64,000 bases of DNA, from the NCBI GenBank assembly GCA_000004695.1, contig CM000153.2, positions 480,001-544,000 of the forward strand. Reading direction: 5' to 3'. Source of the stretch: Dictyostelium discoideum. Lineage: Eukaryota. A program made the position numbers and the translations under genes. The notes beneath the pieces were generated by a model, which saw nothing but the letters and a program-made list of their open reading frames with translations, did not search any database and had not been told where the DNA came from. Of the stretch, positions 1 to 64,000 are shown piece after piece (the first letter of the stretch is position 1; each line of letters starts with the position of its first letter).

Positions 1-41
1 AAATTATTAAAATTTTTAAAACCTTTTTTTAAAACAAAGCC

Positions 42-364
42 ATGACATCTCAAAATTGGAAAAATTGTTTTAATAAAAAAGCAATTGAGGTTATTGAAAT
101 TCATAGATCTCAGGAAACAATCACTGTTGAAACAGTAAATAATGAAGATAAAATCAAGAATAATATTTCAAAACCCAAAATTAAAGTACATAAAAAACCA
201 ATAATTAAATCAATTTCAAAGTTAAAATTACAACCAAAATTTTCGTAAGTAAAAACATTTTAAATTCTTTTTTTTTTTTTTTTTTTTTCATGAAAAAAAA
301 CATTTTAAATTCTTTTTTTTTTTAATTTTTTTTTATTTATTTTTTTTTTATTATTATTACTATA

Positions 365-397
<33 letters not shown>

Positions 398-401
398 TTT
401 A

Positions 402-439
<38 letters not shown>

Positions 440-496
440 TTATTATTATTTGTATTATTTTTTAATAAAAAAATAATTTAAAAAATTCTAATATTT

Positions 497-543
<47 letters not shown>

Positions 544-2423
544 AAGGAGATACAATGATATTATTGATTATTCAATTGATTTCAATTGTAATAAAAATTA
601 TTTCTTAAAACAAGATAAAGTTAGTGGTAATACTTTTATTCATGTTTTTTGTGAAAAAAGAGAATCAAAAATAAATTTAGAATCTGATATTGAAAATTTA
701 AAATGTTTGGGAAAGGAAACGATTGAAGCAAGGAATAATAATAAGGAAATTGCACTATTTTCAACTTTAAAAAACCAATGCCTTGGTTTAAAAATAATGC
801 ATGAATTAATTTCAAGAAATGTTATGTTCATTGATGATAATGGTAAAGATGAGTTACTAGTAAAATGTTTAGAAGAGGGTAGAGTTGATATGGTGAAATA
901 TTTAATTACCGTTGATATTAATTTGATCTCAAAATTAAAGAGAATATGCCAAATTACCCAATTAAGCCTAGAAACACTTCAATTTGTCGAATTAATTAAT
1001 TCAGAATATGAAAAAATCGTAGAAATTGGTTTAAAATCTGCAGGTAGAGAATACATTAAATTGTTTTTCATTCAATTTATTTTGGGTAATTTTTCAAAAG
1101 AATCAATCATCCAAACAATTGATGAATATAAATTACCACCAATTCCAAAAGAAATTGAAGATTTTTTCTTTGTTTATAATTATCAAATGTGTGACTTTGT
1201 TAAATTAACTGAAATCAAACCACGTTACCTCAATGAAATTTCTAAAATAAATATCTATCCAATTGGTCAAGTCTCCATTGAAAGAAGAAATGAACTCGGT
1301 CGTGGTGGTAATGGTACCGTTTATTCAGGTGTATTAAAAGAGATTGATAGTCAAGGTAATGAAATTTCAATACCAGTTGCAATCAAAATACCAACTCAAT
1401 TCTATAAATCAAAATTGGTTGAAGTATATAAAGAGTTGGCTATTCATCAAAAGATTAATGGTATTTGTGGTCCAAAGTTATTTGGATGCGTAAAGTTAAA
1501 TGTTGGATTTGGTATTATAATTGAAAGATTTGATTGTAGTTTACATGACTATATTCAAAATAATAATATCGATTTCGATTTATTTTTTGAATTGGCTCTT
1601 AAAATGGTTATAACAATTAGAAATCTACACAAATGTCATTTAAATGAAATATTCCATCGTGATATTAAACCACACAACTGGTTAGTATGTATATTATTTT
1701 AATACTTTTTCATTTTTCATTTTAATATTATAATTTAATTTAACTCTTTGTATTTTTATTTATTTATTTTAGGTTAAAAAAACTAAAGATGAATTGGTGG
1801 TCGTTTTATCTGATTTTGGTTTATCAAGAGAGAATAGTGAAACAAATGAAAATACTCTTCAGAAATATAGAGGAACATCAGTATTTATTCCACCAGAATT
1901 AAATGATAATATCTTATATAATGAAAAATCAGATATATACTCTTTGGGTGTATCATTTATGATGTTGCTTTATAAAGTTGTTTATGGCAAAATGGAAAAC
2001 CCATTTTATGAATTCAAAATTTCAAAAATGGAATACTTCAAAACAGTTGTTGCTTTAGAGAACTTTTTAGTACCAATTGTACCAACATTTTTACCTGATT
2101 CTTTTAAAGAGTTCTTGTTCTCAACAATGAATAGAATCTATACATGTCGTCCAAATTCTGAAGAATGTGTAGAAAGACTCATAACACTAAAGACTGAATA
2201 TGAAAATGATAAAACCAAATGGCAAGTAAATAGTGCTATTATACAAAAAGAAAAATCATTACTCACTGATTCAATAATTTCACAACAATTGAAATTAATG
2301 AACCAAGTTAAAAAATTTGTTCAAGAAAATGATAAATTCGTTTTTTTGAAGAAAACAAAATTATTTTTTTCAGAATCTGAAATTAAACAATATCTTTTGT
2401 CAATAATAAAATGTCAAGAATGA
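42..2423 (+). CDS. Ankyrin-repeat protein kinase (TKL-like), 3 exons: 42..244, 547..1684, 1773..2423 (663 aa)
   Basis: The Gly-loop GRGGNGTVYSG, catalytic loop HRDIKPHNWL and DFGLSRE motifs are present, with ankyrin-like repeats N-terminal to the kinase domain. The donor of intron 1 is GTAAGT at 245 and the acceptor is AG at 545-546, giving phase 2. Intron 2 runs 1685..1772 (GTATGT...TTTTAG) and splits the codon after HNWL. The exon lengths sum to 1992 nt, which is 664 codons. Confidence 0.7.
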
Positions 2424-2874
2424 AAACTTTAAATAAAATTTTTTAAAAAATAAAGAAAAGAATTAATAATTAGATTATTATTGTTTTAATTTTTTTATTT
2501 TTTTTTTTTTTTTTATAATTAACTGTTATCAAATTCTGGTTTTTCAAAATAAAATAATTCTTTCTTTTTATACAATTGCTTTTAATTCATCTATAAATCT
2601 AATTTGTGATCTAGTTGATTCTAGTTTTAAATAGCTAAATTGGTAATCTAAGAAAGTTGATTCTTTATTTTTTTTTATTTTTTTATTGAACACCAAAGTT
2701 ATATCTTTTTTTTATTTTTTGAGTTTTATCTTTTAACTTTTTTTATTTTTTGAATTTCTTTTTTTTGTAATATTTTATATTGGAATGCTAATAATTATGA
2801 ATTACTTCTTTAAAATATTTTAAAGAAGAGCAATATTTTATTTTATTATTATTATTATATTAATTATTTTTTTT

Positions 2875-3700
2875 ATTATTTGATGAGCAAGCCACATCAT
2901 TGTTATTATTATTACTAATATTATTATTATTGGTTTTATTATTATTTGATGAGCAAGCTACATCATTGTTTTTATTATTACTAATTATTATTATTGATTT
3001 TATTATTATTATTTGATGAGCAAGCAACATCACCGATAGTATTATTGTTGTTATTATTACTACTATTAATATTATTGGTTTTATTATTATTAATTGATGA
3101 ACGAGCTAAATCATTATTGGTTTTATTATTATTTGATGAGCAAGCTACATCATTTTTATTATTATTACTAATATTATTATTATTATTGATTTTATTATTA
3201 TTTGATGAGCAAGCTACATCTTTGTTATTATTATTACTAATATTATTATTATTGATTTTATTATTATTTGACGAGCAAGCTACATCATTGTTTTTATTAT
3301 TACTAATATTATTATTATTGATTTTATTATTATTTGATGAGCAAGCAACATCATTGTTATTATTATTACTAATATTATTATTATTGGTTTTATTATTAAT
3401 TGATGAGCAAGCTACATTATTGTTATTATTATTACTAATATTATTATTATTATAATTGGTTTTATTATTATTTGATGAGCAAGCTACATCATTGTTATTA
3501 TTATTACTAATATTATTATTATTGATTTTATTATTTGATGAAAAAGCAACATCGCCGATAGTATTATTGTTGTTATTATTACTATTAATGATAGTGTTAC
3601 TGTTACTATCACTACTATTATTAATTGATGAACAAGCTAAATCATTGTTGTTATTATTTTTATTTTTGGAATTTCTATTTCTAAGGTTATTATTTTTTGG
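2875..3700 (-). repeat. Coding minisatellite of about 12 copies of a roughly 66-bp unit encoding DVACSSNNNKINNNNISNNNNN; the array continues past the stop codon
   Basis: The core tgatgagcaagctacatc (the reverse complement encodes D-V-A-C-S-S) recurs on the plus strand at about 2882, 2948, 3015, 3096, 3144, 3207, 3270, 3335, 3401, 3475, 3537 and 3627. The stop TAG at 2983..2981 lies inside the array, and two further degenerate copies sit at 2875-2980. Confidence 0.85.
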
Positions 3701-6413
3701 AATTCTTAATGGATCTTCAGCCATTATAATATTGTCATACATATCCAAAAAAATCATTCTTTGATTATTATAAACTTCCCTCGTTTGTAAATATTCATCT
3801 CCTTTTGTAGAATGATTGTTTTCTACATTTTCAATTATTCTTTCCCTTTTAATTGACATAAAGAAACGTTCTGGTATTTTAAAGAAAATAATTAAAAAAA
3901 TAAATAATAGTGGTGCAAAAATTATTGTAACTAATGATATTACAATTTTTTTCCAATCTACTCGAGAACTTTCTTCTTGAGATTTGGTGTTATTGTTGAT
4001 ATATATATATTCTTTTTCTGAAATATTTTGGAATATTAAATTATACCTAGAGATATGAACTATTTGATTTGAAGTGACATTAATTTCAAATGTTGAGTTT
4101 ATTCTAGGTAAAAAGAAATTTAGCAATATATCATTTGCAATTGCACAACCTATTTCTGTTGAAAAACTATATGATATTGTGCATCTTTTCTGGCCATCAA
4201 TTATGAGACTTGTTTTTAGTGGATAAAAATTGAAACCGGATAGAGCTAATACCCAATGGTCCTTTTGATAATTGCTTATTGTGCCAACTTTATTTATTGT
4301 TGGTCCATTAAATGTTATATTAAAACTAATTGATTGATCCATTGAATTAATAATGCATTGTTCAACATGAGGACAAAAGTAATCTTCACTTTGACATGTG
4401 GAATCACATGAAAAAGAAGAATGATTTAAATATGTACAACCAAATTTATAATTACCACATTCAAGAGAAACATTTTGTTTTGAATGAAAATTTTCTCCAT
4501 CTATAAACACTATACTACCATTATTATCAAATGGTTTTGAAATTGCACCCTTAATGGTAGGTTTAATGGTTAATTCATATGGATCAGAAATAATACCACA
4601 ACAACAGATTGTAATTAGGTCACTTGTAAAATATGGTTCCTTTTTGGTTGTAATTTCATTGGAACTTATTTTTATTGGAGAAAGTGATTGGTTCGAGAAT
4701 GTAATAAATGTATTATTATAAAAGCCATAATTGTTAAATTCACCAGTACAGATTATGAATTCATCCTTTGTGTAACATGATTCTATAATTGGTTTTTTAT
4801 AATTAAATGTTGATTGGTATGATTTATTTTCAAAATTTATATTGTAACCTTTTTTACCACAACCTGGCACAATGAAAAACGAATAATCTAAATCATTTGA
4901 ATTTTTACCAATGAGTGTTCCCGTTGATTTAAATTCATCACCAAAATCTGAATAGATTGATAGTATCGGATTTTCTTTATTTTCATCATAACTTGAATTA
5001 AAAAATTTAACAATGCAATTTGATCCATTTACCATTGGTTGAGTAACAAACTTAGTTATGAATGATAAGCCAATAAAATAACTGTTTGATTGTTTTTCAT
5101 AAGATTTCACCGATATATTAATATAGGACATTGCTTCTGGAATGGTGAATGACATAACAGTCTCATTATCATTAATTTGAAGGTTTTGTAAACTAATTGG
5201 GATTTTATCATTAAATATAGTTACTGATCCTACTTCACCAAGACATTGGCCATATATTGTCAAGACACCATTGGAAATACTATAAGATGAAATAAGCGTT
5301 GAGTCATAGTTGAAATATATTTTGTTTTGGTTGGTAATACCATCTATGTTTACGGTAACTGGTAAGTTGTTATCTAAAATTCTATGAGCCATATAACAAG
5401 TAATATTATTTGGTGAAAGTGTAATAATTGAACATGGGTAATCTCCTATTTTAACCTCTGCTATAATAATTGAAGAATTCGATGTTAATCTTTCTCCATT
5501 GATATTAATTGTAGCATTTTTGTTTCTTGGAATACTATTAATTGAATTTAATACTGGAGGATATACTAAATCCATTTTATTTGAAGGTACTTTACTTGCA
5601 ATTAATTGAATTGTAAATGAAGTACAAAAGAATTCTGAATATTCAAAAATAAATTCAATATATTCATGATCATTTTTAATAATTTGTTCATTTTTAATTT
5701 TTTGATTGTTGATTAAAATTTCTTTTGGATACATTTCAGTACAGAAATTAGAGCCAATTAGTGTCACAGTTTTTTTATTTATTTCTACTTTTTCTATATA
5801 TGGATTTTGGTATGATGAATTATAAACAAACGAAAGACCAAAAATTTTAAAAAATCCACAACCACTTGGAAAAATCATTAAATATTCAGAACCGTTTTTT
5901 CCATTTGGAGATATCAAAAAATCGATTTTTTCATAATCATTTTGGAAAAGAGCGTTCTGATTTGTTGTTAATAAAAAATATGTAATATTGGATTGAAAAC
6001 TACCTCCTTTAGTTTCTGGTTTTAATTCTGGTTCAAAAATTGGTAAGATATTTGAAAAAATCCCTGGAAACTGTATACCATCTGCTGTTTTTTTTTCAGT
6101 TTGTTCACTTCCGAAAGCATGAAATTTAAAATTGTTATCAGTAGTTAAATTACACATCCTTAAATCACCATCAATATTACAATTGTAGTTGTATTCAAAA
6201 ATATCTACATTTTTTTCTTTGAATATATATTTGGAAATGTAAGATTCATTTACTTGATAAAAAAGTGTAATATATTCTTTATCTATTATATCTGTAAAAA
6301 AAATTTAAAATTAATATTTTACTTTTAATATTGATTAATCTAATTAATTACATACTCTCAAGAATTGAATATACTATTGTTATTAATAAAATTATTAACA
6401 AATAATATTTCAT
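2981..6413 (-). CDS. TgrB-like IPT/TIG-domain single-pass membrane protein (pair 1): exon 1 6356..6413 (signal peptide), exon 2 2981..6291; about 1122 aa
   Basis: The protein carries the signal peptide MKYYLLIILLITIVYSILE, followed by a phase-1 intron 6292..6355 (GTATGT donor). The ectodomain contains TIG-like motifs (FEPELKPETKGG, IPRNKNATININGERLTSNSS). The transmembrane segment is ISLVTIIFAPLLFIFLIIFF, and the cytoplasmic tail is built from DVACSS/poly-N repeats. It is a paralog of the gene at 38010-41263 and is divergently oriented to the TgrC-like gene at 7136. The family assignment comes from sequence resemblance to Dictyostelium Tgr (IPT/TIG) proteins. Confidence 0.75.
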
Positions 6414-7135
<722 letters not shown>

Positions 7136-9776
7136 ATGAAAATAATTTTAATTTCTTTACTTTTTTATTTATTTTCATTTGCTATTTCTTATGATGATGT
7201 CATTCCTTTGGGTAAATTGTTTTTATCATTTTTTTCATATCTCTTTTTTTTAATTTATTAATTATTTATTAATTATTTTTTTAGGTTATGAAAGTCACAA
7301 TGATTCTCTTGTGATTAGATATCGTGAAAGAGAAAATTATTATACAAATATTTCATTTTTATGGAATGGTAAAAGTCGTTATGATATGAGTTTTAATTGT
7401 GTTTTAAATAATACAATTAGAACTTGTACTTTACCAGTGAAAGAATCTGATCATGCCCAAATGTATTCAGAGAAAATATCTGCATGTACAGAAAATAATG
7501 GTACTTTTAAAAGGTGTGGTTATGATGTTGAGTTATTTTATTTTCCAAGTCCATTTTTAATTTCAGAGTTTAAACCAAAAACACGAGGTGGAAATACAAC
7601 ATTAAGTGGTTATTATTTAGAGTTAAAAGAAAGAATTTATGTTCCATTTGAAAGTCACTATAAAGATGATCAGTTTTATTATGCTGTAGAAGTATATACA
7701 ATTCCAGGTAAGTTTCAATCAAAAACACCAGATAGAATAAATTTAGTTTTAAAAGTTTTTCCAGGTTGTGGATACAGAACAATTATTTGGGAGAATCGTG
7801 AAAGATTAAATTTTACATATCAAGAGCCAAACATTGAAAAAATTGATATTAATCAATCATTTCTTGATATAACTGGTACAAATTTCTACAATCAATCAAT
7901 TTTGGTTTCTGTTAAAATTGATAATAATATTATTGATCCAAATGATATTATTTCAGTTGATTTTGAAATTATTAAATTAAAATTTAATTATTCAGATCCA
8001 TTCTCATCAAAATTGAATGTTCAAGTCGGTTGTTGTGATTATTGGTCAAATCAATTTCAAATTACATATCCACCAATTCCAATAAGTTCAAATAGTATTC
8101 CAAAATTAAAAGGTGGTTTATTAATAATCAATGGTAATAGATTAACTTCATCACCATCATTATCTAATAATATTAATATTTCAGTAACAGTTGGTGATTC
8201 AATTTGTTCAATTGTTTCGTCATCTTCAAATGAAATTAAATGTAATTTACAACCAATATCAAATTCAACATTTAATAATTCATCACCAATTGCTGTATCA
8301 ATAAATGGGGTTGTAAATACAAATACATTATTATTAAATTATGATATTCCATATATTACAACATTCTCTCAAGTAAATGATGAAATTCATATAATTGGTG
8401 GTTGTTTTGGTAATATTAATTCAACTCAAATTCATATCAATGATAAACAAGTTTCTGGCCAAATTAAATCAATTAATAATGATGAAACAATTTTAATATT
8501 AAAAATACAAAATCAAATTTATAATTTCAATCTTTCAATCGAATCAAATTCAATCAAATCAAATGGAATCAATGTAGATGTAAAATTGTATGCAAGTATA
8601 AATGAAATTCCATTGGTTGCTAATAAATTAATTAATTTTACATTATTTTATGTAAATTCAAGTAATATTAATTTAATACCAACAATTAAAATAATTAATG
8701 AAAAATCAAATCAAACAAGTAAATCAATTTCAACCAATGTAAATGAAAGTGTTGTATCATGTTCATTTTTAATTGAAAATAATTGTGGTATTATTAATTA
8801 TGAAATTGAAATTGGTAATCAAATATATCAATCATCATTTTCATATGAATCACCATTGATTAATAAATGTAATTTAAATTCAAATGAAATTGTTACTTGT
8901 ATTTGTAAAGGTTTTGTAAATAAATATAATGAAACAAGTATTTTTATTTCAAATCAATCAATAGCCCTTAGTAAAGAAATTAATAATAGTAGTTATGAAT
9001 CAATATCATTTCAAATGAAAGATGAGTATAATATTCTTGGTGAATTGTATTTAAATGTATGTGGTTTATTATCAAATAAAGTAATTATTAATACATTTCC
9101 AATTTTTAAAAATGTATCGATTCCTAACTTGTTTGGTACAAATGGTGGTAATATCATTATTATTGGTAAATATTTAAATAATAATACAAATATTACAATT
9201 GAATGTAATGGTGAACAAATTATTATAGAAAAAGAATGTAAATTAAAAAATAGTAGTACATCATTAGAATGCAACATTAATTTAAATGGTCCAAATGATA
9301 AAACTTGTAAATTATTATTTAATAATGATAATAGTATAGTATCAACATTTAATTTAATATACAAATCACCATCAATTAATCAAACCAGTATAATTAATTT
9401 AAAACAAGGAGGTATTTTAACAATTATTGGTAATGATTTCTATTATCCAATTGATAAAGTTACAATAATTGGTAATGGTAATGGTAGTGGTAATAGTAGT
9501 AGTTTAAATTGTAATGAAGCAAAGTATATTAATGATACAATTATAACATGTTTTATTCAAGCAACTAATTATACATTTAATAATATTAAAAATGGTGAAA
9601 TGATATTTATCAATGTTTCAACCAATGGTAAAAGTGGTATATCAAAAGTATTCAAATATTTAACTCAATCTGATGATATCCATCAATACTCTGATGCTAG
9701 AAATATCTTTCAAAATCTATTATTATCAATTTTAATCATATTAATCATTTCATTATTATTCATTTCAAATCTTTAA
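7136..9776 (+). CDS. TgrC-like IPT/TIG-domain cell-surface protein (pair 1): exons 7136..7211, 7285..9776 (855 aa)
   Basis: The signal peptide is MKIILISLLFYLFSFAIS, and a phase-1 intron follows it (GTAAAT donor at 7212, TTTTTAG acceptor ending at 7284). The ectodomain has FPSPFLISEFKPKTRGGNTTLSGYYLEL and IPKLKGGLLIINGNRLTSS motifs and many N-glycosylation sequons. The protein ends in the hydrophobic stretch LLLSILIILIISLLFISNL with no cytoplasmic tail, so it may be either GPI-anchored or a transmembrane protein. Confidence 0.75.
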
Positions 9777-9845
9777 AAAAAAACCATAAATTAATAAATA
9801 AATACATTAATAGTTTAAAAATTTTTTTTTTTTTTATTTATAATT

Positions 9846-9881
<36 letters not shown>

Positions 9882-10973
9882 GTATTTGGAAATTCGATTA
9901 ATCCACTTAATAGATTGTTCGTTATTTATTTTTATCATTCGTTGTATTTTCGGATAGTGACCAGGTGGATGAATGGCAAAAAAGCACGACAATAAACAGA
10001 AATTTATAACTCTTTAATGATCATTTTCAAAACTATCAGATGCCCAGACTACAGCTTTTATTCTCGTGATTAATCAACAAAGTTATCAATACATTCTTTA
10101 ATTTCATCAATAAGTGATTTGGAAAACTTAATTTGTTTTCTTTTTTGGTTTACTCATATCTTTTTAATTTGATTATTTTGATTAATTTATGGTGAATTTG
10201 TCAATAATTTTGTTTATTATTGTTTCTGTTGCACCTAAGAACAAAAGTACAATTTATTGTGGGTAGTGATGATGATATTGTTGCAAATTAAATTTAGCAT
10301 AAAAAATATTAAATAATTTTTTCTCTAATACTTTCTTTTAAATTATTATTATTATCATTATTTATTGTTGTGGGGAATTTTTACAGCAAAATACACTATG
10401 TATAGGTAGTGAAAAAATTCATTAAAAATTTTTTTTTTTTTAATATTAAAAACTATTAATTTAACCAAAACAATAAAAAACTATTTATAAACAGTTATCC
10501 AATTGTTTTAAGATTAAATAACAATTTACTTTCAAATTTGCGCCAAAATTTTTTTTAACACTTTAATGATGAAATTTTTACATCCAACCACCCTCAAAAA
10601 ATATTGTATAATTATGATTTTTTTTTTTTAAATAGGAAAATTACCCATTCATTTTATTATGTGAGAAAAAGGGGTTTATTTTTTATTTTATTTAAAAGAT
10701 TTAAATATATGATATATACACATCCAACAATCAACAACCAGCAATATATATATAAATGGCAGATATTATCGTGCCAGTTTTTTAATTGTTTTTATTTTGT
10801 TTTCATAATTGAAGCATTAAAAAAAAAAAAAAAAAAAAATATATTTACAAAAAGGGATTTTTTTTTTTTTTCAGAATTCATTAGGTTCCTCAAATAAATT
10901 AATTTCTAAAATGTTATTCAGTATGTATTATTAAAATAAATAAATAATAAATGAACTATATAAACTAATAAAC

Positions 10974-11013
<40 letters not shown>

Positions 11014-11930
11014 ATTTAGAATCATTACAATCAATCTCAAGGGTTAGCTCAGTCCAAAAGAATCACATTTTGAAATTTTAAAAAAAAAAATTAAAGAGTT
11101 TGAAATAAGTTTATTTTGAGAAAAATGTGGTGTTTTTTTTTTAAAAAAAATATATTATTATCTAATATTTTAAATTTTCAAGGAATTTTATTTAATTCTA
11201 TTTTTAATTATTCATTATTATTTAAAATAATTTTTAAAACAAAAACAAATAGAATTATATTTAATTCTATTTTTAATTATTATTATTATTTTTTTATTTT
11301 TATTTTTTTATTTTTATTTTTTTTATTTTTATTTTTTTATTTTTTTTTGGTTATCATATTATTCAAACCACTAAAAGTTCTTTCAATATCAATAGTTGAT
11401 TGTGACAATCAAACAGATCTTTTGAAGTTCACAATTCTTTAGGTAAAAAGCCTTTTTTTTTTTTTTTTTTTTCTTTCTTTGACCAATTCATTAATTACAA
11501 TTTTATTATTTGATTTATTTAATTTTTAATACTTATATATTTGAAATTGGATATTAAAAAAAAAAAAAAAAAAAAAAAGTAAAATTTAAACGTTTGAACA
11601 GAAAATAAATTAAGATCAAAATTAATAAATTAAAGTAAAAGTTTTTTTTTTTTTTTTATGAATAATTATTTTTAATTATTGGTATGAAATTACAATAGCA
11701 ATAATTAACTTAATTATTAATTGTTTAAAGATTTTATTTATTATTTAAAATAATTTATTAAAAGTTTTATTCTTTGTTTATCGATTAAAAGATATATTGT
11801 TGTTGCTTAATTAATTATTTGTGAAAATTTTAAGTTGATTGTGTGGTAGTATTGATAAATTGTATAATGAAATATTAATATTTTAATATTGGTGATTATT
11901 TATTGATCTGTAACAATAGGTGGAAATTCT

Positions 11931-15564
<3,634 letters not shown>

Positions 15565-15899
15565 CTTTTAGTGATACGTAAAAAATTATTATTATAATTA
15601 ATTTTTTTTATTTTAAGAAATCTTTATATTTAATTTGTATTTATTTGTGTTTTTTATTTTTTTTTTTTATTTAATCTAATCTTTATGTATATTTTTTTTT
15701 TAATGTTTTTTTTTTTATTGGTATTTTTATTTTTATTTTTTTTTTTTGTTTTTATTCAATTTATTTTCTAAATTTATTATTTATTTATTTAAATTTATTT
15801 ATTTTTCAATTAATCCCAAACACCCAAACATGTCCTCATAAAAAAAAAAAAAATAAATAAAACAAAAGGAATTCTAGAAAAAAATAAAAAAAAAATAAA

Positions 15900-16430
15900 T
15901 TAAAAAATACACAATCACTACATTATTGTTATTTTGCACTTCGACACACTTGCACAATTTCTTAAAAAAAAAAACTAAAATTAAAAAAAAAAAACAAATA
16001 ATTAATTGCACTACTCAACCATATCATAGTGCAATTTTATTAAATTTTTTTTAAAAAAAAAAAAAGGTGAATAGAAAAAAAAAAAATACATCAAATTGGA
16101 AATGGAAAAAAAAAGAAATATAAAAATTAACACAAATACCACTACATTATATTTTTTTTTTTTTCTTACATCAACACACTTGAAAAATTATTTTTAAAAA
16201 AATGAATAAATAAAACACAACCACTATGATATAATTATGTGGGCGTAGATTTTGAGTGTATATATATAAAAATATAAAAAAAAAATTAAAAATTAAAAAA
16301 AAAATAAATGCACACATTAAATACGAAAACGGAAAAAAAAAAAAAATCACACAATCACCACTCTATTTTTGCACTTCACACACTTTTTAAAAATACACAA
16401 CCACCACCACAATATATAATTATAAAGTAA
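15900..16430. repeat. Three degenerate copies of a roughly 60-bp CA-rich element (ACACAATCAC..TTTTGCACTTC(G)ACACACTT)
   Basis: The copies lie at about 15908-15965, 16130-16200 and 16346-16425. They sit in the 1.6-kb intergenic region between the 5' end of the kinase gene at 15564 (minus strand) and the oxidase gene starting at 17204. Confidence 0.45.
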
Positions 16431-17203
16431 AAAAAAAAAAAGAATAAATTTATTTTTGTTTGTTTATTATAATTATTATTATTATTATTTTTATTTTTAT
16501 TATTATTATTATTTTTTTATTTTTTTATTTTTTTTTTTGTTTTTATTTATTTTTCAAACACCCAGATTATCTATAAATGGATAAAACCAATAATTGTATT
16601 TGTGTTATGTTGACAAAACTGCAGTACCTACCCCAAACCAAAAAAAAAAAAAAAAAAAAAAAAAAAATTCTCACATAGTTCAACATAACACTCTGCAAAT
16701 CTTGAGAAGTATATAAAAAAATAAAATAAAAATAAAAATAGTGGTTGTTCAATGTGATATGACGATGGTGGACAATTAAAAAAAAAAAAAAATTAAAAAA
16801 AAAATTAAAAAAAAAAAAAGTTTTTTTTTTTGAATATTTTTTGTTTTCCATTTTATGGTTTTGTTTTGCGAAATTCAGCTTTTTTAAAAAATGTTTTATA
16901 AAAACAATCAATGACAATAAATATTAATTTAAATAAATAATCTCACCCAACACTTTAAATAATATTTTTTTTTTTTTTTTTTTTTTAAATAAATTTTTTC
17001 ACAGGTTCAAATTTTTTTTTGTTTTTTTTTTTTTTCAATAAATTTTTTTAATCATTATTTCAAAAATGTGATTCTTTTTTTTTTTATTAAAATCTCAATG
17101 AAACGACATATAAAAAAATTGATATATTTTTTTTTTTTTTTTTTTTTTTTAATTTTTTAAGATTTTTTTTTTATTTTGATGTAAATAACTTTTTTATCAA
17201 AAA

Positions 17204-18607
17204 ATGGAAGAAATAAAAAATGATTACACTTTTGTAGATGAATCAGATAAAAAAGATCAAAAAATAAATTTTAAAAACTTTAGAAAAAGAATTCAAGGTC
17301 AAACATTTATGAAAGATGATTTGGAATATGATAAGATTTGTAATGAAAGGTGGGATCTTAATTCAACGAATTCTCCAATAATTATTGTAAAAGCAATTAA
17401 TGAAAATGATGTTGAAGAAACTATTAAATTTGTTAGAGATAATAAAAAATTAAAATTAGTTATTAAGAATACAGGTCATAATAATATATCAGCAATTGAT
17501 GGCTGTGATGGTGTATCGTTAGATATTAGTTTAATGAAATCAATATCAGTTGACCAACAAAACCAAACTGTTACAGTTGGTGGTGGTTGCACATTTCATG
17601 ATATTGACCAAGTTACATCTCAATATGGTTTGGCAACTCCGTTAGGTCAAATTTCATCAGTTGGAGTTGGTGGATATAGCACAGGTGGTGGAATAGGTCA
17701 TTTAACAAAATTATATGGTTTATCAAGTGATAATTTATTAGAATGTAAAATTATTACATCAAATGGAGAATCAAAAGTTTGTAATAAACATACAAATTCA
17801 GATTTATTTTGGGTAGTTAGAGGTGCAGGTGGATTTATAGGTGTTATAGTTTCATTTACATTCAAATGTTACCTAATTTCAAATGTAGTTGTTGGATCAT
17901 TTGTTTATAATATTGATGAAACAAATAATAATGCAAAGAATGCATTGGTTGAAGTTGGTAAAAGACATTTAAATTCAACAGATCCATTAGTTTATGTTAT
18001 TAATATTAATGCTGGTTCACCTAACAATGTTTTAATAAAAGTTTTATATTTTTTAGATATTAATACTCCAAATTCATCAATGATTGGTGAATCATTAATT
18101 CAAGATTTCCAAAATTTGACAAAACCAACAACATCTTCAATTTCAATTATTTCATATACAAAATTGCAATGGGAATTTGATGGAATAATTTTACCAGGTA
18201 AATATTATCAAGAGGGACCATTATTAAAATCAACAATTACTTCTGAAGTTGCTGATTTACTTTTACAAGCAATATCAAATCGTAATCAACAAACATTTTC
18301 CTCAATTATCATTACTGAACTTGGAGGTATGGCTAACAAAGTTCATCAAAATGAAAGTGCATTCCCAATTAGAGATTCAACATTTAATATTTTCATCTCC
18401 TCTATAATCTTTACACCATCCTTAGAACAACCTCTAAAAGATTGGACAAAAAATACAATTCATCTCTTAAAGGATCATATTTCTGGTGAATACATTAATA
18501 CAAGTTATTCAACAGATATGAAATTAATTTTCAAAGAAAACTTTGAAAGATTAAAAAAATTAAAAAATCAGTATGATCCAAATAATATATTCCGTTCATT
18601 AAATTAA
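17204..18607 (+). CDS. FAD-linked oxidoreductase, berberine-bridge-enzyme (BBE)-like (467 aa)
   Basis: The FAD-binding PCMH-type region contains LVIKNTGHNNISAIDGCDGVSLDISLM and TVTVGGGCTFHDID. The C-terminal BBE motif is KLKNQYDPNNIFRSLN. It is a single exon. Confidence 0.8.
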   Translation: MEEIKNDYTFVDESDKKDQKINFKNFRKRIQGQTFMKDDLEYDKICNERWDLNSTNSPIIIVKAINENDVEETIKFVRDNKKLKLVIKNTGHNNISAIDGCDGVSLDISLMKSISVDQQNQTVTVGGGCTFHDIDQVTSQYGLATPLGQISSVGVGGYSTGGGIGHLTKLYGLSSDNLLECKIITSNGESKVCNKHTNSDLFWVVRGAGGFIGVIVSFTFKCYLISNVVVGSFVYNIDETNNNAKNALVEVGKRHLNSTDPLVYVININAGSPNNVLIKVLYFLDINTPNSSMIGESLIQDFQNLTKPTTSSISIISYTKLQWEFDGIILPGKYYQEGPLLKSTITSEVADLLLQAISNRNQQTFSSIIITELGGMANKVHQNESAFPIRDSTFNIFISSIIFTPSLEQPLKDWTKNTIHLLKDHISGEYINTSYSTDMKLIFKENFERLKKLKNQYDPNNIFRSLN

Positions 18608-18764
18608 AAATAAATAAATAAATAAATAAAAATAATAATAATTAATTTTTAAAAAATAATAAAGTTGTGATAAAAAAAAAAAAAAAAAAAAATATTATTA
18701 TTATAGTTATAATTAATTTTTTGAAAATTTTATTTATTAAATAATTTTTTAATACATTAAAAAA

Positions 18765-20435
18765 TTAAAGTACAAAAATAATTAAATTAATAACTAGAAT
18801 TGAAATAAAGAGCCAACCAATGGATAGTTTATTTGAAGAACTATTTTCATCCTTTTTAACTACCTTTGGTTCAACAAAATATTGAGCTTCACATGCTGAT
18901 AATTTAGTTTCATTACTACAACGTTCTGGTGTTCTTGGAATTGAAAGGTTTGGAGCTTCAACATCTGATAGGTTAATGGATGCAAAGTATTCTTCAGTAA
19001 GTGTACAATTCAATGTTGAATTTACTAAAGAGTATGCCTCGGAAAGAACTGGGGTATCTAAAAACAATTGAGTCATATTATTAATTAATAACATTAATTG
19101 ATCAATTTTGTTTTGAGTATCTTCACTAATTTTTACACTTGAATCATTCCAAAATTTAAACAATTCTATTCTAATTTGAACTGTATCTAATTTATTAATT
19201 TCAGAAGTAATATTAATAAATTGTTTTCTAGTTTCTTTGAAAAGTGTATAATTATGTTTTTCATTTAAAATAAATTCAAATCTCTTTGCAAATGGATATG
19301 ATCTTTGTTGTCTTGGATAACGTGTTTGAATTGATACACTTGATTTAAATTCACAATGGTATGGATCAATATCTTCAATTTCTTCAGTAAAACATTGACA
19401 GCCCTGTTCAACTGAAGAGGTCACAGCATTGTGAAGTTTCCAGAAAAAGGCGGCAATTGAACGTTTATCATCAGCTCTTACAGTTGAAAGTTTTGCAATT
19501 AAGTCACCACCTGTTCCTCCCATTAATAAATGTTCGATTGGGAAGAAACGAACTGCCTCACTAGAGTAACTATCACGGGCATATCTATCGTTTACTAATA
19601 CTTTTGAAATCATATGTTCTCTACAGAATGGACATGCATGATTTAATGGGAAATAGACCATGAAATTTTTAAACTTTTCAGTTAAACTTGTATAAACAGT
19701 TGTAGTACTATTACCACTACTTTCACATGACGAATCTGAAACTCTTTGAGCAATAATATGGAAAACGGCCCACAATGAACGACCAAGGTATGTTGGGAAG
19801 CCAACTCTCATTTGCTGAGTTTTTGTATAATCACCACCAGTATATTTATCAAGGAATGGAATATATAGACCAGCATCAAAATCTAATCTTCTATTAATGT
19901 TTTCTCTTTGCTTATAAATACTTGTCATATAAGTACCAATCATATACCAAATATCTTGTTTCATTTTATCATTATCAAAGTTTTCTAAAAGATCATCAGA
20001 TACAAATTCGTGGTCCTCTATTTTACTGCCATTAAAGCCACATGAGAAAGCATTCAAAGCGGTTGGTAAAAATACGGAATCCCACCAAGTTGCATTCACT
20101 GGATATGGATCAGGTTGAGCCAATTGATTTACAAATAAACTTCTTAAAGTTGCAACATTTGAATTACATTCAGGATCGAATTGAAGAGCAACATATAGAT
20201 CCAAATAGTTGATTACCATTCCTCTATATTCATTCCATTGGTATGGTCTTCCGCCTTTGATTTTATCATCTTCACACCATTCTCTATCTTTTTGAGCATT
20301 TCTATAGGCAGCAGCTGTAAGAAATTGAAAAGATGCTTTTTGAATCTCTTGTTTTTTTGAAATATCACCAGTATGGAATCCAAAAATTAATTCTACAAAT
20401 AAAATTGTTATAAATATAAATATTAATCTATTCAT
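18765..20435 (-). CDS. Secretory/membrane protein with an Erv1/ALR-type sulfhydryl oxidase domain (556 aa)
   Basis: The N-terminal signal peptide is MNRLIFIFITILFVELIFG. The Erv-like core contains LGRSLWAVFHIIAQR and a CxxC in YFPLNHACPFCREHM. A C-terminal transmembrane segment IGWLFISILVINLIIFVL follows, and no thioredoxin CGHC motif was seen. Confidence 0.5.
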   Translation of the reverse strand: MNRLIFIFITILFVELIFGFHTGDISKKQEIQKASFQFLTAAAYRNAQKDREWCEDDKIKGGRPYQWNEYRGMVINYLDLYVALQFDPECNSNVATLRSLFVNQLAQPDPYPVNATWWDSVFLPTALNAFSCGFNGSKIEDHEFVSDDLLENFDNDKMKQDIWYMIGTYMTSIYKQRENINRRLDFDAGLYIPFLDKYTGGDYTKTQQMRVGFPTYLGRSLWAVFHIIAQRVSDSSCESSGNSTTTVYTSLTEKFKNFMVYFPLNHACPFCREHMISKVLVNDRYARDSYSSEAVRFFPIEHLLMGGTGGDLIAKLSTVRADDKRSIAAFFWKLHNAVTSSVEQGCQCFTEEIEDIDPYHCEFKSSVSIQTRYPRQQRSYPFAKRFEFILNEKHNYTLFKETRKQFINITSEINKLDTVQIRIELFKFWNDSSVKISEDTQNKIDQLMLLINNMTQLFLDTPVLSEAYSLVNSTLNCTLTEEYFASINLSDVEAPNLSIPRTPERCSNETKLSACEAQYFVEPKVVKKDENSSSNKLSIGWLFISILVINLIIFVL

Positions 20436-20578
20436 TTTTTATATTTAATAATACTAACAATAAAAAAAAAAAAAAACAAAAAAAAAAAAAACAATTTAAA
20501 GTTTTTTTTAATGATGTTTTAAATAAATTATAATTTAAAAGTTATACCCTACCCCACCCACACACACAATCAAAAAGT

Positions 20579-20621
<43 letters not shown>

Positions 20622-21208
20622 ATATAATTTTATAAAAATAAAAAACCATTGTGGGTGTTATTTTTGCTGTCTTTGATTGAAAATTGATTTATACCACCAT
20701 TCAAATAAAAAAAAAAATTAGAACCTCAATGATTTATAAGAAAAAAAAAAAAAGACAGAAATAATAAAAATAATATTTAAAATAAAAATTAGAAAAAATA
20801 AATAATGTAAATTACCAACCACATCAAAAAAAAAAAATAATGTGGCAGATTTTTGAAATGAATTCATTCAACCTTTACTATTTTTTAAATACAGGAATAT
20901 TAAAAAAAAAAAAAAAAAAAAAAAATATATAATATAATAATCGCAAATCAGTTTTTTTTTTTTTAACCACTTCTAAAAATCCATTTTTAAATTAAACAAT
21001 CAAAAAAAAAAATCACAATCTTAAGATTTATTTTTTGTTTTTTTTTTGAATGAAAAAAAATCATTAAAACAGTTAAATTATCACTTTTTGAATTTATAAA
21101 TCGTTTGGTATGTTTATTATATTTTTATAGACTCATTAAAGTTGATAAAATAAAAAATTTTAATCATAGACCATTAAAGATTTAGAGGTAATTAATTTTA
21201 TAAAAAAT

Positions 21209-21240
<32 letters not shown>

Positions 21241-21257
21241 TTATTATTATTTATTTA

Positions 21258-24200
21258 TTAATTTAATCTTTCCATTTTAATTTTACCTAATTTCTTATTT
21301 TTAATTGTTTTTGATTTTAATTGTTTTTTAGAACAAATTGTGATACCACCTTTTTTATATTTTCTTACAACTAAAATGATGGTTAGAGAGATCAAAGCAA
21401 TAACAAAAATTACAACACCAGCTATGATTGCAGAGATTTGAGCTTTAGTGAGACCAAAGTTTGTACAAGTTGGATTAAGTTTTGAAGAAGCTGTGTTTAC
21501 TTCTAAAACCATAGTGAAATCTGGATCCAATTCTGCTTTTGTAGAGTAGTAGGGTACATTGATACCAATCAAAGAGTAACTTCTATAGGGTATATCGGTT
21601 GTTATTGGAGAGAGGAAAGAGTTTGTAGTTTTTGTTATTTTACTATTGATGAGTTGTCTTTTTAAGAAACGAGCATATAAAGCTTGACCATTGACTTGAA
21701 GTTTTAAATATTCCGAGCCTGTACTATCATCACCATACTCTTTACAAGAACAAACATCACTATGACTCGATGATTCAATAGAAGCTTCCATAATTAATTG
21801 TAGATAAGATTGATCATTCTTGAAGGAATATTTCGATAGACGGAAAGAGTATTTCAAAGAGGATGGATTCACTTTATAGGAGAGATCAGCAAAGGCTACA
21901 TTGAGGTCATTAATCTCCGATTGATCATAAAAACGTAAAGATGCTGTTAAATTTGTCAAGAAACCATTATCAGTAGCAAAGGTGGTTACATAACTAAAAT
22001 GATAGAGAGAGTTTGCATTACTTTTATTTGAGAATTTCCAACTTTTATCATTGAAACGATAAGATTTATAGACTGAACCGGTTTCATCGATTTCATTTAT
22101 ACCCACGACTGATATTAGAGAGGAGATACGATTACTAGTTTCCAATAGAATTGAGGGTTCCAATACATTGATATGGGGTGGATCCAATGCTATTGGAGTG
22201 GAAGTGCAATCGGCACCAGTATAACCTGCATTACATTTACAACCTACATCAGTATCACATTCACCTTTAATAATACCACCACAATCATTTGGACAAACGA
22301 ATGGATCACTATTATTGGTTTCATTTGGTATAAAAGGTGTTACCAAGAATTTATTACTTTCAATTCCATCAACGGTTACCTTTACAAAGAATTTAGAGCT
22401 AGTCGTATTGGTTGGATAAATGGTTAATAGTAAACCAGATTTAAATGTAACCTCTTGTTGAATGTAACCATTACCAAAATCAATTTCCACAAGTATTGAA
22501 TAATCCTCAGAGATTTGTGATTGAAGATTATGACCAAATATAGTTAGGGGAGTATTTGTAACTGGATTATAGGAGGCCTTTGAAATGATTGGTATTGCAC
22601 TATAGGTGGTTTGAATGAATGAAAAGGTTTTATTCAATTGATAAGCTGACCAACCCGCTATATTAAACATATTATCAGATACACCATAAACCGATAACAT
22701 TAAACCATCGGGTATACCAAAACCAAATGGTACCTCAATCTCTACGTAATAATAGGCTGTATGAATTGTTGAATTTGAATTTTGTAAACATTTGAAATCA
22801 TATTTCTCACCTCTTGAATTCTCTAAATAAACGATTGGTATATGATTTGAAGAAATACCAGATTGTGCATCTTCAATTCTGAATGAAACTAGCAATGTTC
22901 TATTCAATGAACCAACATCGATTGAAGTTTTAATTGAAGTTGTGAAACCATAAAGTAGTGGTGGAGTTACATCTAAAATCTTTTCGGTTGGACATTGAAT
23001 TCTAATGGAATATTTCATTTCAATCTCTGTTAAATTTGAACCTAACCAAGAGAATGGATTAATATAATCGGTTAAATCATTTAGTGTGGTACTATATTGT
23101 CCATCCATTCCCAACAATGATAGTGATGAAATTCTATAGGTATGTGATCTGCACCAAACTGAGCTACTCTTTGGAATTGAGAATTTAAATGTTGGAGTGG
23201 TGGGATTTGATAGTTGTTCCTCTGCATTAGCCAATGTGAAAAATGTAGAATAACCAACCAAATCAAATTCACTTGTAAATGTGATATTACCCGATTGGAA
23301 ACCACTTGTATCAAGTATTTGAATCTCCCATGCTATGGTGGTACCATCATCATTTTGATTTGGATACTTTATGCCATTCTCTGGAGTTCTTTTGATTTGT
23401 TTAACAATTGGTGGCATCGTATCATATTTAAGTTGTCTAATTGATTTGAAAACCGCTGCTTTATAACCCAACAATGAAGTCAATGAAGAAGTATCATACA
23501 CTTTACCAGATGAAATGATTTGATATTGAATGGCTTGATTCGATAGATAAGATGGTAAATAGAAATCAACTACATAACCTCTATATTGTGAACTCCATTT
23601 CATTAGTAAATAATTTGATGGTGATTTTAAAAATTTAGATGCTGAATTACTATTATAAAAGAATTGAAAACCAGGTGTAAATGATAAATCATTCAATGAA
23701 GGATTCTTTCCATTTAATGAATTTGAATATTTTAATACTACTGTATAAATATATCCATCACTATTACTTGATTCATCAAGTTTATCATTATTACTATCTT
23801 CATTATCTTCATTATTATTATTATCATCACTATCACTATTATTAATATTACTATTATTATTATTATTATTTGTTCCATTTGAACTTAATATAAAATCAAT
23901 TGCATAAATTGAACCAGGTTCAACTATTGGCCAATTTGTTTGATAAGGTACAATTTTTTGATTACCAACATTATCAATCAATATAATCTCATGATAATTT
24001 GGAAAGTTGAAATAATTTAAATACTTTTCAAAAGAACCATTAAAAACTGTACCTTTAACTAAATCTGAAGAGGTAAAAGTGACTTGACCAACTTTAATAA
24101 TACCAACACCTGATAAATTATCACATGCATCAATGTGTAAGATTGCATTCATATAATCCAATGTTTTAATTGACACTGCTAATAATGATGGTGGTTTTTC

Positions 24201-24748
24201 ATCGACATATCTATATTCATTTGAATATTGACGAATACTACTACTGGTGGTACCATTTCCAGGTATATAAGCCAAACCAGTTAAACTTGAGTCAATAATT
24301 TTAATAGGTTTCGTTAGATTGGATTGCATTGAAATTAATGGTACAGTTTCATCAACCATATATACTATGAATAATGAATCATTATGTGTATAATGTGGTA
24401 ATAATTTTGTAATTGAATGATTGAAATCATTTGGATTGTATGGATTTCTATAAACCATACCATAAGGATATTGATTGATTACAAAATCAAATGGTTGTAA
24501 TTGTACTTTTAACAATTGTCTATGATAATCCAATCTAAAGTTTATCATAAATAATTGTGCTGAACTATTATAAATTTCAGTTTGATAACCAACAGCTTTT
24601 CTTTGAGTAGTGATTTGAGGTAAACGAGAAACATTTTCAATTAAAATTTGTTTTGATCTATAATCTAAAAATTTTGATATTGTTGATGTATAATTTGTTT
24701 GAGTATTACCACCACTATTATCATCATCGCTACTATTACTAATATCAT

Positions 24749-24822
<74 letters not shown>

Positions 24823-27721
24823 TTATTATTATTACTACTGCTACTACTATTATTACTACTACTACTACTACCGTTATTACCACTTGAACTATCTGTTGGT
24901 AAAGTTTCATTTTGAGAACTGTTGTTGCTACTGCTACTGGTGGTGGTATTATTACCACTTGAACTATCTGTTGGTAAAGTTCCATTTTGAGAACTATCAT
25001 TATTAATAGTACTATCAGTGCTATTACTACTGCTACTACTATTACTATGATTAATGCCATCTATTGGTGTTGTTGTTGTTGTTGTTGTTGTATTACCATT
25101 ATCAGTACTATTAGTTATAATTGTACTATTTTCAGTTAATAATAATTTTGTAGATGGTAATGATAATAATGATGGTGGTGGAGCAGATAAAGGTGAAGGA
25201 TTTAAAGTTGTTTGAGGAATAGGTATAGATTCAAAAGAGAAATTAAAAGTATATAATTGTACATCAAACAAATCACTAAGATTATATTGCACATATTTTG
25301 AAGGATTTACATAACCATAATAACAAACTCTATTCTCATCACCATATAGGATATGTAATGTATTTGAATCCACACCATTGTATTTCATTCTTGGTGTTGC
25401 AAAATCATCTCTTAAATAATTGAAACGATTATTATTATTTTTGTTATTATTATCATCAATTGAAGTATCTGTAAGTTCAAATTCAAATTGTGAATATCTT
25501 GTACTATTTGTTAATGACACATTCTTACCATCATAAACCACTGTACCTTGATATGAAGTTAATTTAAATGTGAAATTAGTTGATTGTGATGAAACGAAAG
25601 GATTGATTAAATTAAAATATTGGTTTGGAATATAGGTATTGGATGGATATGAAACTTCCAATGTTATAGTTGGTAATCTTGATCCAAAATAAGTATAATT
25701 TTGATAACTATTACTACTTCCATTAACAACTGTATTTACAACAGATGGTGAAATCAATTTAAATATTACAATAGTTTGAATGGTTGTATAAGCACTACTA
25801 TTACTATTATTATTATTAAATGAAGAAGATTTATAATCTCTATAAGCTACAAACTTTGCATCATTTGATAAGAATTTAAATTTCTTTTCAATTGAGTAAA
25901 TTGGTGAAACTGTCTCTAAAACCATTGAATAATAAGCACCTTGAAGTTCTCTACCTGGTTGATCATATTCAAAACTACTTGATGTAAAAATATTATTTTG
26001 GAAGGAAGAAGAAGAAGAGGAGAAGGAAGAAGAATAAAAAGAAGAAGAAACACCTCTTTGATAAAATGATATAGCATCATATTCATATAATGGGTAATAT
26101 TGTTTATATGGATATAGTACACTAAATCTTGGTGATAGATAAAGTTTTTCAGGTGCAACTGAGCAAACAACCGATGGTATTGATGTTGAAAAATATCTAT
26201 CATTATATTGAACAATCAATAATCCTCCAATTGGTATTCTAGTACCATTTGGAAATGTATCATTACTATTTGGTATCCAATATTTAATAAATAAATTTGG
26301 TTTTGAATTTATATATTCAATTTGAACATTTGTTGAAAAATTTGCTAAATTAAATGTATAACTATCATTTTTTAATATATAATGTATTAAAAATTCACAA
26401 CCACCATTTAATTTTGAACTATTTGAATAAGTTTGATTTAAAATTGTATCTATTAAATAAAATAAAAAAATAAAAAAAATTAATAAATCAATAAATTAAC
26501 ATATTAAATAATAATAATATAATAATAATAATATAAATAATTACAATTAAATGGAAAATTTAAAAGAGGTGGTTCAGTTGAATTTGAAGAATCAGTATTA
26601 TTTATAAATGATGGACAACTTGTAACTTTAATTAAATCGAAATCAGTTCTACCGTTTAAGCATTGTAACTCCATTGAAATTGAATTTGTAAGGTTTCCAC
26701 AACCTTCACTACCAAAAAGATAAACGATTTGATTTTTATTTGATTGACCTTTTGAGTGAATTAATATTGATTTATATTGACATTGCATTGGAAATTCAAA
26801 TTGACATTTTGTATTATTGTTATTATTTTGTTGTAATATTCCTGTTGCTGTTGGAGTTGGGGTTGTTATTGTTGTTGTTTTAGTTGTTGATGATGATGAT
26901 GACGATGATGATGACGATGATGACGATGTGGATGTAGGTATTGATAAACTAATATTTATACATTGATTTATAGGTACATATATAGTTTGGCATAAACATT
27001 TTAAATAAACGCTAAATGTATTATTTTGTGGTGGAACTGTTGGTGTTGGTGTTGTTGTTATATTTGGTGTTAAAATTGGTGTTGTTGTTATATTTGGTGT
27101 TAAAGTTGGTGTATCTGTGGGATTATTACTATTGTCATCTATTTTCGGGCATTCAACTTTAAAATATTGAAAATTAATTGTGTTGTTTTTATTACTATTA
27201 TTTTTATTATTGCCATTGCTACTACTATTATTATTTTTATCATTACTTAAACATTCGAGTGTCTCATTTTTAAAGAAATCTGTACAATTATAATTTGAAA
27301 AACTCCTTATTGTGGTAAAGGTGCCTTGTGCTGTCTCATTATTTATTATGTTACTAAAAGGTATAAAAATGGATATAAATGGACATTCATCATCGCTGCT
27401 ATTATTATTATTACTACTATTATTATTATGCTTGGATATATGGTTATTTATTAAATTTGTACACTGACCCTCTGGAATCGTCATTAATTCCGTATAATTA
27501 CATTTGTTTTGAAAAATAAATTTATATACATTGATTTTATTACCACTACTACTACTACTACTATTAGTTCCATTACTATTACTGCTATTATTATTATTAT
27601 TAATATTATTATTATTACTATCTGTAGATGCTTTAACAAATATTGATGTTGAAAACACAAAAGATAATATTAGAAAAATATAAAATAAAAAGAATCCTCT
27701 TCTTTTATTTAATATTATCAT
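21258..27721 (-). CDS. Large mucin-like type-I membrane glycoprotein with an EGF-like domain: exons 26545..27721 and 21258..26449 (about 2122 aa)
   Basis: The first exon encodes the signal peptide MIILNKRRGFFLFYIFLILSFVFS and is followed by a phase-1 intron 26450..26544 (GTAATT donor, TTTAATAG acceptor). The ectodomain has Ser/Thr/Asn-rich tracts, including a poly-Ser run encoded by an (AGT)n microsatellite. An EGF-like module CPNDCGGIIKGECDTDVGCKCNAGYTGADCTS is followed by the transmembrane segment AIIAGVVIFVIALISLTIILVV and a basic tail. The total is 6369 nt, which is 2123 codons. Confidence 0.65.
24751..24822 (-). repeat. (ACT)n on the plus strand, equal to (AGT)n on the sense strand, about 24 units, encoding a poly-Ser tract inside the large glycoprotein gene
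   Basis: There is a perfect trinucleotide run actactact... between about 24751 and 24822. Confidence 0.9.
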
Positions 27722-28178
27722 TTTCTATTATTCTCTACCATATATCTATGTTATATATATAATATATATGTATCTCTATTTAAATAATTATATATTGTAT
27801 TTATGTATATTTTTTAATATTGTTATTATTATTATTATTATTATTATTTAATATTAGTTAATAATTTTGTGTATTTTGAATTTTGTATTTTGAATTTTGT
27901 ATTTTTTTTTTTTTTTGTATATAGTTATTTTTATGTATAAAAAGTAAATAAACAATAAATTAATAAATAAATAAATAAATAAATAAATTTGGGTTTTTTT
28001 TTTTTATTATAATTTTCTTTTATTTTAATGTGTGTTGATTATTATTTTAATAATAAATTATTTTTATTTGTTTTTTTTTTTTTGTTTTTTTTTTATGATT
28101 TAAAGTAATATTTGTGTGGGCAGAGGATGTGGTGGATGAGAAAAAAAAAATAAAAAAATAAAAAAATAAAAAAAATAA

Positions 28179-28223
<45 letters not shown>

Positions 28224-28343
28224 TTTTTTTTTTTTTTTTTTTTTTTTTGGCAAAATTCAGATTTTTTGAATCTTATTTACACTTTATTATAAGCGTGATA
28301 TTTTACGTATTAAAATAAATGGGTTATAATTTTTCGCTATTTT

Positions 28344-28377
<34 letters not shown>

Positions 28378-28619
28378 GACAAATTATTTTTGCCGATTAA
28401 ACATTTACCACCTCTTAAAAAAGAATAAGTGGGTGAACTTTCAATTTTTTTATTTTTTTTTATCCAAAATTTTGAAGGCATTGTTTTTATTTTTTTTATT
28501 TTTATTTTTTTTTTTTTTTTTGATTATTATTATTTTCATCTAATCAATTAGTTTTTATTTTTATTTTTTTTATTTATTTTAATTAATTGTAGTCGGTCAA
28601 TCTGGCTTTATTAAATTGA

Positions 28620-30972
28620 TTAATAACCATATCCACCATAAAAACCTTGATGTTGTTGTTGGTGATGTTGTTGTTGTTGTTGTATGTGTTGTTGATGGTG
28701 ATGTTGTTGTTGTTGATGGTGATGTTGTGGTTGAGCTTGTTGTTGCTGATAAATATAACTATTATTTTGAATTACACCATTATTATTTGAAGTTGGTGGT
28801 ACAGAATAAGCAACTCTTTTATTTAGTGGACCATCATTATTACCATTATTAATAATACCATTTGTTGTTGATGATGATGATGACGATGATGATTGTAAAT
28901 TCATATCGGTTAGTGATCTTTTCTTTGATTCTGGTTTACCATCAGGATATAAACTTTCAAATTTATTCTTTAACTCTTTATAACCTTTAATATCATTATC
29001 ATATTGTAAATTAAATTCTAAATAGTCATTCCAAATATTCAATTTTTCATCATCATTTAATTTACAAACTAAAATTTCATTTCCATCCTTTTCTTCATCA
29101 TCTTTTTCTTCATCATCTTTTTCTTTTTCTTTTTCTTCATTATTAGTATTTTCTTTATTTTCTTCTTTATTTTCTTCTTTATTTTCTTTACCATTATTTT
29201 TAATTTTATTTTTATCTAAACATAATGCAATATTATAAACTTTTTTAATTCTTTCAATTTGTTCAATTCTTTTTTCACTACTACCACTGCCACTTATAAT
29301 AAATAATAAATTATTAATTTCAAAATTTATAAAATATAACCATAATAATTTTGAATCTGGATAAAGTGAAATTGATTTCTTTAAAACCTCTCTTGATGTT
29401 TCAAAAACGTCAACAATTTTATCAGCTTCCTCTTCACCTTCTTTTTCACCTTGTAATGATTGTTTATTTGATAATAAAAATGAAATATAATTTATAGATA
29501 AGAAAGGATAAGTCTTGGAATCAGATTGTAAACTTGTTAGAACCTTTTTAAAGAATTGATTTGCTTGTTGAATTGAATGATTTCTACGTTTAAATGAAAC
29601 CAATCTTAAAATCACCTCTAAATGAGTTGGTAATAATGAATGTATATTCTCCAAAATTGAAAATGCCTTTTCAATATTACCCAATGTTGACTCTACGAAT
29701 AATGAATACTCCAAATGAATATCAGCTCTCTTTTTTAAGAATATCTTTGTCGCTCTCTCAAATATTGATTCAATTAATTCATTCTTATTATCTCCAACAT
29801 AACTTTCTTGTAAAAATTTAATATATTTTAACCAAAATTCTGAATAATAACACTTTTTTAAAAAAAATAAAAAATAAATAAATTAATATGATTAATAATA
29901 ATAATAATAAATAAATAATAATATACTTACACATGGTACTAAACATCTTTCAAAAAGTTTAATAACTTCCTCTTGAGTTACAGATGGATCAGATTCCATA
30001 TAATTGAAATATGATCTCCATACTGATAATGTCATTTCATCAATTGGTTGAATATGAAAGAAGAATCTTTTATTTACCTAGATAATATTTTTTTAAAAAT
30101 AAAATCAAAAATTAGTTTGTGTTGTGTTTATTATTATTATTATTATTTTTTTTTTTTTTTTAAAACTTACAATTGATTCAAAATTTGATCTTTTTGAAAT
30201 TTTTTCTAAAGTTTCATGATACCATTTCTCTCTATTTTGTAAGACCATTTGTTTAGTTTCAGCATCATAACCAGTGTATTCTTTTCTTTCTTCTTCTGTT
30301 AACATATCATTAATTTTAATTCTATCGATATTATCTTTAAATTTTTCATTAAAAATTTGTAAATTCTCTAATGGTGTCTTTAAAATACTATTAAATATTG
30401 ATGCTAATTCATTATTCTCTTGTCCCATTTCAAATTCAATATATTTTTCCCAAAATTTACCACTTTGATAATCTGTACCAATAATATTAATGCCTCTTTT
30501 AAATACACTATATATAAAATAAAGCAAATTAAATCATTATTAGTTACTTTTATTTTATTATTTTTTAAAAAAAAAAAATATATATTTACCTTCTAATTTC
30601 ATCAACTGGATAAGATTTATCAATTAAATGAGTACAATAATTTAACCAAATATCAACACTATGTGGAATTGATGATACTGCTTTTTCAAATATTTCAATT
30701 GATTGAGTTGTATTATTATGAGCATACTCATGATCTGCAAATCTTTTCCAATATAAAAAACATAATGGAAATTCATTTAAAAATTCACTATACACTTTTC
30801 TAATCTTTTCAATATCATTAGTTTTCTCTATTACACCAATTAAAAATGTCCATTGATTAAATGCCAATGGATTAGTTTGAACAATTTTCCAAAGTTTATC
30901 TTCTTCACTTAAATTTTGTGGTGAAGTTGTTGGTGTTGATGTTGTTGGTGGAGTTGTTGTTACTTCAGTCAT
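28620..30972 (-). CDS. prp39: Pre-mRNA-processing factor 39 (PRP39, HAT-repeat U1 snRNP protein), 4 exons: 30590..30972, 30171..30507, 29931..30077, 28620..29852 (699 aa)
   Basis: Several HAT repeats align with PRPF39. LWKIVQTNPLAFNQWTFLIGVIE...FPLCFLYWKRFADHE...IPHSVDIWLNYCTHLID corresponds to the human YWKTVQENPEDFTGW...YPYCYGYWKKYADLE...IPLSVDLWIHYINFL. Further HAT-like matches are GKFWEKYIEFE and CYYSEFWLKYIKFLQE, and the C-terminal tail is rich in Q, H, Y and G. The introns are 30508..30589 (GTAAAT), 30078..30170 (GTAAGT) and 29853..29930 (GTAAGT). The total is 2100 nt. Confidence 0.85.
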
Positions 30973-31241
30973 ATTTTTTATTTTATTTTATTTTCTTTTG
31001 TTTTTAAATTTTATTATATAGTAGTATTATTAATTAAATATTATATATATATACATATATTTATGAACACAACAAACTTGGTGAAATAAAAAAAAAATGA
31101 AAAAAAAAAAAATGAAAAAAAATAAAAAAGTGAAAAAAATAAAAAAAAAAAAAAAATAAAAATAAAAATAAAAAAATAAAAAAATAAAAATAAATTTTCC
31201 AAAAATTTCCTAGTTCAGAAAAAAAAAAAAAAGATTTTATT

Positions 31242-32282
31242 TTATTCTGATAATTTATTTAAATCATTTTTAGTTAAAATACCAGTATCTAAAATGATTG
31301 AAGTTACTAAAGTCATTGGAGTAACATCGAATGCTGGATTAAAAGTTTTTGAATTTTTTGGAGCCCAACGAACTTGGCCAAAGGCACCACTTGCACCTTG
31401 AACTTCAGTTTGAGAACGTTCTTCAATTGGGATATCTTTACCAGTTAGACATTTGATATCAACAGTTGACATTGGAGCCACACAATGGAATGGGATGTTA
31501 TGGTGATTTGCCAACACTGCGACACTGTATGTACCGATTTTATTGGCAAAGTCGCCATTGGCAGCGATACGGTCGGCGCCAACCAACACCCTTTGGATTT
31601 TACCATCACGCATTAAGCATGCAGCCATGTTGTCGCAGATTAGTGTGTATGGAATGCCCTCTCTCTCCAACTCGTATGTAGTCAAACGGCCGCCTTGGAG
31701 CAATGGACGGGTTTCGTCGACATAGACATGGATGTTCTTGCCCTGCTTGTGGGCCTCCCTGATGACGCCCAATGCAGTGCCTGCGCCCACTGTGGCGACA
31801 CTGCCGGTGTTGCAGTGAGTGAGAATGGACTCGCCTGGTTGGATCAAGGATGCCCCGAATTTCGACATCTTGTCACACATGTCCACTTCGTTTCTAATGA
31901 TACGCATTGCAATCTCGCCGAATCTGGTGGCAGAGTAATCACGATTTTCAACATTACCCTCCTTCAATTGCATCATCTCATCAATTGCAAACATTAAATT
32001 AACAGCAGTTGGTCTTGATTCTCTCAACTCTTGTGAAACTTTCACTATCTCTTCTTTAGTTAATTGTGGGTTATACAAAATATGATTATATAAACTCATT
32101 GATGCTGCTACACCAATCAATGGTGCACCTCTAACTGAAAGTTGTTTAATAAATGTAATCATATCTTCTGGTTTTTCACAAACCAACCATTCTTCAATAT
32201 CTGGTAATTTTCTTTGATCTAAAATTTGTAATTTCTTTTCATCTTTATTATATCTAATTGATAAATAATTAAATGATTCCAT
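31242..32282 (-). CDS. mtnA: Methylthioribose-1-phosphate isomerase (MtnA/MRI1, eIF-2B alpha/beta/delta family), 346 aa, single exon
   Basis: Family motifs are present, including LDQRKLP, RGAPLIGVAA, THCNTGSVATVGAGTALGVIREAH and RVLVGADRIAANGD. The central part of the CDS, about 31480-31900, is roughly 55% GC and has G/C-ending codons, whereas the 5' and 3' parts of the same ORF are about 25% GC. Confidence 0.85.
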   Translation of the reverse strand: MESFNYLSIRYNKDEKKLQILDQRKLPDIEEWLVCEKPEDMITFIKQLSVRGAPLIGVAASMSLYNHILYNPQLTKEEIVKVSQELRESRPTAVNLMFAIDEMMQLKEGNVENRDYSATRFGEIAMRIIRNEVDMCDKMSKFGASLIQPGESILTHCNTGSVATVGAGTALGVIREAHKQGKNIHVYVDETRPLLQGGRLTTYELEREGIPYTLICDNMAACLMRDGKIQRVLVGADRIAANGDFANKIGTYSVAVLANHHNIPFHCVAPMSTVDIKCLTGKDIPIEERSQTEVQGASGAFGQVRWAPKNSKTFNPAFDVTPMTLVTSIILDTGILTKNDLNKLSE

Positions 32283-32482
32283 TATTTTATTTTATTTTAT
32301 TTTATTTTATTTTATTTTATATATATCTATAAAAAAAAAGATATTTATAATTATTTTAAAAATCAATTTATTAAAAAAATGAAAAAAAAAAATGAAAAAA
32401 AAAAAAAAACATACTGGTTTTCGTCTCCTATGGGAAATGTTTAAAAAAAAGTATTTTTTTTAATTTTTATTTTTTTTAATTT

Positions 32483-32519
<37 letters not shown>

Positions 32520-32796
32520 TTATTTTTTTTAACAACAACTTTTCACAAACAACAATAACGATGAGAGTCATTTTACAAATTTGTTTAGAAAAAAAAAAAA
32601 AAAAAAAAAAAATTTAAATAAACAATAATTCCAAGATTAAAAATCTTACAACTTCATTATTCATTTTTTATTTAATGTAAAAAATAAAAAAAAAAAAAAA
32701 AGCGTGTTTCATTTTTTTATTTTTTATTTTTTTTTATTTTTTTTTTTTTTTTTTATTTTTTTTTTTTTTTTTTTACAAAATCAATCAAAACACGAA

Positions 32797-32831
<35 letters not shown>

Positions 32832-32896
32832 CATAAAATTTGTTTTTATTTTTATTTTTATTTTTTTCATTAATAATTAAAATAATAATAAAAAAA

Positions 32897-33361
32897 ATGA
32901 TTAGATCAGCAATTTCAAATTTAAATTCAGCATCAATTAATTTAGAGGCATTACTTGTTACAAATTTTACAAAACCATTATTATTTAGAAATAATTTCAG
33001 TGGTGATTTAACACCAACTGATTTCACAGTCACTGATAATAGACCAAACCCAAAACAAAAGAATATTGATATTAAAAATGCATTTCAAATTCAAGCAGAA
33101 CCAATCGACTCAAATGATTTAATCATTAGTGAAGATTCTTTAAAAACTAATAAAAACAGAGTCGTTGCAATGCCATATCAATTCAATTATACAAACTATT
33201 ATAAAGGTAAAAGAGCAACTAAAAAAGGTGTCACTAAAAAGAAGAGACATTTAAAAGATTTCGGTGTCGTACCACACATTTTCCCAGAATCAATGTTTAG
33301 AGATTATTATATGAAACCAATTCCATTATCAAAAGTTCAAGAAGGAAATATTGATAATTAA
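32897..33361 (+). CDS. Hypothetical small basic protein (about 154 aa) with an N-terminus resembling a mitochondrial presequence
   Basis: The ORF begins at the ATG at 32897 (MIRSAISNLNSASINLEALL...). The portion of the annotated ORF upstream of this ATG is a poly-T translation. The protein is Lys-rich (KGKRATKKGVTKKKRHLK), and no recognisable domain was found. Confidence 0.4.
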   Translation: MIRSAISNLNSASINLEALLVTNFTKPLLFRNNFSGDLTPTDFTVTDNRPNPKQKNIDIKNAFQIQAEPIDSNDLIISEDSLKTNKNRVVAMPYQFNYTNYYKGKRATKKGVTKKKRHLKDFGVVPHIFPESMFRDYYMKPIPLSKVQEGNIDN

Positions 33362-33449
33362 ATACAAAAAAACAATAATAATAAAAAAAAAAAAAAAAAA
33401 AGATTAAAAAGATTAAAAAGATTAAAAAGATTAAAAAGATTAAGTAAAT

Positions 33450-34991
<1,542 letters not shown>

Positions 34992-35618
34992 TTTTTTTTT
35001 TTATTTTATTTTATTTTATTTTATTTTATTTTGGTTTGGTGTTTTTTTTTTTTTTTCAATGATTTTCAATTTTTTTTTTTTTTTTATTTTTTTTCAATGA
35101 TTTTTAATTTTTTTTTTTAATAAATTTATTAATTTAATTTTTTGGTACACCATCTGTGATCACATTATCGTGTGTTGGGAACTTGAAAAATTAGAAAAAA
35201 AAAAATAAAAATAAATAAAATAAAAAAAAAATAAAAAAATTATTAAAATTAGAAAAAAAAAAAAAAAAAAAAAAAAAATTAAAATTAAAATAAATAAATA
35301 AATTTAAATTATTAAAATAAAATTTTATTTTTTAATTTTTATTTTTTTTTTAATTTTTTTTTTTTATTTTTTAATTTTTTATAATTCCCCAAACCACAAC
35401 AACAACCAATTACACAATAATACACATAAAATCGCGCTCCACCAGTCATACCAGACAAAAACAAAATAAAATTAAATTATATTAAAATAAAATAAATTTA
35501 AAATAAATTTAAAATAAATTTAAAATAAAAGTAATTTTGTAAATAGTATAGTATTTTTAAATTAAAAATAAAATATAAAATTTTAATAATAATAATAATA
35601 AAAAACTAAAAGAGGAAG

Positions 35619-35743
35619 CAGAAAACAGAAAATAGAAAATAGAAAATAGAAAATAGAAAATAGAAAATAGAAAATAGAAAATAGAAAATAGAAAATAGAA
35701 AATAGAAAATAGAAAATAGAAAATAGAAAATAGAAAATAGAAA
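35619..35743 (+). repeat. (AGAAAAT)n heptanucleotide minisatellite of about 17 units ending at the Dcp2 start codon
   Basis: The sequence cagaaaacagaaaat(agaaaat)n runs directly into the ATG at 35744. Confidence 0.9.
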
Positions 35744-37258
35744 ATGTATAATAATTTAAATATGGATAATAATAATAATAATAATAATATGAATATACAT
35801 AATGGTATGGGACTACCTCCACCACAATATCAATTTCAACCACCGCCACCACCACAACAAACAATGTCACCACATCATTTTATGCAACAACCACCACCAC
35901 CAAATAATATGTTTGCACCAGCACCACCTCATTCACATACCAACGGATTCATGAGTCCATTTGGACCAATGCATGGTTCAGATGGTATGTTAATGCCACC
36001 TCATATGCATCCTCATCATCCATTCGGTGGTTCACATGGTCAAATTCAAATGCATTTACATCATCAAGCATTATTTGAACAACATTTACATCAACAAGCA
36101 GCAGTAATGGCTCAACAACAAGCAATGGCAGAACATCATCAACAACAACAACATGCAGCTATTCAACAACAACAACAACAACAACAAACAGTACAACAAC
36201 AACAACAACCAATTAAATCTATTACAGATGAAAAACCTAAAGCACCAACTTTAACAGAGATTTTTGACGACTTATCATCAAGATTTGTATTAAATGTATG
36301 ATACTCATTATATTATAATTGAAGTAGGATTTAAATTAATATTGGGTTTTTTTTTCTTATTCTTTTTAATTTTATATTGTTTTTAGATACCTGCAGAAGA
36401 ACTATCATCATTTGAACGTTTATTATTTCAAATTGAAACAGCATATTGGTTGTAAGTATAATAGCATTAATAGTGTTTTCACATATATATACGAAGATGA
36501 TGAAGATGATGATTAGGATGATCTAATAAAATTAATTTTTTATTTTTTTATTAGTTATGATGATTTTTATAGAGAAGATTTCCCACAATTACCAAAATAT
36601 TCAATGGGAGAGTTTACAAAGAATTTCTTTATGAATTGTCCAATTTTGAAAGCACATCAATCATCTGTCGAAGAGATTTTGAAAAAGTTTTCAGAGTATA
36701 AAACCAAAGTTCCAGTATTTGGTGCAATCATACTGAATCAAGATTTAGAGAAAGCATTATTCGTTAGAGGATATGGTAGTAACAATAGTTGGGGTTTCCC
36801 AAAAGGTAAAGTCAATAAGGATGAACCCGATTCAGATTGTGCAATTCGTGAAGTTTTCGAAGAGACTTCATTCGATATTTCGCCCTACCTAAATGAACGT
36901 CATTACATTGAATTGAATATAAAGGAACAGAAAATTAAACTTTACATTATAGCTGGTGTACCTGAAGAAACTTATTTCTATCCACGTACTAGAAAAGAAA
37001 TTGGTAAAATCGAATGGGTGGTAATCAATGATCTACCAACAATTGGTAAGAAAATTAGTGGTTCAAAAGAACGTAACTTTTATCGTTCTTTTCCTTTCTT
37101 TAATAGATTACGTAAATGGGTACAATTAAGAAAATTAAAATATCCAAAAGAATTATATGCTACAACTCCAAATAATAATAATCAACAACAAGTTCAACAA
37201 GTACAACAAGTACAACAACAGGTGCAACAAGTACAACCTCAAACACCAAATAATAATC

Positions 37259-37290
<32 letters not shown>

Positions 37291-37474
37291 AATATTACAC
37301 CAAAATCAAATAATAAAAATAACAATAATAATTTACAGGTAAATAATCAATATTCACCATACCCAATTTCTCCACCTGCTTCACCTAGAGGACAACAACA
37401 ACAACAGCACCAACAACAACAACACCAACAACAACACCAACAACAACACCAACAACAACACCAACAACAACACC

Positions 37475-37547
<73 letters not shown>

Positions 37548-37800
37548 GCATCAAAGTCAAAAACAACCAGTTCAACCAATTACAATTTTAACAAAAAAGA
37601 AAGCAGCATTACAAGCACAACAACTACAACAACAATCACAACAAAATAATTTATTATCAACTTTTAATGATCAATATAATAAACAAAAGAGTCAACCATC
37701 ATCATATCCAATCATTCCTGAAAGTTATATAAATACAAGATTTAATTTGGAAAAATTCAATGTTCAAGATTTATCTAATCATTTTAAAACTACAAGTTAA
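35744..37800 (+). CDS. dcp2: mRNA-decapping enzyme Dcp2 (Box A plus Nudix hydrolase), 3 exons: 35744..36295, 36387..36451, 36555..37800 (620 aa)
   Basis: The Box A region reads DLSSRFVLN|IPAEELSSFERLLFQIETAYW|FYDDFY. The Nudix fold and box contain GAIILNQDLEKALFVRGY...WGFPKGKVNKDEPDSDCAIREVFEETSFDI. Intron 1 runs 36296..36386 (GTATGA...TTTTAG) and intron 2 runs 36452..36554 (GTAAGT...TTATTAG, phase 2). The C-terminal region is Q/H-rich. Confidence 0.85.
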
Positions 37801-38009
37801 TAAATAATAAATAATAAATAATAAATAATAAATAATAAATAATAAATAATAATAATAAAAGATTATATTGATAATTTTACTTATTTATTTTATTTTATTT
37901 TAAATTTTAATTATTATTATTGTTATTATTATTATTACATAATTTCACCCAATGTCCACTCAAACAATTATTTTGTTGTAATTAAAGATAATATTGATAA
38001 CTTTACCTA

Positions 38010-41263
<3,254 letters not shown>

Positions 41264-42107
41264 TTTTGTTAGTTAATTCCTTAAAAAATATTTTTATTAT
41301 TATTTTTTTTTTTATTATTTTTTAATTTATTTTTTTATTGTTCTTTTCTTTTTAAATACACTCTTTTTAAATATTTTTGATCAATATTTAAAACACTATA
41401 AAATAGAAAAAAAAAAAAAAAATTAAATGGAAAAAATTTTATAAAAAAAAAATATTTATTTATTTTTAAAAAAAACCTAAAAATAGCTTTTTTATTGTTA
41501 AAAAGGTGTTTTTTATCACTTTAAATTTTTTGATTTTTCAAAGAATGTGAAGTTTAAAAAACTAATAAAAAAGGAGATTTTGAAAACAATCACATCAATG
41601 GCTTTTATTAATATCATATTTTTGGAATAATATGGGTTATTTTTAAACCCGCTTACACTTTTTTTAAATTATTATAAAAAATAACCATAAATTTTAAACA
41701 CCACATAAAAAAAGGTTATTTTCAAAAAAAACACATCAATGACCTGAATAATATAAAAATAACAGTAACAATAATCTAAAAATAAATTATTACTATAAAA
41801 ATATTATTAAATTATTAAAAAATAACAGTTCACAATCACTATAATCCAAAAATAAATTATTATTATAAAAATATCATTTACAATTTTTTTTTTTCAATCC
41901 TTTTTTTTAAACCCACTTTTTTTTTTTATTATTAAAAAAAATAATCACCACACAAAAAAAAGGTTATTTTTAAACTCACAATAATCAAAAAATAAATTAT
42001 TATAAAAATATTACAATTTATAATTTTTTTCAATTTTTTTATTTTTTTTTTATTTTTTGGTATTTCATTTTTTATTTCTTTTTCAAATATAACAAATAAT
42101 TTTTAAA
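41264..42107. promoter_or_regulatory. Bidirectional intergenic promoter region of tgr-like pair 2, with internal repeats
   Basis: This 844-bp stretch lies between the divergent start codons at 41263 (minus) and 42108 (plus). The motif AAAAAGG(A/T)TATTTT..CACATCAATG recurs at about 41569, 41708 and 41956. The motif TAATC(T/C/A)AAAAATAAATTATTA..TATAAAAATAT recurs at about 41771, 41841 and 41981. Confidence 0.5.
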
Positions 42108-44733
42108 ATGAAAATTATACTATTATTTGTTATTTTTTTTCTAATTTCCAAGATCTTCTCTCAAAATTTAGTCTATCCAATTGGTATGTTTTTATGTTTT
42201 TTATAATTTTTTTTTTTTTTTTTTTTTCCCAATCCTTATTCTTTTTTTATAATTAGGATATGAAACTCATATGGACTCCCTTGTAGTTAAATATAAAGGA
42301 TCTGATATCTATTATACAAATATTTCATTTATTTGGAATCATAAAAGTCGTTATGATATGAGTTTTAATTGTGTTTTAAATGATACAATTAGAATTTGTA
42401 CTTTACCAGTGAAAGAATCTGATCGAGAACAAATGTATTCAGAGGAATTACTTGCATGTACTGCAAGAAATGGTATATTTGTTATGTGTGGTTTTGATGT
42501 ACATTTAGGTTTTTTCCCAAGTCCATTATTAATTTCACCTTTTAAACCAAAGACTAGAGGTGGAAATACAACATTAAGTGGTTATTATTTAGAATTAAAA
42601 GAAAGAGTATTTGTTATATTTGAAAATAATTATGAACAAGATCAATATTATGGATCTAATAATTATTATAGAGTAGTGGGTTATTTTGAAACAAACACAC
42701 CTGATAGAATAAATTTGACATTGAGAGTCTATCCAGGTTGTGGAAATAGAACAATTATTTGGGAAAATGGTGAAACATATAATTTTACATATCAAGATCC
42801 AAATATTGAAAAAATTGATATTAACCAATCAATACTTAATATAACTGGTACAAATTTCTATAATCAATCAGTATTTGTTGCCGTTAAAATTGATAATAAT
42901 ATTATTGATCCAAATGATATTATTTCAGTTGATTTCGAAAATATTAAATTAAAATTTAATTATTCAGATCCATTCTCATCAAAATTAAATGTTCAAGTCG
43001 GTTGTTGTGATTATTGGTCAAATAAATTTCAAATTACATATCCACCAATTCCATCAAGTGTAAATAGTATTCCAAAATTAAAAGGTGGTTTATTAATAAT
43101 CAATGGTAATAGATTAACTTCATCACCATCTTCAAATAATAATAATATATCAGTTACAGTTGGTGATTCAATTTGTTCAATTTTTTCATCATCTTCAAAT
43201 GAAATAAAATGTAATTTACAACCATTATCAAACTCAACATTAAATAATTCATCACCAATCACTGTATCAATTAATGGTGTTGAAAATACAAATAAACTAT
43301 TACTATATTATGATATTCCACACATTAAAACATATTCTCAAGTCAATAATGAAATTCATATAATTGGTAGTTGTTTTGGTAATATTAATTCAACTCACAT
43401 TCAAATCAATGGTAAACAAGCTCAAAATCAAATAAAATCAATTAATAATGATGAAACAGTTTTAATATTAAAAGTACAAAATCAAATTTATAATTTTAAT
43501 ATTTCAATCGAATCAAATTCAATCAATGTAGATGTAAAATTATATGCAATAATTAATGAAATTCCATCGGTTGGTAATAAATTTATTAATTTTACATTAT
43601 TATATGTAAATTCAAGTAATATTAATTCAATAGCAACAATTAAAATATTAAATGAACAATTAAATCAAACAATCCAATCAACTTTAACAACTTTTATTGA
43701 AAGTGTTGTATTATGTTCATTTTTAATTGAAAATCTTTGTGGTATTGTTAATTATGAAATTGAAATTGGTCATCAAAGATTTCAATCATCATTTTCATAT
43801 GAATCACCATTGATTAATAAATGTAATTTAAATTCAAATGAAATTGTTACTTGTATTGGTAAAGGTTTTGTAAATAGTAATGAAACAATTATTATTATTT
43901 CAAATCAATCAATAACATTTAATAATGAAAGTAATAATAATAATGATAAATCAATATCATTTCAAATGAATGAAGAGTATATTCTTGGTGAATTGTATTT
44001 AGATGTATGTGGTTTATTATCAAATAAAGTAAAAATTGATACAATACCAATTTTTAAAAATGTATCGATTCCAAACTTATTCGATACCAATGGTGGAGAA
44101 ATCATTATTTTTGGTAAATATTTAAATAATAATACAAATATTACAATTGAATGTAATAATGAAGTAATAGAAAAAGAATGTAAATCATATAATAGTACAT
44201 CATTAGAATGCAACATTGAATTTAATGGTCCAAATGATAAAACTTGTAAATTATTATTTAATAATATTGATAATAATAATAATAATAATAATATAGTATC
44301 AACATTTAATATTATCTATAAATCACCATCAATTAATCAAACTAGTATAATTAATTTAAAACAAGGAGGTATTTTAACAATTATTGGTAATGATTTCTAT
44401 TATCCAATTGATAAAGTTACAATAATTGGTAATAATGGTAATTGTAGTGGTTGTGATATTTTAAATTGTAATGAAGCAAAGTATATTAATGATACAATGA
44501 TAACATGTTTTATTCAAGCAACGAATAATACATTTAGTAATATTAAAAATGGTGAAATGATATTTATCAATGTTACAACCAATGGTAAAAGTGGTATATC
44601 AAAAGTATTCAAATATTTAACTCAATCTGATGATTCTCATCAATACTCTGACGCAAGAAATATCTTTCAAAATCTATTATTATCAATTTTAATCATATTA
44701 ATCATTTCATTATTATTCATTTCAAATATTTAA
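42108..44733 (+). CDS. TgrC-like IPT/TIG-domain cell-surface protein (pair 2): exons 42108..42183, 42257..44733 (about 850 aa)
   Basis: The signal peptide is MKIILLFVIFFLISKIFSQNLVYPIG, followed by a phase-1 intron 42184..42256 (GTATGT donor, AATTAG acceptor). The protein is roughly 75-80% identical to the 7136-9776 product and shares the same C-terminal hydrophobic end LLLSILIILIISLLFISNI. Confidence 0.75.
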
Positions 44734-44743
44734 AAAAAAACAA

Positions 44744-44830
<87 letters not shown>

Positions 44831-44954
44831 ATCAATTAATAAATAAATATATAATAAATCAATAATTAATTTTTACTAATTTTATTTTATTTTATTTTAT
44901 TTTATTTTATTTTATTTTATTTTATTTTTCAGATAAGGAATTCCTAAGTTTGCT

Positions 44955-44996
<42 letters not shown>

Positions 44997-45047
44997 TGAT
45001 TTTTTTTTTTTTATTTTTTTCATTTTTTATATTTTTTTTTTTTAAAG

Positions 45048-47810
45048 ATGACGTCAACAGCGAATTACAACAACAGCGGAAAAGATTCATACTTTTCAGA
45101 GATAAAAAAGAGTGAATTAGGACTAATTAAAAATAATTTATCAACAGCAATCAATGAAAGAAATGCCGATAAGATTAAAGATATTTTACAACGTATCATT
45201 TATTATATGACCATTGGTATGGACGTATCAGTGTTATTCCCTGATGTTATCATGGTTGCAAGTAGTAATGATATAATAATAAAGAAATTAGTCTATTTAT
45301 ACATTGTACATTATTCAAAAAGTAATCCAGATTTATTATTATTAGTTGTAAATACATTAAGAGTAAATATTTAAATTTTTATTTATTTATTTTTTTTTTT
45401 CCTCAATTCATTCTAACATTTTATATTATATTATATATTTAAAATATATATGTATATGTATATATATTTATATATTTATAGAGAGATTGTATTGATAGAA
45501 ATCCAATTATTAGAGGCCTTGCATTAAGAAGTTTATGTTCATTAGAGTATGTAAAAAAAAAAAGAAAAAAAAATAATATGTATATATAATAAAATATTAA
45601 CAATTTTAAATAGTTCAAAAAATACATTAGAATATGCAACAATTGAAATTAATAGATCGTTAACAGATTTTTCAGGATATGTTAGAAAAACAGCATTATT
45701 AGGTTTAGCGAAATTATATCATTTATCAAAGGAAGCATTCGATTTGGATATTATAATACCAAAGATATTCGATATGATTATGGATCAAGATCCACAAGTT
45801 ATAGTCAATGCGGTTTCAACATTAAATGAAATTAAACCAGGTTGGTCATTCACTTTTGATTTAGTTCAACATTTAATGATAAAATTTAAAGAATTTAATG
45901 AATGGTCACAATGTATAATTTTAGAATGTTTATCAAGATATACACCATCTTCTGAAGATGAATCATTAGATATATTAGTAATGTATAAATAAAATAAAAT
46001 AAAATAAAATATATATATACTAATTTTTATTTATTAGAATTTATTAGATGATAGATTAAGTCATTCAAATAGTGCATTAACATTATCAACAATTAAAATA
46101 TTTTTAAAATATACTGATGAATTTGAAGAGATACAAGAACAAGTTTATGAAAGAATTAAAGAACCATTGATTACATTGATGGAGAGTTCAGAATCGAATG
46201 AAACATCATTTACAATACTTCATCATATTCATTTATTGATGAGTAGATCACCAAGATTATTCAATAGATATTATAAACATTTCTATTGTAAATTCGATGA
46301 TCCATTGTATATTAAAACTTTAAAAGTTCAAGTATTGAAAGAGATTGCCTCCAATCAAACATTTATAGAATCAATAGATGAAATACTTCAAGAATTATCA
46401 GAATACGTTTACGAAGGTGACCATTCCTTATGTAAACAATCAATTAATGCAATCACTGTAATAGCTCAAAAACATAAAAATACTCAAGAGAAATATCCAA
46501 TTGATGAAAGTGTTTTAGAGAAAATATTTTTACCATATCTTTCAGTTTCTTCAAATTTAGGTGGTGCCGGCGATGACAACATTTCAATTAATGAAGGTAT
46601 TTTATCATTTATATTGATATCATTAAAAGATTTTTTAAGAGTATTTCCAAAACATTTGAAAACAGTTTTACCATATATAAATGAAAATTTAATTGGAATT
46701 GGTAGTGTTTCAAATTACACTTTACCACCATCAGCTAATGAATCAGTGCTTTGGATGTTGGGCGAATCACCAAATTCTCAAGTAAATTCACCATACATCA
46801 TTGAAGAGTTTTTCAATGAGAAATTCGATCAACAACCAACTTTTGTTAAAACTCAATTACTCACCACTAGTTTAAAGGTGTTTTTCGATCGTCCTGGTGA
46901 GATGTTACCAATTTTAAAGAGAATTTTAAAGAAATGTTGTTCTGATTTATCTCAAGATCCAGGTTTACATGAAATTTCATTATTCTATTCAAGAATCATA
47001 TTATTATTAGATATTGATAAAGCAGCTTCAATTATAAACTCTTCAAAACAAACCACTTCAATCAATACATTTTTAGAGGATGAAATTAATGAATATCGTG
47101 ATAAAATCTTTGATGAATTTAATACTCTATCAGTTTTATTTGGTAAACATTCTACAAAATTCATTAAAAATAAAAAACAAATTGAAAATGAAAAATTACA
47201 ATTTTTAGAAAATCAAAAGAATTATTTACTTTCAATTACTGATGGTAATCAAAATAATAATCAAAATAATAATCAAAATAATAATCAAAATAATAATCAA
47301 AATAATAATCAAAACAATCAAAATAATAATAATCAAAATAATAATAGTAAACAATTATTAAAAGAAATTGAATCATCACCAAATAATTTAATTGATACAT
47401 TTATTTTAGATCAACAACCAGAATTATCACCAGAATTATTTCAATCATTATGGTTATCACTTGAAGATGGTCATAAAATTGATATTCAATTAGATTCACC
47501 AATTGATAATAGTGAAATTGAATCAGTTATGTCAAAACAAGGTATTATATGCTTAGCATTTGGTAGTGTTGATCAACAAACAAAATTATATTATTATGCT
47601 CGTCAAAATTTATCATTTGATATTGATTTTAATAGTGAACAAAATCAACAACAACCCCAACCAATATTTATTATAGAAATTTTAATTGATGAAAATACTT
47701 TATTAATGAGTATTTTATTTAAATCACCAATTTTAAAAACACTTCATAACAAATTCATTCCAAAATTCTTATCAATCTTATCAATTCCAATTCCAAAGAT
47801 TTTTAATTAA
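45048..47810 (+). CDS. ap4b1: AP-4 adaptor complex beta subunit, 4 exons: 45048..45362, 45482..45546, 45614..45977, 46038..47810 (838 aa)
   Basis: The adaptin N-terminal region matches human AP4B1. [50 protein letters not shown] corresponds to the AP4B1 segment [48 protein letters not shown], and YVRKTALLGLAKL corresponds to YVRRVAVLGCAKM. The donors are GTAAAT at 45363, GTATGT at 45547 (phase 2) and GTAATG at 45978. The total is 2517 nt. Confidence 0.8.
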
Positions 47811-47882
47811 AAAAAAAAAAAAATAAACAAAAAATAAAAGTTATATATACATATATTTTAAATAAAATAATTTAGTGAGTGT

Positions 47883-49745
<1,863 letters not shown>

Positions 49746-50247
49746 TTCTATATTTATTTATATATTTAATATATATAAATAAAAACAGAAGTAGTGGTTA
49801 AAAATTTTTGTAAGTGTTGAAAGAAAAAAAAAATAAAAAAATAAAAAAATAAAAAAAACAGTAATTAATTTTTTGAAAAAAAATCTTTTTTTTTTGGATA
49901 TTTTTTAATTCTATTCTTTAATAATTATTATTTTTATTTTAAAAAATAAAAATTAAACAAAATAAAAAAATAAATTAATAATATAATTAAAAGGAGCAAC
50001 AGTTTGTTTTATTTTTTTTTTTTTTTTAACTTTATTCTTTTTTAGATTTTGTTTTTTTTGAATTGGAACAATTATTTTAATTTTTTGGTAAAAAAAAAAA
50101 ACAAACAATAAATGCAATATTGCATTCTATATATTTTTTTTTTTTTTTTACTTTTTAAAAATTTATTTTAAGAATCTAATTATTTATCGCTCAAATTTTT
50201 ATAATAATTGAGGATATTTGATGAACAGAAACAAATTTAACAATTTT

Positions 50248-50305
<58 letters not shown>

Positions 50306-50683
50306 AAAAAAGTATCATTTCCAAAAATTTTTGCCAATATTTTTTATATGGTTGATATGGATAGAGCCATTCGAATTGTTTTTTACACAAAAAAAAAAAA
50401 AATATCTTTGGACACAAAAAAAAAAAAAAATAAAAAAAATAAAATAAAAAAATGAAAAAAAATGAAAAATTTTTTTTTTTTTTTTTTTTTTTTTTAACCC
50501 ACCACGATACCTTGTTGTAATAATAAAGTAATACTTTATTTCACAATCACACACCCTCAAAAAATAAAAAATAAAAAATTATTAATAAAAAAAAATTAAC
50601 ATTACAATTATAAAAATAGTACAATTGTCTTTTTTTTTTTTTTTTTTTACACAAGATCAATTTTAGTGTTGTAATTATGAAAA

Positions 50684-51953
50684 ATGTCATGGTTGAATAA
50701 TCCTTCTCAAAATTTTGTTGATCCTTTTGTAAGTATTATTATTATTATCTTTAATTTTTATTTTTTATATTTTTTTTATTTCTATAATAATAATAAATTG
50801 ATTGCTGACCCAAATATATTTAATAAATAAATTTATAAAAAAATAAAAATATAAATATAAATATATATAGATTAGGATTAAATGTATTTTAGGTGATGAT
50901 ATAAGAATTATTAAATTTAATTCAAATATATCATATGGAGGATTAATGAATCAATTGGAACAAGATTTTCAATGTCCAATTTCTATTCATCAATATGAGG
51001 ATTACGAAGGTGATAAAGTAACAGTAAAGAGTAAAGATGATATAATGGAAGCATTGACAATGTATTTTGAATTAAAGGCATTAAATCCAACTAAAATTAT
51101 CTCAACTAAATTCTTTTTAAAACAGTTACCACCACAATCACAGCCACTCTCTTCATCATTATCCCCAACTCAATCATTAATACTTAATAATAACAATAAT
51201 AATAGTAATAATAATTTAATGAATATGAATATGAATATGAATTTGAATATGAATAGTAATAATAGTAGTGGTAGCAGTAGTAGTAATAATATAGTTATAC
51301 CTCAACAACAGGGTAACAGAAAAGGGTCAAATGCACCTCCACTCAGAACTCCACCTCCATCACCTCCTTCATCCTCTCCAAAAAATTCACCACCATTTTT
51401 AGGCAATAACAGTAATACTTCAATAAATATTTTAGATTTCTATTCATTAAATGGAAGTAATAATAATAGTGGTGGTACAGGTAGTAATAATAATGGTATT
51501 GGATCATCATCAAGAGAAATTACACCACCACTTCGTACACCACCAGGTTCACCTAGATTCGCTTTGAATAATAGTAATAGTAATAGTAATAGTAGTGTAA
51601 ACAACATACCAACTAATAATAACAACAATAATCATCATCATATTATTCATCAATTAAATTTAAATTCACCATCACCACCACCACCCCTTCGTACTCCTCC
51701 ACCATCACCACCTTCTTCATCACCACCTTCTTCATCACCACAATCATCATTTATTTTCGAGCAAACAGATTTCCATTTTGAAGAATTATCAAAAAATAAT
51801 TCACCAAAAAATTCAAACTTTTTAAATACTATTGATCAACCTCATCAAATTTATCAACCACATCAACCTCACTATCAACAACAGCAACAGCAACAACAAA
51901 TGTATAATTTTAATCAACCATTATCACCTTCTCCACCACTTCAATCACAACAA

Positions 51954-51998
<45 letters not shown>

Positions 51999-52160
51999 CC
52001 ACAACAACAACAACAGCAACAACAACAGCAACAACAACAGCAACAACAACAGCAACAGCAACAATTTAATAATAGTTTTGAAAATGGGGGAATTAAGTTA
52101 CCTAGACCATTATCACCAACATTTTTAAATATTAATAATAATATCATCAATAGTAATTTA

Positions 52161-52210
<50 letters not shown>

Positions 52211-54789
52211 TAACAATAATAATAATAATAATATAATTCAGCATACAGATTTCCCATCATTAATTATTAATGAACATGAAGAATTAATATCTAATCATAA
52301 TATAAAATGGCAAAAAGGACAAATTTTAGGAAGAGGTGGATATGGTTCAGTATATTTAGGTTTAAATAAGGATACAGGTGAATTATTTGCTGTTAAACAA
52401 TTAGAAATCGTTGATATTAATAGTGATCCAAAATTAAAAAATGTAAATTTTAAATTAATATATATATTTATATATTTCATTAAAGTTACTAATATATATA
52501 TATATATATTTATATAGATGATTTTATCATTTAGTAAAGAAATAGAAGTGATGAGATCATTAAGACATGATAATATAGTTAGATATTTAGGAACATCATT
52601 AGATCAATCATTTTTAAGTGTATTTTTGGAATATATTCCAGGTGGATCAATTTCATCATTGTTGGGAAAATTTGGTGCATTCTCTGAAAATGTTATTAAA
52701 GTTTATACAAAACAAATCCTTCAAGGTTTATCATTTTTACATGCAAATTCAATTATTCATCGTGATATTAAGGTTTGTTTCCTTTTTTTATATATTATAT
52801 TATATATTTTATATATATTTTATATATTTAGTATTAATATTAAAATTATTATTTTAGGGTGCAAATATATTAATTGATACAAAAGGTATTGTAAAATTAT
52901 CAGATTTTGGATGTAGTAAATCATTTTCAGGTATTGTTTCACAATTTAAAAGCATGCAAGGAACGCCATATTGGATGGCACCAGAGGTTATTAAACAAAC
53001 AGGACATGGTAGATCATCGGATATTTGGTCATTAGGATGTGTGATTGTAGAGATGGCAACAGCACAACCACCATGGTCAAATATTACAGAGTTGGCAGCT
53101 GTTATGTACCATATTGCATCATCGAATTCAATACCAAATATACCATCACATATGTCACAAGAAGCATTCGATTTTTTAAATCTTTGTTTTAAACGTGATC
53201 CAAAGGAAAGACCAGATGCAAATCAACTTTTAAAACATCCATTCATTATGAATTTAGATGATAATATTCAATTACCAACTATTTCACCAACAACAACACT
53301 TTCAACAAATACGACAAATACGACAGCAACAACAACAACAACAAATAATGCGACAAATTCAAATATAAATCAACAACAACAACAACAACAACAACAACCA
53401 CCAACTAGAACACAAAGAGTATCAATAAGCGCAGGTAGTAGTAATAATAAAAGATATACACCACCAATTTCAACATCAACTTCATCATCATCATCATCAA
53501 TTTTAAATAATTTTTCAATTAATATAATATTACCCATTAATTTGATAATATTAATATTTAGAGAGATTAAACCAAATTTTGTGAATACTTTATCAAGAGT
53601 ATGTAAACATTGGAAACAAATCATTGATGATGATGAACTTTGGAATAAATATTGTAGCGATAGATTAATTAATAAATCAAAGTTTGAAGAATCAATAACA
53701 TGGAAATCAAATTATATTAAAATTTATAAACAACAAAAAGTTTGGTTTCATAATAAACTTAATCATTCAACTTTAAAAGGTCATGATAAAGGCGTATTTT
53801 GTGTAAAATTAATCGATGATCAAGGTATGGTACTAAGTGGTGGTGAAGATAAAAAACTTAAAGTTTGGGATATAAGTGGAAATCATCATCATAATCATCA
53901 TAGTGGAATTGTTGGTAGTATTTCAAAAAAGAGTGGTTTAAATATAATTAATAATAATAATAGTAATAATAGTAATAGTAGTAGTAATAGTAGTAGTAGT
54001 AATAGTAGATATTTATTTTCATTAAAAGGTCATAGTGGATGTATAAAATCAGTTGATTATCAACGTCAATCTGGATCAGATGTTTCAAGAGTTTTTACAG
54101 CAAGTGCTGATTTTACTTGTAAAATATTTTCATTAAAAACAAAGAAAACCTTATTCACATATACAAATCATCAAGAGGCTGTAACTTGTATTAATTATTT
54201 AGGAGATGTTGAGAATAAGTGTATTACATCATCACTGGATAAAACTATTCAATTGTGGGATGCTGAAACCGGCTCGTGTTTATCGACTTTGAGGGGCCAC
54301 ACTGGTGGTATTTATTGTGTTAAAACTGACCAAGTCGCAACACATGGTAATGGGTATAACCATTTGGTGGTTAGTGCGAGTGTTGATAAAACATCAAATG
54401 TTTGGGACACAAGAAGTTCTTCAAAGGTTAGAAGTTTCACTCAACATACTGAAGATGTGTTATGCTGTTATGTTTTCGATCAAAAAGTTGTCACTGGTTC
54501 ATGTGATGGTACTATTAAACTTTGGGATATCGGTACGGGTAAAACTATCTCAACTTTTATTCCGAGTGAAACTCGTCAAAAAAATTATGTTTGGACTGTT
54601 CAATTTGATCAATCTAAAATTATCTCTTCTGGAAAAACTGGAATCATTAGAATTTGGGATATTTACAACGAACGTGATTCAAGATCAATTGGTGGTCATC
54701 ATGAAACTATTTTCTCTTTACAATTTAATAATCAAAAATTAATTACAGGTTCTTTAGATAAACTTGTAAAAATTTGGAGTATTGATTAA
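50684..54789 (+). CDS. mkkA: MEKK-alpha-like MAP3K with PB1, protein kinase, F-box and WD40 repeats, 4 exons: 50684..50728, 50871..52442, 52518..52772, 52858..54789 (about 1267 aa)
   Basis: The PB1-like N-terminus reads IRIKCILGDDIRIIKF...YEDYEGDKVTVKSKDDIMEAL. The STE11/MEKK kinase domain reads GRGGYGSVYLG...AVKQ | MILSFSKEIEVMRSL...HRDIK | GANILID...LSDFGCS...GTPYWMAPE. An F-box follows (LIFREIKPNFVNTLSRVCKHWKQIIDDDELWNKYC) and then at least six WD40 repeats (LKGH..., KLKVWDI, IQLWDA, IKLWDI, IRIWDI, VKIWSID). The donors are GTAAGT at 50729, GTAAAT at 52443 and GTTTGT at 52773. The 15-aa first exon is the least certain part of the model. The domain combination matches what has been described for Dictyostelium MEKK-alpha. 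Confidence 0.7.
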
Positions 54790-54793
54790 GAAG

Positions 54794-54826
<33 letters not shown>

Positions 54827-56897
54827 AAAAAAAAAAAAAAATAAATAAATAAATAAATAAAAAATTTAAAGTAAAATTAAAAAATTAATTGGTCAAAAAA
54901 AAAAAAAAAAAAAAGTTTTATACTGGTAAGAAAAAAAAAAAAAATAATTACTTTACAATTAATTAAAAAATTTGTAGAATTGCATATTCGAAAAGAATAA
55001 AATTTTTTTTTTTTTTTTATAATCTCATAATGAGATTTAAATAAGATTTTTAATAAATATCAAAATTTTAAAAAAAAAAAAATATTCAAAAAAAATTATT
55101 TTTAGATTTATAAAAATGAAGTGGATTTTTTCTTTTTTTTTTTTTTTTTTCTTTCAAAAATTTCCTTTTTTTAATTTTACTAAAAAACCATCATATAAAC
55201 CTTTTTTTCAATTTTTTGTTTTTTTTTTTTTTTTCTTTTTAAAAGAAAAAGGTAATGGTGTCAAAACTAAGTAAATAGTCTTTTTACTACACTGGTTAAA
55301 AAAGTAAAAAAAATATTTTTTAAAGAATTAAAAAAAAAAAAAAAAAACAAAGATTTAAAAAAATGATAAGGAAAAAAAAAAAAATAATAATAATAAAATT
55401 AAAAAAAAAAAAAAAATATCAAAAATATCAAAATTAAAAATAATTAAAAAATGATAACCTTGTTTGAACAACAACATAAAAAAACAATATGTAGCCATCC
55501 AAAATAAAAGCAACATGTTATGTTACACACAATTTGGTGTTAACACAATCTCATCACCCCAAAATATAAAAATTTTTATTTATCGATAATAAAGTTTGAA
55601 GAAAAAAAATCACAAATTCCCCAAAAACACCACACATTTACACTTTGGTTCTATCATATATTTTTTTTTTATTTTTGACAATGTATTCTTAAGGATAGAA
55701 GAAATATTTCTTTTTTGTATCTTACATTGATACTAACTTTAGTTTTTTGTGTAAAAAAAAAAAATAAAAAAAAAAAAAAAAAAATAAATAAAAATTTAAT
55801 CATTTATTTTTATTTTAATTTTATTTCATTTTATTTTTTTATTTTTAATTATTTTTAATTTTTTTTAATTCTTTTTTTTAATGAAAAATATTATAATGGT
55901 GACATCTTACAATTACTCGAAATCTCAATTTTTTTTTTTTTGTTTTTATTTTAAAACCATAATTATGAAAAATCTGGTCCTGATTTTTTTTTTTTTATTT
56001 TGTAAATTTGGAAAGTTATATGTGTAAATTTTTTAAATAATATGATCAAAAATATTTATTATTATTTTTTTTTTTTTTATTTTATTTTTTTTTTTTTTTT
56101 TTTTTACTTTTTTTTTTTTTTGTTACTTTATTTTTTTTTTTTTTTTTACCACAAAATAAAAGTAAAAAAAGATCATTTGAATAAAAAAAAAAATAAAAAA
56201 AAATAAAAATAAAAAAGATCAAATATAGTAATATCCAAATTAATCAAATATATTATTTTATTTGACACTTTATGATTTATTATAAATTTATAGAAAATAA
56301 ATAAACATATCTTTTTTTATTTTATGGTAGGTTTATAATAAAAAATAAAAAATAATTAAAAATTTAATATTTTACTTTAATCAAAAAAATATTTTTTTAA
56401 GAGAATTTATAAAATGTCAATCATACCCCACCACTACCACTACCAAAAATAAATTAAAAATAGTAAAACCTATTGAACTTTGAAAAAATTAAAAATAGAA
56501 AAAAAAAAAAAAAAATAATTTAAAAAAAAAAAAATATATAAAAATAAAAAAAAAAAAACATTGGAATGAGAATGCTTGTTCAAATAACTATATATAATAT
56601 TTTTTGGAAAAAAAAAAAAATAAAAATAATAATAATAATAATAATAAAAAATAAATAAAATAATAAAAATAATAAAAATAATAAAAATAATAATAATAAT
56701 AATAATAATAAAATATTGATGTTTGGTTAAAGGGGTTAGTTGAGTGGGATTATTTTTTGTGTGTTTCATTTGCACAATCTTCGTTTTTCAAAAATAAAAC
56801 ATATCCAAAAATCATTCACCTTATGTAACCACATTCCAATAAAAAATATACTTTTATATTTTGTATATTTTTCAAAATAAAAAATAATAATAACACA

Positions 56898-56933
<36 letters not shown>

Positions 56934-57304
56934 ATAATAATAATAATTAATATTAGTATTATTATAAAAAATATTTTATTTAACATAATAATCCGTAAAA
57001 TAACCACACTCAAACATTTTTATGCATAGGGGTTAATTAATTTTTTTTTTTTTTTTTTTTCGAATTAAAAATCCTTTTTTAAATTTTTTTTTTTTTTTTT
57101 TTTTAAATGGTGGGGTGCCCAAAAAAACCAGATTAATTTTTGATTAAAAAAAAAAAAAAAAACCTTAAAATTTGTGATTGTGGTTCCACCTAAAAATAAT
57201 TTATTTTATAGAAGGGGGGGGGTTTTTTTTTTTTTTATTTTATTTTTATTTTATTTTATTATTTTTTTTATACTTAACAATATTATTATTTTTTTTTTTT
57301 TTTT

Positions 57305-57339
<35 letters not shown>

Positions 57340-57828
57340 GTGCATTGATTAATAATTGTAATAATAGACTTAATACCACTACCTTAAAATATAAATAAAG
57401 AAAATAATAAAATTAAAAAAAAATAATTACCATAACAATAAGATATTTTACAATTATAGTTTTGGAATTTTATATTAATTTTAGAATTTATAAACAAAAT
57501 TAATTTAAAAACAAAAAAAACCTTTTAAAATTGTTAAATAAAAAGAATAAAAAGAATAAAAAAATTAAATAAAAAAAAAAAATTAAAAAATTGAAAAATT
57601 CTAATTCCACCCATTTTTTTTTTTTTCCAAACCATTTTTTTCAAAAAATTTGGAAATTAAATTATTTAGTAATTAGTATTGGGCCGATTAAAGATTAAAA
57701 ATAAAATTTTTTCCCAAAATAGTAATTGGAAGTTCACCTTTATAAAAATAAAATTTATTTGGGAAATAAAAAATAATTAAAATTGGGTTTAAAATAATAA
57801 AATATTATTATATGTCCCAAAAAAATTT

Positions 57829-57859
<31 letters not shown>

Positions 57860-57867
57860 AAAGGCTT

Positions 57868-57967
57868 NNNNNNNNNNNNNNNNNNNNNNNNNNNNNNNNN
57901 NNNNNNNNNNNNNNNNNNNNNNNNNNNNNNNNNNNNNNNNNNNNNNNNNNNNNNNNNNNNNNNNNNN
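57868..57967. other. Assembly gap (100 N)
   Basis: There is a run of exactly 100 N characters. Confidence 0.99.
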
Positions 57968-58572
57968 AAAAAAAAAAAAGGGGAAGAAGAAGGGGGAAAA
58001 AAATAATTATATATACATTCATATTTATATATATATATAATTTTTATAAATATATATATAAATAAATATAATAAATAAAATATATTTATATTTAATTAAA
58101 CAAAAAAACACCCACTATTCCAAAATAAAACAAGTATATCAAATACAAAAGATATCCAATTAAAATACCTCAAACACACCGCTACAAATTAAAAAAAAAA
58201 AAAAAAAAAAAGAAAAAAAACTCCACTTCACAAAAAGTAAAAAAAAAATGGATGTTAATGTTTTATATAAATCTATATTAATTTTTTCAACACACACTCA
58301 CTCTTTCTCTCTCTCTCCTTTAACTCACACTTATATTTGAATTAATTTAATTATTTAATCTTTTTTTTTTTTTTTTTTAAATTTAATTTTTTTTTTTTTT
58401 TAATTATTTTTTTTTTTAATTTATATCATTCACCTTTTTTTTTTTTATTTATGTATTTAATTTTTTTTTTTTTAATTTATATCATTCATCATTTTTAATT
58501 TTCTTTATGTTTTGATTATCAACCCCAAAAAAACAACCACAAACAGTATTCTTTTATAAAATTTTTTTAAAA

Positions 58573-58608
<36 letters not shown>

Positions 58609-58914
58609 ATAAATTTAAATCAAAATAAAATTTTTTTTAAAATCTCTGATTTAAATTGGATAAATCTTAAATTTCAATAAATATAACTTAAAAAAATTTA
58701 TAAACATAATTTTATATGTAAATATTTTATTTCATAATTTTATATTCATATAAAGATATTATTTATCTATAATTTTGTTTTTTTTGTAAAATATAAAATA
58801 CAAACCACAAAAATCTGTAAGATAATTTAATTTTGGAACAACAAAAACATAGTTTATGGTTATAGTAATAATAATACTAATAATGTTTAAAAAATAAAAT
58901 AAACAAAAAAATAA

Positions 58915-58947
<33 letters not shown>

Positions 58948-59247
58948 AAATGTTTTCACACACACCACACTCTCAATAACCACACTTTCTTTATTTATAT
59001 ACATTATCATCAATACCAAAAGAATCATTAAAAAAATTAATTTGTAAATCATTAATATAAATTTGGTTTTTTTTTTTTTTTTTTTTTTATTTATTATTTT
59101 AAAATATAATTTTTTTTTTTTTTTTTTTTTTTATATATTATTTTTTTTAAAAATTTTTTAAATTTTTTTTTTTTTTTTTTTCCCCAAATAAATTTTTTTT
59201 TTTTTTTACCCATTTTAATTTAAAATTTTTTTTTTTTTAAAATACCA

Positions 59248-59284
<37 letters not shown>

Positions 59285-59537
59285 TAAACAATATTTTTTT
59301 TTTTTTTGATTGAGTAAAATAGAAAAAAAAAAAAAAAAAAAAAAAAATGTGTGTGTTGGTGATTATTTATTTTATTTTTTTAATCTTATTTTAATTTAAC
59401 CATTTATCTATTTTTTTTTTCTTACCAATCAAATCACATTATACAAAAAAAAAATATATATATATTCAAAATACTAATTTATTTTTCTTATTCAATAAAA
59501 AAAAAAAAAAAAAAATAATAGAATACAATTGGAAAAA

Positions 59538-59569
<32 letters not shown>

Positions 59570-59634
59570 AAAAAAGAAAAAAAATTATAACTTGGAACAT
59601 TATTTATTAAAACAATTAAACAGAAAAAATTCTT

Positions 59635-59670
<36 letters not shown>

Positions 59671-59789
59671 TTAACCGGGTTTAAATTCAAAAAAAAAAAA
59701 AAAAAGAAAAAAAAAATAACCTTATTTATTTGTATTTATAGCAACAACGAACAAATTTTAAAATTTAATAATAATAAGCGTATTCTAAT

Positions 59790-59879
59790 GTGCTTATTAC
59801 GATACATATAACAAATTATATGAGTAACGCAAATAATAATAATTACAATCACAATAATAATAAAGAAACACAATCTGGA

Positions 59880-59932
<53 letters not shown>

Positions 59933-60535
59933 TAAAAATAATAATAATAATAATATCCAGAATGAAAATAATTTTAATTCACCAAACGATGGAGAAAATA
60001 TAAATAATAATATGAATAATTCACATAATAATAATCATAATACAAGTGATAGAATTAGTCAATATTCATCATCAGAACATAATATTAAAAAAGAACATAA
60101 TCGTAATGGTAGTAATACTTCAATAATTAGTGCAAGTAATTTTAATAATTTTATGGATGAAAATAGTACTGAAAACAATAGACTATCACAAAGACCTGCA
60201 CCAGCAATTTTAAATATTATTCAATCATTAATTAAAAATCCAACTGATGATGTAAATGGTAGTAAAAGAAATACTTTAGAAGGAATTGTAAAGAAATATC
60301 CATCATTTAAAAGTTTAGATGGTTCTTCTATAAGTCTAAGTCAATCACAATCATCAATGGACTCTTCACCATTAACCACATCAAATAGTAAATCACCAAA
60401 CCATCATCCACAACCATCACCAAATGTTTTATCAAGATCATCATGTGCTATCGATTCACCATCATTAAATTCAACTCAACTACAACCAAATACTACAACC
60501 ACTACTACAACTTCTTCATCATTAAATAAAAATAA

Positions 60536-60610
<75 letters not shown>

Positions 60611-63347
60611 AATTGATGAAGGTGGTTGTTCAAATGATAAATCACCAAGTTCATCATCATATCAAGTTAATAATAATAATAAACCAAAAAATAATATATC
60701 AAGATTAGAATTACCAACATCATTAAGATCTTCAAATAATGCAATGGACTCATCAGCTGCACCATCATCAAATACATCAAGACCACAATTTTCACAACCA
60801 CAATCAGAAGTACCATCATCATGTTCACCACCAGGTAATGGATTATTAAGAGGTGCAATTGAAGAAAAAGAAGAATCAACTGATAATTTTGAAAAGAATG
60901 ATAATATAATCAATGATGAAAATAATAATAATCAATCAACATCTGTAACTGTAAATATCTGTGAAAATCAATTAGAAAATAACAATAATAATATTAATTC
61001 ACCACCACAACAACAATCACCATCAACAGTAAATGATGGTGATGGTGGTGGTTGTGCAGCAGGTGATTCATTTGATACAACTGAATCTGATCATTCAATA
61101 AGTGGTAGAAGAATGACAAAAATGTTTTCAGATGCACCAATTAAAGAATACCAAGTAACAACTATTGAAGATCCACTCTATTCATTAACAACAACAACTG
61201 TAAATAATGTATCTATAAATGAAAATACACCATCATCACCATCAATTACACCAATTAAATTAAAACAACCAAAACCAGATGAAGATGAAGAATTATCAAT
61301 TAAAAATAAAAAACAAGCGTCAAGACAAACTGTACAATTGGAAATGGGCACTTTTGATCTTGATGGTAAACCAAATGAACAAATTGTTGGCTCAAATAGT
61401 AGTGATGAAACTTTTGAAGGTGTTGATGTCGTTGGAATTGATAGTGATAAAATTGTTGGTAGAGATAGAGCATTTTCATCGGCAATGAAAGAGAGTGAAG
61501 TTGTAATTGGTGAGCAAACAGTGAATGTTGATTTAACTCAAGAGGATATGGATAATATTAATTTCCAACCACCAAATACTGATCCACCACCACCACAGCC
61601 ATTGACATCAAAACAAATTTTAATTATTTTCTCTGGTCTTATGGTTAGTTTATTTTTATCATCTTTGGATATGACGATTGTTGCAACCGCTTTACCAGCC
61701 ATCGTTGCAGATTTACATGGTTTAGAGCAATTGCCATGGGTAGTTACCATTTATTTATTAACCTCAACATCGGTTTCACCATTGTTTGGAAAGTTTTCCG
61801 ATATATTTGGTAAGAAGATTCTATTGTTATCATCATTGATTATATTTTTAATTGGTTCATTGTTATGTGCTGTAGCTACCACAATGAATATGTTAATTTT
61901 GGCACGTGCTATACAAGGTATTGGAGGCGGTGGTTTAATGTCTGCAGTTATGATCGTTATGGCTGAAATTGTACCATTAAGAGACAGAGGTAAGTATCAA
62001 GGTTTATTGGGTGCAGTTTATGCTGTTTCATCGGTTGTTGGTCCATTAATGGGTGGAACATTCACAGATAATATTACATGGAGGTGGGCATTCTGGATTA
62101 ATTTACCATTGGGTGCTGTTGCATTTGTAGTTGTATTCTTTGCATTGAAAATTCCACAAAAAGTAATTCCATGGAGAGAAGGTATTAAAAAAGTTGACGT
62201 TCTTGGTTCATTAAGTTTGGTTGCTGCAACCATTTCTTTCCTTTTAGCTTTGAATTGGGGTGGTATCGATTATCCTTGGACTTCACCAATCATCATTTGT
62301 CTATTCATTGGTACTGCTTTATTCGTGGCTCTATTCATCGTTAATGAAAAGTATTGGTTCAATGTTCATCCAATCATTCCATTGGATCTATTTAAAACTC
62401 GTAATTATGTATTGTGTAGTATCGGTTCATTCTTATTGGGTTTCGTTATGTTTGGTGTAATTTACTATATTCCATTATATTTCCAATATGTTAGAGGTGC
62501 CACTGCAACTGCTTCAGGTTTACAATTGTTACCAACAATGTTGGGTATAGTATTGTTTGGTGCTATCTCTGGTTTATTAATTACAAGATTTGGTCATTAT
62601 AAATCTTATCCAATCATTGGTATGGGTTTTATGATGATTGGTATTTATTTAATCTCACTTTGGAATCATCAATCCACTCAAAATGAATTCATTGGCTATC
62701 AATGTTTCATTGGTGTTGGTATTGGTCTAACAATGCAAATCTTGGTATTAATCGTACAAAATAGTGTAAATGTAATCTATATCTCAATTTCAACTGCAAC
62801 CGTAAGTTTCTTTAGAACCATTGGCGGTGTAGTATCAGTTAGTGTTTTCAGTGCAATTTTAAATCAACAATTCTCTCAAAATCTTAATGGCCTCTTGGAA
62901 AAGGATGCATTTGTATTGGGTGGTATGTCTCCACATAACTTTAATATGGAAAATATTAAACATATTGAAAATCCAATTCATCAACAACAAATTCGTGATG
63001 CATACCAATCTGCTCTCTCAATTGTATTTTTATCGGCTGCACCTTTTGCTGGATTAGGTTGTATTTTAATTCTATTTGTAAAAAATCAAAAACTTAGAAC
63101 TACAATGATCACTCAAAAAGATAAAGATCAAGAAATTTTAAAAAAGAATTTGGAAAAACTTCAAAAAGAATTGCACAACGATGATTCTATTGATATTAAT
63201 GAAGAATATGATGAAAATGAAAATAATGAAAATAATGAAAGAAGTGATGTTAATATAAACGAGATTGAAAATAATAATAATAATACTAATAATGATATTG
63301 AACTTGATATTCAAACTCCACCAAGAAAATCAACAATAAGTACTTAA
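59790..63347 (+). CDS. Major facilitator superfamily transporter (DHA2-like drug:H+ antiporter type) with a long Asn/Ser-rich N-terminal extension (1185 aa)
   Basis: The 14-TM MFS core begins ILIIFSGLMVSLFLSSLDMTIVATALPAIVADL. It carries the signature GKFSDIFGKKILLLSSLIIFLIGSLLCAVA and LARAIQGIGGGG. It is a single exon, and the true start codon may be an internal ATG near 59820. Confidence 0.8.
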
Positions 63348-63683
63348 AAATAAATATATTATAATAATAATAATAATAATAATTTAAAAAAAAATATTAT
63401 AAATAATATTAAATAATAAAATGAATAAAAAAAAAAAATAAACAAAAAAAAAAAAAAAAACAAAATTATACAAATAAAAAAAAAAAAAAATAACTGATCA
63501 TCAGTAAAATATGTTTAGAAAAAAAAAAAAAAATTTTAACCAAGAAATAAATTTAAAAAAATATTCCATTTATCTCTCTTTATTTTTATATATTTGATAA
63601 TTTTCTATTCATTTTTTTTTTTTTTTTCATTTATTTTATTTTTTTTATTTTATTTTTTTTATTTTATTTTATAAACAATATTT

Positions 63684-64000
63684 TTAATTTAAAAAGGATG
63701 GATATAAATAAATTACTACACGACGAATACCCTCTAAAAATGATTTCCAATTATGAACAACACGATCACGATGTCTTAATGAATGAATACCTAATTGTTC
63801 TGGTGAAAATAATTCAATTAAGAAATAAAAGAAAGGATTAACTTCATCCATTACCATTTCCATTCTTTTCAATGGTTCAATTACTTTTTCAACGATATCT
63901 TCAAATAAATTTCTAAACTCTTTACTATCTGAAAGATTTGAACCAATAACTAAAATTCCTTTTAATATTGACCTAAATTTTAATTCTAAATTCTTTAATT
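63684..64000 (-). CDS. 3' part of a minus-strand gene of unknown function; the CDS continues beyond the window end
   Basis: An open frame on the minus strand runs from the window edge to the stop at 63684 (...EDIVEKVIEPLKRMEMVMDEVNPFFYFLIELFSPEQLGIHSLRHRDRVVHNWKSFLEGIRR...). No domain was recognised. Confidence 0.4.
   Translation of the reverse strand, partial: LKNLELKFRSILKGILVIGSNLSDSKEFRNLFEDIVEKVIEPLKRMEMVMDEVNPFFYFLIELFSPEQLGIHSLRHRDRVVHNWKSFLEGIRRVVIYLYPSFLN

What the first reader, a model, noticed from the sequence alone, without database searches (positions are those of the whole stretch)
2981..9776. Divergent TgrB-like/TgrC-like IPT/TIG membrane-protein gene pair resembling the Dictyostelium allorecognition locus
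Two large ectodomain proteins with TIG-like modules (..KPxTRGG.., IP(K/R)xKxxxIxIxGxRLTSS) are encoded head-to-head from a shared 722-bp promoter. The minus-strand gene encodes a transmembrane protein with a long repeat-built cytoplasmic tail, as a receptor would. The plus-strand gene ends in a hydrophobic C-terminus with no tail, as a ligand or GPI-anchored protein would. Both genes have a short signal-peptide exon followed by a phase-1 intron. This is the architecture described for tgrB1/tgrC1 (self/non-self recognition in Dictyostelium). These copies have features I do not associate with the described pair, namely the DVACSS tail repeats and the flanking kinases.
Basis: partly seen in the sequence, partly recalled or inferred. 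Interest (0 to 1): 0.85.

Follow-up and report, generated by a model that had tools for sequence, protein, structure and literature searches.

The report
Known tgrH1–tgrI1 tiger gene pair
The flagged region is the already annotated tgrH1/tgrI1 gene pair of Dictyostelium discoideum, a paralogue of the tgrB1/tgrC1 self-recognition genes that is laid out the same head-to-head way but belongs to different subfamilies and has no known function.

Summary
Two intron-containing genes lie head-to-head across a 722-bp spacer. The minus-strand gene (2981..6413) encodes 1122 aa and the plus-strand gene (7136..9776) encodes 855 aa. Both products match annotated D. discoideum AX4 chromosome 4 proteins exactly (XP_639150.1, XP_639151.1). 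A published tgr-family alignment identifies them as tgrH1 (DDB_G0283323) and tgrI1 (DDB_G0283335).

They are true "tiger" (tgr) family members, with a signal peptide, IPT/TIG domains and a membrane anchor. Head-to-head tgr pairs repeated in clusters are already described in two 2025 papers. A second copy sits in this window (frameshifted tgrH plus tgrI2, 38010..44733).

"TgrB-like/TgrC-like" holds for architecture only. TgrH1 and TgrI1 resemble each other (27–28% identity, 183–199 bits) far more than TgrC1 (76/104 bits) or a TgrB-like protein (37/50 bits). The published tree places H and I outside the B/E/J and C/D/K clades.

The DVACSS-repeat tail, tail-less TgrI C-terminus and flanking kinases are real. 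Published expression is low and unequal, and no function is known. A receptor/ligand role is an inference.

Verdict: already known, low interest.

The parts
2981..6291 (-). tgrH1 exon 2, including the stop codon TAG at 2981..2983. It encodes residues 20-1122.
   Evidence: Gene model. Exact 1122-aa match to XP_639150.1/Q54R97. Named tgrH1 (DDB_G0283323) by matching the published alignment.
6292..6355 (-). tgrH1 intron (GTATGT..CAG, phase 1)
   Evidence: The splice sites are validated by the exact protein match.
6356..6413 (-). tgrH1 exon 1, encoding the signal peptide MKYYLLIILLITIVYSILE
5324..5557 (-). IPT/TIG domain of TgrH1 (residues 265-342)
   Evidence: Pfam PF01833 scores 3.8e-11 (43.3 bits, cutoff 20.9) on the ectodomain without the tail.
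3881..3946 (-). TgrH1 transmembrane helix (residues 802-823, IVISLVTIIFAPLLFIFLIIFF)
   Evidence: Sequence inspection. The AlphaFold2 model has a helix at 799-822.
2984..3880 (-). TgrH1 cytoplasmic tail (299 aa). A conserved juxtamembrane segment of about 70 aa (FKIPERF.., GDEYL, FLDMYDNIIM) is followed by an Asn-rich region with nine D[VL]A[CF]SS motifs.
   Evidence: The juxtamembrane motifs are also present in H homologues P0037, P0038 and P0039 and in the second H copy of the window.
2843..3553 (-). 66-nt tandem repeat array (10.9 copies, 79% matches) that encodes the DVACSS units. Two units (2881..2898, 2947..2964) lie beyond the stop codon in another reading frame.
   Evidence: TRF, motif search with 14 hits against 0 expected, six-frame translation
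6414..7135 (.). 722-bp divergent intergenic region, the presumed bidirectional promoter. It contains an (ATT)n tract at 6885..7087 and a GC-richer block at about 6762..6828.
   Evidence: No sequence conservation with the spacer of the second pair.
7136..7211 (+). tgrI1 exon 1, encoding the signal peptide MKIILISLLFYLFSFAISYDDVIPL
7212..7284 (+). tgrI1 intron (GTAAAT..TAG, phase 1)
   Evidence: Validated by the exact 855-aa match to XP_639151.1.
7285..9776 (+). tgrI1 exon 2, including the stop codon TAA
   Evidence: Named tgrI1 (DDB_G0283335) through the published alignment. CDS length 2568 nt matches Table S3.
7560..7820 (+). TgrO1-like Ig domain of TgrI1 (residues 118-204)
   Evidence: Pfam PF24612 scores 1.4e-26.
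8082..8327 (+). IPT/TIG domain of TgrI1 (residues 292-373)
   Evidence: Pfam PF01833 scores 1.2e-5, 25.6 bits, above the cutoff of 20.9.
9708..9773 (+). C-terminal hydrophobic anchor of TgrI1 (..NLLLSILIILIISLLFISNL) with no cytoplasmic tail. It is either a tail-less TM segment or a GPI-attachment signal.
   Evidence: The last ~30 residues are nearly invariant in homologues from D. discoideum, D. citrinum and D. firmibasis.
42..2423 (+). Flanking protein kinase K1, convergent with tgrH1
   Evidence: ORFs at 707..1702 and 1794..2423 carry the two halves of Pfam Pkinase. The AX2 gene model is 663 aa.
11931..13712 (-). Flanking protein kinase K2, a paralogue of K1 and convergent with tgrI1. The AX2 model extends to about 15527.
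   Evidence: Pfam Pkinase. K1 and K2 share 24-28% identity over their full length and have the same intron site.
38010..41160 (-). Second tgrH copy, frameshifted near 40095 (a pseudogene in this assembly). It is head-to-head with tgrI2 and also carries DVACSS repeats.
   Evidence: tblastn gives 52-53% identity in two frames. ORFs, frame analysis, Pfam TIG 4.3e-7.
42108..44733 (+). tgrI2 (DDB_G0283317), 850 aa, 78% identical to TgrI1
   Evidence: Exact match to XP_639162.1 (P0015). Named through the published alignment.

Best explanation
The region is the annotated tgrH1 (minus strand) and tgrI1 (plus strand) gene pair on chromosome 4 of Dictyostelium discoideum AX4. It is one of the many head-to-head pairs of the roughly 64-member tgr ("tiger") family of surface proteins, defined by a transmembrane anchor, IPT/TIG or Ig E-set domains, and repeats. 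It is a paralogue of the tgrB1/tgrC1 allorecognition pair, not a copy of it. H and I belong to the fast-duplicating A/H/I/O group.

Shown:
- The identity of both genes and their family membership.
- The divergent layout.
- A multi-Ig/IPT ectodomain in both products.
- A single-pass TgrH1 with a 299-aa cytoplasmic tail.
- A tail-less TgrI1.
- Significant, though relaxed, purifying selection on both genes.

Inferred (about 40% likely): the pair works like TgrB1/TgrC1. TgrI1 would be a membrane-tethered cue without signalling capacity. TgrH1 would be the receptor that binds it through its Ig/IPT ectodomain and signals through its conserved juxtamembrane segment and DVACSS-repeat tail. This would operate in some cell-cell recognition or adhesion context other than standard clonal development, where expression is low.

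Also inferred: the pair arose by inverted duplication of one ancestral tgr gene, possibly together with a neighbouring kinase gene, and independently of the B/C split.
For: - Exact protein matches to AX4 entries.
- The published alignment names the genes tgrH1, tgrI1 and tgrI2. CDS lengths agree with Table S3.
- Pfam Ig_TgrO1 and TIG hit TgrI1. TIG hits the TgrH1 ectodomain at 3.8e-11.
- The AF2 model of TgrH1 is all-beta with a TM helix. The top Foldseek hit is the plexin A4 ectodomain, followed by CEA, DSCAM, contactin and MET.
- The literature states that many tgr genes are in head-to-head pairs duplicated in clusters with intervening non-tgr genes. This window shows exactly that, with a second pair 32 kb away.
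- H1-I1 score 183-199 bits, against 76 and 104 bits to TgrC1 and 37 and 50 bits to a TgrB-like protein. The published tree agrees.
- dN/dS is 0.45 for I1 and 0.48 for H1 against the closest copies in another strain. Both are below 1, with Fisher p = 2e-5.
- The order K1 kinase, tgrH, tgrI, with H and I head-to-head, is conserved in D. citrinum.
- Extra I copies are retained while duplicate H copies decay. This mirrors the reported retention of extra tgrC and degradation of duplicate tgrB genes, which fits a ligand role for I and a receptor role for H.
Against: - No functional data exist. Holland et al. state that the functions of the TgrA, H, I and O proteins are unknown.
- Expression during development is low and unequal: 9 reads for tgrI1 against 1 for tgrH1 at 9 h. 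This does not support tight co-regulation from the shared spacer.
- I copies outnumber intact H copies. tgrI2 sits next to a frameshifted H, so a strict 1:1 cognate pairing is not required.
- The two H copies in the window are far more diverged (dS 0.65-0.86) than the two I copies (dS 0.18, mosaic from 0.03 to 0.37), so the partners do not co-evolve as a unit.
- The TgrH1 tail (299 aa, with repeats) differs in length from the short TgrB1 intracellular domain (L846F lies within a ~900-aa protein). I had no TgrB1 tail sequence to compare motifs.
- TgrI1 lacks the short basic tail (FKIPFRVKKF..) that TgrC1 has.
Confidence: 0.85

Rival explanations
1. The pair is the allorecognition locus itself, or a recent duplicate of it. 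The minus gene would then be a TgrB/E/J-clade member and the plus gene a TgrC/D/K-clade member.
For: The head-to-head layout is the same and the spacer size is comparable (722 against 524 bp). The signal-peptide exon with a phase-1 intron is shared with a TgrC-type gene. The receptor-like and tail-less asymmetry is similar.
Against: - tgrB1/tgrC1 lie on chromosome 3, whereas these proteins map to the 5.45-Mb chromosome 4 record.
- The published alignment names them tgrH1 and tgrI1.
- The tree places H and I outside the BEJ and CDK clades.
- BLASTP gives H1 against a TgrB-like protein only 37 bits, and I1 against TgrC1 104 bits at 23% identity. Both are weaker than H1 against I1.
Confidence: 0.01
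2. The pair is a product of birth-and-death turnover with little or no present function. On this view the genes are idle or decaying duplicates that at most serve as a reservoir of sequence for gene conversion within the family.
For: - Expression is low (Table S3 and the legend of Fig. S2).
- The neighbouring H copy is frameshifted.
- The tgrH1 repeat array runs past its stop codon in another frame.
- Copy number and arrangement differ between strains.
- dN/dS of 0.45-0.63 is high for a housekeeping-type gene, and dS along I1/I2 is mosaic, which suggests gene conversion.
- The family is described as a birth-and-death family with 26 pseudogenes.
Against: - Both ORFs are intact over 1122 and 855 codons in an AT-rich genome.
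- dN/dS is significantly below 1 (p = 2e-5).
- The H-I head-to-head pair with its K1 neighbour is retained in D. citrinum.
- The TgrI C-terminal anchor and the TgrH juxtamembrane motifs are conserved across strains and species.
Confidence: 0.25
3. TgrH and TgrI are functional but do not act as a cognate receptor/ligand pair. Each would act on its own, for example in homophilic adhesion or in binding non-self targets such as prey or other species. The head-to-head layout would then be only a relic of an inverted duplication.
For: - H and I are each other's closest relatives, together with O. This fits an origin by inverted duplication.
- I copies outnumber H copies, and some I genes lack an intact H partner.
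- Divergence of partners is unequal between the two pairs.
- Read counts are unequal.
- There is no spacer conservation between the two pairs.
Against: - The only characterised head-to-head tgr pair works as ligand and receptor.
- The complementary design, one partner with a long conserved tail and the other with none, is maintained across species.
Confidence: 0.25

Closest known systems
tgrB1/tgrC1 allorecognition (greenbeard) locus of D. discoideum, chromosome 3
   Same: - Same gene family (tgr).
- Head-to-head genes with a short shared spacer (524 against 722 bp).
- Multi-Ig/IPT ectodomains.
- One partner has a cytoplasmic domain (TgrB1, TgrH1) and the other has essentially none (TgrC1, TgrI1).
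- A TgrC-type gene shares the signal-peptide exon and phase-1 intron.
- Both loci vary in copy number between strains, retaining extra copies of the ligand-like partner and losing duplicate copies of the receptor-like partner.
   Different: - Different subfamilies and chromosome.
- H and I are closer to each other than to B or C. B and C are deeply separated clades.
- The TgrH1 tail is 299 aa with DVACSS repeats, whereas TgrB1 has a short, nearly invariant intracellular domain.
- TgrI1 ends within its hydrophobic segment, whereas TgrC1 has a TM segment plus a short basic tail.
- Expression at 9 h is roughly 6- to 55-fold lower.
- No demonstrated role in recognition or development.
Other head-to-head tgr pairs and clusters (tgrD1/tgrE1, tgrJ1/tgrK1, tgrF1/tgrG1, tgrM1/tgrM2) described by Polo Prieto et al. 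2025 and Holland et al. 2025
   Same: It shares the general organisation reported for the family. Members are paired divergently, the two partners have low similarity to each other, and pairs are duplicated into clusters with non-tgr genes in between. tgrH/tgrI is one of these clusters.
   Different: D/E and J/K are duplicates of the C/B pair, lying in the CDK and BEJ clades. H/I is a separate lineage within the rapidly duplicating A/H/I/O group.
Metazoan multi-IPT/Ig cell-surface receptors (plexins, MET, DSCAM, contactins)
   Same: The predicted TgrH1 ectodomain is a string of beta-sandwich domains. Its best structural match is the plexin A4 ectodomain at E 5e-12.
   Different: There is only about 10% sequence identity. 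TgrH1 has no sema, PSI or kinase/GAP domains. The resemblance is at the level of domain fold only, not orthology.

Membership tests
Tgr (tiger) family of Dictyostelium | N-terminal signal sequence | tested here: met
   Both products start with a short hydrophobic leader (MKYYLLIILLITIVYSIL.., MKIILISLLFYLFSFAIS..) encoded by a separate first exon. This was judged by inspection only, with no signal-peptide predictor.
Tgr (tiger) family of Dictyostelium | IPT/TIG or Ig E-set extracellular repeats | tested here: met
   - TgrI1: PF24612 Ig_TgrO1 at 1.4e-26 and PF01833 TIG at 1.2e-5.
- TgrH1 ectodomain: PF01833 at 3.8e-11.
- The AF2 model is all-beta, with plexin and Ig-receptor fold hits.
- PF24612 was not detected in TgrH1.
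Tgr (tiger) family of Dictyostelium | Membrane anchor near the C-terminus | tested here: met
   TgrH1 has a TM segment at residues 802-823. TgrI1 has a C-terminal 20-residue hydrophobic segment. Whether the latter is a TM anchor or a GPI signal is undetermined.
Tgr (tiger) family of Dictyostelium | Listed and named as a tgr gene in the reference annotation and published family set | tested here: met
   The sequences match tgrH1_Ax4 and tgrI1_Ax4 in Dataset S3 of Holland et al. The gene table gives DDB_G0283323 and DDB_G0283335.
TgrB/E/J clade (for the minus-strand gene) | Closest sequence relatives and tree position within the BEJ clade | tested here: not met
   - The published ML tree places H on its own 1.31-long branch, with unresolved placement (support 4.2/38). 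BEJ groups with N and F.
- H1 scores 37 bits (E 6e-5) against a TgrB-like protein from L003, compared with 183-204 bits against I- and O-type proteins.
- Caveat: the B-like reference is the divergent neighbour of a TgrC1-like gene in another strain and is C-terminally incomplete. AX4 TgrB1 itself could not be retrieved.
TgrC/D/K clade (for the plus-strand gene) | Closest sequence relatives and tree position within the CDK clade | tested here: not met
   - I1 against AX4 TgrC1 (trimmed sequence from the published alignment) gives 104 bits and 23% identity. I1 gives 199 bits to H1 and 238-264 bits to O-like proteins.
- The tree places I as a weak sister of O. CDK groups with L and S.
tgrB1/tgrC1-type allorecognition system (functional) | Divergent gene pair sharing a short promoter region | tested here: met
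   The spacer is 722 bp, compared with 524 bp for tgrB1/tgrC1.
tgrB1/tgrC1-type allorecognition system (functional) | Coordinated, strong expression at aggregation (about 8-10 h) | tested here: inconclusive
   - Evidence comes from the literature only. At 9 h there are 9 reads for tgrI1 and 1 for tgrH1, against 55 for tgrB1 and 75 for tgrC1.
- The legend of Fig. S2 says most tgr genes other than B1, C1 and M1 are low or undetectable in AX4 development.
- This points against the feature, but counts are tiny and other conditions are untested.
tgrB1/tgrC1-type allorecognition system (functional) | Extreme polymorphism between strains | tested here: inconclusive
   - The closest copies in strain assembly GCA_054859385.1 differ by dS 0.10 (I) and 0.13 (H) and by 9-13% at the amino-acid level. 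The published genome-wide mean nucleotide diversity is 0.003.
- The pair is multiplied and rearranged there, so orthology is uncertain.
tgrB1/tgrC1-type allorecognition system (functional) | Heterophilic, allele-specific binding of the two products; requirement for development and for segregation of strains | not testable with these tools
   This needs binding assays, knock-outs and allele swaps. The literature states that the functions of TgrA, H, I and O are unknown.

The most novel reading that the evidence does not exclude
TgrH and TgrI could form a second recognition module that arose independently of TgrB and TgrC by inverted duplication of a [tgr + kinase] unit. TgrI would be a tail-less or GPI-anchored cue with an unusually conserved membrane anchor. 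TgrH would be its receptor. The Ser/Cys-rich DVACSS-repeat tail of TgrH would be modified by the two paralogous kinases that flank the pair in mirror symmetry (K1 then tgrH, tgrI then K2). A kinase of this K1/K2 family is also adjacent to tgrH/I genes in D. citrinum and D. firmibasis. The module would act in a context not covered by standard clonal development, such as chimeric mixing, the sexual cycle or interspecies contact.
Probability: 0.1. Interest if true: 0.6.

Novelty: already known. Interest (0 to 1): 0.15.

Why it matters
As a discovery it adds little. The genes are annotated and named, and two 2025 studies already describe the paired, clustered organisation of tgr genes and the rapid turnover of the H and I subfamilies.

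The residual value is as a pointer. tgrH/tgrI reproduces the receptor-like/ligand-like, head-to-head design of the only characterised tgr pair, yet it comes from a different lineage of the family. It could therefore test whether that design is a general recognition module in social amoebae. It also comes with a conserved and unexplained kinase neighbourhood and tail motif.

Tried and rejected
- Retrieving AX4 TgrB1/TgrC1 by homology search failed. The word-index searches with TgrI1, the TgrH1 ectodomain and a 26-sequence family profile returned only I/H-type relatives and unrelated TIG proteins.
- Name look-ups on ten family representatives gave no "Tiger B1/C1" names.
- Benabentos et al. 2009 is not held in the library.
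- TgrC1 was finally taken from the trimmed alignment of Holland et al.. TgrB1 lies in the part of that file that was cut when stored. I therefore used the divergent neighbour of a TgrC1-like gene in another strain as the B-type reference.
- I tested whether the kinase beside that B-like gene is related to K1/K2. It is an AGC-type kinase with no significant similarity, so kinase flanking is not a shared feature of the BC and HI loci.
- I looked for a conserved promoter element between the two H-I spacers in the window and in a BC-type locus. Only simple repeats matched.
- I tried to use the neighbouring BBE-oxidase gene as a between-strain divergence control by exact-protein look-up. Only AX2 carries the identical protein, so no control was obtained.
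- Pfam on full-length TgrH1 found no TIG domain. This was a composition artefact of the Asn-rich tail, not absence of the domain.
- The bacterial promoter/terminator scan and the RNA-family tools were judged irrelevant for this eukaryotic protein-coding locus and were not run.
Full report
**Observation**

The window is extremely AT-rich, with 13-30% GC per 2 kb, and has short GT..AG introns, as expected for Dictyostelium. I rebuilt both gene models from the sequence.

- The minus-strand gene starts at 6413. It has a 58-nt first exon, a phase-1 intron at 6292..6355 and a second exon ending with TAG at 2981..2983. The product is 1122 aa.
- The plus-strand gene starts at 7136. It has a 76-nt first exon, a phase-1 intron at 7212..7284 and a second exon ending with TAA at 9776. 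The product is 855 aa.
- The spacer is 6414..7135, which is 722 bp.

Both conceptual proteins are residue-for-residue identical to annotated D. discoideum AX4 proteins, XP_639150.1/Q54R97 and XP_639151.1/Q54R96. The latter lies on a 5,450,249-bp record, which is chromosome 4. A long-read assembly, GCA_054883475.1, is 99.8% identical to window 1..19806 and has the same gene order.

**Identity**

The plus product is 92% identical to UniProt "Tiger protein I3". The trimmed tgr-family alignment deposited with Holland et al. (bioRxiv 10.1101/2025.08.01.668227, published as PNAS PMC12745789) contains three entries whose sequences are those of window genes.

- tgrI1_Ax4 is the plus gene.
- tgrH1_Ax4 is the minus gene.
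- tgrI2_Ax4 is a second plus-strand gene at 42108..44733.

The accompanying gene table gives tgrH1 = DDB_G0283323, tgrI1 = DDB_G0283335 and tgrI2 = DDB_G0283317. Exonic lengths in Table S3 of Polo Prieto et al. are 2568 nt for tgrI1 and tgrI2 and 3366 nt for tgrH1. These agree with my models of 2568 and 3369 nt including the stop codon.

**Family membership**

TgrI1 hits Pfam Ig_TgrO1 at 1.4e-26 and TIG at 1.2e-5. Full-length TgrH1 gave no Pfam hit above threshold. Once the Asn-rich tail is removed, its ectodomain hits TIG at 3.8e-11, which is 43 bits against a cutoff of 20.9.

An AlphaFold2 model of TgrH1 has mean pLDDT 65, rising to 70-90 over residues ~170-650. The ectodomain is all-beta, with a helix at 799-822. 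Its best structural matches are the plexin A4 ectodomain (E 5e-12) and other multi-Ig receptors.

A whole-library profile search found 1275 proteins at E ≤ 0.001. Full-length single-stretch matches came from dictyostelids.

**What is already published**

Polo Prieto et al. (10.1101/2025.10.22.684067) make the following points.

- The family has about 63 annotated members.
- Many tgr genes sit in head-to-head pairs.
- The two genes of a pair often have low similarity to each other.

Holland et al. report the following.

- tgrA, H, I and O are numerous and fast-duplicating.
- Their functions are unknown.

The window illustrates this exactly. A second pair lies about 32 kb away. It consists of tgrI2 (78% identical to TgrI1) head-to-head with a tgrH copy (52-53% identical to TgrH1). 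That copy is frameshifted near 40095.

**Is it "TgrB-like/TgrC-like"?**

In architecture, yes. tgrB1 and tgrC1 are head-to-head with a 524-bp spacer that holds their coordinately regulated promoters (PMC12142906). TgrC1 acts as ligand and TgrB1 as receptor, and TgrB1 has a nearly invariant intracellular domain (PMC11088635).

A TgrC1-like gene, 73% identical to AX4 TgrC1, was fetched from another strain as locus L003. It has the same 28-codon signal-peptide exon followed by a phase-1 intron. Its divergent TgrB-like neighbour lacks that intron.

By descent, no. I read the published ML tree in full.

- The I clade (branch 0.85) is a weakly supported sister of O (63/44).
- H sits on a 1.31-long branch whose placement has no support (4.2/38).
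- B/E/J group with N and F.
- C/D/K group with L and S.

My own BLASTP comparisons agree.

| Comparison | Bits | Identity |
|---|---|---|
| TgrH1 vs TgrI1/TgrI2 | 183-199 | 27-28% |
| TgrH1 vs a D. firmibasis protein (P0041) that appears to be O-clade | 204 | 29% |
| TgrH1 vs AX4 TgrC1 | 76 | 23% |
| TgrH1 vs TgrB-like protein | 37 | 23% |
| TgrI1 vs AX4 TgrC1 | 104 | 23% |
| TgrI1 vs TgrB-like protein | 50 | 24% |

H and I are therefore each other's close relatives. The simplest origin for the pair is an inverted duplication of one gene, separate from the B/C split. One caveat applies. AX4 TgrB1 itself could not be retrieved, and the B-type reference is C-terminally incomplete.

All of them are real.

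*TgrH1 tail*

- TgrH1 has a TM helix at residues 802-823 and a 299-aa cytoplasmic tail.
- The first ~70 residues of the tail (FKIPERF.., GDEYL, FLDMYDNIIM) recur in H homologues from other strains, from a sister species, and in the second H copy of the window.
- The rest of the tail is Asn-rich, with nine D[VL]A[CF]SS motifs encoded by a 66-nt tandem repeat of 10.9 copies.
- The 18-nt motif has 10 hits at tgrH1 and 4 in the second H copy, against 0 expected.
- Two units lie beyond the tgrH1 stop codon in another frame. The AX4/AX2 tail therefore looks truncated by a frameshift.

*TgrI anchor*

- TgrI1 ends 1-3 residues after its C-terminal hydrophobic stretch, as do all of its closer (I-type) homologues examined, with one exception (P0024, a ~40-residue extension).
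- The last ~30 residues are almost invariant from D. discoideum to D. firmibasis, although the ectodomains are only 61-73% identical.
- TgrC1, by contrast, has a TM segment followed by a short basic tail, FKIPFRVKKF...
- Whether TgrI is GPI-anchored is open. S-D/A-A followed by a short spacer and a hydrophobic end fits a GPI signal. The strong conservation of the hydrophobic segment argues for a retained helix.

*Flanking kinases*

- The two flanking kinase genes (Pfam Pkinase) are paralogues of each other. They share 24-28% identity over their full length and have the same intron site.
- They face the pair in mirror symmetry: K1 runs toward tgrH1, and K2 runs toward tgrI1.
- The order K1, tgrH, tgrI is conserved in D. 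citrinum.
- In D. firmibasis a K2-like kinase lies next to an H remnant and two I genes.
- The kinase beside the TgrB-like gene in L003 is unrelated.

**Selection and dynamics**

I compared the AX4 genes with the closest copies in a different D. discoideum assembly (L002).

| Comparison | dS | dN/dS | Fisher p |
|---|---|---|---|
| tgrI1 vs L002 copy | 0.10 | 0.45 | 2e-5 |
| tgrH1 vs L002 copy | 0.13 | 0.48 | 2e-5 |

The genes are constrained but relaxed, and the N-terminal regions are the most diverged. That strain carries the pair in rearranged, multiplied form: one long H, H fragments and three I copies.

Within the window the two I genes differ by dS 0.18, with a mosaic profile from 0.03 to 0.37 that suggests gene conversion. 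The two H copies differ by dS 0.65-0.86. The partners therefore have different histories.

I copies outnumber intact H copies in AX4, in the other strain and in D. citrinum. This parallels the reported retention of extra tgrC genes and decay of duplicate tgrB genes.

**Expression**

Only published data are available. Direct RNA-seq at 9 h of development gives 9 reads for tgrI1, 7 for tgrI2 and 1 for tgrH1, against 55 for tgrB1 and 75 for tgrC1. In AX4 development most tgr genes other than B1, C1 and M1 are low or undetectable. This does not show co-regulation and leans against it. No paper in the library discusses tgrH1 or tgrI1 specifically.

**Mechanism**

The following is shown.

- The two genes encode homologous surface proteins with multi-Ig/IPT ectodomains.
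- One has a long cytoplasmic tail that is conserved in part.
- The other has no tail.
- They are encoded divergently.
- They are under purifying selection.
- The pair is retained as a pair in a sister species.

By analogy with TgrB1/TgrC1, I infer that TgrI is a membrane-tethered cue and TgrH its signalling receptor, acting in some cell-contact setting. I put this at about 40%. The alternatives each sit at about 25%: that the genes act independently, or that they are largely idle products of birth-and-death turnover.

**Verdict**

The genes are the known tgrH1/tgrI1 pair, and the paired-cluster organisation is already described. "TgrB-like/TgrC-like" holds only as an architectural analogy. Novelty is "already known" and interest is low.

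Noticed in passing
window 42..2423 (+) and 11931..13712 (-); L006 3871..5789; L005 2721..4478: Two paralogous protein kinases (24-28% identity over their full length, same intron position) flank the tgrH1/tgrI1 pair in mirror symmetry. Their divergence is about the same as that between TgrH1 and TgrI1, which suggests an ancient inverted duplication of a tgr-plus-kinase unit. The K1, tgrH, tgrI order is conserved in D. citrinum. A K2-like kinase lies next to an H remnant and two I genes in D. firmibasis.
   Followed up: partly
window 38010..41160 (-) and 42108..44733 (+): A second tgrH/tgrI pair is present. tgrI2 is intact (850 aa). Its tgrH partner has a frameshift near 40095 but keeps a TM segment, the juxtamembrane motifs and four DVACSS repeats.
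   Followed up: yes
window 2843..2980: The DVACSS-encoding 66-nt repeat array continues for two more units past the tgrH1 stop codon in a different reading frame. The annotated tail therefore looks truncated by a frameshift that is shared with the AX2 assembly.
   Followed up: partly
window 9680..9773; homologues P0002-P0029: The last ~30 residues of TgrI proteins (HQYS[DA]ARNIFQNL[LF]LSILII..ISLLF) are almost invariant across D. discoideum, D. citrinum and D. firmibasis, although the ectodomains are only 61-73% identical. This is unusual for a cleaved GPI signal and hints at a specific role for the membrane segment.
   Followed up: partly
window 7287..9773 vs 42257..44730; 2984..6289 vs 38589..41130: The partners have unequal histories. 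tgrI1 against tgrI2 gives dS 0.18, with a mosaic profile from 0.03 to 0.37 and local dN/dS above 1 where dS is low. tgrH1 against the second tgrH copy gives dS 0.65-0.86. This suggests gene conversion among I genes, or re-assortment of partners.
   Followed up: partly
L002 (GCA_054859385.1, JBTAPF010000002.1) 5800..22594: In another D. discoideum strain the locus holds one long tgrH copy, tgrH fragments and three tgrI copies, one of them frameshifted. Each is about 90-92% identical in nucleotides to the AX4 genes. The locus therefore varies both in structure and in copy number.
   Followed up: partly
window 6762..6828: A GC-richer block (GGGGTACCTATATTTGGACTCATTGAGGGGTTTGAAATTGATTTACCCCATCCCACACACAC) lies inside the otherwise AT/ATT-repeat spacer. 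It is not found in the spacer of the second pair or in a tgrBC-type locus.
   Followed up: partly
L003 (GCA_054859385.1, JBTAPF010000026.1) 5001..12745: This is a tgrBC-type locus from another strain. A TgrC1-like gene (892 aa, 73% identical to AX4 TgrC1) is head-to-head, across a 449-bp spacer, with a C-terminally truncated TgrB-like gene. An unrelated AGC-type kinase lies upstream.
   Followed up: partly
window 21258..26219 (-), 50946..54789 (+), 59790..63347 (+): Other large genes lie in the window. One is a 1653-aa membrane protein with DUF7034, DUF7035 and DUF7743 domains. One is a kinase gene whose downstream ORF has an F-box/WD40-like C-terminal half, judged by eye and resembling a MEKK. 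One looks like a multi-pass transporter with an Asn-rich N-terminus; it was also judged by eye.
   Followed up: no

Follow-up and report, generated by a model that had tools for sequence, protein, structure and literature searches.

Within the window, the 64,000-nucleotide stretch of Dictyostelium discoideum DNA analysed here, we identified a Tgr-family gene, most likely tgrH1 (DDB_G0283323), on the minus strand at 2981..6413. The reconstruction consists of exon 1 (6413-6356), which encodes the signal-peptide-like MKYYLLIILLITIVYSILE, a 64-nt intron with GT..AG borders (6355-6292), and exon 2 (6291-2981), together giving 3369 nt including the stop and a protein of 1122 aa; a product of 1122 aa is likewise annotated at this position in AX2-214. 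A single transmembrane segment of 22 residues, IVISLVTIIFAPLLFIFLIIFF, lies at 3881..3946 on the minus strand and is followed by the basic KIPERFF. It is the protein's highest 19-residue Kyte-Doolittle window (3.04) and a helix with pLDDT >90 in the AlphaFold model, and as the membrane segment is followed by basic residues, everything 3' of it is cytoplasmic. The cytoplasmic part starts with a juxtamembrane module, K[IV]P.R[FY]...KGD.YL..R....R..LD[IM]FDN.IM[AS][ED] (3713..3880, minus strand), that we recovered with tblastn and aligned with the tails of a paralog and four other isolates or species. A Pfam search of the tail alone found no family, and the module was absent from Tgr proteins outside this subfamily among the 81 Tgr proteins retrieved.

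The ectodomain (ORF residues 1-734) matches the Pfam family PF01833 (TIG) with E=3.1e-11 and 43.6 bits against a cut-off of 20.9, and its HMMER matches are TgrO1-like and IPT/TIG proteins of dictyostelids. With a TIG ectodomain, a signal-peptide-like start, one transmembrane segment and a head-to-head partner, the gene has features characteristic of the Tgr family. The non-orthologous Tgr matches were all 25-34% identical, and the assignment to tgrH1, which we consider the most likely one, comes from length and gene-number neighborhood and not from a sequence match. Our model of 3369 nt exceeds by 3 nt the exonic length given for tgrH1, which at 3366 nt is the longest tgr gene in the supplementary table (10.1101/2025.10.22.684067), and the number DDB_G0283323 lies between those of tgrI2 (0283317) and tgrI1 (0283335) (10.1101/2025.10.22.684067). 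The location on chromosome 4 follows from two ORFs of the window that exactly match AX4 DDB_G0283305 and a methylthioribose-1-phosphate isomerase, both encoded on an AX4 contig of 5.45 Mb, a size that corresponds to chromosome 4. The genes tgrB1 (DDB_G0280689) and tgrC1 (DDB_G0280531) form the tgrBC locus on chromosome 3, among numbers DDB_G02805xx-02807xx. The label "TgrB-like" given in a preliminary description of this DNA is therefore misplaced for a gene on chromosome 4 with a TgrI-type partner, the two being set apart by locus and partner and not by the TgrB1 sequence. The TgrA, TgrH, TgrI and TgrO groups are among the fastest duplicating tgr genes and have been described as of unknown function (PMC12745789).

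The divergent partner is a TgrI-type gene on the plus strand at 7197..9776 (AX4 XP_639151.1 / Q54R96, 855 aa), by its length tgrI1 or tgrI2. Its identity is 91% with Tiger protein I3 and 27% with the repeat-bearing gene, and it contains the domains Ig_TgrO1 and TIG. Head-to-head pairing of dissimilar tgr genes has been described for many, not all, members of the family (10.1101/2025.10.22.684067). On the other side, a protein kinase gene (707-2423) stands tail-to-tail with the tgrH1 candidate and stays in the neighborhood in three other genomes.

A second pair in the window contains a paralog of the repeat-bearing gene, its partner being the TgrI-type XP_639162.1. The tail of this pair-2 paralog (38010..38640, minus strand) has long poly-Asn stretches, four DVACSS motifs at 38522, 38315, 38243 and 38171 and a duplicated IMADQQL(R/K)L.NRNKKNL module, the motifs and the duplicated module being as the preliminary description had them; its juxtamembrane module is 40% identical to that of pair 1, with DVACSS kept. 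A frameshift near 40011-40095 interrupts the paralog upstream of this tail, and the protein model of AX4 covers the N-terminal 368 aa only, so that the tail is probably not made. At the TgrI3 locus, the partner gene is truncated before the transmembrane segment and thus leaves no tail to compare, and a further candidate locus (GCA_054859355.1) was set aside as it contains three TgrI-type genes and no partner gene. With sister genes of the cluster frameshifted or truncated in this manner, the Tgr family is in birth-and-death turnover.

The cytoplasmic tail contains an array of 12 head-to-tail units at 3643-2860 on the minus strand, which is also its coding strand (1058-codon ORF, 2981-6157). 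Anchoring the units on their motif gives a modal length of 66 bp, and each unit opens with an island of 18 nt that codes for DVACSS, or for a peptide differing from it by one residue, and continues with an Asn-rich spacer. Tandem Repeats Finder reports period 66 at 2843-3553 with 10.9 copies, 79% matches and a score of 763. The 18-mer GATGTNGCTTGYTCNTCA, allowing at most one mismatch, occurs 15 times in the window and in none of 100 shuffles, and all 15 occurrences are confined to the array or the pair-2 tail. The islands are sharply GC-richer than the window, the GC content of which is 22%. The translated part of the array (2984..3643, minus strand) contains 10 motif copies and is 48% Asn. 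Two plus-strand ORFs across the array (2994-3455 and 3456-3764), with poly-Leu 'LLLFDEQATS' and TTG starts, were discarded as the mirror of the repeat and not genes.

In the order of translation, the units start at 3643 (DLACSS, 90 nt), 3553 (DVAFSS, 63 nt), 3490 (DVACSS, 72 nt), 3418 (NVACSS, 66 nt), 3352, 3286 and 3220 (units 5 to 7, all DVACSS, with 66, 66 and 69 nt), 3151 (DVACSS, 39 nt) and 3112 (DLARSS, 81 nt). The lengths of these nine are all multiples of 3, and the frame is thus kept until unit 10, which starts at 3031 with DVACSS, has 67 nt, and itself opens in frame and holds the TAG stop. After the stop follow units 11 (first base 2964, 66 nt) and 12 (first base 2898, running to a TAA), both with DVACSS and both in the +1 frame. 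An expectation of about 12 tandem units thus agrees with our count of 12 motif copies, 10 of them in frame, and alignment of the copies preserved both the reading frame and DVACSS, the loss of either of which would have spoken against the preliminary description. The hexapeptide is not invariant as had been thought: eight of the 12 copies read DVACSS, and the rest are DLACSS, DVAFSS, NVACSS and DLARSS.

Aligned with each other, units 2-7, 10 and 11 form one C-type family with 82-97% pairwise identity, and are closest to unit C of the D. discoideum isolate GCA_054859385.1. Units 1 and 9 are of A-type (DLA[CR]SS...NTIG) and 80% identical to each other, while unit 12 is of a terminal type that matches unit D of the same isolate. 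The A-type units flank the C-type block at both ends, and the array has the order A-C(x7)-A'-C(fs)-C-D, the seventh C being truncated and C(fs) denoting the frameshifted unit 10.

The TAG stop at 2983-2981 lies inside unit 10 and is followed by three further in-frame stops. At the site (2981..2986, minus strand), AAT is followed directly by TAG in place of the AAT ATT AGT of the other units, unit 10 reading AAT AAT AAT AAT TAG TAA TAA TAA and the other C-type units AAT AAT ATT AGT AAT AAT. In AX4 and AX2 the site reads AATTAGT, and its unshifted form would be AATATTAGT. Putting AT back after 2984 in silico restores the canonical unit KINNNNISNNKNNDVACSS and a longer ORF that ends in DVACSSNNKKNN and its stop. 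The two units beyond the TAG (2860..2964, minus strand; motifs at 2964 and 2898) are intact, and in the +1 frame they run to an ancestral TAA at 2862-2860, ending with the same DVACSSNNKKNN. That the TAG falls within the array and has two more units after it had been noted from the sequence, and is borne out by these copies. They are, on the other hand, not degenerate, as both still encode DVACSS and unit 11 is 97% identical to the in-frame unit 4. In the ortholog of a cryptic sister species, the sole copy and the stop line up with unit 12 and its TAA.

The evidence supports the view that the present stop is secondary and lies inside a formerly longer coding array. The preliminary description had explained the end of the ORF by a point change in a longer array: the longer array stands, but the point change does not, since the downstream copies are in a different frame, which a base substitution cannot explain and a frameshifting indel can. 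The indel in unit 10 would most simply be a 2-bp loss of AT, as this takes fewer steps than a 1-bp gain. Translation through the TAG was ruled out as an alternative by the four consecutive in-frame stops and the different frame of the later copies. The frameshift took the last two copies out of the protein; as DVACSSNNNNKINNNN, the new C-terminus, is similar to the earlier DVACSSNNKKNN, the change may be tolerated.

We also considered whether the frameshift could be a sequencing or assembly error of the reference. AT-rich low-complexity repeats are prone to such errors, and Nanopore-based contigs of another isolate do disagree on run lengths here. However, the region 2700-3950 is byte-identical in the independent AX2-214 assembly GCA_054883475.1, made from Nanopore plus Illumina data, while five indels and no substitutions separate that assembly from the window over the surrounding 19.8 kb, and the AX2-214 annotation ends the protein at the same TAG. 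With this identity and the shared annotated stop, an error at this site is very improbable, and we regard the frameshift as a genuine feature of the AX4 and AX2 genomes.

To compare copy numbers, we collected the corresponding tails from other isolates and species. The tgrH1-candidate gene of AX4 and AX2-214 has 12 motif copies, 10 of them translated, whereas the D. discoideum isolate GCA_054859385.1 has four (DLACSS, DVACSS, DVACSP and DVACSS) at a locus with collinear kinase, tgrH-like and tgrI-like genes; the array had been suggested as a likely source of length polymorphism, and this difference confirms it. The same four copies recur on a second contig of this isolate, which is 97.6% identical over 6.2 kb, and an adjacent duplicated pair contains two. 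In the cryptic sister species (GCA_054859205.1), the syntenic gene has a single copy and ends in NIIMSESNNNNNDVVCSSNN before the stop; in comparison with the window, the DNA alignment jumps from 3716 to 2916, which makes this copy the counterpart of unit 12, untranslated in AX4. D. citrinum has four irregularly spaced copies (NATCSS, DVACPSS, HEACSS and DVACSSS), and D. firmibasis a single NVASSS at the C-terminus, with the Cys replaced by Ser and the protein ending in HSDGNVASSSSL. The pair-2 paralog of AX4, frameshifted upstream, adds four DVACSS. The two contigs of GCA_054859385.1 differ in the lengths of homopolymer and AAT runs across the tail, which makes reading frames in these Nanopore-based assemblies unreliable.

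With units that keep the frame, fall within about 10-100 bp and differ in number between strains, the array has the properties of a coding minisatellite. In the AX4 lineage the array is of recent origin; it differs from isolate to isolate and includes a stop codon derived within it. Across the comparison, the copy number ranges from 1 to 12, and the aligned tails are compatible with an ancestor of either one or about four copies and with change in either direction.

The copies allow the conservation of the individual residues to be compared. The motif is kept in five isolates or species and in two paralogs, and no other non-Asn island is conserved in these tails, where the neighboring juxtamembrane module has an identity of 28-50%. 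Its third position is Ala in all copies seen except for one Val and one Thr, and the Ser-Ser is unchanged in all but one copy, the DVACSP of GCA_054859385.1. The Asp, Val and Cys vary. Of the residues proposed as targets of modification, the Cys is conserved least, being Ser in D. firmibasis and, in two AX4 copies, Phe and Arg. The AlphaFold model of the array is of low confidence (pLDDT 31-62). A single-sequence AlphaFold2 run on the transmembrane segment and tail placed beta-strands in the array with pLDDT 50-62, which we took for an artefact of the repeat and not a fold. The peptide thus appears as a conserved island in a fast-evolving and apparently disordered region, in both orthologs and paralogs, which is the pattern that characterizes short linear motifs. 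Outside the subfamily, no DVACSS-like motif was seen among the 81 retrieved Tgr proteins except for a possible C-terminal DIASSSS (P0064), and the motif [DN]V[AV][CS]SS was not found in the literature searched.

We think it probable, if by no means certain, that the locus as a whole represents a coding minisatellite in the tail of a type-I Tgr surface protein, most likely TgrH1, that has multiplied an ancestral short linear motif. The older tail carried a short peptide, [DN]-[VIL]-[AV]-[CS]-S-S, perhaps in a few copies, within poly-Asn, the last copy lying 2-6 residues before the C-terminus. One unit type of 66 bp (22 codons) was then amplified in tandem in the NC4/AX4 lineage, and the duplication of a block including an A-type unit gave the order A-C(x7)-A'-C(fs)-C-D, a pattern that would fit an older A-B-C-D tail subjected to unequal crossing-over or replication slippage. 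Finally, an indel in unit 10, most simply the loss of AT, created the TAG, so that the protein lost its last two copies. The conservation suggests that purifying selection maintains the peptide as a functional short linear motif. The number of copies appears unconstrained and would at most tune the valency of the tail. A nonsynonymous change has affected three of the 10 translated AX4 copies (C>F, D>N and C>R), indicating that selection on individual copies is weak.

The same facts can be read in a neutral light, as a low-complexity expansion in a barely expressed and decaying family member, where a functionless DVACSS has been carried along by slippage and the similarity between genes reflects recent common ancestry or gene conversion. 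The expression of tgrH1 is indeed very low: at 9 h in strain QS33 it was represented by one direct-RNA read (CPM 6.3; supplementary table, 10.1101/2025.10.22.684067), and during AX4 development the expression of most tgr genes is low or undetectable. The damage in three of 10 copies fits such an account, as do the apparent tolerance of the frameshift that cost two copies, the frameshifted or truncated neighboring paralogs in a cluster that is turning over, and the abundance of coding simple repeats in D. discoideum (10.1101/2025.10.22.684067); low expression, the damaged and lost copies and the turnover all speak against a functional motif. A neutral expansion does not, however, readily account for the persistence of the motif in D. 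citrinum, where its codons differ synonymously (GCA/GCG/GCT, TGT/TGC and TCT/TCA/TCC), or in D. firmibasis, where it survives as the C-terminal NVASSS. Nor does it explain why the AX4 paralog keeps the motif next to a module of only 40% identity, or why this is the sole non-Asn island that the tails conserve. We consider a wholly neutral origin rather unlikely and favor a functional peptide.

If the peptide is functional, the pattern of substitutions makes a phosphorylation or docking site centred on Ser-Ser more likely than an acylation site at the Cys. The latter, one of the options named in the preliminary description beside phosphorylation and docking, would turn the array into reiterated S-acylation sites pinning the tail to the membrane. 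Eight of the 10 translated AX4 copies have a Cys, as do all four copies of both the pair-2 tail and D. citrinum. A conserved Cys is nevertheless not what the full set of copies shows, given the Ser of D. firmibasis and the Phe and Arg of AX4, and the Ser-Ser is better conserved. Acylated Cys residues in single-pass proteins are usually juxtamembrane, whereas those of the array are 80-300 residues from the membrane, and we find repeated S-acylation improbable. Prenylation of the CaaX type was rejected, as the Cys is never four residues from a C-terminus.

The signal could alternatively reside in the nucleic acid, with the 18-nt island acting at the DNA or RNA level as a binding site or recombination signal and its coding being incidental. 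Such a role would suit an island that is GC-richer within 22% GC surroundings and is repeated with high DNA identity in AX4. But wherever it is translated, the island is in the peptide-coding frame, the peptide and not the nucleotide sequence is kept in D. citrinum and D. firmibasis, and the sequence shows no strong inverted repeat. We regard a nucleic-acid role as highly unlikely, and the preferred reading remains that of a conserved peptide.

A more far-reaching extension of the functional peptide would make the tail a sticker-and-spacer signaling scaffold, in which poly-Asn spacers hold apart the [DN]V[AV][CS]SS stickers, and these bind a kinase or adaptor multivalently, or cluster the receptor, when TgrH1 meets TgrI. 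This is speculative and we give it little credence. Were it true, the instability of the minisatellite would set a strain-specific signaling gain, a second tunable axis beside the polymorphism of the ectodomain, and the tail-to-tail kinase gene at 707-2423 would be a candidate partner.

Among the roughly 60 tgr genes, functions are known for TgrB1 and TgrC1 only, and the tail motif gives a handle on the question of TgrH signaling. The array also illustrates how a coding minisatellite moves a stop codon and leaves intact 'coding' copies in the 3' UTR, and it indicates that the length of Tgr tails is not reliably readable from Nanopore-only assemblies. The value of the case is limited by the very low expression of the gene and the commonness of coding repeats in the D. 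discoideum genome.

The closest comparison within the family is TgrB1, an allorecognition receptor encoded in the tgrB1-tgrC1 locus on chromosome 3 and, like the TgrH1 candidate, a type-I Tgr protein with an IPT/TIG ectodomain and a head-to-head tgr partner. The cytoplasmic domain of TgrB1 signals, and the activating allele L846F is located there (PMC12142906). TgrB1 differs in its subfamily, its chromosome and its partner, which is TgrC and not of TgrI-type, and the exonic length of tgrB1 is 2703 nt in comparison with the 3366-3369 nt of the tgrH1 candidate. The D. discoideum genome has been noted as repeat-rich (10.1101/2025.10.22.684067), and the tail resembles the poly-Asn and poly-Gln coding repeats of the species in being Asn-rich (48% N), AT-rich and subject to slippage or unequal exchange. 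It differs from them in being a 66-bp minisatellite with a conserved non-Asn island and not a trinucleotide run.

Other coding repeats share parts of this architecture. Human DRD4 contains in its exon 3 a 48-bp coding VNTR in the cytoplasmic part of the receptor, and the array is similar in having an in-frame unit of tens of bp and a polymorphic copy number within an intracellular, probably disordered segment. Unlike the DRD4 VNTR, it has its own derived stop, intact copies left in the 3' UTR and a poly-Asn spacer. The EPIYA segments of Helicobacter pylori CagA and the multiple ITAMs of CD3-zeta similarly reiterate a short motif in a tail, in numbers that vary by recombination between repeats; their kinases and partners are proven, whereas a modification of [DN]V[AV][CS]SS is only predicted. 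The yeast FLO adhesins also belong to a cell-surface family of adhesion and recognition in which recombination quickly shifts the number of intragenic tandem repeats, but their repeats are extracellular and change adhesion directly, while those of the array are cytoplasmic. A coding VNTR in the intracellular segment of a receptor is thus a familiar type of object, and what it offers specialists is the tail motif conserved in the TgrH subfamily.

The repeat-bearing gene, most likely tgrH1, is adjoined tail-to-tail by a protein kinase gene (window 707-2423, + strand), for which the AX2 annotation gives Pfam Pkinase / PK_Tyr_Ser-Thr. The kinase gene is also found close by in a cryptic sister species (L005 13016-15301), in another D. 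discoideum isolate (GCA_054859385.1; L010 1691-6378) and in D. citrinum (L012 14054-16259), but it was not seen within 10 kb in D. firmibasis. When we compared window positions 1-19806 with the AX2-214 assembly (L009), we found five indels and no substitutions across 19.8 kb, and none of the five indels was located inside the array.

The TgrH-like gene of the second pair (window 38010-41160, - strand) is broken in two by a frameshift, located between a segment ending in ...NEFLTLFW and a stop codon (end at approximately 40090) and CFGKEDSFTIYN..., which continues in a different frame. The AX4-derived protein model P0052 (368 aa) terminates at this frameshift, and the gene whose DVACSS tail lies at 38154-38522 is probably a pseudogene. 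Pure (AAT)n runs at 38020-38150 and 38400-38500 give 33-38 consecutive asparagines in this tail, and these trinucleotide expansions overlie the motif repeats. The ortholog of this gene in the cryptic sister species (L007 12195-12300) has the C terminus ...NSNNNDV followed by a stop: The frame is lost mid-motif, where the sequence changes to a (TTG)n-rich stretch of an opposite-strand gene, and this looks like a rearrangement breakpoint within the motif. As a separate observation, P0064, a 649-aa Tgr protein of a different subfamily, has the C-terminal sequence ...TSANDIASSSS, similar to the NVASSSSL end in D. firmibasis; the likeness could be due to chance or could reflect a broader C-terminal motif of Tgr tails.

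Both TgrI-type partners end in a hydrophobic stretch, ...YSDARNIFQNLLLSILIILIISLLFISN followed by L or I and the stop codon (window 9680-9776 and 44640-44733, + strand), with no cytoplasmic residues after it. Such an end resembles a GPI-anchor signal more than a membrane-spanning segment with a tail, and it would point to a pairing of anchored ligand and tailed receptor. At the TgrI3 locus of AX2-214 (L013 7658-9248), the head-to-head partner is a TgrH-like fragment of 449 aa that matches residues 96-561 of the repeat-bearing gene's ORF at approximately 90% identity and lacks both the membrane segment and the tail.

The isolate GCA_054859385.1 carries additional tandem copies of the TgrH-like/TgrI-like pair in comparison with AX4 (L010 5817-18412), and in the genes common to the two, 9-13% of the DNA sequence differs; the average cited between closely related D. 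discoideum strains, 0.3%, is far lower. With these extra copies and this divergence, the tgrH/I cluster on chromosome 4 therefore seems to be as dynamic as the tgrBC locus.

Follow-up and report, generated by a model that had tools for sequence, protein, structure and literature searches.

Paired tgrI-family genes of Dictyostelium discoideum carry two hypervariable segments compatible with a recognition surface

Introduction

Kin recognition in Dictyostelium is credited to one gene pair, tgrB1/tgrC1, and the locus described here prompts the question of whether other Tgr pairs contribute to recognition diversity as well. TgrB1 and TgrC1 are paired, divergent and polymorphic binding partners (PMC12745789). 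The tgrAHIO genes form large, dynamic and fast-duplicating subfamilies of unknown function, which the published tree separates from TgrCDK and many of whose members are reported to be weakly expressed during development (PMC12745789). A literature search under the tgrI, tgrH and tgrO names yielded nothing relevant, and no published map of tgrI hypervariable segments (HVRs) or tgrI function was found.

Here, we analysed a window of 64,000 nucleotides from chromosome 4 of D. discoideum AX4 (contig CM000153.2, positions 480,001 to 544,000), which contains two related genes, Ca and Cb, each with a partner gene on the opposite strand (Table 1). The original prediction, made from the letters of this window, had described them as 'TgrC-like' paralogs in which identical runs alternate with almost completely replaced blocks, and had ascribed the mosaic to diversifying selection or patchy gene conversion at recognition surfaces.

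Results and discussion

Gene models and family assignment

The peptides quoted in the prediction were found in plus-strand open reading frames at 7311..9776 and 42271..44733. The 'GTG start' at 7311 turned out to be an artefact of ORF calling, the true start of Ca lying in exon 1 at 7136. The spliced models of both genes match D. discoideum AX4 proteins exactly. Ca and Cb share 80% of their amino acids and ~86% of their nucleotides and fall into different clades (Cb into clade B), each of which also holds copies from other strains.

Table 1 Features of the two gene pairs; positions refer to the window.
Feature	Position	Strand	Remarks
Partner a (IPT/TIG gene)	2981..6413	-	AX4 XP_639150.1 / Q54R97, 1122 aa, exact match
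Partner a, exon 1	6356-6413	-	
Partner a, exon 2	2981-6291	-	
Pair a intergenic (promoter) region	6414..7135	.	722 bp; (ATT)~69 microsatellite at 6885-7087
Ca (tgrI-family gene)	7136..9776	+	Spliced translation = AX4 XP_639151.1 / Q54R96, 855 aa
Ca, exon 1	7136-7211	+	Signal peptide
Ca, intron	7212-7284	+	
Ca, exon 2	7285-9776	+	
HVR1 of Ca	7452..7541	+	Residues 82-111; patch 1 of the original prediction
HVR2 of Ca	7629..7724	+	Residues 141-172, inside Ig_TgrO1; contains patch 2 (149-172, 7653-7724)
Most conserved block of Ca	7854..8288	+	Residues 216-360; holds the DPNDIISVDFE...ITYPPIP run
Partner b (paralog of partner a)	38010..41263	-	Frameshift and small deletion near 40085-40095
Partner b, probable signal-peptide exon	about 41200-41263	-	
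Cb (second tgrI-family gene)	42108..44733	+	Spliced translation = AX4 XP_639162.1 / Q54R85, 850 aa
Cb, exon 1	42108-42183	+	
Cb, exon 2	42257-44733	+	
HVR1 of Cb	42424..42513	+	Gap-free alignment with Ca residues 82-111
HVR2 of Cb	42601..42696	+	Gap-free alignment with Ca residues 141-172

Compared with its positional ortholog in strain ACTFIR, Ca showed 92.1% nucleotide identity. Since this divergence lies within the range of the flanking genes (88-94%), the idea that Ca is exceptionally polymorphic as a whole gene was dropped.

The nearest named relative of Ca is TgrI3 (Q54RE1), with 92% identity over 96% of the length, and no other named Tgr protein was among the matches of protein searches with these genes. 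Like Ca, TgrI3 combines the Ig_TgrO1 and TIG domains, lies on the same contig and is divergently paired with a TIG partner. Unlike TgrI3, Ca and Cb are not designated 'Tiger' in the sources examined, and Cb, unlike both TgrI3 and Ca, belongs to a separate clade and is ~80% identical to either (80% to TgrI3). In Ca, the Pfam domains Ig_TgrO1 (residues 118-204) and TIG (residues 292-373) score above the gathering threshold, and the layout of signal-peptide exon, Ig/IPT-TIG ectodomain and C-terminal hydrophobic segment is that of the Tgr family. The AF2 model (pLDDT 85.8) consists of tandem beta domains with Ig/IPT folds, for which Foldseek returned plexin IPT, contactin and NCAM ectodomains. By sequence comparison, Ca and Cb can be assigned to the rapidly duplicating tgrI subfamily of Tgr (IPT/TIG) surface glycoproteins.

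The 'TgrC-like' label is not supported: among named proteins TgrI3 is closest, and the two genes, on AX4 chromosome 4, are outside the tgrBC locus, which is situated on chromosome 3 between wacA/chdB and DDB_G0280717. TgrC1 was absent from the protein-search matches, and a profile search with the family alignment reached neither TgrC1 nor TgrB1. The genes around the two pairs in the window include kinase-like genes and others with IF-2B, NUDIX, adaptin, kinase/WD40 and MFS domains.

Divergent partner genes

Partner a and Ca form a divergent pair with a common promoter region and one tailed member. Besides a signal peptide and an ectodomain, the product of partner a has a transmembrane segment and a tail of ~270 aa on the cytoplasmic side that bears DVACSS repeats; Ca ends in a C-terminal hydrophobic anchor without cytoplasmic tail. 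The two proteins are ~27% identical over their full length, and the N-terminal ~160 aa of partner a are its most variable part. A protein search with partner a gave five matches, none of which names a subfamily; possibly, the gene belongs to tgrH. A 66-bp tandem repeat (10.9 units, 2843-3553) was found in its region.

Partner b shares ~52% of its amino acids with partner a. Its reading frame is distributed over two ORFs in different frames, and judging from these lesions it is probably a pseudogene. The same pairing of a tgrI gene with a partner recurs at further sampled loci (L001-L003, L006, L010, L012).

Two hypervariable segments on a conserved scaffold

Are the differences between Ca and Cb truly patchy? 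Permutations over residues 35-298 (264 aligned residues with 64 differences) gave 81 runs for the observed sequences compared to 97.8 ± 5.9 for permuted ones (p = 0.003), a variance of counts in 20-residue windows of 12.2 compared to 3.4 (p = 0.0002) and a longest identical run of 27 residues compared to 16.4 expected (p = 0.02). The clustering also holds across the whole mature protein. The differences are significantly clustered and not uniform, which bears out the predicted mosaic of identical runs and variable blocks, although 'almost completely replaced' was too strong a description of patch 1, in which 14 of the 30 residues are changed (17 of 24 in patch 2). Clustered differences are expected for any protein under uneven constraint.

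We extended the comparison to a family sample of 27-28 copies from several strains and species. In the entropy profile of 28 proteins, HVR1 and HVR2 are the maxima of the mature protein (~1.1-1.8 bits vs a mean of 0.60), with 1.1-1.5 bits in HVR1, the highest values of 1.4-1.8 bits in HVR2 and 0.04-0.5 bits in residues 216-360. As the same segments are the most variable ones across all 28 proteins, the pattern belongs to the family and not to Ca and Cb alone. Within clades, copies are 65-70% identical in HVR2 compared to 90-95% elsewhere. AF2 models HVR1, which lies in the N-terminal domain, as a short helix leading into a beta-hairpin (89-96 / 99-106) that bears the invariant cysteines C93 and C103, and HVR2 displays an i+2 periodicity in which conserved and variable positions alternate. 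Judged from sequence, such family-wide hypervariable segments on an extracellular Ig/IPT-type protein are compatible with a recognition surface.

Selection on the segments

For the two patches, NG86 estimates of omega between Ca and Cb were 1.13 and 0.93. Pairwise maximum-likelihood (ML) estimates amounted to 0.41-0.48 (0.48 for patch 1), with silent sites saturated in patch 2, and the family ML omega of HVR1 and HVR2 together was 0.42-0.61 and significantly below 1. At the level of whole blocks, a dN/dS above 1 was thus not obtained; a value below 1 at the patches is the very outcome that the original prediction had named as speaking against it. The HVRs still exceed the rest of the gene (0.4-0.6 vs 0.16-0.37 elsewhere; global family omega 0.35). 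Residues 216-360 have a family ML omega of 0.16-0.17 at a normal synonymous rate (alpha 1.3-1.55), and the identical runs are a framework under purifying selection.

Site-class models gave a finer picture. An M1a/M2a-like test within the HVRs, an in-house approximation that keeps the NJ branch lengths fixed and whose statistic can be inflated by recombination within the HVRs, a process absent from the model, yielded likelihood-ratio (LRT) values of 12-19 for 27 sequences and an additional class, with an omega of 3.1-3.7, to which codons 89 and 164 belong. Compared with simulated nulls, one observed value was 10.96 at a 99th percentile of 8.35 and another was 15.33, where the 220 null replicates did not exceed 12.65; these correspond to empirical p-values below about 0.01. 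Tested separately, HVR1 was significant (p = 0.004) and HVR2 was not (p = 0.18). The other classes comprise about 40% of the HVR codons, with omega = 1, and 55-60% with an omega of about 0.15. An LRT of ~34, obtained for residues 27-215 with a single synonymous rate, was discounted because the synonymous rate in the HVRs is higher than a one-rate test assumes. Per-site FEL-like tests on 18 coding sequences, which have low power, detected no significant positive site; two sites reached p < 0.1 with beta > alpha, about the number expected by chance. The results support positive selection clearly only at a couple of codons, K89 and T164. What is left of the predicted diversifying selection are these roughly two codons with an omega of about 3; the blocks as wholes and most of their codons do not follow it.

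But, could the segments simply be places where the protein tolerates change? Exposed hairpins and loops might accept nearly any side chain on a constrained scaffold without any role in specificity, and the mosaic would then be ordinary rate heterogeneity in an old pair of paralogs. The block-level and pairwise omega values, the lack of significant sites in the FEL-like tests and the result for HVR2 alone agree with this explanation, and since about 40% of the HVR codons evolve at omega = 1, relaxed constraint accounts for most of the variability equally well. However, neither HVR contains a single indel across 27 copies, although other variable spots of the gene have them, and the framework residues within both segments, including the two cysteines, are strictly retained. 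Codon 89 encodes 10 different amino acids in the family without any synonymous variant, M1a was rejected in the simulation-calibrated test, and the partner is hypervariable at its N-terminus, too. We therefore consider relaxed constraint as the sole cause possible, though rather doubtful.

Silent divergence and recombination

The silent sites point to a further process. HVR2 had a synonymous rate of 2.7-2.8, about double the 1.35 of its flanks (LRT p ~4e-4 to 8e-4), a comparison that relies on only ~17 synonymous sites per HVR and on a tree that is possibly wrong for HVR2. In HVR1, a synonymous excess was not significant (p = 0.1-0.2). In clade A and clade B alike, the HVRs reach about double the pS of the rest. 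The excess in HVR2 is not accounted for by selection acting at the amino-acid level.

Recombination was detected by the PHI test within each of the clades A and B and in the complete set of sequences (p <= 0.001 each), and the nearest neighbour of a gene changes along its length. Sub-blocks of HVR2 reappear in varying combinations among copies, the copy closest to Ca in HVR2 is still 14% divergent in our sample compared to 2-5% in the flanks, and other strains possess tandem arrays including partial copies. These observations, together with the raised silent divergence of the HVRs and the saturated silent sites of patch 2, would also fit old HVR haplotypes that balancing selection has preserved and that recombination reshuffles between tandem copies and fragments, or a local mutation hotspot. 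The patches would then represent older or faster-mutating DNA and not recurrent directional replacement. Against this stand the missing significance in HVR1, the small number of synonymous sites, the doubtful tree for HVR2, on which recombination would create homoplasy and so raise both rates, and the fact that no donor cassette for the HVRs was identified. We regard old haplotypes or a hotspot as quite unlikely to be the principal cause.

Conversion between Ca and Cb themselves is a separate matter. On this view, the identical runs would be recently homogenised tracts and the patches would have escaped conversion. In its favour, silent differences at codons for identical amino acids drop from 0.14 in the N-terminal part to 0.04 in residues 541-855 (dS 0.37 to 0.09 from the N-terminal to the C-terminal part), and in residues 721-757 Ca and Cb are mutual nearest relatives. 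Nevertheless, in a Sawyer-type permutation test Ca and Cb agreed over at most 14 consecutive polymorphic sites (p = 0.19), and none of the between-clade fragments was globally significant (best global p = 0.21). The conserved runs are kept in all clades and species at an omega of 0.16 with a normal synonymous rate, and the clades of Ca and Cb each include copies of other strains. Outside the two genes, partners a and b share only ~70% of their nucleotides, and the intergenic regions of pairs a and b were unalignable by blastn apart from low-complexity matches. Without trimming, AT-rich low-complexity hits prevailed in the blastn comparison of the two loci, and the informative alignments were the two long ones of the genes. 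Homogenisation of Ca and Cb is thus very improbable as the origin of the mosaic. Of the exchange originally proposed, recombination is detectable in the family as a whole, and no conversion tract between these two paralogs could be demonstrated. A striking mosaic between paralogs alone indicates neither a dN/dS above 1 nor gene conversion.

A candidate recognition surface

Taking all observations together, we suggest HVR-based recognition, diversified by duplication, recombination and a few positively selected codons, as the overall explanation, to which we assign a probability of about one half. The HVRs would be solvent-exposed specificity determinants for heterophilic binding, most likely directed at the N-terminus of the paired partner, which is just as variable; on the model of TgrC1/TgrB1, the tgrI protein would be the ligand and the tailed partner its receptor. 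As many partners among the sampled pairs are broken and numerous tgrAHIO genes are reported to show low expression during development (PMC12745789), the pairs may not be working ligand-receptor units. New variants would come from birth-and-death duplication of the genes and from recombination between tandem copies; replacements at most variable codons would be nearly neutral, and K89 and T164 would be under recurrent positive selection. The separation of the Ca and Cb clades would predate the divergence of the sampled D. discoideum strains, with no recent conversion between the two genes. Candidate specificity determinants are residues 82-111 and 141-172, above all codons 89 and 164.

Polymorphic recognition domains on Ig-like scaffolds are familiar from the peptide-binding residues of MHC, from Hydractinia Alr and from Botryllus FuHC. 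The tgrI genes resemble them in the short hypervariable segments on a conserved beta-sandwich, in a minority of codons with omega > 1, in recombination or conversion among tandem paralogs and in raised silent diversity near variable sites. Unlike those systems, to which they have no homology, the tgrI genes show a much weaker signal of positive selection (~2 codons).

The closest parallel is TgrB1/TgrC1 itself. Both systems consist of divergent, distantly related IPT/TIG membrane proteins with a short common promoter and a cytoplasmic tail on one member, and in both the variation is placed in segments on a conserved scaffold, with recombination among copies (PMC12745789; bioRxiv 10.1101/2025.10.22.684067). 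Besides this cassette layout, the tgrI genes possess two sharply bounded, indel-free HVRs and partners with a variable N-terminus. In contrast to TgrB1/TgrC1, they belong to another subfamily and lie on chromosome 4 instead of 3. For tgrB1, tgrC1 and tgrB2, hypervariable stretches with a sliding-window dN/dS above 2 were reported, whereas the block-level omega of tgrI stays below 1 (bioRxiv 10.1101/2025.10.22.684067).

By analogy, one might go further and propose that the chromosome 4 tgrI genes and their tailed partners constitute a second recognition module of polymorphic ligands and receptors, operating separately from tgrB1/tgrC1, whose specificity would reside in HVR1, HVR2 and the receptor N-terminus. 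We consider this stronger version unlikely. If the proposal were true, tgrI ligands orphaned by partner decay, as in pair b, would be retained because display of a ligand without receptor is advantageous, in line with the cheater argument put forward for additional copies of tgrC. Decay of the tailed member next to an intact counterpart is likewise frequent in pairs of the TgrB1/TgrC1 type (PMC12745789; bioRxiv 10.1101/2025.10.22.684067).

Results and discussion

Identity and architecture of the two paralogs

The window has a G+C content of ~20%, and the proteins it encodes find exact matches in D. discoideum AX4. The two paralogs analysed here, Ca and Cb, are 80% identical, share the Pfam domains Ig_TgrO1 (residues 118-204) and TIG, and end in a hydrophobic anchor without a cytoplasmic tail. 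Among named proteins, Tiger protein I3 (TgrI3, Q54RE1) is the nearest (92% identity to Ca, 80% to Cb). The locus lies on chromosome 4 in AX4, and neighbours in the window include kinase-like genes as well as genes for proteins with IF-2B, NUDIX, adaptin, kinase/WD40 and MFS domains. Ca and Cb thus belong to the tgrI family and lie outside the tgrBC locus; the name 'TgrC-like' used in the original prediction holds only in a loose architectural sense. The tgrA/H/I/O genes form a fast-duplicating clade separate from TgrCDK, with functions unknown as of a 2025 PNAS paper (PMC12745789).

The open reading frame 7311..9776 (+) is exon 2 of the two-exon gene Ca; the GTG at 7311 became its apparent 'start' only through the way ORFs are listed. 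In the AX4 5' model the splice sites are canonical (GT..AG) and a signal peptide is encoded; a newer assembly annotates Ca with a different 5' model (KAM9943442.1, 837 aa, beginning MSFLWVNC...). Residues 27-380 of Ca were modelled with AlphaFold2 (mean pLDDT 85.8) as successive beta domains, for which the top Foldseek matches were multi-domain Ig/IPT ectodomains, e.g. plexin IPT domains, contactin and NCAM.

Features of the two tgrI cassettes and their surroundings (nucleotide positions in the window)
Feature	Position	Strand	Remarks
Kinase-like ORF	707-2423	+	Pkinase N-lobe match
66-bp tandem repeat	2843-3553	- (coding)	10.9 copies, 79% matches
Partner a	2981-6413	-	1122 aa, exact match to XP_639150.1
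Partner a, variable N-terminus	~5880-6291		~160 residues
(ATT)~69 microsatellite	6885-7087		
Ca, region of differing 5' models	7136-7330		
Ca, exon 1	7136-7211	+	signal peptide
Ca, intron	7212-7284	+	
Ca, exon 2	7285-9776	+	855 aa in total, XP_639151.1/Q54R96
Ca, codon 89	7473-7475		
Ca, HVR2	7629-7724		
Kinase-like ORF	12690-13712	-	Pkinase N-lobe match
Large ORF	21258-26219	-	1653 aa
Partner b	38010-41263	-	1-nt frameshift and small deletion near 40085-40095
Cb, exon 1	42108-42183		
Cb, exon 2	42257-44733		850 aa in total, XP_639162.1/Q54R85
Cb, HVR2	42601-42696		

Hypervariable segments

The mosaic of conserved runs and variable patches that had been described at 7311-8100 is real, non-uniform by permutation and seen family-wide; it was mislabelled, and the mechanism proposed for it, diversifying selection or patchy gene conversion, is only partly right. 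All peptides quoted in its support were found in Ca and Cb, which align there without gaps. Differences between the two are clustered in this interval (81 runs vs 97.8 ± 5.9 permuted, p = 0.003; variance of 20-residue window counts 12.2 vs 3.4 permuted, p = 0.0002) as well as over the whole protein, with 14 of 30 residues differing in patch 1 (82-111) and 17 of 24 in patch 2 (149-172). Entropy across 28 aligned full-length members of the family, taken from D. discoideum strains, D. citrinum and D. firmibasis, peaks within the mature protein at these same two places, HVR1 (82-111) and HVR2 (141-172), so that the hypervariable patches are a property of the family. Mean within-clade identity is 65-70% in HVR2, 74-86% in HVR1 and 90-95% elsewhere. 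No indels occur in either segment among 27 copies, and variable positions are interleaved with invariant framework residues, among them C93 and C103. At codon 89 of Ca, the same 27 copies show ten amino acids and zero synonymous variants.

In the model, HVR1 takes the form of a short helix and then a beta-hairpin (89-96 / 99-106); HVR2 is largely irregular and has lower confidence (pLDDT 64-75). The i+2 alternation of variable and conserved residues suggests that HVR2 may form strands with a single variable face.

Selection on the hypervariable segments

Coding sequences from the window and 12 further loci (18 full exon-2 and 27 N-terminal sequences) were compared by NG86 counting and by likelihood under an MG94xHKY codon model, which handles the strong AT bias and a kappa of 2.9. 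NG86 gave a pN/pS of 1.13 and 0.93 for the two patches between Ca and Cb, and family-wide values of 0.7-1.2 in the HVRs and 0.37-0.5 elsewhere. Under the likelihood model, global omega was 0.35 and omega of the HVR1+2 block 0.42-0.61, significantly below 1; by the dN/dS criterion of the original prediction, diversifying selection is not demonstrated at the level of whole patches. The long identical runs are kept in all species with an omega of 0.16 and a normal synonymous rate, and thus owe their identity to purifying selection, not to recent homogenisation.

Pairwise likelihood estimates between Ca and Cb gave an omega of 0.48 for patch 1, while synonymous sites in patch 2 were saturated. On the family tree, HVR2 has a synonymous rate ~2x that of its flanks (LRT p ~4e-4). 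Given this excess and the silent saturation, amino-acid selection alone is insufficient as a cause. Old or hypermutable HVR haplotypes reshuffled by recombination would account for the synonymous excess, an explanation to which we give a low overall probability.

Per-site FEL-like tests had low power, and a large M1a/M2a-like statistic obtained with one synonymous rate for the whole N-terminal region was discarded as confounded because of the elevated HVR2 rate. When only the HVRs were analysed, under a synonymous rate of their own, the M1a/M2a-like comparison was borderline for 18 sequences (p ~0.05) and reached a statistic of 12-19 for 27, the fitted classes comprising 3-4% of codons (K89, T164) at omega 3.1-3.7, ~40% at omega = 1 and ~57% at omega 0.15. 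HVR1 alone was significant (p = 0.004), HVR2 alone was not (p = 0.18). In 220 simulations under the fitted null, covering discordant HVR1/HVR2 trees in a model free of recombination inside the HVRs, the observed statistics lay beyond the null both for HVR1 on its own tree (10.96; 99th percentile 8.35) and for HVR1+2 on the N-terminal tree (15.33; maximum 12.65). A small class of positively selected codons is therefore supported at ~p < 0.01 under nulls without within-HVR recombination, with codon 89 as the strongest single candidate (posterior ~1.0); diversifying selection thus survives for a few sites, and neither for the block nor for HVR2 alone. Most HVR variability is indistinguishable from neutrality. 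Relaxed constraint alone, set beside this near-neutral majority and the small selected class, appears possible but doubtful as an explanation.

Recombination within the family

PHI was significant in clade A (that of Ca), clade B (that of Cb) and all sequences (p <= 0.001), both clades include copies from other strains, and the nearest relative of Ca switches along the gene. The closest sampled copy of its HVR2 is 14% divergent, that of the flanks 2-5%. A Sawyer-type test found no significant tract common to the two clades (Ca-Cb p = 0.19). Recombination within the family is hence the part of the gene conversion proposal that is borne out. Conversion between Ca and Cb themselves, which could in principle produce such a patchwork, is very improbable given this result, the nucleotide identity of only ~70% between their partner genes and the unalignable intergenic regions of the two pairs.

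Divergent cassettes and partner genes

Every tgrI gene of the window forms a divergent pair with a distantly related Tgr paralog (~27% identity). In partner a, beside Ca, a signal peptide is followed by an ectodomain, a transmembrane segment and a ~270-aa cytoplasmic tail; the tail is made up of the 66-bp tandem repeat, which encodes NNNNDVACSSNNNK units with DVACSS motifs, and similar DVACSS repeats are present in partner b. The latter is probably a pseudogene, beside an intact Cb. Other strains and D. citrinum show the pairing as well, with the partner often truncated or frameshifted and tgrI intact, as also at loci L001, L002 and L003. Across strains, the partner N-terminus is the most variable part (38-68% identity vs 80-98% elsewhere), a pattern that would be consistent with joint diversification of the partner and the tgrI HVRs.

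The published tgrB1/tgrC1 genes form a divergent pair with a common promoter, recombination-driven mosaicism and localised hypervariable windows, and truncated tgrB copies lie next to full-length tgrC copies (PMC12745789; bioRxiv 10.1101/2025.10.22.684067). The tgrI cassettes resemble them in divergent pairing, recombination and localised hypervariability, and broken partners beside intact tgrI (pair b, L001-L003) parallel the truncated tgrB copies. While fast evolution of the tgr family has been published, neither the HVR map of tgrI nor this cassette parallel was found in the literature that could be searched. We consider it most likely, with a probability of roughly one half, that HVR1 and HVR2 lie on the surface of a tgrI ligand and determine its specificity, and that this ligand would work, or would once have worked, with its tailed partner. 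Their diversity would stem from duplication, recombination inside the family, mostly near-neutral replacement and recurrent selection at few codons.

The 722-bp intergenic region between partner a and Ca contains the microsatellite, which is absent from the corresponding region of pair b. Kinase-like ORFs flank pair a; strain ACTFIR conserves the order kinase-partner-tgrI (L003), and in D. citrinum a tgrI gene has a kinase as its neighbour (L011). Strains ACTFIW (L007, L008, L009; 253-kb contig) and ACTFIZ (L005) carry tandem arrays with many tgrI copies, several of them per 22 kb, often lacking intact partners, whereas the AX4 pairs are isolated; tgrI copy number therefore differs greatly between strains. 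Between the two pairs, the large ORF encodes a further large surface protein that carries DUF7743, DUF7035 and DUF7034, contains an EGF-like cysteine motif and has a transmembrane segment at its C-terminus.
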